A stretch of DNA of 64,000 nucleotides from an uncultured Bacteroidales bacterium (lineage in GTDB: Bacteria > Bacteroidota > Bacteroidia > Bacteroidales > UBA10428): NCBI GenBank assembly GCA_963800645.1, contig CAWDBX010000003.1, forward strand, positions 4,178 to 68,177, in the 5' to 3' direction. The notes under the pieces are model-generated. The model did no database searches, was not told the origin of the DNA, and saw nothing but the letters and a program-made list of their open reading frames with translations. This document shows positions 1 to 64,000 of this stretch, one piece after another (position 1 is the first letter of the stretch; each line of letters opens with the position of its first letter). Made by a program: the position numbers and the translations under genes.

Positions 1-1984
1 TAGTACTGGGTGGTCACCTTGAGCATCGCCTTGTCGCCCTCGACCATGAAGACGTCCTGGACCGAGCCCTTGCCGAAGGTCCGCGTGCCCACGATCAGTG
101 CCCGGCGGTAGTCCTGCAGGGCGCCAGACGATCTTCTCCAAGCGCGCTGGCCGAGCCCTGGTTCACCAGCACCACCACGGGGAACTTGCGGTAGGTGTAC
201 TGCGGCTTGGCCTTGAACTGCTGCGTGGGGGTGTCGCCCGGGCCGACCGTCGAGACGATCACGCCCTCCTTGACGAACCGGTTGACCACGTCCACCGCCG
301 AGCTGAGCAGCCCGCCGGGTCGAACCGGAGATCCAGGATGAGGGCGTTGAGGCCGCGCTCCTCCTCCATCTGGTTGATCGCCGCGTCCAGGTCGCCGGCG
401 GACTGGACCAGGAACTGGGTGAGCCGGACGTAGCCGATCTTCTGCTCGCGGTCGATGAAGAAGTCCCACCCGCCGCCGGCCTTGTGCTCCCAGCCGCGGA
501 CCGACTCGATGGGGATCTTGGCCCGCTTGAGCCGGACGGACCGGACCTCGCCGCCCGGCGGACGCTGGATGCCCAGCGTCACGGGGGTGTTCTCGGGGCC
601 GGTGATCTCGCGGACCGCCTGGTCGAGCGACCAGTCGGCGGTGCTCCGGCCGTCGACGTTCACGATCGCGTCGCCCGCCGGATCCCGCCGCCAGCGCGGG
701 CGAGTTCTCCAGCGGGGTCACCACCGAGAGCACCTCGCGGCCGATCCGCGGCTCGAACTTGAGCTGGATCTGGATCCCCACGCCGTAGAACTCGCCGACC
801 ATTGTCCGCGAGAACGCGCCTTCTCACGCGGCCAGATCATCGCGGTGAACTCGTCCAGCATGCCCAGCGCCCTCGGTCAGCTCGTAGGCCAGGACCGACT
901 CGGGCAGCGAAACGGCCTTGTTGTTGGCCGCGACCATCCGGTCGATGATCGCCGCCTCGTCCTCGCCCCGGAGCGGATCGTTGCCCGCGTCCAGCTCCTG
1001 GCGGATCTGCTGAGCGCGGTGCGGAACTGGTCCAGCCTGGCCTTGTCGCCGAACGACGTGAAGGACGCCTCCAGGCCCTGCGTCTTGGCCGCCGTCAGCA
1101 GCTCGTCCAGGCGGCCCCCGAGCAGGGGCCGGTAGCCCGCTCGACGTGCCGGGTCGCGGCCTGTCGAGAAAGCCTGGCGAGCATGCCCATATCGATCCCC
1201 GCGAGCTTGTCCTGCCAGGTCTCCTTGTCCAGGTGCAGCGCCTCGGCCTGGCGTTCGGGATCCTTGAGTTCGTCGGCGGGCGAGGTGGCGGCGGCTCCCG
1301 GGCGCCGGGGCCGCGCGGCCGGCTGCGTCTTGGCGGCCTTGGCGTCGGCATCTTTATCCTTGCGGATCCGCTCGGCCCGGGCCCTCACCTGCTGCTCGAA
1401 CAGGGCGGGTGCGTACAGCCGCAGCACCTGCACGTGCCGGGTGGCGCCTTGTAGGTTTCGCGGTAGGTGGCGTAGTCGTCGAAGAGCAGGTCCAGGTCCC
1501 GGTAGAGGCTCATCGCCTCGACCCAGTCGCCGGCCCGCTCGGCCTCGATCGCGGCGTGTTCGGCGTCCCGGACGGCCGCCATGACCCGCGGGTCGTGCAG
1601 GAAGGCGTCCTTGCGGTCGGTCAGCCCGTGTGCCTCGATCCGCGAAGACCGCATCCTCGATGCGGCCGGCCTCCGACCGGGCGACCATCGCGTCCACCGC
1701 CTTGCGGTAGGCCTCCTCCCGCTTCGCCGCCATCGCCGACTGCTGGTCGTGGTACCGCTGCAGGTCGCGGCCCAGGCGGGCGGCACCGGGCGTGTCCTCG
1801 CCCTGGACGGACTTGAGCGACGCCAGGACCCGATCGAATTGACCGGGTCCCAGCCGGGCCATGTCGGTCGCCGGCGCGGTCGCCGGGACCTGGGCCCGCG
1901 AGGATGGAGAGCGCCGGCACACGCAAAGACGAGGATCAGACCGAGCAGACATGACCGATACAAGTGTCGCATCATGGAGGTCAA
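1..1984 (-). CDS. S41 family C-terminal processing peptidase (Ctp/Prc-like); 3' end runs off the window and the frame is broken several times
   Basis: Minus-strand fragments (ORFs 1385..1984, 1095..2000, 824..1351, 95..802, 259..663) read in series. They give a signal peptide (MRHLYRSCLLGLILVFACAGA), LILDLRFDP (S41 LDLRxNxGG-like), KFPVVVLVNQGSASA and, at the window edge, IVGTRTFGKGSVQ. G+C-rich codon usage. Confidence 0.7.
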
Positions 1985-2215
1985 CCACGCGTGGAATCAA
2001 AGATGACGCCGCCCGGGGTGCGGGCCTGCCCGTTCCGAACCCTCCGACGCCTTGTCATGATAGCCCGGCCGACCGGCCGTCGCCGCCCGCGGGTCTGCGA
2101 CGCGCACCGCGACGCCATGTCCGCCGGTGGGGCCCATGAGCGCGACTGGGCGCTCGACTCTCGCGGAAGGGCGGGCATCCGGGCAGCCGCTCACCGGTCT
2201 GCTTCCGACACGCTC

Positions 2216-2635
2216 TCAGGCCGATTCCTTCTGCGGCACGCGGAGCTCGGCCAGGCGCTTGCGGCTCCCGACGGTGTTGGCGTCGATGACGTACTGCCGC
2301 CGTCGTGGGCCAGTTCGGGCAGGTCGTACATCAGGTCCAGCATGATCTCTTCCATCACGCTCCGGAGCGCCAGGGCACCGGTATCGCGTGACAGGGCCTT
2401 GCGAGCGAGCTTCGAACAGCGCCGCGGGCGTGAACTCCAGCTCCGCGTTCTCCATCTGGAAGAAGTACTGGTACTGCCGCATCATCGCGTTCTTGGGCTC
2501 GGTGAGGATCTGCATCCATCGCGCTCTTCCGTCAGCGGCATCAGCGGGGTGCAGACCGGCAGGCGGCCGATCAGCTCGGGGATCATCCCGAACTCGATCA
2601 GGTCGTCGGGCGTGACCAGCAATATGTAGTCGTGG
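2216..2635 (-). pseudogene. clpX: clpX 3' fragment (C-terminal ~130 aa of the Clp ATPase subunit); N-terminal AAA+ part absent
   Basis: [22 protein letters not shown] (tail of ORF 2482..2820) and [27 protein letters not shown] (ORF 2216..2515) match the conserved ClpX C-terminal blocks (E. coli [20 protein letters not shown] / ILKEPKNALTKQYQALF). The gene stops at the composition break and has internal frame breaks. Confidence 0.75.
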
Positions 2636-2820
2636 AAGAACAATACACTTTCGTATTTCATTTTAAAAACTTTTAAGTCTGCCTGGCTTTCATATTTGAC
2701 AACAAAAACCTTTAAATCGGCCTGACTAGGGTATTCTACACTAAATACCTTCTGAGCAGAAGTTTTTATGAAAACATTAAGGAGTGTAGCAATCAAAATA
2801 TACTTTATCATACTATTCAT
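2636..2820 (-). pseudogene. 5' fragment of a secreted repeat protein (signal peptide plus Q-A-D-L-K-V-F repeats), cut off at the composition break
   Basis: N-terminal 60 aa of ORF 2482..2820: MNSMIKYILIATLLNVFIKTSAQ, then [29 protein letters not shown]. It runs in frame into the clpX fragment. Confidence 0.4.
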
Positions 2821-2847
2821 TTCCTATACTGACATTAAAATCTATGG

Positions 2848-3162
2848 CTAAATCGGAGTAAATTTTAATTGTTGCCCATGCATATACACACTAATAGAAT
2901 TATCATGATTAAATGTCATCGTCTGCGAGCCGCCCTGAAAAGCAGCATCACAATTTGAACCTGTATAGGTCAATTCGATTTTTCTACCATTAAGATCATA
3001 GCTATATACGAAATCGCATGAACCCATGCTCATCTTCATAGCACCATACCACCCCCCGCTTGAAGAAGTGAATGTCAAATAGACAGTTTCACCTGACCCG
3101 TAGTTAGCAAAGGTGTTGTCAAGCAGGTAATCTCTTATTTGCTTACCCTCATCATCAGTCAT
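2848..3162 (-). CDS. hypothetical protein
   Basis: Intact 104-aa ORF. Its start overlaps the stop of the upstream ORF by 4 nt (ATGA), which suggests an operon. No recognisable motif. Confidence 0.45.
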   Translation of the reverse strand: MTDDEGKQIRDYLLDNTFANYGSGETVYLTFTSSSGGWYGAMKMSMGSCDFVYSYDLNGRKIELTYTGSNCDAAFQGGSQTMTFNHDNSISVYMHGQQLKFTPI

Positions 3163-3703
3163 GATTCAGTAGATGATTCAGTAGATTTGGAATTTGATGA
3201 AGAATTATTGTCAGTTCCAATTGGGATAAGAATTAACAGTAATAGAAAAACACCAAATAATCCCAAAATGATATTTCTTGCTTTAAGTTTCGGTACAAGT
3301 AATCGTACTACTGCCATTGCTAAGCCAATTGAAATAACTGTTACTATTATAAAAGCAATGAAACTATCATATCGAATCCAAAATATAATACCCAAGATTA
3401 CACATAACCCAAGAACCATCTTAAACAGATTTACTGTTGTTTCATTCCCTGCTTCAAATTCTCTGGATTCGGATTTGACTGACTTATGCTGAACTTCTGA
3501 AGATTCAGCCGATTTCTTTCTATCGGTTGTTTTTTCCTTAAATGTAGGAGAGGGTGAAGATGTGGATTTAGGTTCATCCTCACTGGTACCCACCGTAAGG
3601 AAATTCTTTTTTAATAAATTATATTCTTCTTCAGTTATCGCACCTTGTTGAAAAGTGCTTTAAGTTTCTTGATTTCTTCGATCTTTTCCACCAATTTTTT
3701 CAT
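3159..3703 (-). CDS. SHOCT-like domain membrane protein (one frame break near 3645)
   Basis: The ATG at 3703 gives MKKLVEKIEEIKKLKALF. After a +2 shift it continues QQGAITEEEYNLLKKNFL (SHOCT-like helix pair) into ORF 3159..3593, which has a charged linker and several TM helices. Confidence 0.55.
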
Positions 3704-3738
3704 AACGTAAAGCCAACTTTTATAAAATGTATTTTCAA

Positions 3739-4164
3739 TTATCTTATATTCATTGAAATAGGTAATCTTAAAATGTGGTCAATTATGGCTTTAACGTGAA
3801 CACGAACCTTTTGGCTCTTTTGTTTAGAATTTCTAAAACATTTGCTTGATTCAATATATTCAGCAACATATTTATCCCCTTGTTGGGTCACAGAAAATGA
3901 TTCGGGTTCAAATCCAAAATTTGGATTTAGAAATTCTTTTATGAAATCTGTTTGCATGTATTTTGAGATTGCATCAGGCGTGGTATTGCGCATAGTAATA
4001 TACAATTCAATTTTATCAGCAAAAAATTTGCCTGCGTCAAAATTTCTTGTATTGTTATTGAAATCATAGTAATATGCCTTAATAAGGTCAACTATATTTT
4101 CTTTATAATTCGATGAATATCCAGAGGAGTATTGATTTTTATTGCTTTCCTCATTATTAATCAA
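3739..4164 (-). CDS. hypothetical protein; may be the distal part of a longer disrupted gene
   Basis: 141-aa ORF with AT-rich codon usage like its neighbours. No motif recognised. Confidence 0.35.
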   Translation of the reverse strand: MINNEESNKNQYSSGYSSNYKENIVDLIKAYYYDFNNNTRNFDAGKFFADKIELYITMRNTTPDAISKYMQTDFIKEFLNPNFGFEPESFSVTQQGDKYVAEYIESSKCFRNSKQKSQKVRVHVKAIIDHILRLPISMNIR

Positions 4165-4544
4165 AACATATTCTTTCCCATTAAATTCATAAATTTCCGT
4201 ATTACCACCACTTGGAGTTACCTCTATATCACTGTACCCAATACTTTTAGGGATAAATTTGAAATCATAAGAGTCTCAAATATTTCTATAAATTCACCAT
4301 TAATGAATGAAAATAAATATGTACCCTTCCAACTTGAACCCGCACCAGCCTCATAAGTGGTGAAAAATAATACCATAATTATCTGTGGAAATTTTGAATG
4401 GGCTCGTTGCCTCATCATAATATATATTTAATGCAATACTTTTCTTACTCACTTTCCAGCCATGCGAGTCTTCAAATTCGAATAATGCTTATATATGAAT
4501 CATTATTTGCGTTCGATTTTACGATAGTAACCATTAAATCTTTC

Positions 4545-5132
4545 TTACTTAAACTGATTTTGGTGAAATCCAACAATTTCATGATTCCATTTCAACGAAT
4601 TATCATAGGATATGTTTGATTGTGAATATTTTGATAATTCGTCCATTATGATTTTGGTTGCAGTCGCCTCATCCCAGATTGCAGTTGCTTGCTTTGCAAC
4701 TGGTTCAGCAGAAATTTGGGTATTTTCGGAAGGATCTAATACATGGCTATTTTGTTTGCCTGTTATAATGAAATAGGCTGCCATACTAATTATTAATAAG
4801 GAAGCAGAAGTTATACCAATCTTCACAGCAGTATTCTTTCTTGGCTTTTGTCGAACTTATTGTTATCAGATTTTTTATCTGCGTTTTAAGGTGCTTTTCA
4901 GTTTCAGAAATGGATGGAGGTTCTAAATTGGCATTTTTTCAGAGAAAGTTATATCGGTTTCTTCCAACTTATTGGCAGAATCAATTGATGATTCCGTTTC
5001 TTTAGGTTGCTGACCTGCAATATTGGAGATAATTTCAGATTTTAATTGGTCATATTCTTCTTTATTTAAAGCACCTGACTTAAACAAATCGAATAATTCC
5101 TGAAGTTTTGTTGCGATTGAATCGTTAGGCAT
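4545..5132 (-). CDS. SHOCT-like domain protein with TM segment (two fragments, 4923..5132 and 4545..4826)
   Basis: KLQELFDLFKSGALNKEEYDQLKSEII (SHOCT-like) in ORF 4923..5132. A basic linker and the TM helix ITSASLLIISMAAYFIIT follow in ORF 4545..4826. Same architecture as 3159..3703. Confidence 0.5.
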
Positions 5133-5426
5133 GTTTTAAGATTTTTATTATTTACAAACAGTATAAGTGGTAACTGTTTCATTCATTCGGTTTCAACACC
5201 CCCCTCACGCAATAAAATTTTATTATCACTCAAAACCTTACAGTTACGAGAAATATAACTGATGAAATAAAATATTGCATTAATGCGTTGAAATACTTTA
5301 TTTTAGTTATTACGATTAAAGTAATGATTGGTTACAAATTCCTTTTGGGTATTTGTATTATCTCCGCTAAGCGATATTTGGAGTTTTGCTTTTATGAAAA
5401 TGTGGCCTTCGGTTGCCCTATTAAAC

Positions 5427-5535
5427 CCTTGCTTGGCGTAGTTTTCCTAACTACGCCTTGATGAAACTGTAGTATTTAACTACAATTGAGTTAGGGGCTA
5501 CTAAATCAGAGTGGGTGTGAGAGCGAGAGCGAGAA
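5427..5535. repeat. Composite repeat, locus 1: module M1 (hairpins with CCTAAC/GTTAGG cores) plus the first ~30 nt of module M2
   Basis: Near-identical to 7308-7418: ccttgct.ggcgtagttttcctaactacgccttgatgaaactgtagt.tttaactac.att.agttaggggctactaaatcagagtgggtgtgagag.gagagcgagaa. Confidence 0.85.
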
Positions 5536-5791
5536 ACGCTTTATACGGATCATGGCGTTGATTTTTCTCATTACAAACAATTAAGCAACTTGCAAGTCCA
5601 TAAAGTGTAAAATCCACGTCAGACTCTTTCACCTTATCGGTAAATTGATTGACTTCAAGACTTGCTTCTGCGATTTCACCATCTTCTATATATTTGAAGG
5701 TTTTTTTAAGGCTTTGCCCATTTATTTTACCAATAGATACGAGCTGTAATACCACTATTGGAAATAATCCTAATCTAACATTTGTTTTCAT
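5501..5791 (-). CDS. hypothetical protein (3' end reads into the repeat)
   Basis: 96-aa ORF. The last ~12 codons are encoded by repeat module M2, so the true stop is uncertain. Confidence 0.3.
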   Translation of the reverse strand: MKTNVRLGLFPIVVLQLVSIGKINGQSLKKTFKYIEDGEIAEASLEVNQFTDKVKESDVDFTLYGLASCLIVCNEKNQRHDPYKAFLALALTPTLI

Positions 5792-5834
5792 TAGCTTTTA
5801 TTTAAAAATACAGCAGGACAATTTAATTTACTCT

Positions 5835-6350
5835 TCAAAAAAAAAGTGTATATGACACTTCATCACAAAATTCTTCTTCAGTAAACATAATAGCAATCTC
5901 TCCTGAAAGTGCTTTGTTATTCCTTGTTGATACTTTGCACGAAACAAAGTCTTTTTTTAAAGGAAAGTGATAACTGGAAGCTCTTTCCCATCCTGTTGAA
6001 GATAATCTTTCTGTAAATATTCTTGGGATAGTAACATATTCACAATTATTACTATACTCAAAATACAGGGGAGTCCACATTTTATCATCTGGAATATTTA
6101 TATTAAATCCATTATTTTGCTTATTATGAGTGAATTGTTTAATAATTAATTTCTCTGACATTTCACCATCTTTGAAAATTAATCCAATGTTCGATGCCTT
6201 ATTGACTGCACTTATAAACAAATTGTCTGTAATATCATCATTTGAATTTGACACTTTATTATATATGTCATATTGCTCACCTTCATCTACCCCCATTGCC
6301 CCATTGTTGAATTTTATTACCCCATTACCATCATAAGAACCAGAAAGCAT
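5835..6350 (-). CDS. hypothetical protein; the frame stays open upstream of the first ATG, so it probably extends toward ~6700 with frame breaks
   Basis: 171-aa ORF. Hand translation upstream of 6350 stays open in the same frame (..VIISNGVVQFQTGENESSLKDTPIESFDEFGSFSLKDF-M..). Confidence 0.4.
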   Translation of the reverse strand: MLSGSYDGNGVIKFNNGAMGVDEGEQYDIYNKVSNSNDDITDNLFISAVNKASNIGLIFKDGEMSEKLIIKQFTHNKQNNGFNINIPDDKMWTPLYFEYSNNCEYVTIPRIFTERLSSTGWERASSYHFPLKKDFVSCKVSTRNNKALSGEIAIMFTEEEFCDEVSYTLFF

Positions 6351-6735
6351 GAAATCCTTTAAACTGAAACTGCCAAATTCATCAAATGACTCAATAGGGG
6401 TATCTTTTAAACTACTTTCGTTTTCTCCTGTTTGAAACTGAACAACTCCATTAGATATAATAACCTTTACTTACCCCCATTACATCCCCACTATATCCTC
6501 TATTTAAATAAATTCCAGTTGGTGGCACTTTATCGGCTGGAATATTATTCCCACAAATTCTATAACTCTTGGGAGATTTTCCTGACTTTTATGCTTCACC
6601 AACTGAATAACCCGGTTTTCATCTTGCAAATTTAGAATTAGCTCCTTTTATCAGTAGCCGGTATCTTTTCATTTTCGTAAAGAATTGCCACTTTGAGTTC
6701 ATCCTCTGAAGAATAAATGATATTAAAAATGGCAG

Positions 6736-6990
6736 TCATTCCTCTGCATTTAGCCTAAACACATTATCATTTAACCATGAAATATTGTAACTATTTGTTT
6801 CTCCGAGTAAAATAGTTGTGCTATCAACAAACTTTAGAACTTGGTTACTTGAATTTTGGATTGACTCACTTGTCATTGTCATTAACCATTCCTCTCCTGC
6901 CAAATAAAATTGTCTTCGGTCGTATTGCTGCAGGATTTTCATCAGAACCATCGCAAATATTAAAGCTAAGAGATAAGCTAGTTTTTTCAT
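6736..6990 (-). CDS. small secreted or membrane-anchored hypothetical protein
   Basis: 84-aa ORF with an N-terminal hydrophobic signal-like segment (MKKLAYLLALIFAMVLM). Confidence 0.4.
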   Translation of the reverse strand: MKKLAYLLALIFAMVLMKILQQYDRRQFYLAGEEWLMTMTSESIQNSSNQVLKFVDSTTILLGETNSYNISWLNDNVFRLNAEE

Positions 6991-7004
6991 GATTAATAAA
7001 TTTA

Positions 7005-7071
7005 GTCTAACAATTTGACATACTTAATGTTTAGTCTTACGAAAGCAAGACTTTTTTGTTTCGGCGTTAAG
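7005..7071 (-). other. weak attC-like site (GCTTAAC ... GTTAGAC in gene orientation) 15 nt upstream of the 6990 start codon
   Basis: Both 7-mers fit RYYYAAC / GTTRRRY. There is a central stem agtctt-N8-aagact. Arm pairing outside the cores is poor. Confidence 0.2.
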
Positions 7072-7185
7072 CAAAAAGGACAGTTATGTCAGCCAAGCAA
7101 CACCTAAGCAATGTTATACTGTACTAATGAAACAAATACCCTTGTCATTTAATTCTTTAGTGTCGAGTATAAGTCCTGGGGGGAT

Positions 7186-7487
7186 ACTAATCAGAGTGAG
7201 GGTGAGAGCGAGAGAGAGTGAGAGTGAGAGCGTGAACGAGAACCGTTTATGCTCACGCTGATTTCTCCAATCTCACACTCACACTCGCACTGTCTTGGTT
7301 CACTCCCCCTTGCTAGGCGTAGTTTTCCTAACTACGCCTTGATGAAACTGTAGTTTTTAACTACCATTCAGTTAGGGGCTACTAAATCAGAGTGGGTGTG
7401 AGAGTGAGAGCGAGAACGAGCCCGTTTATGCTCACTCTGATTTCTCTAATCTCACACTCACACTCGCACTGTCTTGGTTCACTCCCC
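7186..7487. repeat. Composite repeat, locus 2: M2 - M1 - M2
   Basis: M2 copies at 7186-7308 and 7383-7487 share aatcagagtg.ggtgagag(c/t)gagag...cgtttatgctcac.ctgatttctc.aatctcacactcacactcgcactgtcttggttcactcccc. M1 at 7308-7390 matches 5427-5505. Confidence 0.85.
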
Positions 7488-7522
7488 GGCTGGCGGAAAG
7501 AGGGAATGGAATCATCCCCTGA

Positions 7523-9109
7523 TTAATTGGTAAAGAAGAACAACATCACTGTTGCTGCTGTGGTGATGAAGAATCCCAGAGGCAGACTCAGCAGCAATAC
7601 CTGCCTGGCTTTCAGGGAACGGCCTTCCCATGTTGCTTTGATGTTACGGAGACTTATACCAGAGTCCTGTCAATATCAGCATAGCTTGAAACCATGGGAT
7701 ATACTGTGGAAGAAATTGATGCCATGGAATATTTGCCGTACCAAAAAAATCCCAGCCCCATCCAAACGGATCGGAAGCTGATTGGATAATGAAGGTCATA
7801 TTAACAAAGAGCATCGGAATTACAAAAGCAATCCATAGCATGAGTCCTAAAGGCAACAGTGATCCGGCAGATGCGAGAAATACCTCCCTGGTGCTGATAT
7901 TTATTTTTGATAACTCTGACTCCTGCCTTTGCAAGCAGATAGAGTATTCCTGGCATGATCATCAACACCAAAGACCACAGGACCAGTGAATAAATCCCAA
8001 ACAAATCCCAGTTATGCTTATCCAGAATATTCACATAATCACGAACAACTGGCCAGTGGTCCCAGGTACAAAATACTATAAATAATGGCAATTGTAAATA
8101 TTGCAATTGTCAGCCAGGCTTCACTCATATTACGAGTTCCACGTTCCGAGCCAAAAGGTCTTTTGAATATCGATACATTATTATATGAGCAACTTCGCGT
8201 GCATTCGAGACATAATCCGCAATCGGCATTCTCTTTCATTTCCCCCACATTTATTCCATAAGGGCATGCCCATCCTTTGCATTGCCTTTCTGGCAAAAAT
8301 GAGGTTTGCACTGGTCGCAAACCATCTGTGATTTATTCCTGACGGCCAGTATGCTCATTCCTGAAAATGGACCGACAAAAACACTGACCGGACAAACATA
8401 ACGGCAAAATGCCCGCAATTCCCAGATCAGGGCCATAAAAGTTGGAACCAGCAGCAGCATAAGTACAGTAATCCCTGAAATTCTTGGAGTTGCAACAAGA
8501 GTAGTGGAAAAGGTAGCCAGAATTAAAAAGACAATCAGTCTGAGCCAGTTGTTACTAAACCATTTTGGCCATTTCAGGAATAATCCTGAAAAATGGTTAT
8601 TATATTCTTTAGTCCTTCCCTTAAGGGGTGAAAAGAATGATCTGCGCTGGATCCAGTCGCCAAAAAAAGGCAAGGGACAGATAGTGCACCAGATTCTTCC
8701 GCCAAGCGGGGTCAAGAACTGCTATCAGCAGAAAAAGCCAGATCGCCCACATCATTAATACGCCAAGATTTCTGCCCGATACTTTAGTCCCAAATACTGA
8801 GGTCATAATTACAACATAAATCATTACCATTGCCAAAATGGTAAGGATAATCTGCGGCCATCTGGAAACAATGATTTTGCTGAAAAGACCGGATTTTTCA
8901 AACAAGTCTCTCATCTCATATTTCTTATCTCCTGTATTGTTTTCAGGGTCAGCCTTGCGGAAAATCCTAATAAGCCATAATAACAAAATCCCAGAAAGAC
9001 TTCCAAGACTGGAGAATAACAAGGTGTTTGGCAATATGATCAGCTTACCCTGTTCAAAAGCATGCATTGGACCGCACCAGACATGACAACGGTAATTGCT
9101 TTTTGCCAC
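7523..9109 (-). CDS. multi-pass membrane 4Fe-4S polyferredoxin (NapH/NosR/YccM-like); at least 5 frame breaks
   Basis: Fragments 8621..9109, 8251..8715, 8039..8320, 7801..8106 and 7644..7934, plus a hand-translated tail ..NIKATWEGRSLKARQVLLLSLPLGFFITTAATVMLFFFTN*. Cys clusters: CTICPLPFFG, FCRYVCPVSVF, CDQCKPHFCQKG, CGLCLECTRSC. Confidence 0.7.
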
Positions 9110-9181
9110 AAATAATTCAATATGCCTGGATGTTTTGCAGTAAAAGTTAATTCCTTAGTTAATTGAGGCTTAATTGAAGGA

Positions 9182-9471
9182 TCACTTAGGTTTGAAAACA
9201 ACGACCTCATCATTGCCAGGGCTTACTTTTGCATCTATATCAAATTCCTCCAGGAAAAATGAGTGCCCGGTATCATCGGTGGAAAAAGTGAGGTGCAGCT
9301 GTCACCCCGGTTGCATCTAATAACAGAGGGATCCTTGCCATATCTGAAGTTCCTGATATGAAAATACCTGTCTGTGGGTTCCTTGACGAAGAACTGACAT
9401 ATCAAGGCTGATATCAACCCAAAAGCTGAATGACAATAAAGATTAATTATATTTCTTTTGACCATCTTCAT
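9182..9471 (-). CDS. small cupredoxin-like protein (frame-broken)
   Basis: ORF 9235..9471 gives an N-terminal signal-like segment. An alternative frame gives LHLTFSTDDTGHSFFLEEFDIDAKVSPGNDEVVVFKPK*, a cupredoxin-type strand pattern. It lies directly upstream of the polyferredoxin gene. Confidence 0.35.
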
Positions 9472-9617
9472 GATAAGAGATATGCCAATTTAAATCGAAA
9501 ATTGATCAGGATGCAAAAATCCTTTTGATTAGCGATCAATGATAATAATTAATTTTTAATGACTCGCATGATTATTGAATTTTATATAGGTTTGCAGACA
9601 AACTATAAATTACACTG

Positions 9618-11027
9618 ATGGTGAAGGATAAAAATGGAAAGAAGAAAACCAGAAACAGGTACAAAGAATTTCATCATCTTCATACGTTATCATTGACCAT
9701 TTTTATTGGTATTCCACTTTTCTTTCCTAATTATCAGGCCCAGAAAGAGCGGTATGAGCATGGGTGAGGTACTTCAACGAAAAATGAACAGAACCAGTGA
9801 CTACAGATTCACTTCCGGAGGACAATTACATGGACAAATCTGGTTGGGGAAAAGATCGATTTTCTGGTATCCCAGCCTATCGGACAGACATTTACGGAAC
9901 CACCCATGATTTCTAATCTGGCGGTGGCAGATCTGGATGGTGATGGCCTCCTGGATATTATTGCCTGTGACACCAAAAACAATTTTGTTTCATGGATAAG
10001 GCAATATCCTGCCGGGACCTATACCGAAAAGATTCTGGCGGATGACTTGCTGGCGCCTGCCCATGCACAGGTCATTGATTTTGATAAAGATGGCGATAAT
10101 GATATTATGATTGCCGTGCTCGGGATGCTGTTTCCGTCCAATGACAAAATCGGTTCCGTGGTTATCCTGGAAAATACCGGGAAGAATCATTTCAGGAAAC
10201 ATGTGGTGGTGGAGAAAATTGCCCGTGTTTCGGATGTCAGGGCAGGTGATCTGGACGGTGACGGAGATATGGATCTTGCTGTTGCCCAGTTTGGTTATGA
10301 TGACGGGGAAACCCGGTGGATTGAAAACCTTGGTAACTGGAATTTTAAGAGTCATATTCTCCAGAATCTTTCGGGTCCTATTAATGTTGAAAATATTGAT
10401 ATTGATAACGATGGCGATCTGGATATCATATCCCTTGTGAGCCAGGAATGGGAAGAAATCTACTGCTTTATAAATGACGGCAAGGCGAATTTTCAGCTCA
10501 GGCTGCTGTGGGGATCCAGTAATGAAGACTTTGGTTCCAGCGGATTTATATGTATGATCTTAACCAGGATGGTAAAATGGACATTCTTTACACCAACGGT
10601 GATGCATTTGATTATATCCCGCCCCAGGGTCGACCCTGGCATGGCGTCCAGTGGCTTGAGAATAAAGGAAACCTGAATTTTGAGTTCCACCGGATCGTGT
10701 AATTTTATCGGTGCCTACAGCGTGCGTCCTGTTGATATTGATAATGACGGTGATCTTGATCTTTTTGCGGTAAGCGCATTTAATCTCTGGGAGAAACCCG
10801 AATCCCAAAGTTTTATCTGGCTTGAGAATACCGGCAACATGCAATTCAAGAAACACGACATTGCAAATTCACCCACCCATCTGGTTACTCTTGAATTGGG
10901 TGACTTCAATAATGATGGACTAATGGATTTCGTTACAGGAGGGATGCATGCATATCCCCCCTATGACCGCATGAGCAGGATAACATTGTGGATGAACAAC
11001 GGAATACTGCCCGCGGCAAAAAAATAA
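9618..11027 (+). CDS. FG-GAP/VCBS repeat protein (frame breaks near 9700-9900 and 10560-10680)
   Basis: Repeated Ca-binding-type motifs DLDGDGLLDII, DFDKDGDNDIM, DLDGDGDMDLAV, DIDNDGDLDII, DIDNDGDLDLF and GDFNNDGLMDFV in ORFs 9906..10676 and 10680..11027. N-terminal TM in the 9618 frame. Confidence 0.7.
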
Positions 11028-11078
11028 TGTTATCAGCATTCATAAGGCAACAGGAACCAAATCAAATCTCAGATAAGA

Positions 11079-11735
11079 ATGAAATTCAGCATTGCAAAAT
11101 TATTCACGGTAACCTTGCTATTGTTGGCATTGCTCAGTTGCAAACCCACTGTAAAAGATGTGGACGGCAATAAATACAAAACCGTGACCATTGGCACACA
11201 GGTATGGATGGCAGAGAATCTGAAAACCACCCGGTACAATGATGGAACACCCATACCCCTGGTTACCGATTATGAGGAATGGGCGGCATTGACCACACCT
11301 GCGTACTGCTGGTACAATAACGATAGTTCACACAAGGAAGTGTATGGCGCTTTGTACAACTGGTATGCCGTGAATACGGCCAAAATATGCCCGGAAGGCT
11401 GGCACGTACCTTCCGATGAAGAATGGATAGAATTGAGAAACTATCTGGGAAGTTTCAGATTTGTGGGCAGTGATCTGAAAGAAACAGGCACAAGCCACTG
11501 GAAAAGTCCCAATGCGGATGCCACCAATAAAAGCGGTTTTACGGCCCTTCCGGGAGGCCTCCGCAGTTTCAACGGCTCATTCAGCTACATTGGGATCGCC
11601 GGTTACTGGTGGACCTCTTCAGAGTACACCTCTACCAATGTGCATTTCTGGAACCTCCGGTACAAAAACAGTGATTTCTTCACTTATATCGCCGAAAAGC
11701 CCAATGGACTTTGTATCCGCTGTATTCAGGATTAA
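11079..11735 (+). CDS. FISUMP (Fibrobacter succinogenes major paralogous) domain lipoprotein
   Basis: Lipobox LALLSC. DGNKYKTVTIGTQVWMAENL, YGALYNWY, CPEGWHVPSDEEW, GFTALPGG and IRCIQD are the hallmark blocks of this domain. Confidence 0.85.
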   Translation: MKFSIAKLFTVTLLLLALLSCKPTVKDVDGNKYKTVTIGTQVWMAENLKTTRYNDGTPIPLVTDYEEWAALTTPAYCWYNNDSSHKEVYGALYNWYAVNTAKICPEGWHVPSDEEWIELRNYLGSFRFVGSDLKETGTSHWKSPNADATNKSGFTALPGGLRSFNGSFSYIGIAGYWWTSSEYTSTNVHFWNLRYKNSDFFTYIAEKPNGLCIRCIQD

Positions 11736-11787
11736 TCGTTCTTTTGCCTGCCGAACACCAATAACCTGATACGGCCCGGTGCTGCTT

Positions 11788-12483
11788 TCACTCTTCCTCC
11801 ATCACCTTCAGATTCCTGAAATATATCGGAGCGCCGGCATGCTTGCCCTGTAGTCCGATACGGCCATGGGTGGCCAGTTCGGCGAAAGGCGTACTTAGCC
11901 AGGAAGGGATCTCGCTGCCATCGGGATTGGTTTTTGCACTGGTCCACAAAGCCATGTTCATTTCGTTAACCTGCATGCCATTCAGCATCACCTGGATGAT
12001 CTGACCCTTGCAGGTAATGGTCATCCGGTTCCATTCGCCGGGTTTCTTGACCATGCTTTTGGCCGCACCAAGGTGACCGAATATGGCGCCACACTGCCAG
12101 GTTTTCGGGCTCTCAGCCCATTGTTTGGCAAAATCATCGGCTATCTGTATTTCAACTGAATTGGGAATCCAGTTTTCAAGATTGGTGCAGTATACAATCA
12201 CCCCGCTGTTGGTTCCTTCCGCCGTTTTAAACTCAAGATCCACCACGAAATTCGAATAGTCTTTTTTTGTCCAGATACACTGGTCCTCGCTGGCTGTCAG
12301 AATGCCCTCCGTGAATGTCCATATTCCGGCCGGAAACTCTGCATCGGATAAATCTTTTGCGAACAGATCATCCCACCCGGTACTTTTGGGATGTACTATG
12401 GGAACAACCGTGGATTGCTGTGCAGGAACAAATGCAGGGCAAAGGAGGCCCATGACCGTTAAAAGGAGTGTTGTGTATTTCAT
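11788..12483 (-). CDS. DUF1080 (3-keto-disaccharide hydrolase-like) secreted protein
   Basis: Signal peptide. NSGVIVY, EIQIADD, GEWNRMTI, MLNG and GRIGLQGKHAGAPIYFRNLKV match the DUF1080 pattern. Confidence 0.85.
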   Translation of the reverse strand: MKYTTLLLTVMGLLCPAFVPAQQSTVVPIVHPKSTGWDDLFAKDLSDAEFPAGIWTFTEGILTASEDQCIWTKKDYSNFVVDLEFKTAEGTNSGVIVYCTNLENWIPNSVEIQIADDFAKQWAESPKTWQCGAIFGHLGAAKSMVKKPGEWNRMTITCKGQIIQVMLNGMQVNEMNMALWTSAKTNPDGSEIPSWLSTPFAELATHGRIGLQGKHAGAPIYFRNLKVMEEE

Positions 12484-12526
12484 ATCGCTTTTGTTAGAAA
12501 TTTGTCAACCGTGTAATTCATCCTGT

Positions 12527-13039
12527 TTAGTGCGAGGACCATTTTACCAGAAAATTCCCAAACCGGTACACCAGGTCCGGGAATAATCCTTTGTGCAGGT
12601 CATGCGCTTCCTTCTTTCCCGAAAATCCCCTCGCAAAGCCCGGTCCGAAGATCTCCGTACCCAGTGCCAGGATCTTTTTTTCCCCTTCTTTCCCGATACG
12701 TTTCCTGAAATGGCTGAAGTCGCTGAAATAGAACGGCGCTTTATGCTGAAAATACACCTCCCCGCAGAAGTACTGCCAGTAGGGATTCTCGGTCCAGTGC
12801 GCCAATGCACTTTTATCGCTGTGCCTGTATACCTGCCGGAGCATGAGGAGACCTACCATGGTGCGGATGGGTACGGAAGGAGCCCCTTTCTGACTATAGT
12901 AACCGGCGAATTCCTTTTCAACTTGTAACCAGTCGGTATTCCTGACCCTTTTGCACAGATCGTGCCCGGGATCAATGAAATGAATCAGGGGAACCTCGGC
13001 AATATTCAGCTGCGGATTCCTGTCGGTTTTACCCAGCAT
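12527..13039 (-). mobile_element. IS5-family transposase N-terminal remnant (DDE catalytic part missing)
   Basis: PSVPIRTMVGLLMLRQVYRHSDKSALAHWTENPYWQYFCGEVYFQHKAPFYFSDFSHFRKRIGKEG matches the InsH-type N-terminal transposase domain. The ORF ends after ~170 aa against the DUF1080 gene. Confidence 0.7.
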
Positions 13040-13194
13040 AAAATTATGGGTTTAAAACAAATTTAACATTTTTTCCGACGTAAACCATAGAAAATCATCC
13101 GGAAACATATTGTCCCGGAGCGCACAATTACCGAACCTGATATTGGATATAAGCGTATAAATATTACTTTTAACGTTTCAAATTGATTATTGGC

Positions 13195-15214
13195 ATGAGA
13201 CAGGTCCTTCTTCTTGCATGTTGCTGGATTTTCTTCCCCGGGCCGGCAGCTGCCCAGTCATTTTCCAACAGCAACCTGCCCATCGTGGTCATCAATACCG
13301 ACGGAGGATCACCCATCGTTGATGATCCACGGGTACTGGCAACCATGAAAATCATTTACAGGGGGCCCGGCCAACGAAATTATTTAACCGATCAGAACAA
13401 TCCTGCTTACCTCGATTATGACGGAAGGATCGAAATTGAGATCCGGGGATCCTCCTCGCAGTACACCGAAAAGAAGCAATACGGCTTTTCTACTTTGCAG
13501 GCTGATAATGTCACCAATAACAATGTAAGCTTGCTGGGCCTGCCAGGTGAACACGACTGGATATACAACAGCATGACCTTTGATCCGGCGTTGATCCGTG
13601 ATTATCTTTCGTTACAACCTGGCACGGAAAACAGGGAACTATGCCACCCGAACAGTGTATTGTGAATTGGTCATCAATGGTGTTCATGCGGGCCTCTACC
13701 TGCTCCAGGAAAAGATCAAGGCTGACGACGACAGGGTGAACATTGTGAAGATCACACCCACCGACAATGTTGCACCTGCAGTAACCGGTGGTTTTATCAC
13801 CAAAGCGGATAAAACTACGGGAGGTGATCCGGTGGCCTGGACCATGTTTTCGCGTCTTGATGCAGATGTAAACTACATTCACGATCTGCCCGATCCCGAA
13901 AATGCCACTATGGCGCAGACCAATTATATAAAAAGTCAGTTTCAGCTGCTCGAATCCAACACCGACAACAACAGCCTGGCAAACGGTTTTCCATCGGTCA
14001 TTGATGTGCCCTCGTTTGTGGACTTCCTCCTGGTTAACGAACTGTCATCCAATGCCGACGCTTATCAGTACAGTACCTATTTCCACAAGGACAGGAATGG
14101 GAAATTAAAAGCCGGTCCGATCTGGGATCACGACCTGACCTATGGAAACGATCTGTTTTTCTGGGGATTTGACAGGAGCAAAACCAATGTCTGGCAGTTC
14201 TCCAACGAGGATAATGAGGGATCCAGATTCTGGTATGATCTGTTTAACAATTCCACTTTCAGGTGTTATGCCTCGAGAAGGTGGAACGAACTTACCCAGC
14301 CGGGACAACCCTTTAACCCGGACGAGCTGGAAGCCTTTATCGATCTTACCGTGGCTGAAATCAGCGAGGGTGCGGCCAGGGATTATACCCGCTGGGCAAC
14401 ATCGGGGAACCACCAGCAGCACATCAACAACATCAAATCCTGGCTCAATACCCGGATCAGCTGGATAACCTCCTACCTGGGTCCCTATGCGGATTGCGCC
14501 AACGTAAGCGTTCCCCCGCTGGTGATCACCAAAATCATGTACCATCCCGATTCCACCACTGAGTTTCCCGACAATGAACTGGAATTCATTGAGATCACCA
14601 ACAACAGCAATCAGACCGTCAACCTGACGGGAGTATATTTCAGAAGCACCGATCCGGTTTACCAGTTCCCGGTTGGGACCAACCTGGGTCCGTACACCTC
14701 CTACTATATTGCCAGCAATGTGCTGGCCTTCCAGTCACATTACGGCAGCGTTCCCATGGGAGAGTATTCCAGGCATCTTTCCAACGAAGACCAGAACCTG
14801 ATTCTGGCTGACGGCTTCGGCAACATCATCGATTTCGTCCGGTATCAGGACAGCATCCCGTGGCCCGATGCCGACGGCAACGGATATTATCTGCAACTGA
14901 TCAACCCCGGTATGGATAACAGTCTTGCCACCAGCTGGACGGCCTCCAATGACGTCATCCTGTCGGACCGGAACCTGTCTGAGGAAATGAATTTGCGGTT
15001 ATATCCGAATCCGGTCAGGGACATCCTGAGTATCCAGGTGGGAAGTAAGATCGTTTCGCTTCATTTGACGGATATGCAGGGTCGTCTGCTGGTGAACGTC
15101 GCCGTGAATGATGAGTTTTATGAGTTCGACATGAGCCGTTTCCACAGAGGTGCCTATGTCCTCAGGATCATCACGGCCGACAGAACCTATACGGCCAAGA
15201 TCATCAGGGAATAA
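13195..15214 (+). CDS. CotH family protein with lamin-tail-like domain and T9SS C-terminal sorting domain (one frame break near 13600-13660)
   Basis: NLPIVVINTDGG, YCELVINGVHAGLYLLQEKIK and YFHKDRNGKLKAGPIWDHDLTYGN (CotH). LEFIEITNNSNQTVNLTGVYF (LTD). LRLYPNPVRDILSIQV...YTAKIIRE (Por/T9SS CTD). Confidence 0.85.
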
Positions 15215-15221
15215 GCGCCGG

Positions 15222-16682
15222 TCACACCTGCTGGTAACAGCGCACCCAGTCCACTTCCATTTCGGCGGGCAATACCGAACCGTCCACGTCCTGGTACAGC
15301 GAAGAGCTGATGTTGATATACATGGGGACATGGGGGACACCCTGTCCGGTAGATTTTACGGGAATACCGTTGAGTTTCCAGGTTAGTTTATCCTTGGTCC
15401 ATTCCAGCGAGAAAATATGGTAATCAAAGCCATAGCGGTCCCTGCTCATGCTGGCTGATTGCTTGTCCACCCCGCCCCTTACATTGGGATTTCCCCAGTA
15501 GCTGCCCACGGAGATTTTTCTGTTGGCCTTGGCTACGTCTATGTGTGGCAGCATCAATTCCGAGATCATCCAGAATCCGTGGCTCACGGGAAAATTCCGG
15601 TTGAACCTTATTTTGGCTTCGAAAAATCCGTATTGTTGCCGGAAATGATTGCCCGAATTGATGATGGCAGAAGTATATTCAAAATCGCGGGTAAAGAAGC
15701 CCATGGCAGGATTCCATACCTTGCCCTTTACCTTTTCGCGGCGGGTTTTAATCTTCAGCACACTGTTGGCAATCTCGATATTCTTATCCTCTGTGAAATA
15801 CTGTTTTTCCCCGGCATTTACATAACTGTCCTTTAAAAGCGTTTCTCCCCAGTAATACCGGGTGAGCCATTTGCTTTTATCGAGTTTATGCACATCAAAT
15901 TCATCGGAGAAGGTGAGTTGCCAGTGCTTTATTTCCTCATATTTCGCGGAATTCCTGTTTTTGAAGTACCACCTGAACTTGTCGGATTTCTTCAGCTCAT
16001 GGTATTTTTGTTCCATGCGGATATTCTTCCGACATCTCCAGCTTTTTCTTTCCCGGAAGCAACATGTAGTCCTTCACCTTGGCGAAGGGTTCGGACTGTA
16101 TGAATTTTCCGAGTTGTTCAAATCCGGTGATCTTTTCAGAACCGATCATCAGGGTGAAATTCACATAGTCCTTGGAGGATTTGAAAGCAAAATACTCCCG
16201 GAAACGCTCTGATTTTTTCAGGGCTTCGAAATTCCAGAAGTTTTTCATATTCCGGGGTTTCTTTAAACCGCTTTTTCCCGAGGCTTTTCCGCAGCCGGAC
16301 AAACTCCTCCGAATGGACCAGTTTCTCCAGGGTATGGTAATGTTTAACATCGTATGATTTGTCGAATTCCAGAAAGTCTTTCAGTGCGACAGAATCGCTG
16401 GGTTTGATAATACCGTTTGATGTCCTTCCGTTTTTTCAGGGAGAGGTATTCCTTTTCTTTTTGATATTCAGGCGTATCCGAATAGCGCTGGCGGAGGATG
16501 GTCCTTTTCCTCCGGGCAAAATCCGAGGAGTTCACGGTCTTTTCCAGATCGAGATAATCAGCCAGTTCCTTCGATTGTGAAAAGGCCTTCAGTTCGAGAT
16601 ATTCTGCTCTCAGATTGTCCAGTTTTGCCTCGTATTCCGCTGTTTTCGGAACCCACCCGAAAAGAATTCTAAAGTTGGTCAT
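15222..16682 (-). CDS. GH16-fold (concanavalin-like) domain protein with an N-terminal repetitive helical region; two frame breaks
   Basis: Fragments 16344..16682, 15997..16350 and 15222..16016. GH16-like blocks YGFFEAKIRF, GFWMIS, YHIFSLEWTKDKLTWKLNG, PMYINISS and EMEVDWVRCY. The expected ExDxxE is HIDVAK here. Confidence 0.7.
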
Positions 16683-16899
16683 TGGTTTGAATAGATTCTG
16701 TTTCTGAAAATTAAACTAAAATAACCCGTTAAGATTGTGTGGTAACGCCACTTTTTGATAAATATACGAAAAAGAAATTTCTGTCATAAATGAAACACTG
16801 AAAGTATACGGAATTTTATGCAGGAAGTTATGGTAATCGGAAGTCTTGCTTTCACTCCGCCCGGCATGACGCGTTTGTATCCCGGGCGCAGCAGAAGGG

Positions 16900-17625
16900 T
16901 CACCCCAGCTTTTTGAAAAACATCATCAGGGCAAACCAGTATTCGCCATTGTTTTCATAGGAATGGCAGAATGCCCCGGTGCCCCGTATGCCCTTGCTCT
17001 TTTCGGGCTTGAACAGCATGAGTTGTTCAGCCGGCATTCCGGCCAGCATTTTCTGGAGGTAGGGATATTCCGTTTGCGTGGCGCACACGAAAACCTGCTG
17101 GTTGACTTTCCGCACTTCCTCTCCCACCGTCATCAGCGGCTGAAAATATTCTCCGGGACTTATGGCAATCACGGCCTTCACGAGGGGATTGCCGGCAGCC
17201 GCCAGCAAACACAGGGATGCCGAGTAGGAACTTCCCAGCAGGATCACCGGGCGTTTGCTGATGCCCTGGACATAACGGATGGCAGCATTGATATCAGCGG
17301 CCGCATCAAGGGGCCGGACCGTTCTTTTATCGGTAAGTGCCTGACTGGCGGTCTCATTCTGGACAAATCCCGATTTTCCCCCGGCCCTGAGATCAACCGC
17401 CAGGCAGTTATAATTCAGGTTCAATAAACGGGGGGCCATTTCGTAATACTCACTGCGGTTCGAACCGTCCTGGTGACATAGAATGATAAAGGGTTGCTGA
17501 TGGTTATGCATATACAGGTCGGCACGGACCTTAAGACCATCATCGGCATAAAAATACACTGCTTCCTGCCCGGTTACTGCATTCAGGGCAGCACAGAGAA
17601 AGAAAAGAAGTATAGGAATTTTCAT
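16900..17625 (-). CDS. secreted alpha/beta hydrolase (dienelactone-hydrolase-like)
   Basis: Intact 241-aa ORF. Signal peptide, HQDGSNRSEY, and nucleophile elbow LLGSSYSASL. Confidence 0.75.
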   Translation of the reverse strand: MKIPILLFFLCAALNAVTGQEAVYFYADDGLKVRADLYMHNHQQPFIILCHQDGSNRSEYYEMAPRLLNLNYNCLAVDLRAGGKSGFVQNETASQALTDKRTVRPLDAAADINAAIRYVQGISKRPVILLGSSYSASLCLLAAAGNPLVKAVIAISPGEYFQPLMTVGEEVRKVNQQVFVCATQTEYPYLQKMLAGMPAEQLMLFKPEKSKGIRGTGAFCHSYENNGEYWFALMMFFKKLG

Positions 17626-17657
17626 AAAAGCCCCTCTTCCGGTAAAAAAGCAGGGAA

Positions 17658-17901
17658 TCAGCCTGTTACTGCAAGAATGGTAATGATGTTTGCCTTAACC
17701 TCAATAATACCGGAGTTAATATCAATAAATTCCTGTTTGTCCCGATCGGTGATCACCTTGATGCTTCCCTTGTGTGAGGGTGGAGATCACCGGGGCATGG
17801 TTTTTCAATACCTCAAAAGAGCCCTTGGCGCCGGGTACCTGCACCAGCTTTACTTTTCCGTCGAAAAGCCTTTTTTCCGGGGTGATGATTTCGAGTTTCA
17901 C
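17658..17901 (-). CDS. atpC: F0F1 ATP synthase epsilon subunit (one frame break)
   Basis: Hand translation: (GTG)KLEIITPEKRLFDGKVKLVQVPGAKGSFEVLKNHAPVISTL, then GSIKVITDRDKQEFIDINSGIIEVKANIITILA. Immediately downstream of atpD. Confidence 0.75.
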
Positions 17902-17916
17902 GGGGCTGCGGTTTGA

Positions 17917-19435
<1,519 letters not shown>

Positions 19436-19715
19436 TACTATATGTCTTTTAAAATTTATTGTCACAAATATATTACTAAAATGATTACTTTGACAAATTA
19501 CCGTCCCAATAATCACAAGATTATTTCAACCTGTTCCCGACTCCTGCCGTTGAGAAGAGGGACAGCAGTGAAGAAACACCGATTCATCCCAGTAAACATC
19601 ATTTATAACATCCATTCCGAATAATCATCAAAAAAAACCGTAATTCATACATCACATGCTTAGTCCTTTTTTAATTTTGTTTGCATAAACCCTAAATAAT
19701 CTAAATTAACATCGT

Positions 19716-20288
19716 ATGAAAAAGACAATTAAAATTATTGCATTTTGCCTTTTGCTGGCTCTTTTACTTCCCTCTGGCACCCTCAATGCACAATTATTCG
19801 ATAAGGGCGATATTGTTTTCAATGCCGGCATTGGCTGGGATCCACCTATTATACTTATGGTAGTTATTACACACAAGTTCCGCCGCTGTTTTTGTCCGGT
19901 GATTATTGCCTCCGAGAGGATCTGGGACCCGGAAACCTGGGAGTTGGCGGATTATTGGCTTTTCCTCCTACAAATACCATTATGATGTCTCAGGTTAGAT
20001 TATGGCTGGAAATATAAAACCCTGATCATTGCGCGCCCGAGGAACCTATCATTTCACCGAACTGGTGGAGAAGCTCGATATATACGGCGGTGTAACTGGT
20101 GGGAGCAAAAATTGTGTCCACGAGCATTTGGGGACTATACAGGCAGCGATTATTCGGTGAATAAAGGCGGTCCTGTATTTGACATTTTCGCCGGCGCCCG
20201 GTATTATTTCACCGATAATTTTGCAGTAATGAGCGAACTGGGTTACGGTATTGCCTGGTTTAAAATTGGTCTTTCTCTTAAATTCTGA
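19716..20288 (+). CDS. small outer-membrane beta-barrel-type protein (frame-broken)
   Basis: Signal peptide MKKTIKIIAFCLLLALLLPSGTLNAQ. C-terminal GARYYFTDNFAVMSELGYGIAWFKIGLSLKF* by hand translation. Confidence 0.45.
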
Positions 20289-20481
20289 GCATTCCCTTTA
20301 TTGTTAAAGGGTTATTCCAGCTGTGTTGACCATGCCTCCGGGTAACCCTTTTTTCTTTTATCCTCCTTTATCCTTCATTGGACTGCTAAACACAAAATTG
20401 TTGATAATATTTTTACAACCATTTTTCTGTACTCCGTATAATTGCAAACAAAGATCAATTTAAAAATTAACGGTTTCCGGC

Positions 20482-20875
20482 ATGGAGAACAAACTAATTT
20501 TTTTTGTGGACGATGATAAAATGATGCTGAATTTAATGGAGTATACTTTTAAATGCAGGGAAGGTTTCGATGTCCGATCGTTTTATTCAGGTGAAGAATG
20601 CCTTGAAAATTTGCATTTAAAACCCAGTCTGATTGTACTGGATTACTACCTGGGCGAGGGAGAATCAACGGCCATGACGGGACTTGACACCCTGAAAAAG
20701 ATCACACGAACAGACCAGAAATATCCCCGTGGTTATTCTCAGCCGTGAAAAAGACAAGACCCTGATCAGTAAATTTCTTCATTATGGCGCTATGCAATAC
20801 GTCATAAAGGATGATTTCTTCATCAACACCTTGATTGAAACGGTGGAGAATTATTTCATGGAAAAACTGGATTAG
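20482..20875 (+). CDS. single-domain response regulator (one frame break near 20740)
   Basis: FFVDDDKMMLNLM and LIVLDYYL (phospho-acceptor Asp region). The tail continues as VVILSREKDKTLISKFLHYGAMQYVIKD in another frame. Confidence 0.8.
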
Positions 20876-20876
20876 G

Positions 20877-21018
20877 AAGAAGGGACGAGGGACAAGGGAC
20901 AAGGGACAAGTGGGATTTGGGTTTTGGGAATAGTGCATGCCCAAACACATGCCCCGTACTCACTCGTCCCTTGTCCCTCGTCCCTTGTCCCTTGTCCCTC
21001 GTCCCTTGTCCCTTCTTT
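20877..21018. repeat. long imperfect palindrome whose arms are tandem heptamers (GGGACAA/GGGACGA versus TTGTCCC/TCGTCCC)
   Basis: Left arm gaagggacgagggacaagggacaagggacaag. Right arm ctcgtcccttgtccctcgtcccttgtcccttgtccctcgtcccttgtcccttc. It starts 2 nt after the response-regulator stop codon. Confidence 0.9.
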
Positions 21019-21086
21019 CTAAATTTCCTTTGTTATTCTCAAATTAATTCCTACTTTTGCACCACTTTTTTTTATTCGGCTAAGTT

Positions 21087-21610
21087 TTGAAAATTGAAAA
21101 TCAGTATATTATTCATTTCAAAGGGCTGAAAGAAGGTATTCATGATTTTGCATTTACCATTGGAAAACCGTTCTTTGAAGCATTTGAACAGCTTGAAGTT
21201 CCCGATGGAAATCTCGACGTTCAGGTTGAACTGAATAAAAGACTCAATTTCTGGAGCTTGACATTGATCTTCAGGGTGATCTGCAGGCCCAGTGTGATCG
21301 CTGCCTGGGCTATTTTAGCCTGCCGGTTACCTACAGCGGCATCTGGTAGTAAGGTTCAGTGAAACAGATAAAGAACCCGACGATGAGGTAATCTTTCTTC
21401 ATCCCGAGGAATACCAGCTTGATCTGAAGCATTACCTGTATGAATGCATCAGCCTGAGTATTCCCCATTCGGAAAGTTCATCCTGATCTGCCGGACGGAG
21501 AACCGGGATGTGATCCGGAAATGCTAAAAAGACTGGATGAAATGCTTGATAAAAGATTAAAGGAGGAACTGATAAAATCAACAGAACACAAGCTTGACAA
21601 CACTCCATAA
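21087..21610 (+). CDS. YceD/DUF177 family protein (frame-broken)
   Basis: Conserved position upstream of rpmF. CDRCLGYFSLPV motif in a shifted frame. N-terminal IIHFKGLKEGIHDFAFTI. Confidence 0.7.
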
Positions 21611-21643
21611 ACATTAAAATTCATAATTCATAATTGATACATT

Positions 21644-21829
21644 ATGCCTAATCCGAAACGTAGACATTCGAAACAGCGGAGAGATAAAAGAAGGACACAT
21701 GACAAGGCCGTCGTGCCTACGCTTGGAACATGCCAGAATTGCGGTGCTGCCATCCAGTATCACAGGGTTTGTCCCGAATGCGGTTATTATAAAGGAAAAC
21801 CTGCCATTAAGAAAGAAGTTGCTGCCTAA
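21644..21829 (+). CDS. rpmF: 50S ribosomal protein L32
   Basis: Intact: MPNPKRRHSKQRRDKRRTHDK...CQNCGAAIQYHRVCPECGYYKGK. Confidence 0.95.
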   Translation: MPNPKRRHSKQRRDKRRTHDKAVVPTLGTCQNCGAAIQYHRVCPECGYYKGKPAIKKEVAA

Positions 21830-21864
21830 TATGCAACACGCATTAACCAATGATCTGAATGATC

Positions 21865-22818
21865 ATGAGAATCGGTATTGACATTTTAGGCGGAGATTTT
21901 GCCCCGGAGGCAACTGTTTGTGGCTGCCATCCTGGCTGCAAAAAGTCTTCCGGCAGATGCACGTCTGGTACTGATCGGCGATGAAACCGGCATCCGGTCG
22001 ATTTGTCAGCGTGAAAATTTTGATCCTTCGGTGTTTGACATTGTTCATACTACCGAGTTTATTGATATGGGAGAACATCCGGCCAAGGCCTTTGTCCAGA
22101 AGCCAAATGCCAGTGTGGTGATGGGTTTCAAAATGCTTGCCCAGCAGTGAAATTGAAGGCTTTGCCAGTGCAGGCAATACCGGAGCCATGATGGTAGGAG
22201 CCATGCAGGTCATCAAATCCATTCCCGGTGTCATCCGTCCCTGTATCGCTGCCACCGTGCCCACGAACCGGAGAGAAGCCGCTGCTGCTGCTCGATGTGG
22301 GTCTCAATCCCGATTGCAACCAGGATGAACTCAATCAGTATGCCATTCTGGGAGATATCTATGCCCGTCAGGTATTGAATATTGCCTCGCCCCGTGTAGG
22401 TTTGCTGAATATCGGCGAAGAGGAAGGCAAGGGAAATCTGGTTACCAAGGCAGCCTATCAGCTGATGAAAGATTCCCCGTTATTTAATTTTATTGGTAAT
22501 GTCGAAGGGAGTGATTTGTTTGGCGATAAGGCCGATATCATGGTATGTGACGGATTTGTGGGCAATGTCATGCTCAAGGAGGCTGAGGCCTTTTATACCA
22601 TGATCAGGAAGCGGAAAATCGTGGATGATTTCTTTGAGAAATTTAATTTTGTCAATTATGGCGGCACACCCATTCTGGGCATCAATGCTCCGGTGCTGAT
22701 TGCGCATGGCATTTCCAATGATGTTGCCATTAAAAACCTGATATTGCATACCGCAGAGGTTATTAAAGGAAATTTGTGCGAAAAAATTAAAGAAGCATTT
22801 AAAGAATGTCCCGAATAA
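21865..22818 (+). CDS. plsX: phosphate acyltransferase PlsX (about 3 frame breaks)
   Basis: [53 protein letters not shown] and [13 protein letters not shown] spread over ORFs 21899..22150, 22137..22328 and 22228..22818. Confidence 0.9.
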
Positions 22819-23785
22819 AAGCAGCAATTACAGGTGTTGGTGGTTATGTGCCGCCCTATGTTCTCAACAATGACGAATTGAGTAAAATGGTGGATACCAG
22901 CGATGAATGGATCATGCAACGAATCGGTATCAAGGAAAGAAGGATCCTGAAAGAGAAGGGGAAGGCCACTGCCTACATGGGAGCCAAAGCGGTGAAGGAA
23001 TTGCTGGAAAAAACCGGAACCGATCCGCTCGATATTCAGTTGCTGATTTGTGCCACCATCACACCCGACATGCATTTCCCGGCCACGGGCAACCTGATCA
23101 TGCGATAAGGCTGGCTTGACCAATGCTTTTAGTTTTGATATCGGCGCTGCCTGTTCGGGTTTTATATTTGCCCTTGAAACAGGCAGGCGGTTTATCGAAT
23201 CGGGAGCTTACAAAAAAGTAATTGTTGTCGGCGCAGATATGATGTCGGCCATTGTGGATTATGAAGACCGCACCACCTGTCCCCTTTTCGGTGACGGTGC
23301 CGGCAGCTGTGCTGCTGGAACCTGCAAGCGACGAGAACGGCATTATCGATTCCATACTTGGCCGCGGACGGCTCCGGGGTGAAACATCTGCACATGTACG
23401 CCGGAGGGTTCGCTGCACCCACCCACACATGAAACCGTGGATGCCAAACAGCATTATATTTTTCAGGAAGGCCAGGCCGTTTTTAAAATGGCCGTTTCCA
23501 AAATGTCGGATGTTTCGGTCGAGATCATGACACCGCAACAACCTTACCCATGAGGATATCAAATTTCTGGTTCCCCATCAGGCCAACATGCGGATCATTG
23601 AAGCCACGGCCCGGCGGATGGAAATCAGCAAGGACCAGGTAATGATCAACATTCAGAAATTCGGCAATACGACCGCCGCCACCATACCCTTGTGTTTATG
23701 GGATTATGAAAAACAGCTGAAAAAAGGGGATAACCTCATTCTTGCTTCTTTCGGGGCCGGGTTTACCTGGGGTTCCATTTACTGA
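22806..23785 (+). CDS. fabH: 3-oxoacyl-ACP synthase III (several frame breaks)
   Basis: [38 protein letters not shown] (active-site Cys), [20 protein letters not shown] and [10 protein letters not shown]. Confidence 0.9.
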
Positions 23786-23987
23786 AGTGGTCCTACGATC
23801 CAAAATAAATTTGCATTTGTTTGCGTTATTAGACCTGCGAAGTATCAAGACCCTCACAGGGTTTTATTCTTTTCATTAAAACCTGCAACATATGTGGACA
23901 TCATATTCAGTAATGTTTATCTTTGTTAGCACAGTAGAGACGCAAGCATATTGCTCCCTGTATTCATTATCCTTTAAAAATAGACAA

Positions 23988-24395
23988 ATGGCAAAAATAA
24001 TTGAAACTGAAAACAATGTAATCAATCAGATCGGGGTTGGCACTGAAATAACCGGTGATGTATCCACCAAAGTGATATCCGCTTCGACGGCGTGCTTACT
24101 GGTAATCTGAAAACCAAAGGTAAAGTGGTTATCGGCGAAACCGGGTCGGTGAAAGGTGAGATCAACTGTAAGAATTCAGTGGTGGAAGGAAAGGTGGAAG
24201 GAAAGATTTCCGTTGCGGAATTGCTTACCCTGAAAGCCACCTCCTCCCTTACCGGGTGATATTGTTACCCGCAGGCTGGCCATTGAACCAGGTGCAAAAT
24301 TCAGCGGTAATTGCAGTATGTGCCTGAAACCTCCACCGCACAATGGTGGAAAAGAAACTGACAAACCCGGAGAAGACAGCAAAAAGCCTAAGTGA
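23988..24395 (+). CDS. bactofilin-type polymer-forming cytoskeletal protein (frame breaks; 3' end uncertain, as drawn it overlaps the next gene)
   Basis: IGVGTEITGD, RFDGVLTGNLKTKGKVVIGETGSVKGEINCKNSVVEGKVEGKISV and LAIEPGAKFSGNC are beta-helix repeat patterns typical of bactofilins. Confidence 0.65.
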
Positions 24396-24582
24396 TTACG
24401 CCAAGTATTCGAACCTGGCATTTCAGATGATCGCCATAATCCTGGTTGGGGTTTTTGGCGGCATAAAAATTGACAAATGGCTCAAACTGTCATTTCCGGT
24501 TTTTACGGTTGTACTTTCTTTTTTGTCAGTTATATTCGCGCTCTATTATGTGCTGAAGGATTTTATTCGCATGAAAAAATAA
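24343..24582 (+). CDS. AtpZ/AtpI-like small membrane protein
   Basis: Intact 79 aa with two TM helices: YSNLAFQMIAIILVGVFGGIKIDKWL. Located at the head of the atp operon. Confidence 0.7.
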   Translation: MVEKKLTNPEKTAKSLSDYAKYSNLAFQMIAIILVGVFGGIKIDKWLKLSFPVFTVVLSFLSVIFALYYVLKDFIRMKK

Positions 24583-24586
24583 TGGC

Positions 24587-25000
24587 ATGGATTCCGGATT
24601 AAGAAAAACAGTATCGGGACTGATCCTGCTTTCGGCAGCGCTGTTCCTGACTGGCCTCATCCTGTTCAAAACCTTATTCCCTCCTGGTATTTCGGGTTCT
24701 TTCCCTTTCTGGTCCTGATATTTTTCCTGGTGAACTTGGATTTTTTGTTTTTTTCTACCGTTCCCTTCGTGGTTCCAACAATCAGTTTGTCCGCAGCTTT
24801 ATGCTCACTACGGTTTTAAAACTGATGATTTACCTTACCTTGGTTTTGCGTATATGTGCTGGCTTCCCAAAATCAGCCGTTCCCTTCTCGGTTACCCTTT
24901 CACTACTGTATATTGCCTATACTGCCTATGACTCTTGGTGATGATCGTTCTGGTAAAACGCAGGAAAGAAAATACCCCTGCACCAAATCAATTTTCAAAT
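24587..25000 (+). CDS. hypothetical multi-TM protein in the atp operon leader (frame-broken)
   Basis: Hand translation: MDSGLRKTVSGLILLSAALFLTGLILF..., later ..LKLMIYLTLVL... Hydrophobic throughout, no motif. Confidence 0.3.
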
Positions 25001-25034
25001 TAGTTGTTTATATTTATGGCCACATTTTTAGGAT

Positions 25035-26170
25035 ATGCACAGAACGATTTGTAAGGCTTTATTGTGGGTGTCATTATTGCTTTTGTGGGCGAACAGCGGA
25101 TTTGCAGCACCGCAAAGCGGAGAGGAACATACCGCGGACAGTGCAGTGGTCGGGCACGAGGCGGAAACAGGCGAACATCAGACGGAAAAACTAAATCCCG
25201 GCGAATTTATTTTCGACCACATCAATGACGCGCACGAATGGCATCTCATGACCATCGGACACACCCATGTCAGCATACCCCTGCCTGTCATTCTTTACAG
25301 TAAGACCAAAGGCCTGAATGTATTCATGTCCTCGAAATTCAAACATGGACAGGCATCCTACAAAGGATTCCGCCTTGAGACCGAGGGAGAAAACAAGAAC
25401 AATATTACCGATGAAGATGGCACCGCCCCGGTGGACCTTTCCATCACCAAGAATATAGCTGGCCATGTTCTTTGGCGTTTTTCTGATTTTATTGATATTT
25501 CTGTCCATGGGCAAGCTTACCGGAAAAATCCGGTCAGCGCACCAAGTGGCCTGCAGTCATGGTTCGAACCGATCATTGTGTTTCTCCGCGATGAAGTCAT
25601 CAAACCTGCTATCGGTCCCAAATATGAGCGTTATACGCCCTATTTGCTTACCCTTTTCTTTTTTATCTGGATCAACAACATGCTGGGACTGATCCCCATC
25701 CCTCCTGCCGGCGCAAACCTTACCGGTAACATTGCCGTAACCCTTACCCTGGCTGTTTTTACCTTTGTCATCACCAACATCAGCGGCACACGTGAATACT
25801 GGAAGCATATTTTCAATACCCCCGGTGTGCCCTGGTGGCTTAAAGCTACCCATACCCATCATGCCCCTGGTTGAAGTTCTGGGTGTCATTACCAAGCCGT
25901 TTGTGCTGATGATCCGACTTTTTGCCAACATCACGGCGGGACACATTATTGCCGATGGGATTTATCACCCTGATCTATATTTTCGCTGAAATGTCGACCG
26001 GTATGGCCTACGGCGTTTCCATTATTTCCGTATTGTTCAACGTTTTCATTATCTTCCTTGAATTGTTGGTGGCCTTTATCCAGGCTTTTATTTTCACTTT
26101 TCTGTCATCCATTTATTTTGGCCTGGCCGTTGAGGAGCATCACGAGGAACATCAGAAAGAACATGCATAA
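25035..26170 (+). CDS. atpB: F0F1 ATP synthase subunit a (about 3 frame breaks)
   Basis: FFFIWINNMLGLIP, PFVLMIRLFANITAGHII (conserved Arg helix) and LELLVAFIQAFIFTFLSSIY across ORFs 25035..25874, 25765..25989 and 25922..26170. Confidence 0.88.
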
Positions 26171-26185
26171 GTTTTTGTTTATTAA

Positions 26186-26452
<267 letters not shown>

Positions 26453-26460
26453 TTTTTTAA

Positions 26461-26496
26461 CCGGGACACGCACGATTGGTGCGTATCCCGGTTTTA
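26461..26496 (+). terminator. stem-loop plus T run directly after atpE (intra-operon attenuating terminator candidate)
   Basis: ccgggacacgcac-gatt-ggtgcgtatcccgg (12 of 13 bp paired) followed by ttttaatt. Confidence 0.55.
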
Positions 26497-26519
26497 ATTG
26501 AATTTTAAACACCAAATAT

Positions 26520-27003
26520 ATGGATCTGCTGATTCCCGAAGTCGGAACAATATTTTGGACGTTGATTGTCTTTTCAATTGCTTTTTTCATACTGGCGAAA
26601 TTTGCATGGAAACCCCTGTTGAATGCGCTCAAAGAGCGGGATAACTCCATTGCCCAGGCTTTGCAGGCTGCAGAAACGGCAAAAAAAGAAGTAGCCAGCT
26701 GCATGCCGAAAGTGAAAAGATTCTGGCTGAAGCCAAAGCCGAACGCGACAAAATCCTTCAGGAAGCCCGTGAATTCAAAGAAACGCTGTTGAGCGACGCC
26801 CGCGAACAGGCCAAAAAGGAAGGCATAAAATGATTGAAGATGCCAGGGAGGCCATTAAAAACGAACGGGCTGCTGCCATCCAGGAAATTAAGAAACAGGT
26901 TTCCGAACTTTCCGTTGCCATTTCCGAAAAAATTCTTTTGCAGGAACTTTCCGATCCGGCCAAACAAAAGGAAATCATTGAGAAATCACTGAGTGGATGT
27001 TAA
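26520..27003 (+). CDS. atpF: F0F1 ATP synthase subunit b (two frame breaks)
   Basis: MDLLIPEVGTIFWTLIVFSIAFFILAKFAWKPLLNALKERD, then a charged coiled region (AEAKAERDKILQEAREFKE...) in shifted frames. Confidence 0.8.
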
Positions 27004-27034
27004 ATTCAACTGACCTCTGACCATCTATTAACCG

Positions 27035-27586
27035 ATGAACGAAAGCAAAATATCTGTCCGTTACGCAAAAGCGCTTTTTGGCATTGGCGAAGGAGGCCAA
27101 GTCCTTTGAACTGCTGAAAAAGGACATGGAATTGCTTTACCAGTGCATCCGGGAGATTCCCGAACTTCAGTTTGTAATTCAGAGCCCGGTCATCAAGGTC
27201 AGTGAAAAAATCCGGCTTTTCAATGAAATCGTTCCGGAATTCATTTGATCCGCTCACCCTTTCATTTATCAACCTGGTGCTTGAACAACGCCGGGAAGAA
27301 TACCTGGCCGGTATTTCGCGGTATTTTCTCGATCTGCTGAGAACCGAGCAGGGTATACAAGCCGGCTGAGATCGTTACTGCCGTTCCGCTGGATGAAAGC
27401 TTGCGTCAGTCGATATTACAACTGATTGCTGCGAAATTCAATGTGCGCCGGGTTGAACTGAACGAAACCGTGGACGAGAAGCTGATCGGCGGTTTTGTTC
27501 TCCGGGTGGGTGATCAGCAGATGGATGCCAGCATCTCCAGTAAGTTGAAACGCATTCAAAAAGAGTTAATTAATTCACATTCCTGA
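27035..27586 (+). CDS. atpH: F0F1 ATP synthase delta subunit (several frame breaks)
   Basis: MNESKISVRYAKALF at the start. C-terminal ORF 27401..27586 has KLIGGFVLRVGDQQMDASISSKLKRI, the OSCP/delta signature. Confidence 0.8.
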
Positions 27587-27610
27587 TAATATTTATTAAA
27601 TTAAGATAAC

Positions 27611-29155
27611 ATGTCGGCGCTTAAACCATCAGAAGTATCAAAGATTTTAAAACAACAACTACAGGGAATTGATACCAGGGCCCAGCTTGATGAGATCGGA
27701 ACGGTATTGCAGGTGGGTGATGGCATTGCCAGGATCTATGGCATGTCAAATGTTTGCTCCAATGAGCTGATCGAATTCGAAAGCGGGGTCCGCGGAATAG
27801 TGCTGAACCTCGAAGAAGACAATGTCGGAGCTGTTTTACTGGGTGCATCTGACAAGATCAAGGAGGGGGACACAGTGAAACGTACCGGCAGGATTGCTTC
27901 CATCAAGGTAAGCGAAGGCATGCTCGGCCGTATCATCAACACCCTGGGTGAACCCATCGACGCCAAAGGTCCGATTGTAGGAAAAACCTTACGAAATGCC
28001 TTTTGAACGTAAAGCGCCCGGCGTTATTTTCCGTCGTCCGGTGAACGAGCCCCTGCAAACAGGTATTAAGGCCATCGACGCCATGATCCCCATCGGAAGG
28101 GGACAGCGTGAGCTGATCATCGGTGACCGGCAGACCGGAAAATCATCCATTGCCATGGATACCATCATCAACCAGAAGGAATTTTACGACAGGGGAGAAC
28201 CTGTTTATTGCATCTATGTAGCCATCGGACAAAAAGGATCCACGGTGGCCAACATCGCCAAAACACTGGAGAACTTATGGTGCCATGCCTTATACCGTTA
28301 TTGTGGCGGCTACAGCTTCCGATCCGGCTGCCTTGCAGTTTTATGCCCCATTTGCCGGTTGCTGCCATCGGAGAATATTTCAGGGACACCGGCCGTGCAG
28401 CGCTGATCATTTATGACGACCTTTCCAAACAGGCCGTTTCGTACCGTGAAGTTTCACTGCTGCTTCGCCGTCCCCCGGGACGTGAAGCCTATCCGGGTGA
28501 TGTATTTTACCTGCATTCCCGTTTGCTGGAACGTGCGGCCAAGATCATCAACAACGATGAGATCGCCGCCAGGATGAATGACCTGCCCGATTCGATAAGA
28601 CCTATCGTCAAGGGAGGTGGTTCACTCACCGCACTGCCCATTATTGAAACCCAGGCAGGTGACGTTTCAGCCTATATCCCCACCAACGTGATCTCCATCA
28701 CCGACGGACAGATATTCCTCGAAACCAACCTCTTCAACTCCGGTATCCGGCCGGCTATCAACGTAGGGATATCAGTATCCCGCGTGGGTGGATCCGCCCA
28801 GATCAAATCGATGAAACGGGTTGCCGGTACCCTGAAACTCGACCAGGCCCAGTTCCGTGAACTGGAAGCCTTTTCAAAATTCGGTTCCGACCTCGATGCT
28901 GCAACCCTGGCGGTGCTCGATAAAGGATCCAAGAACGTGGAAATCCTGAAACAGCCCCTGCACAGTCCCTTTTCCGTTGAAAAACAGATTGCCATTATTT
29001 TTTGTGGAACCCGCGGCCTGCTTGCCGAAGTTCCTGTAGATAAGATCAAGGAATTTGAGGAAGAATTTCTGAGTCTTCTTGAACTCAAACATAAAAACAT
29101 TCTGACTACACTGAAAGAAGGCAAACTGACTGAAGAAATTGAGAAGCAAACCTGA
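27611..29155 (+). CDS. atpA: F0F1 ATP synthase alpha subunit (at least 2 frame breaks)
   Basis: [47 protein letters not shown] (Walker A), [46 protein letters not shown] and [23 protein letters not shown]. Confidence 0.93.
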
Positions 29156-29231
29156 CGGATATCGCCAAGGAAATCGTGGAACGGATGAAATAATTGGATT
29201 TTTGATGTTGTTGCATTTTGTTTAACGCACT

Positions 29232-30118
29232 ATGGCCAACCTTAAAGAAATACGGATTCGTCTGAATTCGGTGAAATCGACCCGGCAGATCACCAGTGCC
29301 ATGAAAATGGTATCGGCTGCCAAACTGCGCAAGGCACAGGAATCGATTCTTCAGCTCAGACCGTTTTATGTCAAACTGGATTCGCTGATAAAACACGTTA
29401 ATGCCGGATTAGAGGAGGGTCATGAAAATATCTTCGGCCGGACAAACGATGCCGGCCGTGTGCTGATCGTGGTCATTACTTCCAACAGGGGCCTTTGCGG
29501 AGCCTTTAATGCGAACATTGTGAAAAGGACAATACAGTGCATCCATCAGCAATATGCGGAAGCGTACCATGCCGGGAAACTGGATATCATTGCCATCGGG
29601 AAAAAGGGCGCTGACCAGCTCAAATCAAAGAACTACAGGATTGCGTCCACCCACCACCAGCTGTTTGACAAACTGAACTTTGAACAGGCGGTGCAGCTGG
29701 CCAACGTCAGCTCATGGATGATTTCGTCAAAGAAAAATACGGTATTATAAAGCTTATTTACAATCAGTTCCGAAATGCTGCCGTACAGGACGTTGCGGAG
29801 GAATTTTTCCTTCCCCTGCTGCAAAGCCATGAAACAGAAGACCGGTATGAATCACGGATGGATTATATTTTCGAACCCTCCGAGACCGAAATTCTGGATG
29901 AAATGATCCCCTATACCCTGAGAATTCAGTTTTTCAGAGCCCTGCTCGAATCGAATGCCTCAGAACACGGGGCCCGTATGACCGCCATGCATAAGGCCAC
30001 CGACAATGCCACAGAACTCATCCGTGAACTTGAACTCCATTACAATAAAGCCCGTCAGGCCGCTATCACCAGCGAGATCCTCGAAATTGTGGGAGGAGCT
30101 GAAGCCCTGAAGAAGTGA
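29232..30118 (+). CDS. atpG: F0F1 ATP synthase gamma subunit (one frame break near 29720)
   Basis: [49 protein letters not shown] and [21 protein letters not shown]...[15 protein letters not shown]. Confidence 0.9.
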
Positions 30119-30165
30119 CGGGCTGCAATTGACGCCTGCCTGCCGGCAGGCAAGCGTTACAAATT

Positions 30166-31605
30166 ATGGTTACTGCTACAGCCACTTCGTCCGCCACTTC
30201 CCAAAAAACCCGCTGGCTACAGGTATTGCCCTTCTTTATTTTCTTCCTCCTGTTATTTGCCTTCACCTGCCGTCTTCCTTTTTTCTGGGACAAGGACATT
30301 TTGTTCTCAAAAATAGCCTTCTGGTTCCTGGATCATGGTTTTAGCCTGTCGTTGCCGAATGACCTGGACGGGGGATATCCTCCCGCGCTGGGCTATCTCC
30401 TGGCGTTTACCTGGAAAATAACCGGTAAGAGTCTGTTTTCCGCTCATCTGCTCATGCTTCCCTTCACGCTGGGCATGGTATGGCAAACCAGGAATCTGCT
30501 GGATCATTTTCTCGGCGGCCGGTACATCGTACCCGCCATGGTGCTGATGTTTGCCGATACTACCCTCCTGACCCAGACCGTTGTATTTTCTACCGATCTG
30601 GTCATGCTGTTTTTTGCCCTGCTGGCGCTCAACTGCATCATCCATGGCCGCAGGGGGCTGCTGGCCATTGCACTGGCAGGGATACTCTTTTCACATCTCC
30701 GCGGTCTCATGATTGCAGCCGCGCTGGGCTTAACAGACCTGTACCTTTACCCCGGCCGGAAAAACCTTCGTACCCTGTTTCAACTCGCCTTCCCTTACCT
30801 GCCGGCGCTTCTGCTGTTCGCCACCTGGATGCTTGTTCACTATTACCGTACCGGGTGGTTCTTGTATCATCCGGCATCTCCCTGGGCCGGGTGCTATGAG
30901 GTGGTCGACGCGAAAGGACTGGTCAGGAATACAGCCATTCTCGCATGGCGCTTGGTCGATTACGGAAAGCTGTTTCTGTGGATCGTTCCGGTTCTGGCCC
31001 TTTTCCGGTACAGCCGGAAGGATCTGATCACTGACCCGGTGATAAAACTGCTGCTGTGGCTGATGATGCTGATTTTATTGTTCAGCGCCCCCACCATGCT
31101 GATCTATAAAATCCTGAACGGCCACCGGTATCTGATCCCTTTCTACTATGTCCTGTCGCTGCTGGCAGTCTATCTGCTTTTCATAAATCCCGGATTTCCG
31201 GGCATACGGAAAACACTTGCGGCATGCGTTCTCGCCGGTCTTATCAGCGGCAGTTTCTGGGTTTATCCCGGTAAAATTGCCAATGGCTGGGATGCTACCC
31301 TGGCGCATCTTCCCTATCATGCGCTCCGGCATAAAATGATCGGTTATCTCGACGATCATAAGATCCCGTTCAGTACCGTTGGGACCGAAGTTCCCAATAC
31401 TGCGGCCATCCGGTATGTGGACGTGAATGACGATGGAAGGATCTTCCCGCACGCCGATCTGGAGCAGCACGCGTATATTTTTTACTCCAACGTTTTCAAC
31501 ATGTTTACCGATGAGGAAATTGATGCATTGAACACCAAATGGGTGGTGGAAAAAGAATTCCGTTGTCTGCAGGTGTATGTGAGACTTTACAGGAAAGCGG
31601 AATGA
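30166..31605 (+). CDS. multi-pass membrane protein, GT39/ArnT-like glycosyltransferase candidate
   Basis: Intact 479-aa ORF with 10 or more hydrophobic helices. N-terminal FFWDKDILFSK...GYPPALGYLL resembles the GT-C lipid-linked sugar transferase loop. The function call is tentative. Confidence 0.55.
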   Translation: MVTATATSSATSQKTRWLQVLPFFIFFLLLFAFTCRLPFFWDKDILFSKIAFWFLDHGFSLSLPNDLDGGYPPALGYLLAFTWKITGKSLFSAHLLMLPFTLGMVWQTRNLLDHFLGGRYIVPAMVLMFADTTLLTQTVVFSTDLVMLFFALLALNCIIHGRRGLLAIALAGILFSHLRGLMIAAALGLTDLYLYPGRKNLRTLFQLAFPYLPALLLFATWMLVHYYRTGWFLYHPASPWAGCYEVVDAKGLVRNTAILAWRLVDYGKLFLWIVPVLALFRYSRKDLITDPVIKLLLWLMMLILLFSAPTMLIYKILNGHRYLIPFYYVLSLLAVYLLFINPGFPGIRKTLAACVLAGLISGSFWVYPGKIANGWDATLAHLPYHALRHKMIGYLDDHKIPFSTVGTEVPNTAAIRYVDVNDDGRIFPHADLEQHAYIFYSNVFNMFTDEEIDALNTKWVVEKEFRCLQVYVRLYRKAE

Positions 31606-31694
31606 GGGTCTGCGCCCGGAGAGCCGCGCCTGCACACGGATCACCGGAGGAGTCACCCGGCCGGATGGCAGGTTTCCCTTTTTTATAAAATTGC

Positions 31695-31720
31695 TGTAAC
31701 TTTATCTCCTCTCAATCGTC
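31695..31720 (+). promoter_or_regulatory. ECF-type promoter candidate (TGTAACTTT-N-CGTC) upstream of the sigma gene
   Basis: TGTAAC at 31695-31700 and CGTC at 31717-31720 (16-nt spacer), 25 nt before the ATG. The same motif and spacing occur at 33237-33262. Confidence 0.45.
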
Positions 31721-31744
31721 ATACCTCCGAAGCCGGATTTTCAA

Positions 31745-32230
31745 ATGACTGTTGCCGAATACAACAAAAGCGTGGATGATTACTCCGACGGAGTTTACCG
31801 CTTTATCCTCAAGAACATTAAAAATGAGGAAAAAGCGCGTGATGTCGTACAGGATACTTATGAAAAGCTCTGGCTGAAGATTGAGGAAGTTACGGCTGCC
31901 AAGGTGAAGTCGTATTTGTTCACTTCAGCCTATCATACCATGATCGATATGATCCGCAAAGAAAAAAGGATAACCGGTTTTGAGGCCGAAAAGCATGACC
32001 GGCAGGCACCTGCCGGGCATTACACAGGACTGTCGCAAATCCTGGAGGAAGCAGTCGGCAGGTTACCAGCCGATCAGCGAAGTGTCATCATGCTGCGGGA
32101 TTACGAGGGTTACTCGTACGAAGAAATTTCCGCCATTACCGGTCTCACGGAATCGCAGGTCAAGGTTTATATTTTCAGGGGCAGGCTGTTCCTGAAGAAT
32201 TACATTGGCAGTATCGAAGCAGTAATATAG
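31745..32230 (+). CDS. ECF (sigma-70 group 4) RNA polymerase sigma factor
   Basis: Intact: VQDTYEKLW (region 2) and LPADQRSVIMLRDYEGYSYEEISAITGLTESQVKVYIFRGR (region 4 HTH). Confidence 0.9.
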   Translation: MTVAEYNKSVDDYSDGVYRFILKNIKNEEKARDVVQDTYEKLWLKIEEVTAAKVKSYLFTSAYHTMIDMIRKEKRITGFEAEKHDRQAPAGHYTGLSQILEEAVGRLPADQRSVIMLRDYEGYSYEEISAITGLTESQVKVYIFRGRLFLKNYIGSIEAVI

Positions 32231-32236
32231 GGAATA

Positions 32237-33232
32237 ATGACCATCAACAGCAACAATTTTGAAGCCTACCTGCTGGATTATCTCGAAGGTAATCTGGATC
32301 CCCTGCTTACAGCCGATCTTATGGCATTTTTGGCTGAAAATCCGGACTTTGAAAAATTTATTCCGGATTATGACAGTCGTTTGTCCCTTTCCGATACGCA
32401 GGAATATCCTCATAAAAACCATCTGAAAAAAGGATTCGGGGACCTTCCGGAAATCACCCCGGGAAATTTCGATGAGTTTTGCATAGCTGACTGTGAAGGC
32501 TTGCTGGACGATCAGGAAAGGATGCGCCTTTCGGACTATATTGCACAGGAGCCCGGCAGGCAGCGAGAACTTGATCTGTACCGGAAAATAAAACTACAGC
32601 CTGATCTGTCCCTGCAATTCACCGGTAAGGCCTTGCTGAAAAAGCCCCGGGCCGGATCCGTTGCCCTCAGGTATTTTTACTATGCGATGGGAGTTGCTGC
32701 CTCCGTTGCACTGCTCATCATGCTGGTGATTCAAAGGCCCGCGGAATCAACCTATACCGAAGCGATTCCTGTACAAAGGGTTCAACCGCTAAGCATTCAA
32801 TACCCGGGGTCACTAAAGGCAAAGGAACCTCAGGAAAAATCAGTGTCCCCGGCTCCGGCGCCTTTGCCCGTGAACGAACCGCAATCGCGTAACACGGGCC
32901 CTTCCCTGGCCACCCTTGAACCCATATCGGATGTTAACCTCCAGGCAACGGTCAGACCTCCCCGAATGGCGAACCAGCTTTCACCCGCGCAGTATCCCGG
33001 GGTCGGGGAATCGTCCCGGGAATATTCCTCCGATTCCTTCGCCAATACCCGTTTAGGGGCTCTGTTGAACCGGGTGGATTTTTGGAAGACTGCCGAAACC
33101 GCCATTTCCGGATTTAATTATCTGACCGAATCCCAATTATCGGTAGGTAAAACCACTGACGAAAGCGGCAGGTTTTCCGGTGTACAGATCGAAGTGGAAA
33201 GTTTTGCGATAACCGGAAATAAAATTAAATAG
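32237..33232 (+). CDS. putative anti-sigma factor / single-pass membrane protein
   Basis: Starts 7 nt after the sigma gene. N-terminal FEAYLLDYLEGNLDP pattern, one TM (YYAMGVAASVALLIMLVI), Pro/Ser-rich C-terminal half. Confidence 0.5.
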   Translation: MTINSNNFEAYLLDYLEGNLDPLLTADLMAFLAENPDFEKFIPDYDSRLSLSDTQEYPHKNHLKKGFGDLPEITPGNFDEFCIADCEGLLDDQERMRLSDYIAQEPGRQRELDLYRKIKLQPDLSLQFTGKALLKKPRAGSVALRYFYYAMGVAASVALLIMLVIQRPAESTYTEAIPVQRVQPLSIQYPGSLKAKEPQEKSVSPAPAPLPVNEPQSRNTGPSLATLEPISDVNLQATVRPPRMANQLSPAQYPGVGESSREYSSDSFANTRLGALLNRVDFWKTAETAISGFNYLTESQLSVGKTTDESGRFSGVQIEVESFAITGNKIK

Positions 33233-33236
33233 CGCC

Positions 33237-33262
33237 TGTAACTTTCCGTCTTCCTGAACGTC
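33237..33262 (+). promoter_or_regulatory. second ECF-type promoter candidate (TGTAACTTT-N-CGTC)
   Basis: TGTAAC at 33237-33242 and CGTC at 33259-33262 (16-nt spacer), 42 nt before the ATG at 33304. Confidence 0.4.
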
Positions 33263-33303
33263 CGACTGATAAATCCAATGTTTAAACTTTAAATCATAAT
33301 ACG

Positions 33304-34332
33304 ATGAAAAATTTGTTTGTTTTACTCATACTCACCGCATTTACGGCAGGAATATCCGGCCAGGAACTTGATTCACTGAAGGCGATCATGGAAAAGAAAA
33401 ACGGCACTGAAAAGGCCGAAGGTCAGGAAAAAACAGTGGTCGCTCCGGTAATTGTAGAGGATAACGGTGAGGAAGTCAATGTAAAGGTCATGGAGAAGGA
33501 AGTGGTTAAAGTTATTGAAAGCGGAGATTCAACGGTGGTGAAAGTAGGAGAAAAAGATTTCATGGAGATTTACGAGCAGCCCGATTCCACCCGGATCAGG
33601 GTAGGTGATAAGGAGATCAGCATCGTGGAACGGGATAACGATACCGATATCAGTTTTGGCAGGGTCGACGAAAACCATCGCCGAATCCGGAATCCCAAAT
33701 TCAGGGGTCACTGGGCCGGATTTGAATGGGGCATCAACAATTTCATGGACGACGACTTTACCATATCCCGTGAAGGCGCTGATTCCTACATGGACCTCAA
33801 TACAGACCGTTCCTGGGCCATCAACCTGAATTTTGCGCAATACAGCCTGGGTTTCGGGACCTCTCATATAGGAGCGCTGACCGGACTGGGTCTGGAATTC
33901 AACAATTACTTCTTCGACGGCAACAATTCCATTGTGGAACAGGATGATCAGGTTGTGGAATTGCCGCTGACCGACAGCGTCACCAGTGTCAACAAAAGCA
34001 AACTGACGACGACCTTCCTCAGGATCCCCATCGTGATTGAATTCCAGTTCCCCAATGTGGTCAGGGCCAAAAGAGTATATATTTCCGCAGGTCTGATTGC
34101 CGGACTGAAACTGGGTTCCCATACCAAGGTGGTTTATGAGGACAGCAACGGCAAGGACAAGGACAAGAACAACGATGATTTTAACATCAGTCCCTTCCGG
34201 TATGGCCTCACAGCCCGTATCGGCTATGGTGGACTGAGTATTTTCAGCGATTACTATTTCACTCCCATGTTCGTGGAAGGCAAAGGACCGGATCTTCACC
34301 CGATATCGATCGGTTTGGCCCTCGCGTTTTAA
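33304..34332 (+). CDS. secreted protein with a C-terminal outer-membrane beta-barrel-like domain
   Basis: Intact 342 aa. Signal peptide, an acidic repeat-like N-terminal half, and alternating hydrophobic beta-strand patterns ending ..ISIGLALAF*. Confidence 0.55.
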   Translation: MKNLFVLLILTAFTAGISGQELDSLKAIMEKKNGTEKAEGQEKTVVAPVIVEDNGEEVNVKVMEKEVVKVIESGDSTVVKVGEKDFMEIYEQPDSTRIRVGDKEISIVERDNDTDISFGRVDENHRRIRNPKFRGHWAGFEWGINNFMDDDFTISREGADSYMDLNTDRSWAINLNFAQYSLGFGTSHIGALTGLGLEFNNYFFDGNNSIVEQDDQVVELPLTDSVTSVNKSKLTTTFLRIPIVIEFQFPNVVRAKRVYISAGLIAGLKLGSHTKVVYEDSNGKDKDKNNDDFNISPFRYGLTARIGYGGLSIFSDYYFTPMFVEGKGPDLHPISIGLALAF

Positions 34333-34352
34333 AAACATGGCCTTTTAATTGT

Positions 34353-34402
34353 AAAACACCCTTCAAGCGGTCTTCCGACACTTGAAGGGTGTTTTTCTTT
34401 TT
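34353..34402 (+). terminator. rho-independent terminator
   Basis: aaaacacccttcaag-N13-cttgaagggtgtttt (15-bp perfect stem) followed by tcttttt. Confidence 0.75.
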
Positions 34403-34426
34403 ATTATCTTTGATCAAACCATTGCC

Positions 34427-35176
34427 ATGAAATCAGAGATCCTGTCGGATAAAGAAATTCGGAAGTACAGTCAGCAGATCCAGCTCCCCGGTGTGGGCCT
34501 GGCCGGTCAGGAAAAAATAAAAAAAGCGCGTGTTCTGGTCATTGGAGCCGGAGGTAAAGGAGCCTCGGTGCTGCAGAGTCTGGCAGCCTCGGGGATTGGG
34601 TTTATCGGGATCTGCGACAATTATCTGGTGGAAGAAGAGGCCTTACTCCGTCAAAGCCTTTATGGCGAGACAGATCTTGGCAAGCAAAAAGCCATTATAT
34701 CGCGACAGCGGTTATCCATGCTGTCCCGTTTAACAGATTTTGAACTCCACAACATCTGCCTGTCGGAATCCAATATTTTAAACATTATCCGTAACTACGA
34801 CATCATTCTGGATGCCACCGACAATTTCACGGCCCATTACCTGATCAGCGATGCCGTTGTTGCTGCCGGAAAGCCGATGGTCTTCAGCACCGTCTTTCAT
34901 CATTCCATCCTCGTAAGTGTTTTTAACCATGCAGGCGGCCCTTCGCTGCGGGATCTATACCCGCAGGTTCCGCACGATTCCGGTCAGACCTCCGATGAAG
35001 GAATTGGCTCGTCCTTTGTGCTATACAACCTGGCCGGGAACTTTATGGCCCATGAAACCCTGAAACTGATCCTGGGATTTGACAACGTGTTGAGCGGGAA
35101 GGTATTGCAATTCCTGCTGAAAGATTACTCCTGTACCATTACACCAGTTACTCCCCCCTCCAAACGTCGCAAATAG
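34427..35176 (+). CDS. ThiF/MoeB/HesA family E1-like adenylyltransferase
   Basis: RKYSQQIQLPGVGLAGQEKIKKARVLVIGAGGKGASVLQSLAASGIG..ICDNYLVEEEALLRQSLY...DATDNF. I started it at MKSEIL, because the ORF-track TTG start lies inside the terminator. Confidence 0.8.
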   Translation: MKSEILSDKEIRKYSQQIQLPGVGLAGQEKIKKARVLVIGAGGKGASVLQSLAASGIGFIGICDNYLVEEEALLRQSLYGETDLGKQKAIISRQRLSMLSRLTDFELHNICLSESNILNIIRNYDIILDATDNFTAHYLISDAVVAAGKPMVFSTVFHHSILVSVFNHAGGPSLRDLYPQVPHDSGQTSDEGIGSSFVLYNLAGNFMAHETLKLILGFDNVLSGKVLQFLLKDYSCTITPVTPPSKRRK

Positions 35177-35181
35177 GTTCA

Positions 35182-35296
35182 GAATCTTCCATCTTGAATC
35201 TTGAATCTTGAATCTTCCATCGATCTTGCATCTTGAATCTTGAATCTTATCTTGAATCTTGAATCTTGAATCTTGAATCTTGAATCTTGAATCTTA
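35182..35296. repeat. tandem heptamer array (CTTGAAT, about 14 units with a few variant units)
   Basis: gaatcttccatcttgaatcttgaatcttgaatcttccatcgatcttgcatcttgaatcttgaatcttatcttgaatcttgaatcttgaatcttgaatcttgaatcttgaatctta. It starts 6 nt after the ThiF-like stop codon. Confidence 0.92.
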
Positions 35297-35403
35297 ATAA
35301 CTTCTCCCCGTTTCTCTAAAATGTCAATAACTTTTTCAAATTCCTGAAAAAGCATTCGTGAATAATGATTATTTTGGTTATCTCATGAATACCAACAAGT
35401 TGC

Positions 35404-38066
35404 ATGCTTAATTCTCTAAGATACAGGCTATTAGCCTGGTTCATAGCTTTCGTGCTGCTTATAGCTGGTTTAATGCTGCCTGCCAACCTCATTTATCACT
35501 CCCGTGAAAAAGAAATTGCCCAGGTTTCTCAGAATATAAATGCCCTTTACATCCACTTCCTCAAAGACACCAAATCGGTGAACGATTTCCTCACCGTAGA
35601 ACCGGCCAATATCGATTTTTTCTCCAAAGGGCAGAGCCCTTATCTGAACTTCCATTTGCAGGCAAGCGAAAAGATGCTGACGGATTTGCAGGATATCCGG
35701 GAATCGAGACCAGCCGGATCCTTAGGCATCAGGGACAGGATGGACAGTCTTTCCATCCATCTTCAGCAGTATAATTACCTGTTCGACAGTTTGATGTACC
35801 TGGTGTATAAAAGGGGTTACCGGAATTTTGGCCTCGAGGGGGAACTATTTGATTACGGTGAATTGCTTGAAAATGCACCCGGATTTACCAGCCGGGATGT
35901 ATATCAGCTCAGGAAGATTGAAAACGATTACTTTTTCAACAATGACACTTCCTCTTTCCAATCGTTTATCAGGCTGCTGCCTTCGCTCAGCGCTTCGCTG
36001 TCGGGCAATGACCGGTTGTCGGTTGATGCAAAAAATAAGACCAGGGAGCTGCTCAGCAATTATGCCGCAGCTTTTTTGCGTTTGGTAGAACTTGATAAAC
36101 AAACAGGCATACGGAAAAATCTGGCGCTCAGAGCGTCATTGAACAAAGAAAGTGCCGCCATTGAATCGTTGTTCACTTCCCTGTCCGAAAAAACGGTGGT
36201 GAAGCAGAAAGTCCTGATGAGCAGGCTTAACGGTTTCTACCTCCTTTCGCTCTTACTGATTTTTTCCATGGCTGTGATATTCAGCTATATATCTTCCAAA
36301 CACATCGTTTGGCATCTCGAAGCACTGACCAATTATATCTCCGTCCTGGCCAAAAACCACCTCGCTGCCGGTCCCTCCCTGGACCTCCATAATTCAGCCC
36401 GTGAAATCAAACAGATCTACCGCGAGTTCCGCAATCTTCTGTCGCAGATGAAAATATGGGAAACCCAACGTGACAGAGCGCTGCAGAATGCCGAGGACAA
36501 CCAGCAACGATACCGGGAACTGGCTGACATGCTTCCCCAGAGCGTTTTTGAAACCGATTCCTTTGGTAATTATACCTATGTGAACAAGGCCTGGTATAAT
36601 GCATTTGGATATACCCCCGGGGATCTTGGCGAAGGGCTTAATCTCATTGAAACCCTGATTTCGGAATCCAATCAGGAAGACATCCTGGGAAATCAGAAAA
36701 TTGAAAACTTAAATTATATCGCCATCCGGAAAAATGGTTCGAGATTTCCGGCTACGGTCTATACGGATAATATTGTCCGTGATTCGAAAATTGCCGGAAG
36801 ACGCGGTATAATTGTGGATATTACCGACAGGATCAATTATATCAGAACCCTGCAGCAGGAGACCAGCAAAGCCAAAACTTCCGATGAGCTGAAATCTTCT
36901 TTCCTGGCCAACATGTCGCATGAGATCAGGACACCCATGAATTCCATCATTGGGTTTTCAAACCTGCTGGCTTCCGAACAAATTCCGGATAATCAGAAAA
37001 AGGATTTTACGCATTATATCCGCACCAGCAGTGAAATTGCTGCTTAACCTGGTGGATGATATCATCGATATTGCGAAAATCGAAGCAGGAGAGCTTAAAA
37101 TCGTTAAAAAGGACTGTGATCTGATGGCCCTGGGACAGGAATTACTCACCACCTCAAAAGAAACCCGTAAACGGTTCAATAAACAGCACCTTCAGCTCCT
37201 GATTTCACTCCCGATCCTGAAGGTCAGGATGTTTTCCTGAAAACCGATCCTTTCAGGCTCCGGCAGATCATGGTAAACCTGATCAACAATGCCATTAAAT
37301 TCACGGAAAAGGGCTCTGTGGATTTCGGATTATGCCGTGAAGGACGATAGCCGGATCGAATTCTATGTGAAGGATACCGGCGTTGGTTTATCGCGTGATG
37401 AGCTGGACATGATATTTGAAAGATTCAAGCGCGCCAGGCAATCGGAGGAAAAAAATATCGTTGGCACCGGCCTGGGACTGGCCATATCGAAAAACCTCGT
37501 GCAGTTGCTGGGCGGTGAGATGTGGGTAGATTCGGTTGCCGGAAGCGGGACCACCTTCCTTTTTACCTTGCCTTATTTAAAACCGACCGTTCTGCCCGTC
37601 GACCGTGGCGACAGCTATCAGTATGAGACCTACTATAACTGGCAGGGAAAAACTTTACTGATCGCGGAAGATGATCCCAACAGCTTTAAATATCTGAAAG
37701 AACTGCTGGGTAAAACCAATGCGGTCCTCCTCCATGCCACCGATGGAAAAAAGGCATTGGAGATCATGCGGGGAACTGATCCGGTTGATCTGGTGATCAT
37801 GGATATCCAGATGCCGGAAATGGATGGTTGTGAAGCTACACGATGGATCAAAAAAATGAATCCCCAGGTTCCCGTGATCGCACAAACTGCCTTTGCCATG
37901 GCAGGGGACAAGGAAAAGATGACAGCAGGCCGGATGCGATGATTACGTGCCAAAACCTGTCGACAGTAATCAGCTGCTGGCCATGATCAACCATTACCTC
38001 ATGCGGGAGAGAACCAGGGGACCACAAAATATTTCTTCCGCAATACACAGCCAGCCTCAGCAATAA
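35404..38066 (+). CDS. hybrid sensor histidine kinase/response regulator (3 frame breaks)
   Basis: Two TM segments and a PAS-like segment. H-box SFLANMSHEIRTPMNSIIGFSNLL, N and G boxes INNAIKFT and GTGLGLAISKNLVQLLGGEMWVDS, and receiver LLIAEDDPNS...DLVIMDIQMPEMDG. Tail DDYVPKPVD by hand translation. Confidence 0.85.
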
Positions 38067-38124
38067 TCATCACCCGGGATGAGTTATCTTTGCGGACTAA
38101 ATTAGATCTCTCGAAATAACCAGT

Positions 38125-40702
38125 ATGCGATTCAGTAAACCTTTCCGGATTTTTGCCTTTTCCCTGCTGGCGACGGTTACCCTGATTGTGATCACCTCTG
38201 CCCTCCTGTCCTTGTTCTATGAGCAGGCGATCGTCCGGTTTATGAAAAAATACCTCGATGAACACCTCCTGACCGAGCTGTCGATGAAAGATATCCGGTT
38301 CCGGGTGCTGAAAGGATTTCCAAATGCCACGGTAGAGATCTCCCAGGTCGTTATCCTTTCCGGGGAGGATTTTCATCCCCGTGATTTTCCCGGCACTTAT
38401 GCAGATACCCTGTTACAGGCAAAGACCATTTCCTTTCAGTTCGACCTGATGAAGCTGATCAACAAACAATATGAACTGAAGAAGATTGAGGTTTCACAGG
38501 GTCGTTTGAATATTTTAATGGACAAAAACAACCGGCATAACCTGAAAATCTGGAAAAACGGGGAATCCCGGTCCGGTCAGGAATACGCCATAAATCTGAA
38601 GGCCATCCACCTCAATTCCACCCGCATAAAAATTGTTTCTCTCCGGGAGCAGCTGGAACTTGACGCCCATGCTCAACGCACCGTCTTCAGGGGCAACTAT
38701 TCAGGCAATATCCTGTCGGGAGAGACCCGGGGCAACATACAACTCGACAGTATCCTGTTGAAGGACAGGCGGCTGATCAAAGACGCCTCTTTGAATCTTG
38801 CGGTAAAAATGGTATACGGGGGTGACCGTTTGAGGATCCGTGAAGGCAGACTTCAGTTGAACAAGGCGGTTATGAACATTTCAGGGGAATTTAAAGGCGG
38901 AAAGGATAAGTCCATTGACCTGACGGTTGACATCCCCAAATTCGGGCTGGAAGAGCTGATGTCACTGATGCCCTTCGACAGCAAAGTGCTTCCGGCACAC
39001 CTGAGCTTTACGGGAAACGGTAACCTTACGGCCGTTATAAGGGGTTCCCTGTCCAATAAAAACAATCTCTTCATCCGGTCGGGTTTTGAACTTGCCGGTT
39101 GCACCGCGCGGAATACAGATACCCGGGCGGAGATCAGCCATATAAACCTGAAAGGATCGATTTCCGGAACCCGTGCCGAGAATTTCGAACTCCGGCTTGA
39201 CCAGGTAAACGGTGATCTTGGAAAGGGATGGATCAGGGGCAGCTTCTTCCTGAACAATTTAAAAACCCTGGTATTCCGGACTGAAATACAATCCTCCCTC
39301 GATCTCGAGGCTTTAAGGGAATTCCTGGCCCTTGATACGGTTGAAACGATGAAGGGTATGATCCGATCAGATTTTAGCGCATCCGGAAGCTTTAAACAAT
39401 TTGGCGACTCTTCGGTCAGCGGACTTGATTACCTCGATAAAGGCACTTTCGTTTTTGAGGAGACGAGCCTAAAGATGAAGAACCGGCCCTGGGATCTTCG
39501 GAATATCTCAGGCAAAGCCACCTGGGACAAGATCCTGCGTCTCGACAGCCTGGCCCTGCAGATCAATGGCACCGACCTTCTGGTCAACGGAAATATACAG
39601 AATATAACGGGTTACCTGCTGAAACGGGGGTCACTTAAATCAAATCTGGAAATAACTACTGATAACCTCGACATTGGTAATATTTTAAATAATGCCCCGA
39701 AACGTAAATCTTCCGGATACAGCGTCGCGCATTTCCCTGCTTCCTCCCGAAATTCAGCTGACAGCATCCCTTAAAACCAGGAACCTGATAGTAGGTAAAT
39801 TCCAGGCGACAGAGGTATCCCTTCATCTGGTTGCAGCCAAAGACTCGGTGTACGTAACCGATTTTTTCCTGAAGTTCCCCGATGGATCCATCACCGGAAA
39901 CGCTCTGATAACAAAGAATTCCGGAAAGCAGTTGTCCATTACCTGCAACGCGCAGCCAAAAATGATCAATATCCGGCAGTTGTTCACCTCTATGAACAAT
40001 TTTACCCAGCATTTCATCATGGACAAAAATGTGAAGGGACTGTTGGGCGGCACGGTAAGCTTCGCGGCACAATGGGATTCCGCCTATAAGTTCCTTCCCA
40101 AAAGCCTGAAGGCCCAGGCTGACATTGAAATCACCAATGGGGAACTGGTTCAGTTTGAACCCATGATGCGGCTTTCAAAATATATTGATGTGGAGGAACT
40201 CAGGCATGTCCGCTTTAAAACCCTTAAAAACATTATTTACATCAATGACCGGATGGTTACGCTGCCTGAAATGGCCATTCATTCCACCGCATTCAACATC
40301 ACCGTGTCGGGACAGCATTCTTTTGACAACCTGTTCGATTACCGGTTAAAGGTTTTGCTCTCCGAAATATTATTCAACAAAGCCCGGAAAAAGAAGGCGG
40401 AAATCAGTGAATTCATGGTGGAGGAGACCCGGGAGGACCAAACCACCATTCCCCTGATCATTGCCGGAACACCCGACCAGTTTGATGTGCGGTTCGATCG
40501 CAGGAGGGCTTTCGATCTCTCCCGCAAGACCATGAAAGAAGAAGATCCCTCGGTTGAAAACAGGCCGGCACCAAACAACTTCAGAATTGAATGGGAAGAA
40601 CCGGAAAAGAAACCAGAGGAGGCCGCGAAGCCGGTCTCAAAACAGAACAGCTCGGATTTCGAAGTGGAATGGGAGGAAGAGGATGATTCCGGGATTGAAT
40701 GA
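38125..40702 (+). CDS. AsmA family protein (one frame break near 39700)
   Basis: N-terminal anchor MRFSKPFRIFAFSLLATVTLIVI, then a long beta-rich body and an acidic tail, in ORFs 38125..39774 and 39692..40702. The architecture is typical of AsmA/TamB-like proteins. Confidence 0.7.
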
Positions 40703-40737
40703 CTAAATAGCAGGCACATAAATACTGAATCCCTGAG

Positions 40738-41887
40738 GTGAACATTTACAAACAGAAACAACGCTGGCAATTTTTCCTTTTTATCACGGCAGTGATCATA
40801 GGTATTGCCTCCCTGCTGTATACCGATCAGCTGGTAAAAAAGATGGCCGTTGAAGAACACAAAAAGGCGGAAATGATGGCCGATGCATGGACGCAGATCG
40901 TTAATTCGAGTGCCGACGATGCCAACCTGGACTTTTACGCCGGAGTGATCAAGGACAATGAGACCATCCCGGTGATTGTTACCGACTCCCTGGACAATAT
41001 TGTGATCACCCGGAACCTGGATACCTCCGGCTGGAAAAACCCCGTTATGTTGCCCGTAAACTCGGCAACATGAAGGAACATGCCGATCCCATCATGATCG
41101 AACTCTCTCCCACCGAGAAGCAATATCTGTATTACAGCAAATCCATCCTTTTATCACAACTTCTCTATTATCCCTATATTCAGCTGGGCGTTGTAGTGCT
41201 TTTCATCCTCATTGCCTATTTTGCCTTCCGTACCTCCCGCAAATTTGAACAAAATCAGGTGTGGGTCGGGATGTCCAAGGAAACCGCCCATCAGCTCGGG
41301 ACACCCATTTCTTCCCTGATGGCCTGGCTCGAAATGATGAAAATACGGAGCAGTGATACGGAAATGCTGACGGAACTTGAAAAGGACGTAAACCGGCTGG
41401 AAAAGATCACCGAACGGTTCTCCAAAATCGGATCAAAACCCGTGCTGGTAAAGGAGAATATCATCAAAGTAATTGATACAGCAGTCAATTATATCAAGAC
41501 AAGATCGTCCGGCAAGGTCAGGTTCAACCTGAAGATGCCGCCGGGAGAGATCGCTGTTCCGCTTAATGCTAGCTCTGTTTGAGTGGGTTATTGAAAATCT
41601 TTGCAAAAATGCGATTGATGCGCTGTCGGGTGAGGGAGAAATTGAAATTGCCCTGACCGATTATACCCAGGTGGTGTATGTGGATATTCGCGACACCGGC
41701 AAAGGAATCCCAAAATCGCATGTTCCTGGCGATTTTCACACCCGGGATTTACGACCAAGAAAAAAGGATGGGGTTTGGGATTATCACTTGCCAAGAGGAT
41801 TATTGAAGAATATCACGATGGCAAAATATTTGTTCACCAATCGGAAATGAATAAAGGATCCGTGATCAGGATCGTACTGAAAAAATG
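40738..41887 (+). CDS. sensor histidine kinase (2-3 frame breaks)
   Basis: Two TM segments. H-box ETAHQLGTPISSLMAWLEMM. ATP-binding NLCKNAIDAL, DTGKGIP, and GWGLGLSLAKRIIEEYHDGKIFV by hand translation. Confidence 0.8.
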
Positions 41888-42325
41888 ACCAGGCTTTTTA
41901 CATTCAGCAAAGAAGAGCGGCTGTCGCATAAAAAAGATATAGATGCCCTGTTCAATCAAGGTTCCTCCTTTAACCTGAGTCCCTTTAAGGTTATTTACCT
42001 GAGGCAGACCCCTGCCATGGCGGTTCCCGTACAGGTATTGGTGGCCGTTCCCAAAAAGAAATTCAAACGGGCCGTTGACCGTAACCGGCTGCGCAGGATG
42101 ATCAGGGAGGCCTATCGCCTGAACAAGCACCGTTTGACTGATCACACGGAGGCACTGCCTTACACCCTCCAGATAGGTTTTATCTATATGGCCGACCGGC
42201 TTGACATCCCTTTTGCGGAACTGGAGAAACAAATGGTCAGCTGCCTTGACAGAATGGTGAAGATAATAGGAGACAATAGGAACAGCGGCAAATCCGCCTC
42301 CGGCGGGGGTGACGGCGTATATTAG
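41885..42325 (+). CDS. rnpA: ribonuclease P protein component
   Basis: Intact: FSKEERLSHKKDID...KKKFKRAVDRNRLRRMIREAYRLNK. The ATG overlaps the kinase stop (ATGA). Confidence 0.85.
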   Translation: MTRLFTFSKEERLSHKKDIDALFNQGSSFNLSPFKVIYLRQTPAMAVPVQVLVAVPKKKFKRAVDRNRLRRMIREAYRLNKHRLTDHTEALPYTLQIGFIYMADRLDIPFAELEKQMVSCLDRMVKIIGDNRNSGKSASGGGDGVY

Positions 42326-45146
42326 AAAACTCCGGTATCCACACTCAGCATCAGTTCAGCAAAATACTCCTTTTTCCCGGGCATATATCCCAGTCTTACT
42401 CCTGCCGATACCGGAAAGATGATCCGGATAATGTGCAGATCTGCCAGTATTTCGGCGCCATACGACCGGTAGCTGCCGCTATACTGCATGGCTACACCAT
42501 CCTGAACTTCGGTGATATCCGATCCGTAACTCCAGTCATGAAAGAGATTTGCCCTAAAACGCTTGAGGTATAATACAGGTCCCAGTGCCCAATCAGGATA
42601 GGCTACCGGGAATGCATAATTCAGCATCAGGCTGGAAAATTCCCTGGAAACCGCAGAATGGTATCCGCGCGGGAAAGGGATCCTGTTAATTGGTATCAGG
42701 CCGTGCGTGGTTTTCTGCACCTGCATTCCCCCAAGAAAATAAAAATGATGATGCGGGGCGATGCCGGGGAAATAGGCGCCTGCCTGAACCGACAGGAGTG
42801 TGCCGAAAAGGTCATCATCGGCGGGGGTTTGCGTGTAGGTAAGCTGCCATAAATTGTCCCCACCGCGGATAAAGATCACGGGAAGAATACCGCAGGTAAT
42901 GGTTGAGAAAAAACTTGCCGTGCAGATAATGAATGCCTCTTTGGAGATCATCCCCCACATAATAGGCCGTGCCGGTGTGTTCATACTCGGCCTGTGGCTG
43001 AATGCGCGTAATGTATTTGCCCCGGGTAAAGGAGAGGGGCACATAGGTCTTTGCCAGGACCTCCGGGGCAGGACCCCCGAATTTCCCCGAGACCTCCAGC
43101 ACCGGATACCATCCGCGCCAGGCAAATACCGGAATAAACTCGTGGTTACCCTCGTAATACCTGTAACCTATTCTTGAAATGACTGTACTTAACAAATTCT
43201 GCGAGAATGCCATAACACCCAAATTGATCGGAACCTGCTGGAGTGAACCCGTAAAATCTTCCAGGTCGGCATAAAACGGGACCCACGAATGCAGGTTCAC
43301 TGATTTACTCAGCCTGCCATAGGGTTTCACGGGATAGGAAACCGCTGCAGGTTGTTCCCCGCGGTCAGGAACAGGCTGCTTCCCGGGTGCAATCTCCGGA
43401 CTGTCGGGGCCGACAAAACTTTCAGCACCGATGGCCCGCCAGGATAAGGTGTCCAGGGGCAGGCTGACCACGTCAAAACCTGCATGGCTGTAATTTGAAA
43501 ATAAAAGCGATGCAGAATCGTGGCTGACGGAGGGATGGAAAGCGCCAAACCGGGAAAAGGTCACCTGGTAGATGGGGGCAGCCTGGGTTTTGCTTATTGC
43601 AAAAATATTCTCTATCCCGTTGTATGAACTTCTGAAAAGTATATAGTTCTTATAATGTGTCGGTTCAGAGATATCAAACCGGGTATTGGGCAACAATACG
43701 GTCCATTGATTGGTTTTCAGATCGATGTGCTCCAATTGTTTTCCGGCGTCAGATACCGTGATCACCACTATTTCCGAATCACTGAGCCATTCGGGAAACT
43801 GAAGTGCCTTGTTTTTCGGCGAGGGCAATTGCCGTTCCATTTTACCGGTAGTGGCATTCAACAGGGTCAGGTAGTTCCTGTTTTCGGTATCGGTTTCTGC
43901 CACAGCAATCTGTTTCCCCCCGGGCGAAAAATCGGGACTGAAATACCTTGTCCGGTTTGAAAAGGCAGTTTTTTCCCCGGTCGACAGGTCATAGGTCTGC
44001 AACACCGAAAAATCCCTTTGTCCCCAGCGCGGATCCGTTCTTACCTCATCCCATACCAGGAGGTTTCCCCACACATCGCATTTCAGGCCCGTGGTTAAAC
44101 CGGTCGTAAAGACCTTTTTCACCTTTCCCGAAGAATCGATGGTCACAAAGCTACCGGGATCATCCAGTCCTTTTCGCATGGCCAGCAACAGGCCATTTTC
44201 CGCCTCCTTTGGAAGGATATAACTGGTAAAAACCCGGCGCTGACCGGAATTAACAGTTGAATAATCAATGTAAGTAAATGATTCTTTTTGATTGTTATAT
44301 TGACGTTTAAGCGAGTCCATTGTTTGCCGGTAAAGCCCGCTTTTGTAGATCCCGTAATTCTTCTTCAGGTAAAAGGCGAGCGGCCAGATGAAAAACGGAT
44401 TCCTGGCCGTGTAATCGAGTGCCTTGGACCATACTGCATCACCGTAACGGGAACGTGCATGGGTTACCAGCTGGTAACCGTACCGGTACTGATCAGGAAC
44501 ATAATCGCGGTAGGAGCCGAAAACTGCTTTGTCATAGGAAAAGGTCCGTGACTGTTGCATCAGGAGGGTCCGGAGCGGCATTTCAAATCCCGGGATTCTG
44601 CCCCTTCCTGTCTCCGTTAGTCTGGTTTCATTATATACCGCATCCCCCTCGTAAAACCACGACGGGATCAGCGAGGAAACCACACCGGGGGCTATTTCGC
44701 CGGTCAGCCAGGAAGCCGCCCGGGTGAAACCCTGATTCAGCTTTCCGAGCTGGACCGCATGGCGGTACTCATGCAGGGTAAGCTCACTGATCCAGTCTAT
44801 TGCGTATCCGTCCTGGGGAGGAGCCGCCACCAGCTCCATGCGTTTAGGGGCCAGGGTCACATAACCGTTTGAAAGAATGGAAGTACTGTGCAATACAATG
44901 GGAAATCTTTTCAGGGTATAATGGAGATCCTCTTCAGTAAGCGACTTGTAGAATTCAAGTTTATTTGCCAGGTTGTTGGCCTCCTCTGCAATTCCATCGG
45001 GGAAAATAATGCTGAAGTGGGGGGTGTTGATTTTTTTCCAGTGCAGGGATGCCGGCGGTTCACCTGTTGAATAGAACTGGCTGTAACCACAGGTTGCCTG
45101 CAGGGCCCAGATAATTATACTGATCCAAATATACGGCTCCTCTCAT
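42322..45146 (-). CDS. large secreted protein: HExxH metallopeptidase-like N-terminal region, TolB-like beta-propeller and C-terminal barrel-like region (frame breaks near 42830 and 44900-45100)
   Basis: LTLHEYRHAVQ (HExxH), YFSPDFSPGGKQIAVAE (propeller blade motif), fragments 42815..44893 and 42322..43125, and N-terminal ..IIIWALQATCGYSQ signal-like segment by hand translation. Confidence 0.6.
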
Positions 45147-45214
45147 CCCGAAACGTTATAATTACTCAAAAATAAATAATTGCTGCTCCCAAACAGACAA
45201 TTCTGATTCACTTT

Positions 45215-45994
45215 ATGAGCAATTTATTATTTTTGCAGCAAAATAAGTCCGGGAAATTGAGAAACTTCTTTACAGATAATGTGAACAGCATCCTTGGCGC
45301 CATCAGTATTCATCTGATGGTCGTGATTGTCTTTCTCTGGTTTAAACTCGGAGAGGTGGATGAAATGCAGAAAGAGCAGGTTTTAATTGAATTCAACGAA
45401 GAAATAAAACCTCTTGAGGATAAAATGTCGGAGAAATCCCTTCCCGAGGAGGGCAGCGGCGATGCCCTGCCGTCACTGGACCGGCAGACCCTTCATGCCA
45501 TTGCCACCAATGTGTCGAGTAAGCTTGACCAGGAGATCAGCACCCAAAAATATGAACAGGAAGTGCTGCAGGAACTTGGTATTTCCTCCCTGAAAGCCAA
45601 TGGCGCCGAACTCGAAAAACAGGCCGAAGCGAAGGACGAAAACGCGATCGGGGAGCAAAACGCACAGACAGATGCCTCTGAAAAGGATTTTGATGTCCCC
45701 AATGTGCTGAGAAAGGACAACACCACTGTTTCCTACTTCCTCGAAGGAAGATGGCACCGTCATGTGTATATTCCCACTTACAAATGCCAGGGGGGCGGCA
45801 CGGTTACGCTGGATATTGTCATCGACCAGGGCGGAAAGGTTATTTCTGCGCTCATCGCGGATAACAAATCAACACTGGATGAATGCCTGCGCGAAGAAGC
45901 CTTCAGGTCCGCCACCACGGCCCAGTTCAATGCCGATAAGAAAGCTCCTCCAAAGCAATTAGGCACAATGACATACGTATTCTTACCTCAATAA
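45215..45994 (+). CDS. TonB C-terminal-domain-like membrane-anchored protein
   Basis: Intact: N-terminal TM (ILGAISIHLMVVIVFLWF), an acidic linker, and C-terminal GGGTVTLDIVIDQGGKVISALI...EEAFRSATTAQF. Confidence 0.5.
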   Translation: MSNLLFLQQNKSGKLRNFFTDNVNSILGAISIHLMVVIVFLWFKLGEVDEMQKEQVLIEFNEEIKPLEDKMSEKSLPEEGSGDALPSLDRQTLHAIATNVSSKLDQEISTQKYEQEVLQELGISSLKANGAELEKQAEAKDENAIGEQNAQTDASEKDFDVPNVLRKDNTTVSYFLEGRWHRHVYIPTYKCQGGGTVTLDIVIDQGGKVISALIADNKSTLDECLREEAFRSATTAQFNADKKAPPKQLGTMTYVFLPQ

Positions 45995-46019
45995 TCACTT
46001 TACTTATTCCGGCTCCCTG

Positions 46020-46853
46020 ATGTTGGATTATACAGGACGTTATTATTCCGAAGGCACCACCTACCGTGAGACCAGGCTGGGGCCTCCGACAGGTTCACCT
46101 GCAGGCATTACGCTGTATGAGGTGATCAGGATTCAGCAGGGCATCTGCCTCTTTCTGGAGGACCATATTCAAAGACTCCGCGATTCCATCACGCTGTCGG
46201 GGCATACCTATGCCATAGCCCTCCCATGGCTTCGCAATATTCTTGCGGGACTGATCAGGAAAAACAGATTGCGCACCGGCAATATTAAGATTGCCGTGCA
46301 TTTCACGCCCGGCAACCCTCCCCGGCTTTTGACCTTTTTTATTCCGCATAGTTATCCTGCTGCTGCCCTGTACCGAAAAGGAGTCCATACCGCACTGTAT
46401 CCGGCAATCCGTTTGGATCCGAATGTGAAAAGACTGCGTCCTGAATTCCGAGAACAGGTGGCCGATTTTATCCACACCCGCAATTTATATGAGGTCTTGC
46501 TGGTGAATGAGGAAGGATTGATCACCGAAGGCAGCAAAACCAATGTTTTCTTTCTGCAGGGTGAAGTTATTTTCACTGCTCCCGGGGATCAGGTGCTGAA
46601 AGGGATCACCCGGAAGAAGGTATATGAATTATGTAAGCAGCTTAATTATAAGTTGATAGAAAAACCTATTTCAACTGATAAATTAAATAAAATGGAGGCT
46701 GCATTTCTCACCGGTACCTCGCCGAAAATACTTCCGATCCGGCAGATTGGGGATACCGTTTACCGGGTGGCGCACCCCATGACCCTCTCCCTCATCAGGG
46801 CCTATAACGATCTTATTGCGGCGTATATTCAACAGCAGATCCGCTCCTGGTGA
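46020..46853 (+). CDS. class IV aminotransferase family protein (aminodeoxychorismate lyase / branched-chain type)
   Basis: Intact: EGSKTNVFFLQGEVIFTAP...VLKGITRKKV...EAFLTGTSPKILPI. Confidence 0.8.
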   Translation: MLDYTGRYYSEGTTYRETRLGPPTGSPAGITLYEVIRIQQGICLFLEDHIQRLRDSITLSGHTYAIALPWLRNILAGLIRKNRLRTGNIKIAVHFTPGNPPRLLTFFIPHSYPAAALYRKGVHTALYPAIRLDPNVKRLRPEFREQVADFIHTRNLYEVLLVNEEGLITEGSKTNVFFLQGEVIFTAPGDQVLKGITRKKVYELCKQLNYKLIEKPISTDKLNKMEAAFLTGTSPKILPIRQIGDTVYRVAHPMTLSLIRAYNDLIAAYIQQQIRSW

Positions 46854-48558
46854 CCACGCTCCTCCCCATTCCTGCTTTGCTGTTGTTTGCCCCGTAAGAC
46901 TTCTGCAGAACGGAGGCATACATTTGGGGATTTTTCAGGATTTCGATGGCCTTGTTCAGTTCGGCATCGTCCTCGAGGGAGGCTACTATACGGCCTTTCT
47001 GATAATAATACCGGCTGGCAATTTCTTCGAATAACAGGCTTTTGATCTCGGGACTAAAAGTTTGCAGATCATGTTCCTTATCGTGTGCAAGTTTTTTCCT
47101 GAGTGCCTCAAATTCCCCCTCTGCTTCGGTATAGTATTTCTCCTGTTTGGCGACCTTGATCAGTTCTTCGAGCTGATCATCACTTTGCGTGGTGTAATCA
47201 TAGCTTTTCCCCTTGAGAAATTCAAGAAAACGGCCATAATCTTCCTCGGACAGCTTTAATGCTTTCACATCGGAAGCACTTTCATGCTGAATGGCATATT
47301 GGGTGGCATAATCGAAGATGAGATCTTTCCTGATAAGGCTCACCGTGATATTGCTGAACTGCATGGGATCAACAGCGATATCGGGAGCTATCCCGCCGCC
47401 GTCAAATACCTTTCGTCCGTTATGGGTGGTAAATTCCCGGATCAGCGAATCAGGAATGAAGCCCACGCTTCCGTCCTCGTTACGGTTTGCGTAGTCCACG
47501 GCCTGGATGCATCTTCCGCTGGGGATATAGTATTTGGCGGTAGTTACTTTCAGCTGGGAATTATAACTGAGCGGACGGGTGGTCTGCACCAGTCCCTTTC
47601 CATAGGTCCGTTGTCCGACAATTACCGCCCTGTCAAGGTCCTGAAGCGCGCCTGCCACAATTTCCGAAGCGGAGGCAGAGCCGCGGCTCACCAGAACAAC
47701 CACATGAATGGAGGTATCGATCGGCTCGAACGTTGTTTTGTAAATATTGTCCCATTGCTTCACTTTACCCCTGGTACTCACAATTTCCTGGTTCCTGGCA
47801 ACAAAGAGGTTAGAAACATTGACCGACTCAATGAGCAGTCCTCCGGGATTGCCCCGCAGATCGAGTATGATCGAACTGGCTCCGTTTTCCTTAAGTTTTA
47901 ACAGCGCATCCCTGGTTTCGATACCGGCATCCTTGGTAAAATTCGTCAGTTTGATATATCCGATATGCTCCGCCACCAATCCGTAATAGGGAACATTGGG
48001 GATGGTAATTTTCTGGCGCGTCAGTGTTTTCTCGAGTTCACCTTTCAGGCCAATCCTTTTAATCTTCACTACCAGGGAGGTATTGGGAGTACCTTTCAGC
48101 AATTCGCTGACCTCGCTGATTTCCTTCCCTTTGGTGGGTACGCCGTTGATGGTGACCAGCGTGTCCCCTGCCCGAAGTCCTGCCAGATGCGCGGGAAAAT
48201 TTTCGTATGGCTCCGCCACCATGGCGTAATTGCCTCCTCTGCGAATGAGGGCCCCGATCCCGCCATATTCCCCGGTGGTCATAAAGGTGAAATCTGCCAT
48301 ATCCTCTTCCGGTATATAAGTGGTATAGGGATCGAGGGACGTCAGCATCCCCTCGATGGCCGTTTCAATCAGTTCATCCGGTTTGGTTTCATCCACATAG
48401 AACCGGTTGAGTTCATTAAAGAGGGAATAAAAAATATCCAGGTTTTTAATGATTTCAAATTCTTTGTCCTTCAACGCTACAAATCCAAATGACACGCCAA
48501 CGACCATGGTCAGAATCAGTATGATCCTGACTTTCTTAAACTTAATCCAAGTCTTCAT
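46813..48558 (-). CDS. ctp: S41 family C-terminal processing peptidase
   Basis: Intact 581 aa: PDZ segment (GGIGALIRRGG..GLRAGD), IILDLRGNPGGLL, VVVLVSRGSASASEIVAGALQD and TYGKGLVQ. Confidence 0.9.
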   Translation of the reverse strand: MKTWIKFKKVRIILILTMVVGVSFGFVALKDKEFEIIKNLDIFYSLFNELNRFYVDETKPDELIETAIEGMLTSLDPYTTYIPEEDMADFTFMTTGEYGGIGALIRRGGNYAMVAEPYENFPAHLAGLRAGDTLVTINGVPTKGKEISEVSELLKGTPNTSLVVKIKRIGLKGELEKTLTRQKITIPNVPYYGLVAEHIGYIKLTNFTKDAGIETRDALLKLKENGASSIILDLRGNPGGLLIESVNVSNLFVARNQEIVSTRGKVKQWDNIYKTTFEPIDTSIHVVVLVSRGSASASEIVAGALQDLDRAVIVGQRTYGKGLVQTTRPLSYNSQLKVTTAKYYIPSGRCIQAVDYANRNEDGSVGFIPDSLIREFTTHNGRKVFDGGGIAPDIAVDPMQFSNITVSLIRKDLIFDYATQYAIQHESASDVKALKLSEEDYGRFLEFLKGKSYDYTTQSDDQLEELIKVAKQEKYYTEAEGEFEALRKKLAHDKEHDLQTFSPEIKSLLFEEIASRYYYQKGRIVASLEDDAELNKAIEILKNPQMYASVLQKSYGANNSKAGMGRSVVTRSGSAVEYTPQ

Positions 48559-48742
48559 GATAATCGATTATTAATAAATTGTCTGATATCCGTGTTGATC
48601 TCCGATAAAGGCTTTTCAGCCAGCGTTTGTTCAACCTGTCTGTTCATGGTTTGTCCGCCGGATGAAGAGCTTTTCGATGTGCAAAATTAATCCAAATCCA
48701 TCATATTACCGGAGAATGAACGGCAAAATCCGTTAAAAAAGG

Positions 48743-48952
48743 TTAATACAGTTCCTCTTCTGCTTCATCACGCGTATACCGCATGGCCTTTTTGCTGATT
48801 TTTTCAACTTCGAACGCAGTTTTCCAGGTGAGTTTGTTATCGTACAGGGCAATCAATTCATTTTTGCAGGCTGCACAAATAATATCCGTGGCGGAATTCC
48901 TATTACAACGTTTGCATAACTTCCCTAACTTTTGTGAGAGCAACGGCTTCAT
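48743..48952 (-). CDS. small Cys-pair protein (possible zinc ribbon), hypothetical
   Basis: 69-aa ORF with CKRCN...CAACKN. Confidence 0.3.
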   Translation of the reverse strand: MKPLLSQKLGKLCKRCNRNSATDIICAACKNELIALYDNKLTWKTAFEVEKISKKAMRYTRDEAEEELY

Positions 48953-49051
48953 GAAATATCGATTTGCCTTTGTTGTACGAAACTTCGAGGCCTGTTGTTA
49001 CAGGCATCAGGGCAAATTTCGACATGACGTGCCGGTTTGTTGGGGATACCG

Positions 49052-49807
49052 CTATTTCTTGCAGTTCTTGTTCTGTTCCCGGATGAACATGTCCAGTGCC
49101 ATGATCATCGAAGGCGCTTCGGGACGGGGAGCCTGCAGATCCAGTCGAAGGCCCGCATCAGTGACCGCCTTGGCCGTGGCCGTACCAAAAGATCCTATTT
49201 TAATATCATTTTGCTGGAACTCGGGAAAGTTGGCGATCAGCGATCGGATTCCGGAGGGACTGAAAAAAACCAGGAGATCGTAATTGATCACGGAAAAGTC
49301 AGACAGATCGCAACTTACATTGTGATACAGGATAGCCCTTTCATACCGGATGCCATGCTTGTCGAGCAATTCTGTAAGTTCCTCATGCGGAAGATCGGAA
49401 AAAGGCAGCAGAAATTTTTCCTCCCCATGCCGGTGAACAATCTCCACAAGGTCATTGATGGTGCCGGCACCGAAAAAGATCTTGCGCTTGCGGTAAATGA
49501 TATATTTCTGGAGGTAAAAAGCCACCGATTCGGAAATACAGAAATATTTCATGACATCGGGAACAATGATCCTGAGCTCCCCGCAAATGCGAAAAAAATG
49601 ATCAATGGCCGTCTTGCTGTTGAATATTACAGCCGAATAGGTGAGAATATCAATTCTTTGTTTTCTGAAGTCCTTGCAGGGAACACCCTCAACATGACTG
49701 AAAGGCCTGAAATCGATTTTAACATTGTTTTTTTCCGCTAATTCGAAATACGGGGATTTTTCAGAATCCGGCCTGGGCTGAGAAACGAGAATTCTCTTGA
49801 TCTTCAT
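49052..49807 (-). CDS. hemD: uroporphyrinogen-III synthase
   Basis: Intact: ILVSQPRPDSEKSPYFELAEKNNVKIDFRPF...FFSPSGIRSL, with the typical Bacteroidota HemD layout. Confidence 0.8.
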   Translation of the reverse strand: MKIKRILVSQPRPDSEKSPYFELAEKNNVKIDFRPFSHVEGVPCKDFRKQRIDILTYSAVIFNSKTAIDHFFRICGELRIIVPDVMKYFCISESVAFYLQKYIIYRKRKIFFGAGTINDLVEIVHRHGEEKFLLPFSDLPHEELTELLDKHGIRYERAILYHNVSCDLSDFSVINYDLLVFFSPSGIRSLIANFPEFQQNDIKIGSFGTATAKAVTDAGLRLDLQAPRPEAPSMIMALDMFIREQNKNCKK

Positions 49808-49834
49808 AAAGGCGTCTCTTCTTTGTTAATAACT

Positions 49835-50875
49835 CTATATCAATGATGTAACCACTTTGTACCCAAGAAGAAGGGGTAAAATTTCAAGGGTACAAAGGTA
49901 CAAAATCAAATAGAATATTAAAACATCTTTGCGTATAATTATTTGATATGCCCTGATTCCTTTAAAAATAAAGGCGGTCACATAGATCACCATCCCGGTC
50001 ACCAGCACTACCGGAACCAAATTCTGCGGCAGGTAATGGGCCATGATCACGATCGGAAACAAGACAATACCCATTCCTTTGTTGATCACAAAAGTATTGT
50101 GTATGTATTCCGAGAATAGGGACTGCACCATAAACAGATGTCCGGTTACCCGCAGGAAAAAATTCCGTGCCAGCGTATAGAGGATGATGATGTTGAAAAA
50201 CAGCAGAAAGAGGTTAAAACGGCTCATCCCTGGTCCGGTGATCTCAAAGTGTAAAACAAGTTCATAAATAAAAATCGCCATCACCAGGAGGTAGATAAAA
50301 TCAAGAACAATCGACACACGCTGTACCAGAACATTCCTTTCTCTGAATAGTTTGGCGGAGATCTGAAAACTGATCAGTGCGCTGGCCAGGGTGGAGAAAA
50401 ACTTGCTGTAAAAAATCCTTATCCAGATGAACAGAAGGGTCAGCAAAAGAAAAATACCCAGAAACCAATCGTGTGTGCTGAGAAACCGCTGCTGGGGATT
50501 AATACTGGCCGGTTTAAGCGTGGTGCTGAAAAGCGGCGAACTCTCGTTTGCCTGCGCCAGTTGACTGTTCGAAACTACTCCGGTTAACCCGTTATCGGTC
50601 AGAAAGTTTCTGCCCGAATTCCATCCGGTGTAGTTTTCCTTCCTGGAGTCATCTGAAAGCAGTGGCGTCCCGGTTACAAACCTGGGGATCACCGGAATAG
50701 AGGCTGCATGTTGCCGGATGATATCTATCGAAAAATCGGGTACAAATCCCACGGAGGGTTCATCAGGACCGGGAGCTTCGGTTTGTTGCTGAATGTCCCC
50801 GGAACCAGCTGTATCAATCTGCTGGGATCCGATGACGGAATCCGGGACCTGGGGATGGTAGAACGCAGCAACCAT
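49835..50875 (-). CDS. DUF4271-like multi-pass membrane protein
   Basis: Intact 346 aa. Six or more C-terminal TM helices. It sits directly upstream of hemD, as is usual for DUF4271 in Bacteroidota. Confidence 0.55.
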   Translation of the reverse strand: MVAAFYHPQVPDSVIGSQQIDTAGSGDIQQQTEAPGPDEPSVGFVPDFSIDIIRQHAASIPVIPRFVTGTPLLSDDSRKENYTGWNSGRNFLTDNGLTGVVSNSQLAQANESSPLFSTTLKPASINPQQRFLSTHDWFLGIFLLLTLLFIWIRIFYSKFFSTLASALISFQISAKLFRERNVLVQRVSIVLDFIYLLVMAIFIYELVLHFEITGPGMSRFNLFLLFFNIIILYTLARNFFLRVTGHLFMVQSLFSEYIHNTFVINKGMGIVLFPIVIMAHYLPQNLVPVVLVTGMVIYVTAFIFKGIRAYQIIIRKDVLIFYLILYLCTLEILPLLLGYKVVTSLI

Positions 50876-50950
50876 GTTTCAAGTGTCTGAAAACGGGTAC
50901 AAAGATATGAAATCAAAAGAGGATAGAAAGTATAACCCGACAATATTTCG

Positions 50951-51280
50951 CTATCCGATCTTCGGATTGTCCAAATGACGATTGAAATCCCGATTGGTCT
51001 TCTTGGCCAGATTTGCCTCCAGTGCTTTCTCCAGATCAATACCGGTTTGATTGGCGAGACAGATCAATACGAACAGTACATCGGCCATTTCATCCGCCAG
51101 GCTCTCCTTTTTATCCGTGGGCTTGGAAGATTGTTCGCCGTATTCACGGGCCATGATGCGGGCCAGTTCACCGGTTTCTTCCATCAGCAGGGCTAAATTG
51201 GTCAGTTCCCCGAAATACCGGACGCCATAAAGCCTGATCCACTGATCCACTTTCTGTTGTGCTTCCTGTAGTGTCATCAT
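50951..51280 (-). CDS. MazG-type nucleotide pyrophosphohydrolase
   Basis: Intact: LALLMEETGELARIM...LADEMADVLFVLICLAN (EExxE / ExxD helices). Confidence 0.85.
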   Translation of the reverse strand: MMTLQEAQQKVDQWIRLYGVRYFGELTNLALLMEETGELARIMAREYGEQSSKPTDKKESLADEMADVLFVLICLANQTGIDLEKALEANLAKKTNRDFNRHLDNPKIG

Positions 51281-51729
51281 TCCTTGTCTTTTGAATCGAT
51301 AAAAATGGTAACCGGACCATCATTTACAAGACGTACCTGCATGTCAGCCCCGAATTCCCCCGATCTTACCGGAACACCGGAATCGCTGGCCAGTTTTTCC
51401 AGAAACGCCTGGTATAAAGGTATGGCTGTTTCAGGTCTGGATGCCCGGATAAAGGAGGGTCGGTTCCCTTTTTTCGTGCTGGCAAACAGGGTGAACTGGC
51501 TCACCACCAGTATTTCCCCCTGTACGTCCTGCACCGATAAATTCATCAGTCCGTTCTCATCACCAAAAATTCGTAACCGCGCGATTTTGCCCGAAAGCCA
51601 GGCAATATCCTCCCCGCTGTCCGAGTCTTCAATACCCAGCAGTACCAGCAAACCCTGGCCTACCGATGACTTTTGAACGGCATGGATGATGACCGAAGCT
51701 TCCCTGACACGCTGAATGACTGCCCGCAT
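51277..51729 (-). CDS. dtd: D-aminoacyl-tRNA deacylase
   Basis: Intact: MRAVIQRV...GLLVLLGI...VVSQFTLFA...KGNRPSF...NDGPVTI. Confidence 0.92.
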   Translation of the reverse strand: MRAVIQRVREASVIIHAVQKSSVGQGLLVLLGIEDSDSGEDIAWLSGKIARLRIFGDENGLMNLSVQDVQGEILVVSQFTLFASTKKGNRPSFIRASRPETAIPLYQAFLEKLASDSGVPVRSGEFGADMQVRLVNDGPVTIFIDSKDKE

Positions 51730-52215
51730 GGTTGGTGTTTCCTGTTGGTTGCTTGAAGGGTTAAAAATAGTAATTATCCCTGACTAATGCTGCACCGGGA
51801 TCAGAACCTCGTAAAGATCCATTTACCGATAAAATTCAACCATTTACCGAATATTTTAAATTTTTTTACTACTATGTCTTGCATAATACTATTTTTTTTA
51901 TATATCTTTGTATAGGATTTATGCTTTTATAACCTAGTAATGAATTTTAATAATATCCAGATGAAAACCATTTTGCTGACCGTGGCAGCGGTCTTGCTCA
52001 CCGGACTGATTTTCCTTGCCCCGGTAAAGGATCTCAAAGGAAAATCGCATCCTGCCGGGCGCATGACCGAAGGAGATGCCTCCGTGGAGGGTCCCGGTTC
52101 TCCGGCAATACTCCCGGGTGTTCAGGACCAAACCGTATCCCTGAAGGGAACACAACCGGATAACAAGCTTTTAAACAAGAACATTATAGTTTGCATACTT
52201 TAATTTTTTACCGCC

Positions 52216-52812
52216 ATGAAAAAAACCTTTTCCGTAAACCTTGGCAACAGAGTTTACAGCATCGATGACGATGCATACAACAAATTGAAGGAATATCTTG
52301 ACCGCATTGAAAGCTATTTTTCCGATCAGAAAGAACGGGAGGATATCATCAACGATATCGAGACACGGATATCGGAGCTGTTTGCTGAGCGGTTAAGTGT
52401 TTCCAAGCAGGTAATTACGCTGAATGATGTGACTGACGTCATAAAAATCATGGGCGATCCCCAGGAAATCAGTGGTGCCGGGGAAAAACCAACTGCTGAA
52501 CCCGAAAGAAGCACCGGACCACGCAGAATCTACCGTGACCCCGATGACAGGATGATCGGCGGCGTTTGCAGCGGCCTGGGTGCCTACCTGGGCATCGATC
52601 CGCTGATCATGCGTATTCTGTTTATTTTGTTCTTTGATATTCGGAATCGGACTGCTGGTCTACATCATCTTATGGATCGTGGTCCCGGAAGCCAGAACCA
52701 CAGCTCAAAAACTTGAAATGCGAGGCGATCCGGTAAATGCCTCCAATATCGGAATTTCGTAAAGGACGAATTTGAAAATGTAAAAAAGAACTTCCTCAGG
52801 AACAAGAAATAA
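52216..52812 (+). CDS. PspC domain protein (frame breaks near the 3' end)
   Basis: RRIYRDPDDRMIGGVCSGLGAYLGIDPLIMRILFILF, then LLVYIILWIVVPEARTTAQKLEM in a shifted frame. Confidence 0.75.
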
Positions 52813-52836
52813 TGAAAAGTAATAACGAAAAAACCA

Positions 52837-53142
52837 ATGATCATGGACCTCGAAAATGTGAAAGCGCAAATGCGAAAAGGAGTATTGGAGTTCTGCATAC
52901 TGTCTATACTCTCAAAAGGTGATGCTTATGCAACCGATCTGCTGAACAAGCTGAAAGAATCGGAACTGATCGTGGTGGAAGGGACCTTATATCCTCTGCT
53001 GACACGGCAAAAAAATGCCGGATTTTTAAGCTACCGATGGGAAGAATCCACCCAGGGCCCGCCAAGGAAATACTATGCCCTTACCGACAAGGGAAGAGAA
53101 GTGCTGAAAGAATTGCAGGCCTCGTGGAAAGAGACTTATTGA
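52837..53142 (+). CDS. PadR family transcriptional regulator
   Basis: Intact: KGVLEFCILSILSKGDAYATDLLNKL...VEGTLYPLLTRQKNAGFLSYRWEES...PRKYYALTDKG. Confidence 0.9.
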   Translation: MIMDLENVKAQMRKGVLEFCILSILSKGDAYATDLLNKLKESELIVVEGTLYPLLTRQKNAGFLSYRWEESTQGPPRKYYALTDKGREVLKELQASWKETY

Positions 53143-53194
53143 CTCTGTTGATTCGATTGTTGAACCAATAATCAAAATTCTAACAACATAAACC

Positions 53195-54732
53195 ATGAAA
53201 AAGACATTACAAATCAATATTGGCGGCCGTCATTTTCATATCGATGAAGATGGATACAGCAAACTTAACCATTATCTTGATTCCCTCAAATCTCATTTTT
53301 CCGCAGAAGGGTGAATCGGGAAAGGAGATCGTGGAGGATATTGAACAACGGATTGCCGAATTGCTGGAAAACAGGATCACACCGGTAAAACAAGCCATTT
53401 CACTTGGAGGATGTGCAGGAAATCATTGGCATTCTTGGGCAAGGTAGAGGATTTCGTGTATAACGGCACAGCTGGATGAAGAATCGAAGCAGGATCATGA
53501 CGGACCGCAGGGATAAGCGCCGGTTTTTCCGCGACAGCGAAAGGGGATACCTGGGAGGTGTTTCTGCCGGCCTGGGAGAGTATTTCAATATTGATCCCCT
53601 GTGGATCAGACTGGCCTTTATGGCCTTTATGTTTCTCAAAGGGCTTGGGTCTTCTTATTTATGTCATTCTCTGGATCGTTGTGCCCAAAGCACGCACCAC
53701 GGCTGAAAAGCTTCAGATGAAGGGCATGCCGGTAAACCTTTCGACCATCAAGGAATCGGTGAATGCCGAATACGATAAGGTCAGATCCAGTTTTGAAGGC
53801 ATCGACAAATCCTCCGCAGCAGAAAAGACCCGAAGTGCCTTGAAAATATCATGAGGGCCGATGGGTCTGGTTTATTGTCGCCATTTTCAAATTCCTTATC
53901 GCGGCCATCGGCATATTCGTTCCTGGTCATTGGTTCCATTTTTCTTGCGGTCCTGATCATGATATTGCTTGGATTTTCCAATGTTTTAGGCCATCTCCAG
54001 ATCTGGAACGGGATCAACCTGCCGGATTTCTCCCATCTGTTTGCTTCCTCGGGACACTATTATCTTTTGTTATTTCCTTTGTCATCTGGTATTGATCCCG
54101 ATCGTGGCATTATCTACGGCGGCATAAAGATCCTTTTCAATATCAAAACGAAACACCCATGCTCAGGGCTTTTGTGCTCACCGCATGGATCCTGGACCTG
54201 ATCTTAGTTTTAGCCTCATCATCATTAACAGTACAAATTATGCCGTGGGGGCAACGGGTACACAATCGGCCGCAATTCATCAAAACCAAAAAAGAACGCG
54301 TGAATTTATCTGGATGTGCGCGACAACACCGAAAATAAAAAAATAACCAGTGTACAGTGTATTTGACCTACGAATTCAATTACAGTGAACGGGATGAGTC
54401 CTTGTATTCCAAACCTGAACTGGTCATTGAACAATCAGAGGATGACAAAATGGACATGACCGTTGAAAGAGCGCGTAAAAAATGTGGCCATTGAAAAATT
54501 CCCAGCAATATTTCGATCGGATAGAATACCAATGGGAACAAGATGATTCTGTGATTTATCTAAACAAGTACTTTAGCACCGATGGTGAAGATTTCTGGAT
54601 GTTCCCGGAAGTAAACCTCAAATCAAGGTTCCCGAAGGCCAGGTGATCATGATCTCCGAGGAGGTCTGTGATATGCTTGAAACCACCGGCATTACGTTAC
54701 TGCAAGACAGTTTGCTCGGGAAAGAAATGTAA
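53195..54732 (+). CDS. second PspC domain protein, heavily frame-broken
   Basis: MKKTLQINIGGRHFHIDEDGYSKLNHYLDSLKSHF parallels the N terminus of 52216. RRFFRDSERGYLGGVSAGLGEYFNIDPLWIRLAFMAFMF is the PspC domain. IYVILWIVVPKARTTAEKLQM follows. Confidence 0.6.
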
Positions 54733-54844
54733 TGACAGCGCAGACGGACTGATGCTGCTTGAGAAACAAAAAACAACGCCAATCGGAAGCAAATAATTTG
54801 TAAAGACGGTTTTTTGTATAACTTTGCAACCTCTAAAATTGCGC

Positions 54845-54915
54845 TGTCCGATGGTGTAATGGTAGCACTGCAGATTTTGGTTCTGCCTGTCCAGGTTCGA
54901 ATCCTGGTCGGACAA
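54845..54915 (+). tRNA. tRNA-Gln (anticodon UUG)
   Basis: Hand-folded cloverleaf: acceptor tgtccga/tcggaca, D stem gtgt/gcac, anticodon stem gcaga/tctgc with loop ttTTGgt, and T arm ccagg-ttcgaat-cctgg. 71 nt, no encoded CCA. Confidence 0.9.
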
Positions 54916-54928
54916 CCCTCCCAATAAC

Positions 54929-54953
54929 AAACCCCGCTAATGAGCGGGGTTTG
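54929..54953 (+). terminator. stem-loop after the tRNA
   Basis: aaaccccgct-aatg-agcggggttt (10-bp stem), then tgtcattatt. Confidence 0.55.
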
Positions 54954-55081
54954 TCATTATTTATTCCTTCGACATTCGTTTTTGTTGCGCATCCATGGCA
55001 GTCGCATGGCCAATTTCACGGTATTTTTAATTACCGGTAACAGAAACAAAGCTTGGTAGATATAATAAAGTCAATAAAAAT

Positions 55082-55116
55082 CCGCCACCAGAAATGGCTT
55101 ATACACGTTGGCGGCA
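55082..55116 (-). other. degenerate attC-like remnant at the tRNA-proximal end of the array
   Basis: The plus strand ccgccaccagaaatggcttATACACGTTggcggc shares the ATACAC-GTT arm with the sites at 55578-55703 and 58098-58120. Only a short ccgcca/tggcgg stem remains. Confidence 0.3.
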
Positions 55117-55154
55117 GTATTATTAGTAATTTATCTTTTTACTTATTAGATGCT

Positions 55155-55558
55155 TTAAAGATTGATTGAAACAAAAAGAAAAATTAGAATTATACCTATT
55201 AGAAATGATGTGACTTGAATGATTTCAGCAAATATTCTATATCTGTTTATCTTTTTAGGGAATAAACCTTCGTCCTTTTCCTTTCTGTAGGAGATGTAAA
55301 ATCTATCCCATGATTTCATATGGAAAATACCCCCAATCAAAGAAACTATAAGATTTGCCACCAACTTAAGATTATAATTATTTTATATTCCGAGTTCTCA
55401 ATGTCTTTAACCAGATCACTCATAAAAGCGATTGATACCACAAAAATCCCCGCACTCAATGACATTAAATGCTTTATATATTCAATTCTATAGCTATTAG
55501 CTAATCCAACATCATAGTGAATGTCTTCAAGTGTTCTTTTTTCTGTTATTTTATCCAT
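55155..55558 (-). CDS. hypothetical membrane protein (two fragments, one frame break)
   Basis: ORFs 55346..55558 and 55155..55364 overlap end to start and both contain TM helices. Confidence 0.4.
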
Positions 55559-55577
55559 ATATTTATTTTAATATTGG

Positions 55578-55703
55578 CGTTAACGTCCGCGTGTATGAGC
55601 CGTTGCGTGATCAGGGCGCTATATTATCGAGGTAGCACAAGGTAATTAAAATAGCTGACTTGGCAAACCCACGACCAGCAATGGCTTATACACGCTGTTA
55701 GGC
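55578..55703 (-). other. attC-like imperfect palindrome (126 bp)
   Basis: The plus-strand arms cgttAAC-gtcc-GCGTGTATGAGCC and GGCTTATACACGC-t-GTTaggc are complementary, apart from a 3-nt bulge and one mismatch. In gene orientation it reads GCCTAAC...GTTAACG, which fits RYYYAAC at the 5' core. Confidence 0.55.
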
Positions 55704-55731
55704 AACGTAATTTACTAATAATATTTCTCAA

Positions 55732-56313
55732 TTATATTTTTGTAATAACCAAGAAGCCTTCAGCCATGCCATCTCTAAATACTACGCCCTTATTTTTGTT
55801 AACGTCTTTAGGGTCTCTAAATGAAATTGCACACAAATAAGAATCATCCTTAAATCGACAAAATATTCCATCAATTTTTGTAATTGGTTCTCCCTTTGGA
55901 ACGATTACTAACGTAGATCCTCGTAAAATCTTAGATAGATATTTTTTGCAGTTCTCAATAGAAATGGGAGGACAGATATCTTCACAAGTAATTCGTGTAA
56001 ATAATGAACCATATCGAAAACCTCTTGCCAAATCTGATTCACCATATATTTCAGGATTTTCATTAAAAGCAGTAGCAATTATCTCAGCATCAGCATCGGA
56101 ATAAATTAATCGAGCTACTTGATAATTCTCATTTGCTGATTTAGTGAAGTAATACTCTGCCTCGGAGTTTTTTAATAAAAAACGGAGTTTTTTCAATAAT
56201 TCATAAGCCATCCCGGTTTTTTTAGGCTTTGAAGAATAATGAATGAAAAGCGCAACAATTGATCCAATTATTACGCCCCCTATTCCACCGAATATGACAT
56301 TTAGCCAATCCAT
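55732..56313 (-). CDS. hypothetical protein with an N-terminal TM helix
   Basis: Intact 193-aa ORF (MDWLNVIFGGIGGVIIGSIVALFI...). No motif recognised. Confidence 0.55.
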   Translation of the reverse strand: MDWLNVIFGGIGGVIIGSIVALFIHYSSKPKKTGMAYELLKKLRFLLKNSEAEYYFTKSANENYQVARLIYSDADAEIIATAFNENPEIYGESDLARGFRYGSLFTRITCEDICPPISIENCKKYLSKILRGSTLVIVPKGEPITKIDGIFCRFKDDSYLCAISFRDPKDVNKNKGVVFRDGMAEGFLVITKI

Positions 56314-56375
56314 TTAATTATGATTTTATTTGATTCAAGTTAACTAAAATTTTATCATAGTTTCAATATTATGTT

Positions 56376-56613
56376 GCCTAACACGCTCACAGAAGCGGGT
56401 CTTCCGCTTCTATGCATCTAAACTTGGGGGCATAAAAGCAGTTATTCTGGTTTTTACTGACTGTTATATTTCTCACTGGGCAAAGCTGGACTCGTACTCG
56501 AAAAATAGTCTAATTCTCAAACAATTCCAAATATTTGAAGTGTCTGGGTTTTCTAATCGTCTTTTAGTATTCAGCAAGGCAGTGCGACCTAAGCAACTTG
56601 AAGCAAAAGGCAG
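56376..56613 (-). repeat. conserved non-coding element R, copy A
   Basis: Aligns almost base for base with 57860-58097 and 60367-60574, and in part with 62311-62435. In gene orientation it ends ..gagcgtGTTAGGC, 63 nt before the ATG at 56313. Confidence 0.85.
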
Positions 56614-56900
56614 GGAGGAATTGGATCATCTGCTTTCTACAGACCGAGTTTCTTTCGCCTGGCCTACTTTTCAGCTTTTGCCTATTTCTGATCTGTAGCG
56701 TACTCTTTGTCATGCCAGGAAAACCATTCTTTTAAGGAAGGTAAGGTGATATCACAATTTTCAATTATTAATTTCCCCAGGATTCTCCCCTACCGATCAG
56801 GTCCATGGCTTTTTAAATCCCGAGAACAACCACCAACGGCACCTTTCCTGGTAATCCATTTTATGAAAGTCATTGGTATGGTTTTTAGTTTTTTTGCGCG

Positions 56901-56966
56901 ACAAAACGTCCGTGGGTATAGCCTGTCCCGACAAGTCGGGACAGGTTATACAACCGGGCGTTGTGT
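56901..56966 (-). other. attC-like imperfect palindrome (66 bp), 11 nt downstream of the stop codon of ORF 56978..57637
   Basis: The plus strand acaaAAC-gtcc-GTGGGTATAGCCTGTCCCGAC-aa-GTCGGGACAGGTTATACAACCGGGC-GTTgtgt is palindromic over almost its whole length. Confidence 0.55.
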
Positions 56967-56977
56967 GTGGTTCAAAA

Positions 56978-57637
56978 TCATTTTCCAAAATATTGTCCAA
57001 GTAAAAACGCGCCACTTATCATTCCTGTTAGGGCAACAAGAATTGCCCAAAATTGAGATGGTTTTAAACCTTTAACAAGTTCTCCAATAGTTAATGTAGA
57101 AGGATCGATATTTTTAGCATTCAATGCGGCAATTTGTTTATTGTATTGATAGTCTTCAACTTTTTTCTTCCAACTAGAAAGAACACCATTAAATTCAGGA
57201 GTATATAAAGAAGAATTATCTAGCTTGACCCTTAATATATACCAATCATGACCTTGTTCAATTAATCCCTCATTTTTTAATCCTTCTTCAATGATAAGCA
57301 TTATGGGCAGTCCTTTAGAATATGCCATTGCTGCCTCAATTTGATTCCAAGGCGTAGGAAACTTTACATCGCTTAATGTGGATTCCAGAGCGCCTCCTCT
57401 TTTTTCTATCCCCGTTGGAAAATATGTTCTTTCCAAGGCAATTATAATGGTGCCTGAACACCCATCCAGCAACTCTACAATAGTCTTAAGAGGTGAGTCA
57501 CAACTAAACTTGTTTCGACCTACTGTGTTGGGTATTAAATTTTCGCTTTTTAATCTTAATTCGATAGCACTTACAAAGGACTCTTGCTTTTCATTTGCTG
57601 TACCTCCAACACTAATAAATATATTATGTTCTTTCAT
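56978..57637 (-). CDS. TIR-like / nucleoside 2-deoxyribosyltransferase-like Rossmannoid domain protein with a C-terminal TM anchor (family call tentative)
   Basis: From the ATG at 57637: IFISVGG, GTIIIALERTY, TPWNQIEAAMAYSKGLPIMLIIEEG, and the C-terminal helix FWAILVALTGMISGAFLLGQYF. The ORF-track start at 57724 is a TTG. Confidence 0.5.
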   Translation of the reverse strand: MKEHNIFISVGGTANEKQESFVSAIELRLKSENLIPNTVGRNKFSCDSPLKTIVELLDGCSGTIIIALERTYFPTGIEKRGGALESTLSDVKFPTPWNQIEAAMAYSKGLPIMLIIEEGLKNEGLIEQGHDWYILRVKLDNSSLYTPEFNGVLSSWKKKVEDYQYNKQIAALNAKNIDPSTLTIGELVKGLKPSQFWAILVALTGMISGAFLLGQYFGK

Positions 57638-57859
57638 ATTAGGATTATATAAGGGTTCTCTATAACAAAGTAAATTTTTAATCTTTTCTCTATTGTTTTG
57701 TGAATGATCTAATTCCAAGAGCAATTCTAATAATCGACAAATACTAATTTTAATAAACTGTTGAAAAGCATTTAATCAAATCTATCATTTCTATCCATAT
57801 TTGCTTAAGTAAAAATTATGCTAGTTAGATGAGTTAGTATCTTGGATGTAATCAATCAC

Positions 57860-58120
57860 ATACAACACGCTCCTAGAATCGGGTCTTCCGCTTCTATGCA
57901 TCCAAACTTGGGGGCATAAAAGCAGTTATTCTGGTTTTTACTGACTGTTGTTTTTCTCACTGGGTAAAGCTGGACTCGTACTCGAAAAATAGTCTAATTC
58001 TCAAAGAATTCCAAATATTTGAAGTGTCTGAGTTATCTAATTGTATTTTAGTATTCAGCAAGGTAGTGCGACCTGAGCAACTTGAAGCAAAAGGCAGTTG
58101 GCGTATACACGCTGTTGTGA
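57860..58120 (-). repeat. conserved non-coding element R, copy B, joined to a half attC-like arm (58098-58120)
   Basis: The same consensus as copy A up to gaagcaaaaggcag, then ttggcgtATACACGCTGTTgtga, which matches the right arm of the 55578-55703 site. Confidence 0.85.
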
Positions 58121-58268
58121 ATGATTTTTGAATCAACCAGATGAACCTCGATAATAAGCACAGTCATAATTCAAAGCTAGCCATGCTGGGGTTAGTTGGA
58201 CACACTGCTGAGCGTAAATGTCAGGCAATATTAAATGAGCAATCTTATCCATGTCGGGATACAATGCG

Positions 58269-59363
58269 TCAATTATTCCTGGCAAGTTCACGTACAATTG
58301 AATTAAACTTTTCAACTTCTTCCATATTTGGACTGTGCGCAGATTGTTCAAAGATAAAGAACTCCTTTGCAGGTGCTTTCAATTGGTTAAAAAAATCTTT
58401 AGCAACTGGATAAGGTGTCTGGTAATCATATAAACCCTGAAGAATATAAACAGGAACCTGCATGCTATCAATTTCACTGAAAAGATTAGTATTGATTACC
58501 TCTGGCCATAAGTACTTGACTGAAAATTCACTGCCTTTCAAGTAGTCGATTTTTTCCTTCATTGTATATTCATGAGTAAGAAAAATCATTTTAACCAAGG
58601 GCAATATTCCCTTCATTTCATGAGTTGCGCCACCACCAAACTTCATAACGTAATTTCTCTCAATAGCAAGGAATTCATCCCAGTCAGCGTTGCTCGCAAG
58701 TGAATCCGGGAAATTCAGATTAGCCAATTCATTCATGGCCTTTTCATCATGATGTAATTGAGCCTGGTCTTTAGCCCATTCAAATGAAACAAGTTCTCCC
58801 TTATATTGATGTGCTATTTGGCCAATACCAAAATAGGCATGAAAAAGTTCAGGGTATTTATTAGCTGTTAAAATCGCAAGTAGAGACCCCCAAGAATGCC
58901 CCATGATGTAAATCTTGTCTTTTTTGAATCGCTTGATAAGGTATCGGCTAAGTTCACCCGCATCTTTAATAAATTGATTCAAATTCATTGACTCAGATGG
59001 CACATTAGAATGATAGGATTTTCCTGCTCCCCTTTGTTCCCAGTAAACCATTACGAAGTCGTTTTCAATTAATCGGTTTGTTTCTTTCATCATTCCAATT
59101 TCAGGCCCCCCCGGACCCCCATGAACAAACAACATTACTGGTTTAGTTGTATCAGCACCTCGAATGAATACATACTGTTTCAAGCCTCCAATTCGAACTG
59201 TATCGATAACTGAAATGCTGTTTGGGATTGTCTCACCGTTCTTATTTGTTATTGGGTCTGCTTTCCCTGGGCTATTAATCCACCATACTGTTACTAAGCT
59301 CAAGATTAGGAAAAAGAATGCAGAGATTATGTAAAGAATCACCTTTAATACTTTTCTTTTCAT
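58269..59363 (-). CDS. alpha/beta hydrolase (proline-iminopeptidase-like) with an N-terminal anchor
   Basis: Intact 364 aa: LFVHGGPGGP (oxyanion loop) and IMGHSWGS (nucleophile elbow). Confidence 0.8.
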   Translation of the reverse strand: MKRKVLKVILYIISAFFFLILSLVTVWWINSPGKADPITNKNGETIPNSISVIDTVRIGGLKQYVFIRGADTTKPVMLFVHGGPGGPEIGMMKETNRLIENDFVMVYWEQRGAGKSYHSNVPSESMNLNQFIKDAGELSRYLIKRFKKDKIYIMGHSWGSLLAILTANKYPELFHAYFGIGQIAHQYKGELVSFEWAKDQAQLHHDEKAMNELANLNFPDSLASNADWDEFLAIERNYVMKFGGGATHEMKGILPLVKMIFLTHEYTMKEKIDYLKGSEFSVKYLWPEVINTNLFSEIDSMQVPVYILQGLYDYQTPYPVAKDFFNQLKAPAKEFFIFEQSAHSPNMEEVEKFNSIVRELARNN

Positions 59364-59651
59364 GTAGGATAACTATTTCAATGTTTATTCAAACTTATTA
59401 CAAAATAGTCTTGTTTCCAATCCCAAGTCCAAATTAGCTGTGGAAATGGAAATTCTCCGCCATTAGAATTTGTCTGCGGGCTAGTTTCAATTTTTAGTTC
59501 TGATTACTTAATTTGTTACAAACTATAAGCGAACACAAACTTCTCCACCGGTTCAAAACTGTCCGCTGGCACCTTTTTGATTCCAGTTATTTTTTTGTCG
59601 AGTAAAATCTTGTCGGGTTCAATGTTATTGTCCATGAGCCAGCCCAATTAC

Positions 59652-59785
59652 CGCCAACGTTTGCGGGTATTTGGCGTTGCCTGGTTCAGGGCGCATACTT
59701 GTCCGGTTACACCAATGGAACTAAAAAGAACCGATACCCGAAAGAGCACTTCGCCGGCAATGACATATATCCGGTGTTGTAGGCA
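59652..59785 (-). other. attC-like site candidate (134 bp)
   Basis: The plus strand cgccAAC-gttt-GCGGGTATtt ... acATATATCCGGT-GTTgtag has the same arm layout as the other two sites, but with weaker L-box pairing. It lies 90 nt after the stop codon of ORF 59874..60311. Confidence 0.35.
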
Positions 59786-59873
59786 GTGTTTTTCTTTCTT
59801 TAGATTCTTCGTCTGTAATGCAGTTGCGTTAGCCCTGTGTTGTTGCTTTGTAGAGTTTTGTCAATATATTACT

Positions 59874-60311
59874 TCATTGAGTCAATTTGTTCTTTAATTC
59901 AACTGATAAGTTTTCATCTGTCAAAACCATTGTCGCATCTTGGCAATATTGCGTTTTTCCGAGATATTGTTCGTATCCCGATGTCTTAATTGTGGTAAAC
60001 TCTACCCACTCATTATTCTCTTGTGATAGAAATTCACCACATAAAATAAAAATCTTTTCGTTGTTTGGTGATGTTATGTAGCCAATTTTTACTTTACGGA
60101 AATCAATGGGTGCCGGTGGTTGATGATTACGAAAATCAGCAGCAGCCGAAGTAATTAAAAACTGAACAATGGTATCAGGTATGACTTCTTTTTCAGAAGT
60201 TGCTGTTGAACTGTCTTTGGTCTCTGTTTTATTGTTGCAACTCATGATTGCTGACATAAAAAATATGAAAGCAAATATTTTTAGCGTGTTTTTTAAAATT
60301 TGTGTGGTCAT
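59874..60311 (-). CDS. hypothetical lipoprotein
   Basis: Intact ORF with lipobox-like AIMSC after a hydrophobic signal. ATG at 60311 (the ORF-track start at 60323 is a TTG). Confidence 0.55.
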   Translation of the reverse strand: MTTQILKNTLKIFAFIFFMSAIMSCNNKTETKDSSTATSEKEVIPDTIVQFLITSAAADFRNHQPPAPIDFRKVKIGYITSPNNEKIFILCGEFLSQENNEWVEFTTIKTSGYEQYLGKTQYCQDATMVLTDENLSVELKNKLTQ

Positions 60312-60366
60312 TTTTTTATACAATTAATTCTTTTTTCCTGTCGTTTTGAGTGGTCTCTAGCATTGC

Positions 60367-60574
60367 CTGCAACACGCTCCTAGAAGCGGATCTTCCGCTT
60401 CTATGCATCCAAACTTGGGGGCATAAAAGCAGTTTTTCTTGTTTTTACTGACTGTTATTTTTCTCACTGGCAAAGCTGGACTCGTACTCGAAAAATAGTC
60501 TAATTCCCAAAGAATTCCAAATATTTGAAGTGTCTAAGTTTTCTAATAGTCTTTTAGTATTCAGTAAGGTAGTA
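60367..60574 (-). repeat. conserved non-coding element R, copy C
   Basis: The consensus as above. Its upstream edge touches the methyltransferase stop codon (60575-60577). In gene orientation it ends ..gagcgtGTTGCAG. Confidence 0.85.
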
Positions 60575-61414
60575 TTATTTTTGTGATACATAAAAAGTCA
60601 CATTTTCTCCATTCCAATAATCATCACTTTCTGGTAATACATTTTCGTAATTCCTAATATGGGTAAAACCCTTTGATTCAAGAATCCTGGTCAAATCATT
60701 TTTTTCATAATAATGACTCCAAAAAATGTATGAATCAACCGTATCATTATCTCCAACTACCGTGTGATGCTCCACAAGTACCTTGGCTTCCGGATAATGG
60801 TATCCGTTTGTCAGAACAATATAGGGTGTGTTTTTCCAAAATCCACTTTTTTGTACTTCCCAGGATGGTGACATAATTTTCTTATCCAGGTTTCTTTCGT
60901 TTACCACATCACAGATAAATAATCCATCTTTCTTTAATGCTTTATAAATGTTTTCTAGAACCTTATCCCTTTCATCCGGCACCAGGACACAAAAATCCAG
61001 ATAAATCAAGATGACCAGATCAAATTGATTTTCAAAGTCCAAATCCAAATAATCTTTATTGAGATACTCAATGTTTAGTTGATTTAGTTTTGCATGTTGG
61101 ATTGCGTATTGAATCGAATTTTCAGAAATGTCAACACCAATTACCGAATGTCCCTTTTTTGCAAGTAATTCTGCATAAAGTCCCGGCCCACAACCTAAAT
61201 CAAGAATTCTCATGTTAGGTTTATTGGCCCTTTCTACAATCCAATTTGAAATATTTTCAATTTTTGATTTACTTCTGCTTGCTACATCATGGTCCGGGTT
61301 CGTATGTAATGCTAATAATTGTTTCGATAGGTATGGGTCTGTCCACATAACCGATGAACCTTTTTCATACAATTCAGGCTTGTCCGATAGCTTTTTTATT
61401 AATTCAATATCCAT
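60575..61414 (-). CDS. class I SAM-dependent methyltransferase
   Basis: Intact 279 aa: ILDLGCGPGLYAELLAKKGHSVIGVDIS (motif I and post I) and LKKDGLFI. Confidence 0.85.
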   Translation of the reverse strand: MDIELIKKLSDKPELYEKGSSVMWTDPYLSKQLLALHTNPDHDVASRSKSKIENISNWIVERANKPNMRILDLGCGPGLYAELLAKKGHSVIGVDISENSIQYAIQHAKLNQLNIEYLNKDYLDLDFENQFDLVILIYLDFCVLVPDERDKVLENIYKALKKDGLFICDVVNERNLDKKIMSPSWEVQKSGFWKNTPYIVLTNGYHYPEAKVLVEHHTVVGDNDTVDSYIFWSHYYEKNDLTRILESKGFTHIRNYENVLPESDDYWNGENVTFYVSQK

Positions 61415-61612
61415 GGTATGGTTAGGTAATTGGTTTTCTATGCTGGCAGCAAAGACGGTGGCAATATTAAAAGTTGGGGGGTTCGGAGCGATTCGCTATT
61501 AAGATACACAGACCTTGATGCGAGCTACAACTCCTTGAATAATCTATTAAATCCCAATTTTTTATATTGCGTGTTAGCAACCGTGCTTTATTGATTTTTC
61601 CAGGCTTTTACT

Positions 61613-62266
61613 TTAATTGTATCGATCTAATTGTTTATTTTTTACCATTTTAACCGTTTCGATCGCAAGAGTAATTAAACTAATGAGAATCCAAACTGAC
61701 AATATCAAAGTTGCGAGTAGGCTGAAAGAGAAGTCAATATCAAACTGAAATTGTTGCTGTTGGAATTTCCATTCTTGATCTTCCTTTACCATTATTCCAG
61801 TTAAACGCAAAGGAATGACCAGAAATTTTGACAGATCAAATTTAACATAGCCTTTAGTCGAGAACCATGCAGTATTTCCCAATGATGAAATGTTTGCACT
61901 ATCAACTTCAAATTTGCAATCACCCCAAGATTCCCAATCTGTTTCTACTAATCTGGTTGCATTTTCATAGCCACTGTATATTTCATTAGGCATTGTCCCA
62001 AGAATCAGTATATTTTCTCTGGAATAAAGTGATTGCATAAAAGTGTCAATGTTCTTTGGATCACGTTTAGAATAACCATCCTGAAACTTTTGTAATTGAC
62101 AAATTATTTCCATTCTTGTACTATCAGGGGCATTGCCCTTAGAAAAAGTAGATTTTACCGGGAATAAAATTGTTTTCTCATCAGCCCTTTTAAATACCCT
62201 GGTTACAAGAAAAAGAACAAGGAGCAGCAATACTATTCTTAAAAAAATTCTAAGCATGACTTTCAT
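61613..62266 (-). CDS. membrane-anchored protein with a possible NTF2/SnoaL-like domain
   Basis: Intact 217 aa with N- and C-terminal TM helices. The central part (FQDGYSKRDPKNIDTFMQSLY...AWFSTKGYVKF...GIMVKEDQEWKF) resembles the NTF2-like fold pattern. Tentative. Confidence 0.45.
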   Translation of the reverse strand: MKVMLRIFLRIVLLLLVLFLVTRVFKRADEKTILFPVKSTFSKGNAPDSTRMEIICQLQKFQDGYSKRDPKNIDTFMQSLYSRENILILGTMPNEIYSGYENATRLVETDWESWGDCKFEVDSANISSLGNTAWFSTKGYVKFDLSKFLVIPLRLTGIMVKEDQEWKFQQQQFQFDIDFSFSLLATLILSVWILISLITLAIETVKMVKNKQLDRYN

Positions 62267-62310
62267 ATGATCATTTTATTTTACTGATAGCTGGCAAAGG
62301 GAACTATTTA

Positions 62311-62435
62311 GCATTGTTGCTGACAATCATAGAAGCGGGTCTTCCGCATCTATGCATCTAAACCTGGGCGCACAAAAACAGTTATTCTGGTGTTTACTGA
62401 CTGGCATTTTTCTCACTGGTAAAGCTGAAGCAGTA
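62311..62435 (-). repeat. conserved non-coding element R, copy D (shorter, more diverged)
   Basis: Matches the gene-proximal ~110 nt of copies A-C (catagaagcgggtcttccgcatctatgcatctaaacctgggcgcacaaaaacagttattctggtgtttactgactgg...ttctcactggtaaagctg). It abuts the stop codon at 62436. Confidence 0.75.
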
Positions 62436-62678
62436 CTATCGGGGTTCATTACTTTTGCCATCCTGCAGTTTTTCATTTATTTCATTTAATTTCTTTAATA
62501 TTTCCTTGTTTGAACTTCTATTTGCAGCACCCATTAGAATTATTTTAACAGAGACCAATAAAACCCCAGCTTCAAGCAATAAATCTTTTGTAAAACCAGT
62601 TGCAAAAAGTGCTATAATAAAAAGAATAAACGTTAATGCAATGGTAATCGCGTTGCCTAAGTCCATGTTTCTTATCAT
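62436..62678 (-). CDS. small two-TM hypothetical protein
   Basis: 80-aa ORF: AITIALTFILFIIALFATGF and LLEAGVLLVSVKIILMGA. Confidence 0.4.
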   Translation of the reverse strand: MIRNMDLGNAITIALTFILFIIALFATGFTKDLLLEAGVLLVSVKIILMGAANRSSNKEILKKLNEINEKLQDGKSNEPR

Positions 62679-62739
62679 TTAAGTAATTCTTATATTGTAC
62701 ACTAAAAAATAAATTTCTTTAAAAAATATGAGTTATTTA

Positions 62740-64000
62740 TTATGATGTTTTAAAAAATTTTCGCCTAATCCATTTCTCAAAACCTATAATGATCAGAATT
62801 GAGAAAGCGACACAAGCTGATAAGCCCCAGGCATCAAAATATAAAGGAGACGATTTAAATACCTGGTTCATAAAGGGAAGATAAACAAAGGAAACCTGAA
62901 CGAGTAATACTGTTGCTATTCCCAGGTATATCGAAGGATTGGAAAACAGTCCTATATTACTGGCGGAGTATTTTAAAGACCGGCATTCGATAAGATAAAA
63001 CACCTGGAATAAAACCATAGCAGTTACAGCCATTGTTTGTGCTTCCGAAAGAGCCAGTGCTGTATCCGTTCCCCTGGCAAGTTCAATATTGTATTCCCAA
63101 AGAAACAGGCCAATGGTTCCACCTGCCATTATAATGGATACCAATATGATCCGGAAAGTGACGAAGGGCGTAAATATCGATTTGCCGGGTATTCTTGGAG
63201 GGCGTTTCATGATATCAGGCTCCATTGATTCCATTGCCAGGGGAAGTGCAAGCGCAACAGCTGTGATAAGGTTAATCCATAAAACCTGAACCGGTAACAT
63301 TGGAAGGAGTACAATCCCATCTTTTGAAGGGAAAAACAACACCGCTAAAAATACGACCAACCCTAAACCTATACTGGTAGGCAAAAGAAATATAATGGAT
63401 TTTAAAAGGTTGTCGAATACTCTGCGTCCTTCTTCAACAGCGGCTTCAATACTCTCAAAGTTATCATTAACCAAAACCATGTCGGCAGCTTCCTTGGCCA
63501 CGGCAGTACCTGTAATACCCATTGCAACCCCTATATCTGCGCGCTTTAAAGCAGGTGCATCATTTACGCCATCGCCGGTCATGGCAACAACTTCTCCATG
63601 CGCCTGCAATGCCTAACAATATTCAGCTTGTCTTCGGGCGATACCCGTGCGATAATGTTTGTGTTTCTAATCGCTTCCGACAACTGTTCAGGACTCATCA
63701 GTTGAAGGTCTCTTCCCGTTAGAACCTGACCGGCATTTTTGAATCCAAGCTCAGTGGCTATAATCGAAGCAGTTGCAGGATGGTCACCCGTGATCATTTT
63801 TACGGTTATACCTGCATTATGACATGTCTCAATGGCCTTTTTAACTTCACTTCGCGGAGGGTCGCTCATGGCCTGAATTCCAATAAAATCGAAATGGCAA
63901 AGATCTTCATCGGTAATAAGGCCGGCATGTTCGCCAGGCAACCATTTGGAGGCTATCGCTAAAACCCTCATCCCGGTTTCAGCAAGTTGTATCACCTCAC
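62740..64000 (-). CDS. P-type cation-transporting ATPase (P2-type, Ca2+/Mg2+-like), C-terminal part; 5' end beyond the window, one frame break near 63600
   Basis: [39 protein letters not shown] (hinge motif), [14 protein letters not shown] and C-terminal TM helices, in fragments 63579..63995 and 62740..63609. Confidence 0.88.

Follow-up and report, generated by a model that had tools for sequence, protein, structure and literature searches.

A candidate gene-cassette array on the integron plan beside tRNA-Gln in an uncultured Bacteroidales genome

Positions 54960-62437 of the window (the whole 64-kb stretch of DNA that was analyzed, from an uncultured Bacteroidales genome) form a 7.5-kb AT-rich block adjoining tRNA-Gln, in which imperfect palindromes of a single family, ending in AAC...GTT, lie between co-oriented, unrelated ORFs. 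We interpret this block, with a probability of about 0.75, as belonging to a sedentary gene-cassette array on the chromosome that follows the integron plan, of which it would be the distal part. The palindromes constitute a repeat family with a common orientation and one-per-gene placement, and they exhibit stem covariation, strand-specific G.T pairs, a junction rule and confinement to arrays; the cassette content, for its part, has turned over completely between related genomes. The first-pass annotation had read the region as a CALIN-type cluster or the distal end of an array; a cassette array operating by G|TT crossover, integrase-less or distal, is retained here, while its sites proved not to be canonical attC.

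By analogy with integrons, each cassette would comprise one ORF (sometimes several genes) and a 3' imperfect palindrome; the gene-complementary strand would fold into a hairpin and act as a single-stranded substrate, which a tyrosine recombinase would cut within the AAC triplet, whose coding-strand counterpart is G|TT; and cassettes would leave as circles and then re-insert. On this scheme, a resident cassette should begin TTxxxx, complementary to its own xxxxAA box. The recombinase would most likely be a divergent IntI, its gene lying either upstream of the array past position 64000 or at another place in the genome, and the array may be active at present.

A low-G+C block and its genes

The AT-richness claimed in the first-pass annotation was borne out: G+C is 0.31-0.39 over 55000-62750, as against 0.42-0.50 in both flanks. 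tRNA-Gln(TTG) (54845-54917, plus strand; ARAGORN; Rfam tRNA, 62.5 bits) and the terminator hairpin after it (54923-54958, inverted repeat I20) form the distal boundary of the array. On the proximal side, the variable block is bounded by the fourth copy of a 234-nt repeat (below), where homology to relatives stops (62420-62437). The quality of the sequence is supported by a separate short-read contig (L061), which agrees with it at 99.7% identity across 1412 nt including ORF3.

Every long ORF of the block lies on the minus strand, as had been noted, but the earlier count of eight included one ORF outside the variable block (62436-62678) and took two overlapping ORFs for one. The latter, ORF1 (55155-55558, consisting of 55346-55558 and 55155-55364), is probably a single frameshifted gene for a small membrane protein and gave no match in Pfam. 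The cassette ORFs that follow encode functions unrelated to one another: ORF2 (55732-56313; 193 aa, with an N-terminal transmembrane segment) has no family match; ORF3 (56978-57640; 220 aa, with a C-terminal transmembrane segment) belongs to a family scattered over many phyla at 57-70% identity, and its homology in other genomes ends at the ORF borders; ORF4 (58269-59363) is a 364-aa alpha/beta hydrolase (Pfam Hydrolase_4, E=1.3e-16); ORF5 (59874-60323) is a lipoprotein-like protein of 149 aa; ORF6 (60575-61414) is a 279-aa SAM-dependent methyltransferase (Pfam Methyltransf_25, E=7e-23) which also matches the PADLOC mad2 methyltransferase region (E=2e-27); and ORF7 (61613-62266; 217 aa) has a SnoaL-like domain (Pfam SnoaL_3, E=7e-14) and transmembrane ends. 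ORF8 (62436-62678, minus strand), an 80-aa membrane protein, was rejected as a cassette of the variable block because it is conserved beside the ATPase in relatives. The ATPase itself, a P-type cation ATPase, is represented by its C-terminal part (62740-64000, minus strand), with an apparent frameshift near 63600.

The position of the block next to a tRNA gene favors another explanation, namely an ordinary tRNA-linked island of low G+C through which REP-, BIME- or MITE-like repeats, or terminators, have spread, the palindromes having no role in bringing genes together. However, neither a direct repeat of the tRNA 3' end nor an island integrase was found, and together with the evidence on site structure and junctions given below this makes the explanation very improbable.

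Palindromic sites and their strand-specific stems

Read in gene orientation, the sites follow the plan xxxxAAC-AGCGT-(18-bp stem arm)...variable centre...(stem arm)-ACGCGGRC-G|TTxxxx; they span 66-194 bp, with size classes of 126-127, 163 and 193-194 bp. The window holds five sites and one half-site, all on the minus strand. The three palindromes listed in the first-pass annotation are all present (the third ends at 59782 by family alignment, not at 59785), but those at 61450-61579, 58099-58119 and 54993-55116 had been missed. The shared boxes AACGTCCGyGkGTAT and TATACACGCTGTT have no further occurrence in the 64-kb window.

The type A site W1 (55578-55703, 126 bp) reads GCCTAAC-AGCGT-GTATAAGCCATTGC...GCAACGGCTCATAC-ACGCGGAC-G|TTAACG and scores 118 bits with the family model R2. 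W2 (56901-56966), a short 66-bp member belonging to ORF3, and WB (61450-61579), a type B site of 130 bp that follows ORF7 and matches positions 336-459 of the related contig L086 in blastn, were left out of R2 training, and score 16.1 bits (E=0.0085) and 26.9 bits (E=2.3e-5) respectively. W3 (59652-59782), a 131-bp type A variant of the same subtype as L086 5944-6074, carries compensatory changes that contribute to the definition of the stem. The site of the last cassette (ORF1) is a degenerate terminal type A copy (54993-55116) with a weak R2 score (10.8 bits, E=0.15); its 5' arm (55078-55110) shares 85% identity with the W1 arm (direct repeat D13), and its box CGCCAAC complements the R' box GTTGGCG of W3. 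The half-site (58099-58119; TCACAAC-AGCGT-GTATACGCC; D10) is a type A 5' arm fused to copy 2 of the 234-nt repeat. A plus-strand segment (58114-58191) is homologous to a cassette start in L086 (1475-1552; blastn, 85% over 79 nt); this match is plus-to-plus and the remaining ones are all plus-to-minus, so the segment is inverted relative to the window genes.

The stem consists of 18 uninterrupted pairs, with 93% of cells paired and five pairs changed on both sides. Its covariation is 0.158, compared with 0.088 for shuffled alignments (the observed value was reached by 0 of 500 shuffles) and at most 0.061 for slid registers. Two G.U (G.T) pairs, conserved in 11 and 12 of 13 sequences, exist on the non-coding strand only. 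In the mRNA-sense strand they become A.C mismatches, which argues against RNA terminators, even though the sites sit downstream of genes, where terminators do. Moreover, the bottom strand folds more stably in 17 of the 22 sites (mean 1.45 kcal/mol; the same folding method gave -2.0 for 12 real class 1 attCs). On the plus strand, W1 (z = -2.3) and W2 (z = -5.5) fold better than shuffled sequences, while 59652-59785 does not (z = +0.5), although it is a homologue of the other sites.

The layout is not that of attC, whose definition includes extrahelical bases on the L'' arm and a 5-6 nt spacer on each arm (PMC5027507). The first-pass annotation had described a canonical arrangement with 3-4 unpaired bases on one arm; instead, the L'' arm has no extrahelical base, and the R-to-L spacer is asymmetric (4 unpaired bases versus 1), with its longer side on the arm in which the bottom-strand AAC is cleaved (the "wrong" arm). 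The covariance-model test suggested earlier also went against attC: two class 1 attC models were self-built from real class 1 attC sites (of the held-out sites, R1 recovered 3 of 5 and R3, the better model, 4 of 4), and with filters switched off neither matched any of the 22 family sites on either strand at a threshold of E<=5. It is thus unproven that the array belongs to the integron family proper, i.e., that IntI acts on attC here. This rejection counts in favor of the repeat-or-terminator explanation, as do the lack of a recombinase nearby and the presence of unrelated intergenic palindromic repeats on other Bacteroidota contigs (e.g., L078).

Junctions, repeats and turnover of cassettes

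The first-pass annotation had noticed one complementary pair, G|TTAGGC (56382-56376) and GCCTAAC (55703-55697), whose complementarity is exact and which turned out to be a case of a general rule, in the window as well as in the related wetland metagenome contigs L086 and L101: the bases that follow G|TT in a given site are reverse-complementary to the xxxxAAC box of its downstream neighbor. In L086, neighboring boxes agree at 39 of 48 informative positions (permuted mean 20.4; p<1e-5), and the window and L086 pooled give 60/80 against 29.4. A prospective check on four new junctions of L101 scored 4/4 at each (16/16). A self-contained repeat would be expected to carry matched ends of its own, but boxes of the same element match at 22/52 only, which speaks against REP-like elements. 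The rule is the decisive result, and we read it as the scar of cassette insertion by crossover within a split core site, as in integrons.

In the window, the four cassettes that come after a copy of the 234-nt repeat match at 4, 3, 3 and 4 of 4 informative positions: the ORF2 cassette starts TTAGGC, complementing the box GCCTAA of its own site (4/4); repeat copy 2 (R' GTTGTAT) faces the W2 box ACACAAC (3/4); copy 3 (R' GTTGCAG) faces the W3 box CTACAAC (3/4); and the ORF7 cassette with copy 4 obeys the rule at 4/4. Four other window junctions fit poorly (2, 1, 2 and 2 of 4).

This 234-nt direct repeat (type C), absent from the earlier note, has four copies in the block, all on the minus strand. 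Copies 1 (56379-56613) and 2 (57863-58097) are full length and 94% identical; copy 3 (60370-60573) starts at the ORF6 stop codon, without ~32 nt at its 5' end; and copy 4 (62319-62437) starts at the ORF8 stop codon and comprises only the 3' 118 nt, at 82% identity. The 3' end of copy 1 (...GAGCGTG|TTAGGC) provides the ORF2 cassette with its upstream crossover box. The repeat supplies the upstream G|TT box to four cassettes, and a partner box obeying the rule is absent; that it is a duplicated attI-like or hybrid upstream site is a tentative suggestion and the weakest part of our model. Between copy 1 and W2 lies an ORF-free stretch of 287 nt (56614-56900, minus strand) without similarity to the other spacers.

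The related contigs L086, L101 and L092 contribute about 21 more palindrome copies, all in the same direction and each after one gene; by contig, L086 has 13 family sites, L092 one and L101 four more, co-oriented and each behind a plus-strand gene. Similarity among sites within an array is 70-90%. Genome-wide spread of the palindromes, named earlier as an outcome that would favor REP-like elements, was not seen: an R2 scan of 613 kb, including the other 56 kb of the window and about 500 kb from relatives, returned no site outside the arrays. Nor are the genes fixed and syntenic, the other outcome considered then, since relatives lack the block at this locus and the only cassette in common between the window and L086 is a 40% identical paralogue of ORF5. 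Relatives keep the ATPase block without any sites, while in L086 a pair of family sites whose boxes match (G|TTGTAC and GTACAAC) encloses an intact ATPase gene together with ORF8 and two other genes. Some units are large and housekeeping-like: this 5-kb block, with the ATPase and three more genes, and the 2.4-kb gene of a DPP-IV peptidase. Such units weigh against the array model, as do the site-free ATPase block of relatives, the four poorly fitting window junctions, the poor folding of W3, the departures from attC structure and the failure to find an integrase.

Recombinase and relation to known systems

In agreement with the first-pass annotation, a Pfam scan of 81 ORFs and searches of all six frames with IntI1 as query (phmmer, tblastn) revealed no IntI-like recombinase in the 64-kb window. 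The ten ORFs of L086 scanned against Pfam included no integrase, the gene table of a 93-kb JGI contig reaching 10 kb further upstream has no Phage_integrase match, and neither attI nor Pc was identified. Published reports describe integrons in Bacteroidota (PMC8618304, PMC9668308).

IntI being unseen in ~100 kb of linked sequence examined is one of several lines of evidence for an integron-like system with a non-IntI recombinase (e.g., Xer-like or another tyrosine enzyme, or HUH/Y1 acting on hairpins), either a separate invention or a deep offshoot: i) the site geometry is unlike attC (PMC5027507) in every structural detail except the AAC/GTT ends and the hairpin; ii) all 22 sites fall below noise in canonical attC models; iii) units reach 5 kb; iv) the type C element has no integron counterpart. 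On the other hand, the G|TT/AAC crossover, the split-core scar, the direct orientation and the single site 3' of each ORF are integron-specific matches, as are the bottom-strand folding bias and the within-array conservation of sites (as in VCRs), and an integrase is expected to be missed if sampling of a long array has not gone beyond its distal part. We therefore consider a non-IntI system unlikely, though clearly more probable than repeats or terminators without a cassette role, and prefer a sedentary array on the integron plan.

The closest known systems are the sedentary chromosomal integrons (the Vibrio cholerae superintegron with its VCRs; the Xanthomonas and Shewanella arrays), with which the block shares a long array of co-oriented, unrelated and mostly small ORFs, an imperfect palindrome after each ORF that is highly similar within the array and has xxxxAAC...G|TTxxxx ends, the split-core scar, better folding of the bottom strand and cassette turnover among close relatives. 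It differs from them in that IntI, attI and Pc were not identified, in its rejection by class 1 attC models, in the lack of extrahelical bases, the 4x1 asymmetric spacer and the uninterrupted 18-bp stem, in the Bacteroidales host, and in units of 2.4-5 kb with housekeeping-like genes. CALINs (IntegronFinder; PMC9024848) likewise consist of two or more cassette recombination sites, lack a nearby integrase and may be decayed arrays or arrays split by a sequence end, but they are defined by matches to the IntegronFinder attC model, in place of which only two class 1-based stand-ins were applied here, neither recognizing the sites. REP/BIME and MITE palindromes are also imperfect, multicopy and downstream of genes, whereas the present ones are array-confined, in one orientation and once per gene, with terminal boxes that match the neighbor rather than their own partner. 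The pdif (XerC/XerD) modules of Acinetobacter are also discrete gene modules between short recombination sites, exchanged across contexts; pdif, however, is a 28-bp duplex (11-6-11) in alternating orientation, while the sites described here are direct hairpin palindromes of 66-194 bp with an AAC/GTT crossover.

A variable block of co-oriented genes beside the ATPase gene

From tRNA-Gln (54845-54917) to ~62437 the DNA is AT-rich (31-39% G+C, vs 42-50% in the flanks), as the first-pass annotation had noted, and every substantial ORF of this block lies on the minus strand. That annotation had described eight unrelated minus-strand ORFs as the content of the block: their shared orientation and the unrelatedness of their products (an alpha/beta hydrolase, a SAM-dependent methyltransferase, a SnoaL-like protein and four without Pfam match) held, but ORF8 (62436-62678) is not a cassette of the variable block, as it is conserved beside the P-type ATPase gene (62740-64000, minus strand). 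Exact-protein look-ups for ORF2, ORF4, ORF6 and ORF7 found none on record, the block as a whole had no blastn match in plasmids or in phages, and an Rfam scan (gathering thresholds and E<=5) yielded only the tRNA and terminator-like noise in the block.

The C-terminal part of the ATPase retrieved MAGs of uncultured Bacteroidales, Lentimicrobiaceae and "Mariniphaga" at 88-96% amino-acid identity. Homology to the window in these relatives included the ATPase and ORF8 and stopped at 62420-62437, the start of the fourth copy of a 234-nt direct repeat (type C); thus ORF8 is a conserved ATPase neighbour rather than a cassette of the variable block. Downstream of that end point the relatives carried other genes, none of them found in the window, with no tRNA-Gln within 10 kb, and the block was absent at this locus. 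Short reads of another data set (ERR10755939) gave a 1412-nt contig, L061, that was 99.7% identical to window 57918-56507 (~4 differences) and had both its ends inside type C copies; therefore the block sequence is not an artefact of one assembly. The ATPase gene itself is split in two overlapping ORFs (62740-63609 and 63579-63995; overlap region 63579-63640), and the gene upstream of tRNA-Gln (54357-54730) is likewise broken into short frames, which suggests either indel errors of long-read assembly or pseudogenes. Elsewhere in the window (1-52716), one ORF matched a DUF772 transposase domain (E=5e-16) and several stretches of 1.5-2 kb were devoid of any ORF of at least 120 aa.

A search of metagenome contigs with ORF8 led to L092 and to L086, a 16-kb wetland-sediment contig whose ATPase gene shares 89.5% DNA identity with that of the window. 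L086 carried ten copies of the palindrome at window 55578-55703 (type A) and three of that at 61450-61579 (type B), all in the same orientation and each 3' of a plus-strand gene. A contig of the same population reaching 4.8 kb further upstream (L101) added four more sites, so that the array goes on upstream of the ATPase with at least 11 kb of sequenced sites. In this one population co-oriented genes extend over at least 26 kb, with 17 sites in the 20 kb that are readable; the next 10 kb upstream, seen in the gene table (only) of a 93-kb JGI contig, hold mostly co-oriented small genes, three being on the opposite strand. In a classical integron the integrase lies upstream of the cassettes in gene orientation, which in the window means beyond 64000. 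Therefore, since the L086/L101 array extends upstream of the ATPase, where the integrase is expected, the proposal that the window holds the distal end of a sedentary array is the best reading.

In the window, L086 and L101 alike, the co-oriented ORFs usually come one to a cassette with a site directly 3' of each; the gap between stop codon and site is 11-88 nt in the window, and L086 and L101 follow the same pattern. Exceptions were one four-gene unit, units without any ORF, and fused units. The cargo of these related arrays included metallo-beta-lactamase-fold hydrolases, an isochorismatase, a GNAT-like protein, a methyltransferase, TspO, an OmpA-like protein, a DPP-IV peptidase and TfoX, and the arrays of the window and of L086 had no cassette in common, apart from a 40% paralogue of ORF5. 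With the block also missing in the relatives, gene content is not fixed.

The junction scar of the cassettes

In integrons the core site is split by crossover at G|TT; a resident cassette therefore starts TTxxxx, the complement of its own xxxxAA box. One such complementary pair of cassette start and box had been pointed out in the first-pass annotation, and it proved to be a general rule. Each junction was scored at four informative positions. In L086 the box of a site and that of the next site agreed at 39/48 positions (permuted mean 20.4, p<1e-5), while boxes within one element agreed at 22/52; for window and L086 junctions combined the score was 60/80 (permuted mean 29.4). Moreover, the four junctions of L101, found after the rule had been stated, scored 4/4 each, with 7/7 bases matching at three and 6/7 at the fourth. 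Within the window, the cassettes following type C copies (ORF7, ORF5, ORF3 and ORF2) scored 4, 3, 3 and 4 of 4, and the remaining four junctions 2, 1, 2 and 2 of 4. The rule is decisive evidence that the cassettes were assembled by site-specific crossover inside the AAC/GTT boxes. Furthermore, the R' box of site 59652-59782 (GTTGGCG) matched the terminal-site box at 55112 (CGCCAAC), which suggests past reordering.

The rule also reaches the ATPase. In L086 an intact 905-aa P-type ATPase gene, ORF8, a DUF2490-like gene and TspO form a 5-kb unit (6747-11599) with G|TTGTAC at one end and GTACAAC at the other; with these matching boxes it behaves as one very large cassette. Seven relatives with the ATPase block (L001-L007) had the same genes in the unit as L086, with no family sites nearby.

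Two other kinds of element could be weighed against these data. REP, BIME and MITE elements are palindromic too, but they are dispersed genome-wide and have their own matched ends, and the array family has neither: a covariance model of the array's own site family (R2), applied to 613 kb (the window plus 46 loci), found sites confined to the window array, L086 and L092, and the two boxes of one element matched far less (22/52) than those across a junction (39/48). Within these 613 kb the palindromes are thus not dispersed in REP-like fashion, the outcome that the first-pass annotation had named as refuting its integron reading. With filters off, R2 also recovered sites outside its training set at 61450-61579 (26.9 bits) and 56901-56966 (16.1 bits), plus a weak match at the degenerate terminal copy (54993-55116). 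Xer/pdif modules, for their part, use 28-bp duplex sites (11-6-11) in alternating orientation, whereas the array has long hairpin palindromes that are all in direct orientation.

Site structure and its departure from canonical attC

In gene orientation the sites have the consensus xxxxAAC-AGCGT-GTATAAGCCATTGC...centre...GCAACGGCTCATAC-ACGCGGRC-G|TTxxxx, with AAC and GTT kept in 10-11 of 13 aligned sites. Site length ranges from 66 to 194 bp (classes of 126-127, 163 and 193-194 bp, some of 130-133 bp and one 66-bp member), and length together with the AAC/GTT bounds is within what is taken as attC (~57-141 bp, with up to 200 accepted by tools). All three palindromes first reported are present, and the end boxes they share are absent from the rest of the window; as single-stranded DNA those at 55578-55703 and 56901-56966 folded better than shuffled sequence, and better on the plus strand than on the minus strand, but that at 59652-59785 folded no better than shuffled. 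Palindrome 61450-61579 and the degenerate copy at 54993-55116 had been overlooked, as had the type C repeat and a half-site at 58099-58119.

On the strand complementary to the genes, RNAalifold returned an uninterrupted basal stem of 18 bp, with no bulge, in which 93% of cells were paired and both sides had changed at five pairs. The covariation score of the stem was 0.158, vs 0.088 for shuffled alignments (reached in 0 of 500 shuffles) and at most 0.061 in slid registers. Two G.T pairs were conserved in 11/13 and 12/13 sequences; on the gene-sense strand they become A.C mismatches, which argues against a role as mRNA terminator and fits selection of the hairpin on the other DNA strand. Consistently, the bottom strand (complement of the ORF) had the higher stability at 17 of the 22 sites (mean difference -1.45 kcal/mol), and the same folding method gave -2.0 kcal/mol for 12 real class 1 attCs. 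The split-core scar and this bottom-strand folding bias are features that the array sites share with integron attC.

In canonical attC sites the L'' arm has two or three extrahelical bases, and on either arm 5-6 nt of central spacer stay unpaired (PMC5027507). Our reference attCs, class 1 cassette sites from ten plasmid integrons, agreed with this overall layout: they opened with a 7-nt R'' box, a 5-nt spacer and an L'' arm in which one extrahelical base separates 3 bp from at least 5 more, and closed with the L' arm, a spacer of 5-6 nt and the 7-nt R' box. The array sites, in contrast, have no extrahelical base on the L'' arm, and 4 nt are unpaired between R box and stem on one arm vs 1 nt on the other (AAC/GTT boxes to GTAT/ATAC stem, 8 and 5 nt). 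The only additional bases (bottom strand GYCC, top strand GGRC) are found between R box and stem; the arm in question is the one with the bottom strand's cleaved AAC, opposite to that used by canonical attC. Taking the plus strand as "top", with the ORFs inverted, would accommodate the position of these bases; however, such polarity clashes with the folding bias and the G.T pairs and would make every ORF antisense.

The departure was also seen with covariance models from class 1 attC. R1, trained on 14 attC types, recovered 3/5 held-out real attCs, and R3, trained on 24 real sites at their true lengths, recovered 4/4 (aac(3)-I, aadA5, dfrA14 and arr-2). With filters off and on both strands, neither of these models (our own stand-ins) matched a single site of the family at E<=5, whether in the window array, in L086 or in L101. 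The only R1 matches in the window, 7005-7072 and 14242-14271 (13.7 and 16.9 bits), were judged to be chance, the former being GTCTAAC...GTTAAGC around a terminator hairpin and the latter a coding stretch without hairpin. Thus, of the attC layout first claimed, the AAC/GTT-bounded palindromes and the split-core scar stand, while the extrahelical base is missing, the spacer is 4 vs 1 nt and R1 and R3 reject the sites: the array works like an integron cassette array, and its sites are not canonical attC.

Recombinase, type C repeat and cargo

That no intI is visible in the window was borne out: a Pfam scan of 81 window ORFs matched 43 families, and the 25 that were listed included no integrase; IntI1 searches (phmmer and tblastn, all six frames of the 64 kb) had no match with an E-value below 1. 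In L086, which ends short of the array head, Pfam showed no intI among ten ORFs, and the gene table of the 93-kb JGI contig had no integrase domain in the 10 kb further upstream, the head lying still beyond. The enzyme of the array is most likely a divergent IntI. A recombinase outside the IntI family, which would accord with the unusual sites but less readily with the attC-like scar and strand bias, is the less likely alternative.

Integron surveys depend on attC covariance models and IntI profiles that derive largely from Proteobacteria and mobile integrons, and Bacteroidota are a dominant phylum of soils, sediments and guts. We tentatively propose, at a probability of about 0.4, that an uncultured Bacteroidales lineage (wetland, sediment and soil MAGs) keeps large sedentary arrays with structurally distinct sites (a long perfect stem, free of extrahelical bases, and an asymmetric spacer, 4x1, on the arm that is cleaved), perhaps unseen by standard attC models and perhaps served by a very divergent IntI or a non-IntI recombinase, in which multi-gene blocks of up to 5 kb are mobilised and, in one array, the non-palindromic 234-nt element is a repeated attI-like upstream partner. 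If the arrays are integron-like and their sites are missed by the models, cassette gene capture in Bacteroidota would be under-counted, and the structural rules held to define attC (extrahelical bases and a symmetric unpaired spacer) would be narrower than what the recombinases actually use. Bacteroidota integrons are listed in MAG-based reviews (PMC8618304, PMC9668308). The family offers ~27 naturally occurring variants of the site, together with their covariation and a junction scar that is unambiguous; therefore strand choice and site recognition become directly testable once the recombinase is identified.

The type C repeat is non-coding and has four copies in the window (56379-56613, 57863-58097, 60370-60573 and 62319-62437). 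All share the 3' end ...GAGCGTG|TT in gene orientation and are variably shortened at the 5' end, copy 3 beginning at the ORF6 stop codon and copy 4 (the last 118 nt only) at that of ORF8. The G|TT boxes it supplies obey the junction rule, yet the repeat is itself non-palindromic, a behaviour that would resemble attI. Its 5' box showed no junction-rule match, although a 9-bp closing stem is possible within the 3' 95 nt; no frame was both open and conserved among the copies, RNA folding z-scores (-1.4 and +0.9) were not significant, and an exact scan with a 21-base core pattern had 0 matches in genome contigs and 0 in metagenome contigs. Our best guess is that type C may have arisen by duplication of an upstream site, attI-like or hybrid. 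The half-site at 58099-58119, the 5' arm of a type A site, is joined to copy 2. Adjoining this half-site, window 58114-58191 (plus strand) is homologous to a cassette start in L086 (1475-1552, plus strand), the common sequence being G|TTGTGA ATGATTTTT...ATG, yet it is inverted relative to the window genes and may be a trace of a wrong-strand or inversion event.

PADLOC detected no defence system in the window cassettes, its sole match being ORF6 (60575-61414) to the mad2 methyltransferase region (E=2e-27). A 281-aa MBL-fold cassette protein at 2253-3098 of L100 (the same contig as L086) had a weak precomputed Pfam match to the anti-Pycsar Apyc1 family. Either match could bear on defence or counter-defence cargo. 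Five tandem copies of ~126 nt (L086 13539-14149) lie inside a 456-aa ORF of the array (13032-14402), indicating a putative repeat-domain protein.

The surroundings of ORF3 homologues in other genomes (L047, L072, L076 and L078) had no family sites. In Thiosocius teredinicola (L076 3697-15592; CP019936) the homologue is one of a series of small ORFs, the majority sharing one orientation and having no known function, with intergenic fragments resembling canonical attC arms (ACCTAAC AAAGC GTTCAATCC; ...GCTGGGC GTTAGGC); R1 had no match in this stretch, which may be a decayed integron array of a different kind from that of the window. The Bacteroidota contigs L078 (1640-2050) and L047 (5320-5410 and 6500-6540) have their own, unrelated intergenic palindromic repeats, e.g., GGTGCGGATTTGAAATCCGCACC in L078.

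Follow-up and report, generated by a model that had tools for sequence, protein, structure and literature searches.

What is the non-coding sequence that recurs ahead of four unrelated genes in a cassette array of an uncultured Bacteroidales bacterium, and does it belong to the joining of cassettes, to their expression, or to a mobile element that reached the array? We addressed this question in a window of 64 kb from a 68,213-nt contig of a metagenome-assembled genome, where the array occupies about 7.7 kb between a tRNA-Gln gene (54845..54917, plus strand), its distal border, and a P-type ATPase gene. No integrase was found in the window by tblastn with IntI1, and no recombinase near the array by Pfam.

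A repeat at every second junction of the array

Repeat finding recovered four copies of the sequence, hereafter E, at 56379-56479 (A), 57863-57963 (B), 60370-60470 (C) and 62319-62419 (D), with the match between A and B extending to 234 nt and a further 105 nt common to A, B and C. The same four loci were matched by a 30-nt degenerate core pattern (0 matches expected from 100 shuffles) and by an nhmmer profile built from the copies (E values of 1e-40 to 1e-75, no other match in the 64 kb), which confirms that the four copies noticed in the first-pass annotation are genuine. All are on the minus strand, the strand of the genes, and have a common 3' end but 5' ends that vary: copies A (56376..56613) and B (57860..58097) are full length, copy C (60367..60574) lacks about 30 nt of the 5' end, and copy D (about 62315..62440), the most diverged, consists of the 3' 125 nt only; their lengths up to the crossover described below are 231, 231, 201 and 116 nt. 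Pairwise identity is 93.9% for A and B, 92.5% for A and C, 93.5% for B and C, and 83.8-85.7% for D against the others. E is non-coding. No copy lies outside the array in the 64 kb, no relative is detectable in the public collections searched, and no second genome carries it among the collections and related contigs compared; E is known from this one contig only.

Repeats in a metagenome-assembled contig might have been collapsed or expanded, or have given rise to chimeric joins. The contig has many fragmented genes, including housekeeping ones, suggesting indel errors and an assembly that appears indel-prone, and misjoining within E could have occurred through stretches, of about 60 nt at most, that are identical between copies. 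Even so, we consider an assembly artefact highly improbable. Between copies, 6-16% of positions differ, and no two copies share a left or a right flank; they are thus not assembly duplicates that would collapse to one locus, a concern raised with the first description of E. Moreover, the right flanks follow the rule of complementarity between cassette start and R'' reported below, and a wrong join within E could swap partners but not bring E up against stop codons or a half-site.

The array also has ordinary attC sites, which form a homogeneous family of about 128 nt (consensus RYYYAAC-AGCGTGTATAAGCC...GGCTCATACACGC-GGAC-GTTRRRY) found as well in the arrays L001 and L008 of Bacteroidales MAGs. 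The minus strand is the top strand, with the attC model giving 126 bits there vs 21 bits on the plus strand. On it, canonical sites end the cassettes of a 193-aa ORF (ORF193, 55732..56313; site 55578..55704, 126 bits), of a 149-aa ORF (ORF149, 59874..60323; site 59652..59783, 97 bits) and of a SnoaL-like ORF (61613..62266; site 61450..61580, 32 bits, with the crossover G replaced by T). Also on this strand, a short 66-nt attC of another type, with a clean hairpin (56901..56967), ends the cassette of a 219-aa ORF (56978..57637), and a decayed site (55008..55114, 10.6 bits), the last of the array, adjoins the tRNA-Gln. E and attC alternate perfectly, four of each (chance probability 0.029), so that E stands at every second junction: copies A, B, C and D precede the ORF193, 219-aa ORF, ORF149 and SnoaL cassettes, respectively.

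E ends at the crossover of the cassettes behind it

The fixed end of E reads ..GAGCGTG|TT(A/G) in copies A-C and has diverged to GATTG|TC in copy D. The crossover G is at 56382 in A (followed by TTAGGC, the start of the ORF193 cassette), 57866 in B (followed by TTGTAT, the start of the 219-aa ORF cassette), 60373 in C and 62324 in D, where the triplet is degenerate and TC follows; the next start codon lies 68 nt further on in A, 141 or 228 in B, 49 or 61 in C and 57 in D. Several observations identify this end. First, taking the G of E's G|TT as position 1, we compared the opening 13 nt of every downstream cassette with the 13 nt ending at the AAC of the cassette's own attC. Complementarity between cassette start and R'' reached 10, 11, 11 and 12 of 13 for the four E-led cassettes, and the cognate score was the best in its row in every case, with non-cognate pairs mostly at 2-8 and a few at up to 10 of 13. 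Second, the SnoaL cassette begins with G|TTAGCAACAATGCTAAATA behind normal attCs in L009 and L010, which come from other metagenomes, and this same start stands at the end of copy D. All four downstream cassettes begin at the terminal G|TT: E ends at the exact crossover base, and the cassettes behind it are four unrelated, self-contained units.

That the fixed end is an integron crossover point agrees with one part of an early suggestion, namely that E could be a long attC family specific to this array, as the VCRs are in Vibrio. The remainder does not hold, because a VCR-like family of about 128 nt is already in place in the array; E shows no sequence similarity to it, and the family's covariance model (10-126 bits on true sites) matches none of the copies. 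E is not a member of that family, and only its last 95 nt or so can be drawn as a closed AAC...GTT, in a branched form and not as a single hairpin.

The downstream cassettes begin after E, which is therefore not part of them, and this weighs against the earlier proposal that the downstream ORF has its promoter, leader or sRNA in E. In a broader version, E would be kept for gene expression, with its position at the junction secondary: it could serve the upstream gene as terminator or stabiliser, serve the downstream cassette as promoter or leader, or be a small RNA. The ORF193, ORF149 and SnoaL cassettes do have short leaders (49-68 nt) with no TAnnTTTG motif of their own, and the SnoaL leader of the window appears to lack about 100 nt present in L009 and L010. 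In addition, four single-base changes in predicted helices preserve pairing, as G-T, on the minus (sense) strand but not on the plus strand, and a central block of 60 nt is near-invariant in A-C. Yet TAnnTTTG is absent from both strands of every copy, E contains no consensus promoter, sigma-70-like or terminator-like site, Rfam gives no match, whole-element RNA folds are no better than those of shuffles (z of -1.04 and -0.36), and no compensatory change turns up in any RNAalifold pair. Copy D lacks the entire 5' half, the invariant block included, and conservation is uniform along E, which fits recent copies rather than constraint. We regard a primary role in expression as unlikely.

Probable loss of attC at the upstream edge

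The upstream edges vary as initially described. Copy C starts 2 nt past the stop codon (60575-60577) of a SAM-methyltransferase ORF (60575..61414, minus strand), and copy D, at the first junction of the array and adjoining non-cassette DNA, overlaps the stop codon (62436-62438) of an 80-aa ORF (62436..62678, minus strand) that has no Pfam match and no attC upstream. The 5' end of copy B, downstream of an alpha/beta-hydrolase ORF (58269..59363, minus strand), is joined directly to the R''-L'' half of a canonical attC (58098..58120, minus strand, TCACAAC-AGCGTGTATACGCC), 93-94% identical to canonical sites; a 78-nt piece there (58114..58191, plus strand), inverted relative to the adjoining hydrolase cassette, is 83% identical to the 5' start of an ORF-less cassette of L008 (7537-7613). 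Copy A is preceded by 287 nt of unique non-coding DNA (56614..56900, minus strand) between it and the short attC, with no match in the window or in the related loci compared.

Related arrays indicate what these edges have lost. Among 17 other contigs with the methyltransferase cassette (86-93% DNA identity), 14 have a canonical attC about 12 nt past the stop codon, L001 and L006 have its 5' half only, and L002 has none; the hydrolase cassette, 95% identical to that of L008 over 1.55 kb, has a full attC in L008 vs the half-site and E in the window. E thus appears to have taken the place of the normal attC upstream, which is missing or halved there, copy C probably replacing the methyltransferase's own site. 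Fused cassettes and decayed attCs are known from integrase-less arrays (CALINs; PMC9024848), in which, as here, the attC between two genes can be lost and two ORFs travel as one unit, and the related arrays likewise contain attC half-sites and attCs with internal deletions (L001 9928-10000 and 10841-10981; L006). The difference is that each fusion here bears the same module of 125-238 nt with a working-looking crossover, not a simple scar.

E might instead be the remnant end of an attC-targeting mobile element: the non-coding end of an IS1111-attC type IS, with its seekRNA; a MITE; or a one-ended copy of rolling-circle or retro type, with the fixed end as terminus and the variable end as a truncated insertion or later deletion. 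One exact end with 5'-truncated copies, copy B directly against an attC half-site, and a 9-bp hairpin 8 nt from the fixed end would all fit. Elements handled as single strands have such hairpins at their ends. An IS110-family transposase occurs in a related array with the 219-aa ORF cassette. Furthermore, IS1111-attC insertion sequences, which insert at one attC end, and group IIC-attC introns are found, like E, at attC positions in cassette arrays, and their non-coding regions, at about 150-270 nt, are comparable with E in length (PMC11187229, PMC3001079). These elements, however, have two defined ends and a transposase or reverse transcriptase, and leave both attC halves, none of which applies to E. 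Its ends share no inverted repeat and there is no target duplication; no copy keeps the 3' half of a target attC past the fixed end, the next cassette starting exactly at TT; the window holds no transposase, reverse transcriptase or HUH gene except an unrelated DUF772 fragment at 12.5 kb; and Rfam shows no sign of a group II intron, even with E values as high as 10. These features, with a single fixed end and the confinement of E to the array within the window, argue against the miniature attC-targeting element first considered, and leave a mobile origin of any kind an unlikely explanation, slightly ahead of the one based on expression.

A candidate non-canonical recombination site

The 3' part of E can be drawn as a closed unit of about 88 nt with weak energetic support (minus strand; B 57863..57950, A 56379-56466, C 60370-60457, D 62321-62406), consisting of an inner AAC-AGTC box, three small hairpins and then GA(G)C(G)TG-TT. 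One hairpin, TAGAAGCGG-AAGAC-CCG(A/C)TTCTA (B 57874..57896, A 56390-56412, C 60381-60403, D 62330-62352, minus strand), ends 8 nt before the crossover. Both stems named in the first-pass annotation are present in predicted folds, and copy differences break pairs, as it had stated, with one uncompensated mismatch of the hairpin TAGAAGCGG-N5-CCGCTTCTA in B and one in D. Of the 8 positions in the stem of AAC-AGTC with GA(G)C(G)TG-TT, all pair in three copies and 7 in the other; in copy D an A-T pair has become G-C through a double change and both bulged G are gone, but the TT and the next base in these "covarying" pairs are part of the incoming cassettes, and the 2-nt gap in D comes from a manual alignment, MAFFT aligning this end without it. 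The closing stem is weak and singled out by a duplex-energy scan in copy B only, an AAC would be expected by chance some 86 nt before the end of E, and the presumed cassette start of copy A is complementary to the inner box at 8/13, within noise. No truncation enters the terminal unit, the shortest copy retaining about 30 nt upstream of it.

E resembles known recombination sites in part. Like attC sites, including VCRs, it lies on the 3' side of a gene, ends with G|TTRRRY right at the cassette boundary, has an AAC box upstream and a hairpin a few nt from the crossover, and is repeated in one array. Unlike them, it lacks a single imperfect hairpin, paired L''/L' boxes around a central spacer or beside the R box, and evident extrahelical bases; its candidate fold is a four-way junction, it extends 30-145 nt upstream of any candidate R'' with unequal copy lengths, and it shares the array with a separate bona fide attC family that it does not match. 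Like attI, it is defined only to the left of the crossover, with arbitrary cassettes to the right and no hairpin needed, and copy D occupies the first junction, beside non-cassette DNA. It differs from attI in having four copies rather than one, no adjacent intI and no inverted AAC box in the 10 nt or so next to the GTT. Copy D, being truncated, is not the parent of the others.

The reading we tentatively prefer, at a little under even chances, takes the conserved 3' end of the non-coding module E as a non-canonical site of integron recombination, either at present or until recently. Each incoming cassette would have been joined through its attC to the ...GAGCGTG|TT end of E by an integron integrase. 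This site could be folded, the last 88-95 nt or so acting like a mini-attC (AAC, spacer, 9-bp hairpin, spacer, GTT) whose 5' arm is interrupted by two extra small hairpins, or E could be a double-strand, attI-like landing pad, with copy D standing where attI would, at the array's head. Integrase-independent deletions would account for the variable 5' side, having eliminated the canonical attC in front of E entirely (C, D) or by half (B). This model does not explain why three separate deletions should all have fallen beside E and two of these no more than about 3 nt from a stop codon, an awkward coincidence. Such deletions would have fused the upstream gene to E, giving single gene-E-cassette-attC units bounded by normal attCs, and these units would produce the strict alternation of E and attC. 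The presence of E at every second junction, with its end at the exact splice base, points to E as a probable recombination site of an unusual kind, present or former, in place of the normal attC hairpin.

A four-copy repeat in a cassette array

The window carries a cassette array at 54.95-62.7 kb on the minus strand, bordered by a tRNA-Gln gene (54845-54917) and by the 3' end of a P-type ATPase gene. The host is a member of the Bacteroidota: a T9SS sorting domain and a DUF4271 protein are encoded in the window, and the nearest relatives of its cassettes are found in Bacteroidales MAGs. We detected no integron integrase in the window by tblastn with an IntI1 query, and no recombinase among the approximately 45 window ORFs scanned against Pfam. 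The array thus consists of attC sites with no accompanying integrase in the window. The sole transposase-related Pfam match was a DUF772 ORF fragment at about 12.5 kb (12527-13039), an IS remnant unrelated to the array.

The attC sites of the array belong to a homogeneous family of about 128 nt, with the consensus RYYYAAC-AGCGTGTATAAGCCATTGCTGG...GCAACGGCTCATACACGC-GGAC-GTTRRRY. Two long arrays from Bacteroidales MAGs (L001, in GCA_016926235.1, and L008, in GCA_040961665.1), which were reached via homologues of the window cassettes, are filled with sites of this family as well. A covariance model of this attC (R1), built from 26 sites of the family, identified canonical sites on the minus strand at 55578-55704 (126 bits), 59652-59783 (97 bits) and 61450-61580 (32 bits), a decayed terminal site at 55008-55114 (10.6 bits, minus strand), and a short 66-nt attC of another type at 56901-56967 (10.1 bits, minus strand). 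The model performs far better on the minus than on the plus strand, which identifies the minus strand as the top strand, in agreement with the orientation of the genes. When folded as single-stranded DNA, the canonical sites each form one long hairpin. In the attC of the SnoaL cassette (61450-61454), the crossover G is replaced by T (C-TTTGCTG vs G|TTAGCT in the related locus L007), and this junction may therefore be fixed.

A repeat search of the window recovered, as direct repeats, all four copies of the non-coding element that the first-pass annotation had reported in this array. We call this element E; its copies lie on the minus strand at 56376-56613 (A), 57860-58097 (B), 60367-60574 (C) and about 62315-62440 (D). 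A degenerate 30-nt pattern drawn from its core matches at exactly these four places, where chance would produce no match, and an nhmmer profile built from the copies finds only them within the 64 kb window. In gene orientation, that of the minus strand, E is fixed at the 3' end and variable in its 5' reach, just as it had been described: its length up to the crossover G is 231 nt in A and in B, 201 nt in C, and 116 nt in D. Copies A-C are 92.5-93.9% identical to each other, and D is 83.8-85.7% identical to them. The upstream edges were also correctly described. Copy C begins 2 nt past the stop codon of a methyltransferase gene, copy D and the stop codon of an 80-aa ORF overlap, copy B directly abuts an R''-L'' half attC, and copy A is preceded by 287 nt of unique DNA, for which we found no match in the window or in the related loci that were fetched. 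Downstream, E is followed by four unrelated and complete cassettes: those of ORF193 (A), a 219-aa ORF (B), ORF149 (C), and SnoaL (D). The possibility that this repeat is an artefact of assembly can be given very little credence, because the copies and all eight of their flanks differ.

Some features of the surrounding sequence concern the quality of the contig and its other genes. The P-type ATPase gene (62740-63995) is split into two overlapping frames near 63580-63610, either by a frameshift or by a sequencing indel, and ATP synthase subunits and PlsX give partial Pfam matches (17969-18706, 22228-22818, 28208-29155, and 29232-29750). These partial housekeeping matches suggest many frameshifts, and small indels in the assembly call for caution. 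The first part of the window (1-2000), which may be foreign DNA or a chimeric end of the contig, has a GC content of 0.70, against approximately 0.45-0.50 elsewhere in the window, and contains an S41 peptidase fragment. At 52216-53700, a PadR regulator is flanked by two tandem, diverged PspC/HAAS-type genes, which are paralogues as judged from a 64-nt direct repeat (52261-52324 and 53240-53303; 72% identical).

The fixed end of E and the cassette crossover

The terminal sequence of E reads GTTAGGC, GTTGTAT, and GTTGCAG in copies A-C, and carries a degenerate GTC in D. As in an attC, this 3' end is a crossover G|TTRRRY and coincides with a cassette boundary. Two arguments establish this. First, the initial 10-13 nt of a cassette, counted from the G of G|TT, complement the stretch of its own attC that ends at AAC, a rule that can be read directly in L008 and that we applied to the window. 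The complementarity to the own attC is 12/13 for the ORF193 cassette behind A, 11/13 for the 219-aa ORF cassette behind B, 11/13 for the ORF149 cassette behind C, and 10/13 for the SnoaL cassette behind D. The own attC gives the best score in each row, non-cognate pairs scoring mostly 2-8 with a few at 9-10, and the count begins precisely at the terminal G|TT of E in all four cases. Second, the SnoaL cassette is present in two metagenome contigs, L009 and L010, where it lies behind normal attCs and starts with G|TTAGCAACAATGCTAAATA; the same start sequence follows the end of copy D in the window, which is independent support for a crossover at the end of E. Together, the complementarity of cassette starts and the SnoaL start indicate that the fixed end of E is a true cassette crossover point. 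E belongs with the upstream DNA and not with the downstream ORF. The complementarity between cassette starts and attCs (10-12/13 in the window) is also a handy rule for pairing starts with sites. The SnoaL leader (62267-62324, compared with L009 270-430) seems about 100 nt shorter than in L009 and L010, and the ORF starts 5 codons earlier in the window.

The first-pass annotation had proposed two stems within E and had failed to fold it as a canonical attC. Both stems are present, and the failure was borne out: single-strand DNA folds of either strand yield three separate small hairpins, with no L''/L' pairing between the arms, and E does not form the single imperfect hairpin with extrahelical bases of an attC. 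The last 88-95 nt of E can be drawn as a closed unit in which an inner box, (A/C)AAC-AGTC, pairs with the terminal GA(G)C(G)TG-TT, and three small hairpins lie between this box and the terminus; no copy is truncated into this unit. The strongest hairpin, TAGAAGCGG-AAGAC-CCGCTTCTA, ends 8 nt ahead of the crossover. If the two inner hairpins are set aside, the end of E resembles a minimal attC, with AAC, a 6-nt spacer, a 9-bp stem, a 5-nt loop, a 7-nt spacer, and GTT. Candidate R'' boxes (ATATAAC, AAACAAC, and AAATAAC) are found 86 nt upstream in A-C and pair at 8/8 positions, while the box of D reads GCC and has one compensated pair; an AAC at such a distance is expected by chance.

The closing stem of this unit is paired at 8/8 positions in A, B, and C, and at 7/8 in D with a gap that was placed manually at the end of D, where the MAFFT alignment differs. 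In D, AAC is replaced by GCC and GTT by GTC, which turns one A-T pair into G-C and breaks a second pair; neither bulged G is present in its closing stem, and one G-C pair is now G-T. A scan of duplex energies singles out the closing stem in copy B only, the TT and the next base of the stem derive from the incoming cassettes, and the main hairpin has one uncompensated mismatch in B and one in D. Given these points, the manual gap in D, and the apparently indel-prone assembly, the support for the closed unit is weak.

With E values of up to 10 allowed, the covariance model finds no match that would place E in the attC family of the array; it overlaps a copy only once, in a 4-bit match on the plus strand (E value of 5) that spans the 3' end of D and the beginning of the following cassette. 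Local alignments of E to the canonical sites are no better than those of shuffled sequence. An attI would be expected once, between intI and the leading cassette, whereas E has four copies, with no intI by tblastn and no recombinase in the Pfam scan; copy D does lie at the first junction but is truncated. MITEs and insertion sequences, including IS1111-attC elements, have two defined ends with terminal or subterminal inverted repeats and a constant target junction on either side; E has only one constant end. We found neither inverted repeats between the ends of E nor a target duplication, and a target-site duplication AGCGTGT around copy B is ruled out since the intervening 9 nt are not shared by copy A. 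The remnant end of a mobile element that targets attC sites would fit the one-ended, 5'-truncated pattern of the copies as well as the subterminal hairpin, but a second end and target halves are missing, as are a transposase and copies outside the array in the 64 kb window, and we regard this origin as unlikely.

Neither a group II intron fragment (IIC-attC) nor a structured RNA or riboswitch is indicated by Rfam, with either the gathering threshold or an E value limit of 10. The whole element folds no better than its shuffles (z-scores of -1.04 for the minus and -0.36 for the plus strand), and RNAalifold reports no compensatory pairs, with little power from four sequences. On the plus strand, E has an open frame of 73-78 codons that lacks a start codon and whose length has p of about 0.05 in shuffles. 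Of the 12 differences between A and B in this frame, 11 are non-synonymous, and they affect all codon positions. No Pfam family matched the six-frame peptides of E, and no homologue of its peptides was found among 5.8 billion proteins. The plus-strand frame served as a protein query here too, in case copies of E in other genomes had been miscalled as genes, and it returned nothing. The pattern of substitutions, the Pfam scan, and the search for homologues all speak against a coding origin. Neither Pfam nor tblastn supports a reading of the minus frame as the C-terminal piece of an integrase or transposase, and every difference in that frame changes an amino acid. A diversity-generating retroelement repeat is likewise rejected, as E lies outside ORFs and no reverse transcriptase was found among the ORFs scanned with Pfam.

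E might instead act on the expression of the cassettes. The -7 promoter motif of Bacteroidota, known from Bacteroides promoters, is TAnnTTTG. It occurs on neither strand of E, which contains no sigma-70-like site and no terminator-like site, so that neither a promoter nor an intrinsic terminator is apparent. An expression element, for which no signals were found and half of which would be missing from copy D, is in our judgement slightly less plausible still than a mobile-element remnant.

Loss of attC sites upstream of E

Seventeen other contigs contain the methyltransferase cassette that precedes copy C, at 86-93% DNA identity. In 14 of them (ten Logan contigs, L012-L021, together with L005, L007, and two JGI/ENA types) a canonical attC lies about 12 nt past the methyltransferase stop; only the 5' half of this site is left in L001 and L006, and none of it in L002. 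In the window the site is absent, and the join to copy C shows at most 1 nt of microhomology. The hydrolase cassette that precedes copy B (58184-59734) is 95% identical at the DNA level to L008 9633-11180 over 1.55 kb, and has a full attC in L008. In the window, it is followed on its 3' side by an inverted 78-nt piece, then by the R''-L'' half-site, and then by copy B. The inverted piece (58114-58191) matches at 83% the 5' beginning of an L008 cassette that contains no ORF (7537-7613), which suggests an inversion or a template switch at an attC. This ORF-less cassette (L008 7527-7905) contains a long GC-rich hairpin, CCACGAACG...GAAAACCGGG...CCCGGTTTTC..CGTTCGTGG, and matched no Rfam family with an E value limit of 1. 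The hydrolase protein is at least 90% identical to a protein of a Chitinophagaceae genome (cluster member Flavihumibacter fluvii); with matches in another MAG and in Chitinophagaceae, the cassettes are thus widely shared within Bacteroidota.

The array opens with copy D, its first junction, and the 80-aa ORF and the ATPase gene upstream of it have no attC according to the covariance model. Copy A alone is preceded by an intact attC, of the short type, in addition to the unique DNA. Hence, at three of the four copies, the adjoining upstream DNA no longer has an attC of its own. Since a crossover catalysed by the integrase would have retained the upstream attC, these junctions were not made by an integrase, and they look like ordinary deletions. 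Halved or internally deleted attCs are also found in L001 (9928-10000 and 10841-10981) and, at the same positions relative to the methyltransferase, in L006: one is a 37-nt mini-site (R''-L''-8 nt-R'), the other a 5' half of an attC without its 3' half. These half-sites indicate that the fusion of cassettes through attC decay is recurrent in this attC family.

A putative junction site and its significance

We found no relatives of E. Four degenerate patterns were taken from different parts of the element; GTDB species representatives were scanned with two of them, JGI metagenome contigs with two, and viral contigs with one. The sole match was a chance one in a Methylophilaceae MAG, with no similarity in its interior. 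Searches with blastn against plasmids and phages returned nothing, and nhmmer and blastn show E to be absent from 20 related loci whose flanking cassettes are 86-95% identical. The evidence on E therefore comes from four copies in one MAG contig. A related array with the 219-aa ORF cassette, in JGI sample 3300075153, contains an IS110-family transposase and an IS3-type transposase pair.

E is best filed as an integron cassette-junction site whose structure is not that of an attC. The element is non-coding, falls outside the attC family of the array, ends at the exact crossover, and replaces normal attCs. We tentatively favour, at somewhat less than even chances, the hypothesis that E is a putative non-canonical recombination site module. 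An integron integrase would have joined the downstream cassettes to its ...GAGCGTG|TT end, by one of two routes: 1) recombination of a site folded into a branched structure, which the data on the closing stem mildly support; or 2) recombination of a double-stranded, attI-like landing pad, which is favoured by the place of copy D at the attI position, but which sits poorly with the four copies, the missing intI, and the truncation of copy D itself. Deletions 5' of E would then have removed the preceding attC, such that a gene, E, and the next cassette could form one unit bounded by normal attCs. This model of deletion and fusion would result in the strict alternation of E and attC (chance probability of 0.029).

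Integron biology has yet to explain how genes gain, lose, and exchange attC sites. The large cassette arrays of Bacteroidota are little studied, and very few came to light in surveys of complete genomes (PMC9024848). Here, a single conserved module that is not a hairpin occupies the crossover of four different cassettes. For at least two genes, the ancestral cassettes of which are seen in other metagenomes, it has taken the place of the normal attC. Homology- or covariance-based attC finders would overlook half of the junctions in such an array. If E is only the decayed tail of a duplicated cassette, the case is ordinary, yet it documents the erosion of arrays that have no integrase. If E is an active site, the definition of integron integrase substrates would be wider, and attC replacement or swapping and cassette fusion would be seen in progress, which would be important. 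The bolder proposal, to which we give a low probability, is that E represents a second, previously undescribed class of integron recombination site, a branched three-hairpin site that integrases use as a landing pad and that, where it takes the place of a gene's own attC, welds this gene and the next cassette into a new composite cassette. If true, it would provide a visible route for replacing attCs and for building and re-tooling cassettes, the least understood step of integron biology.
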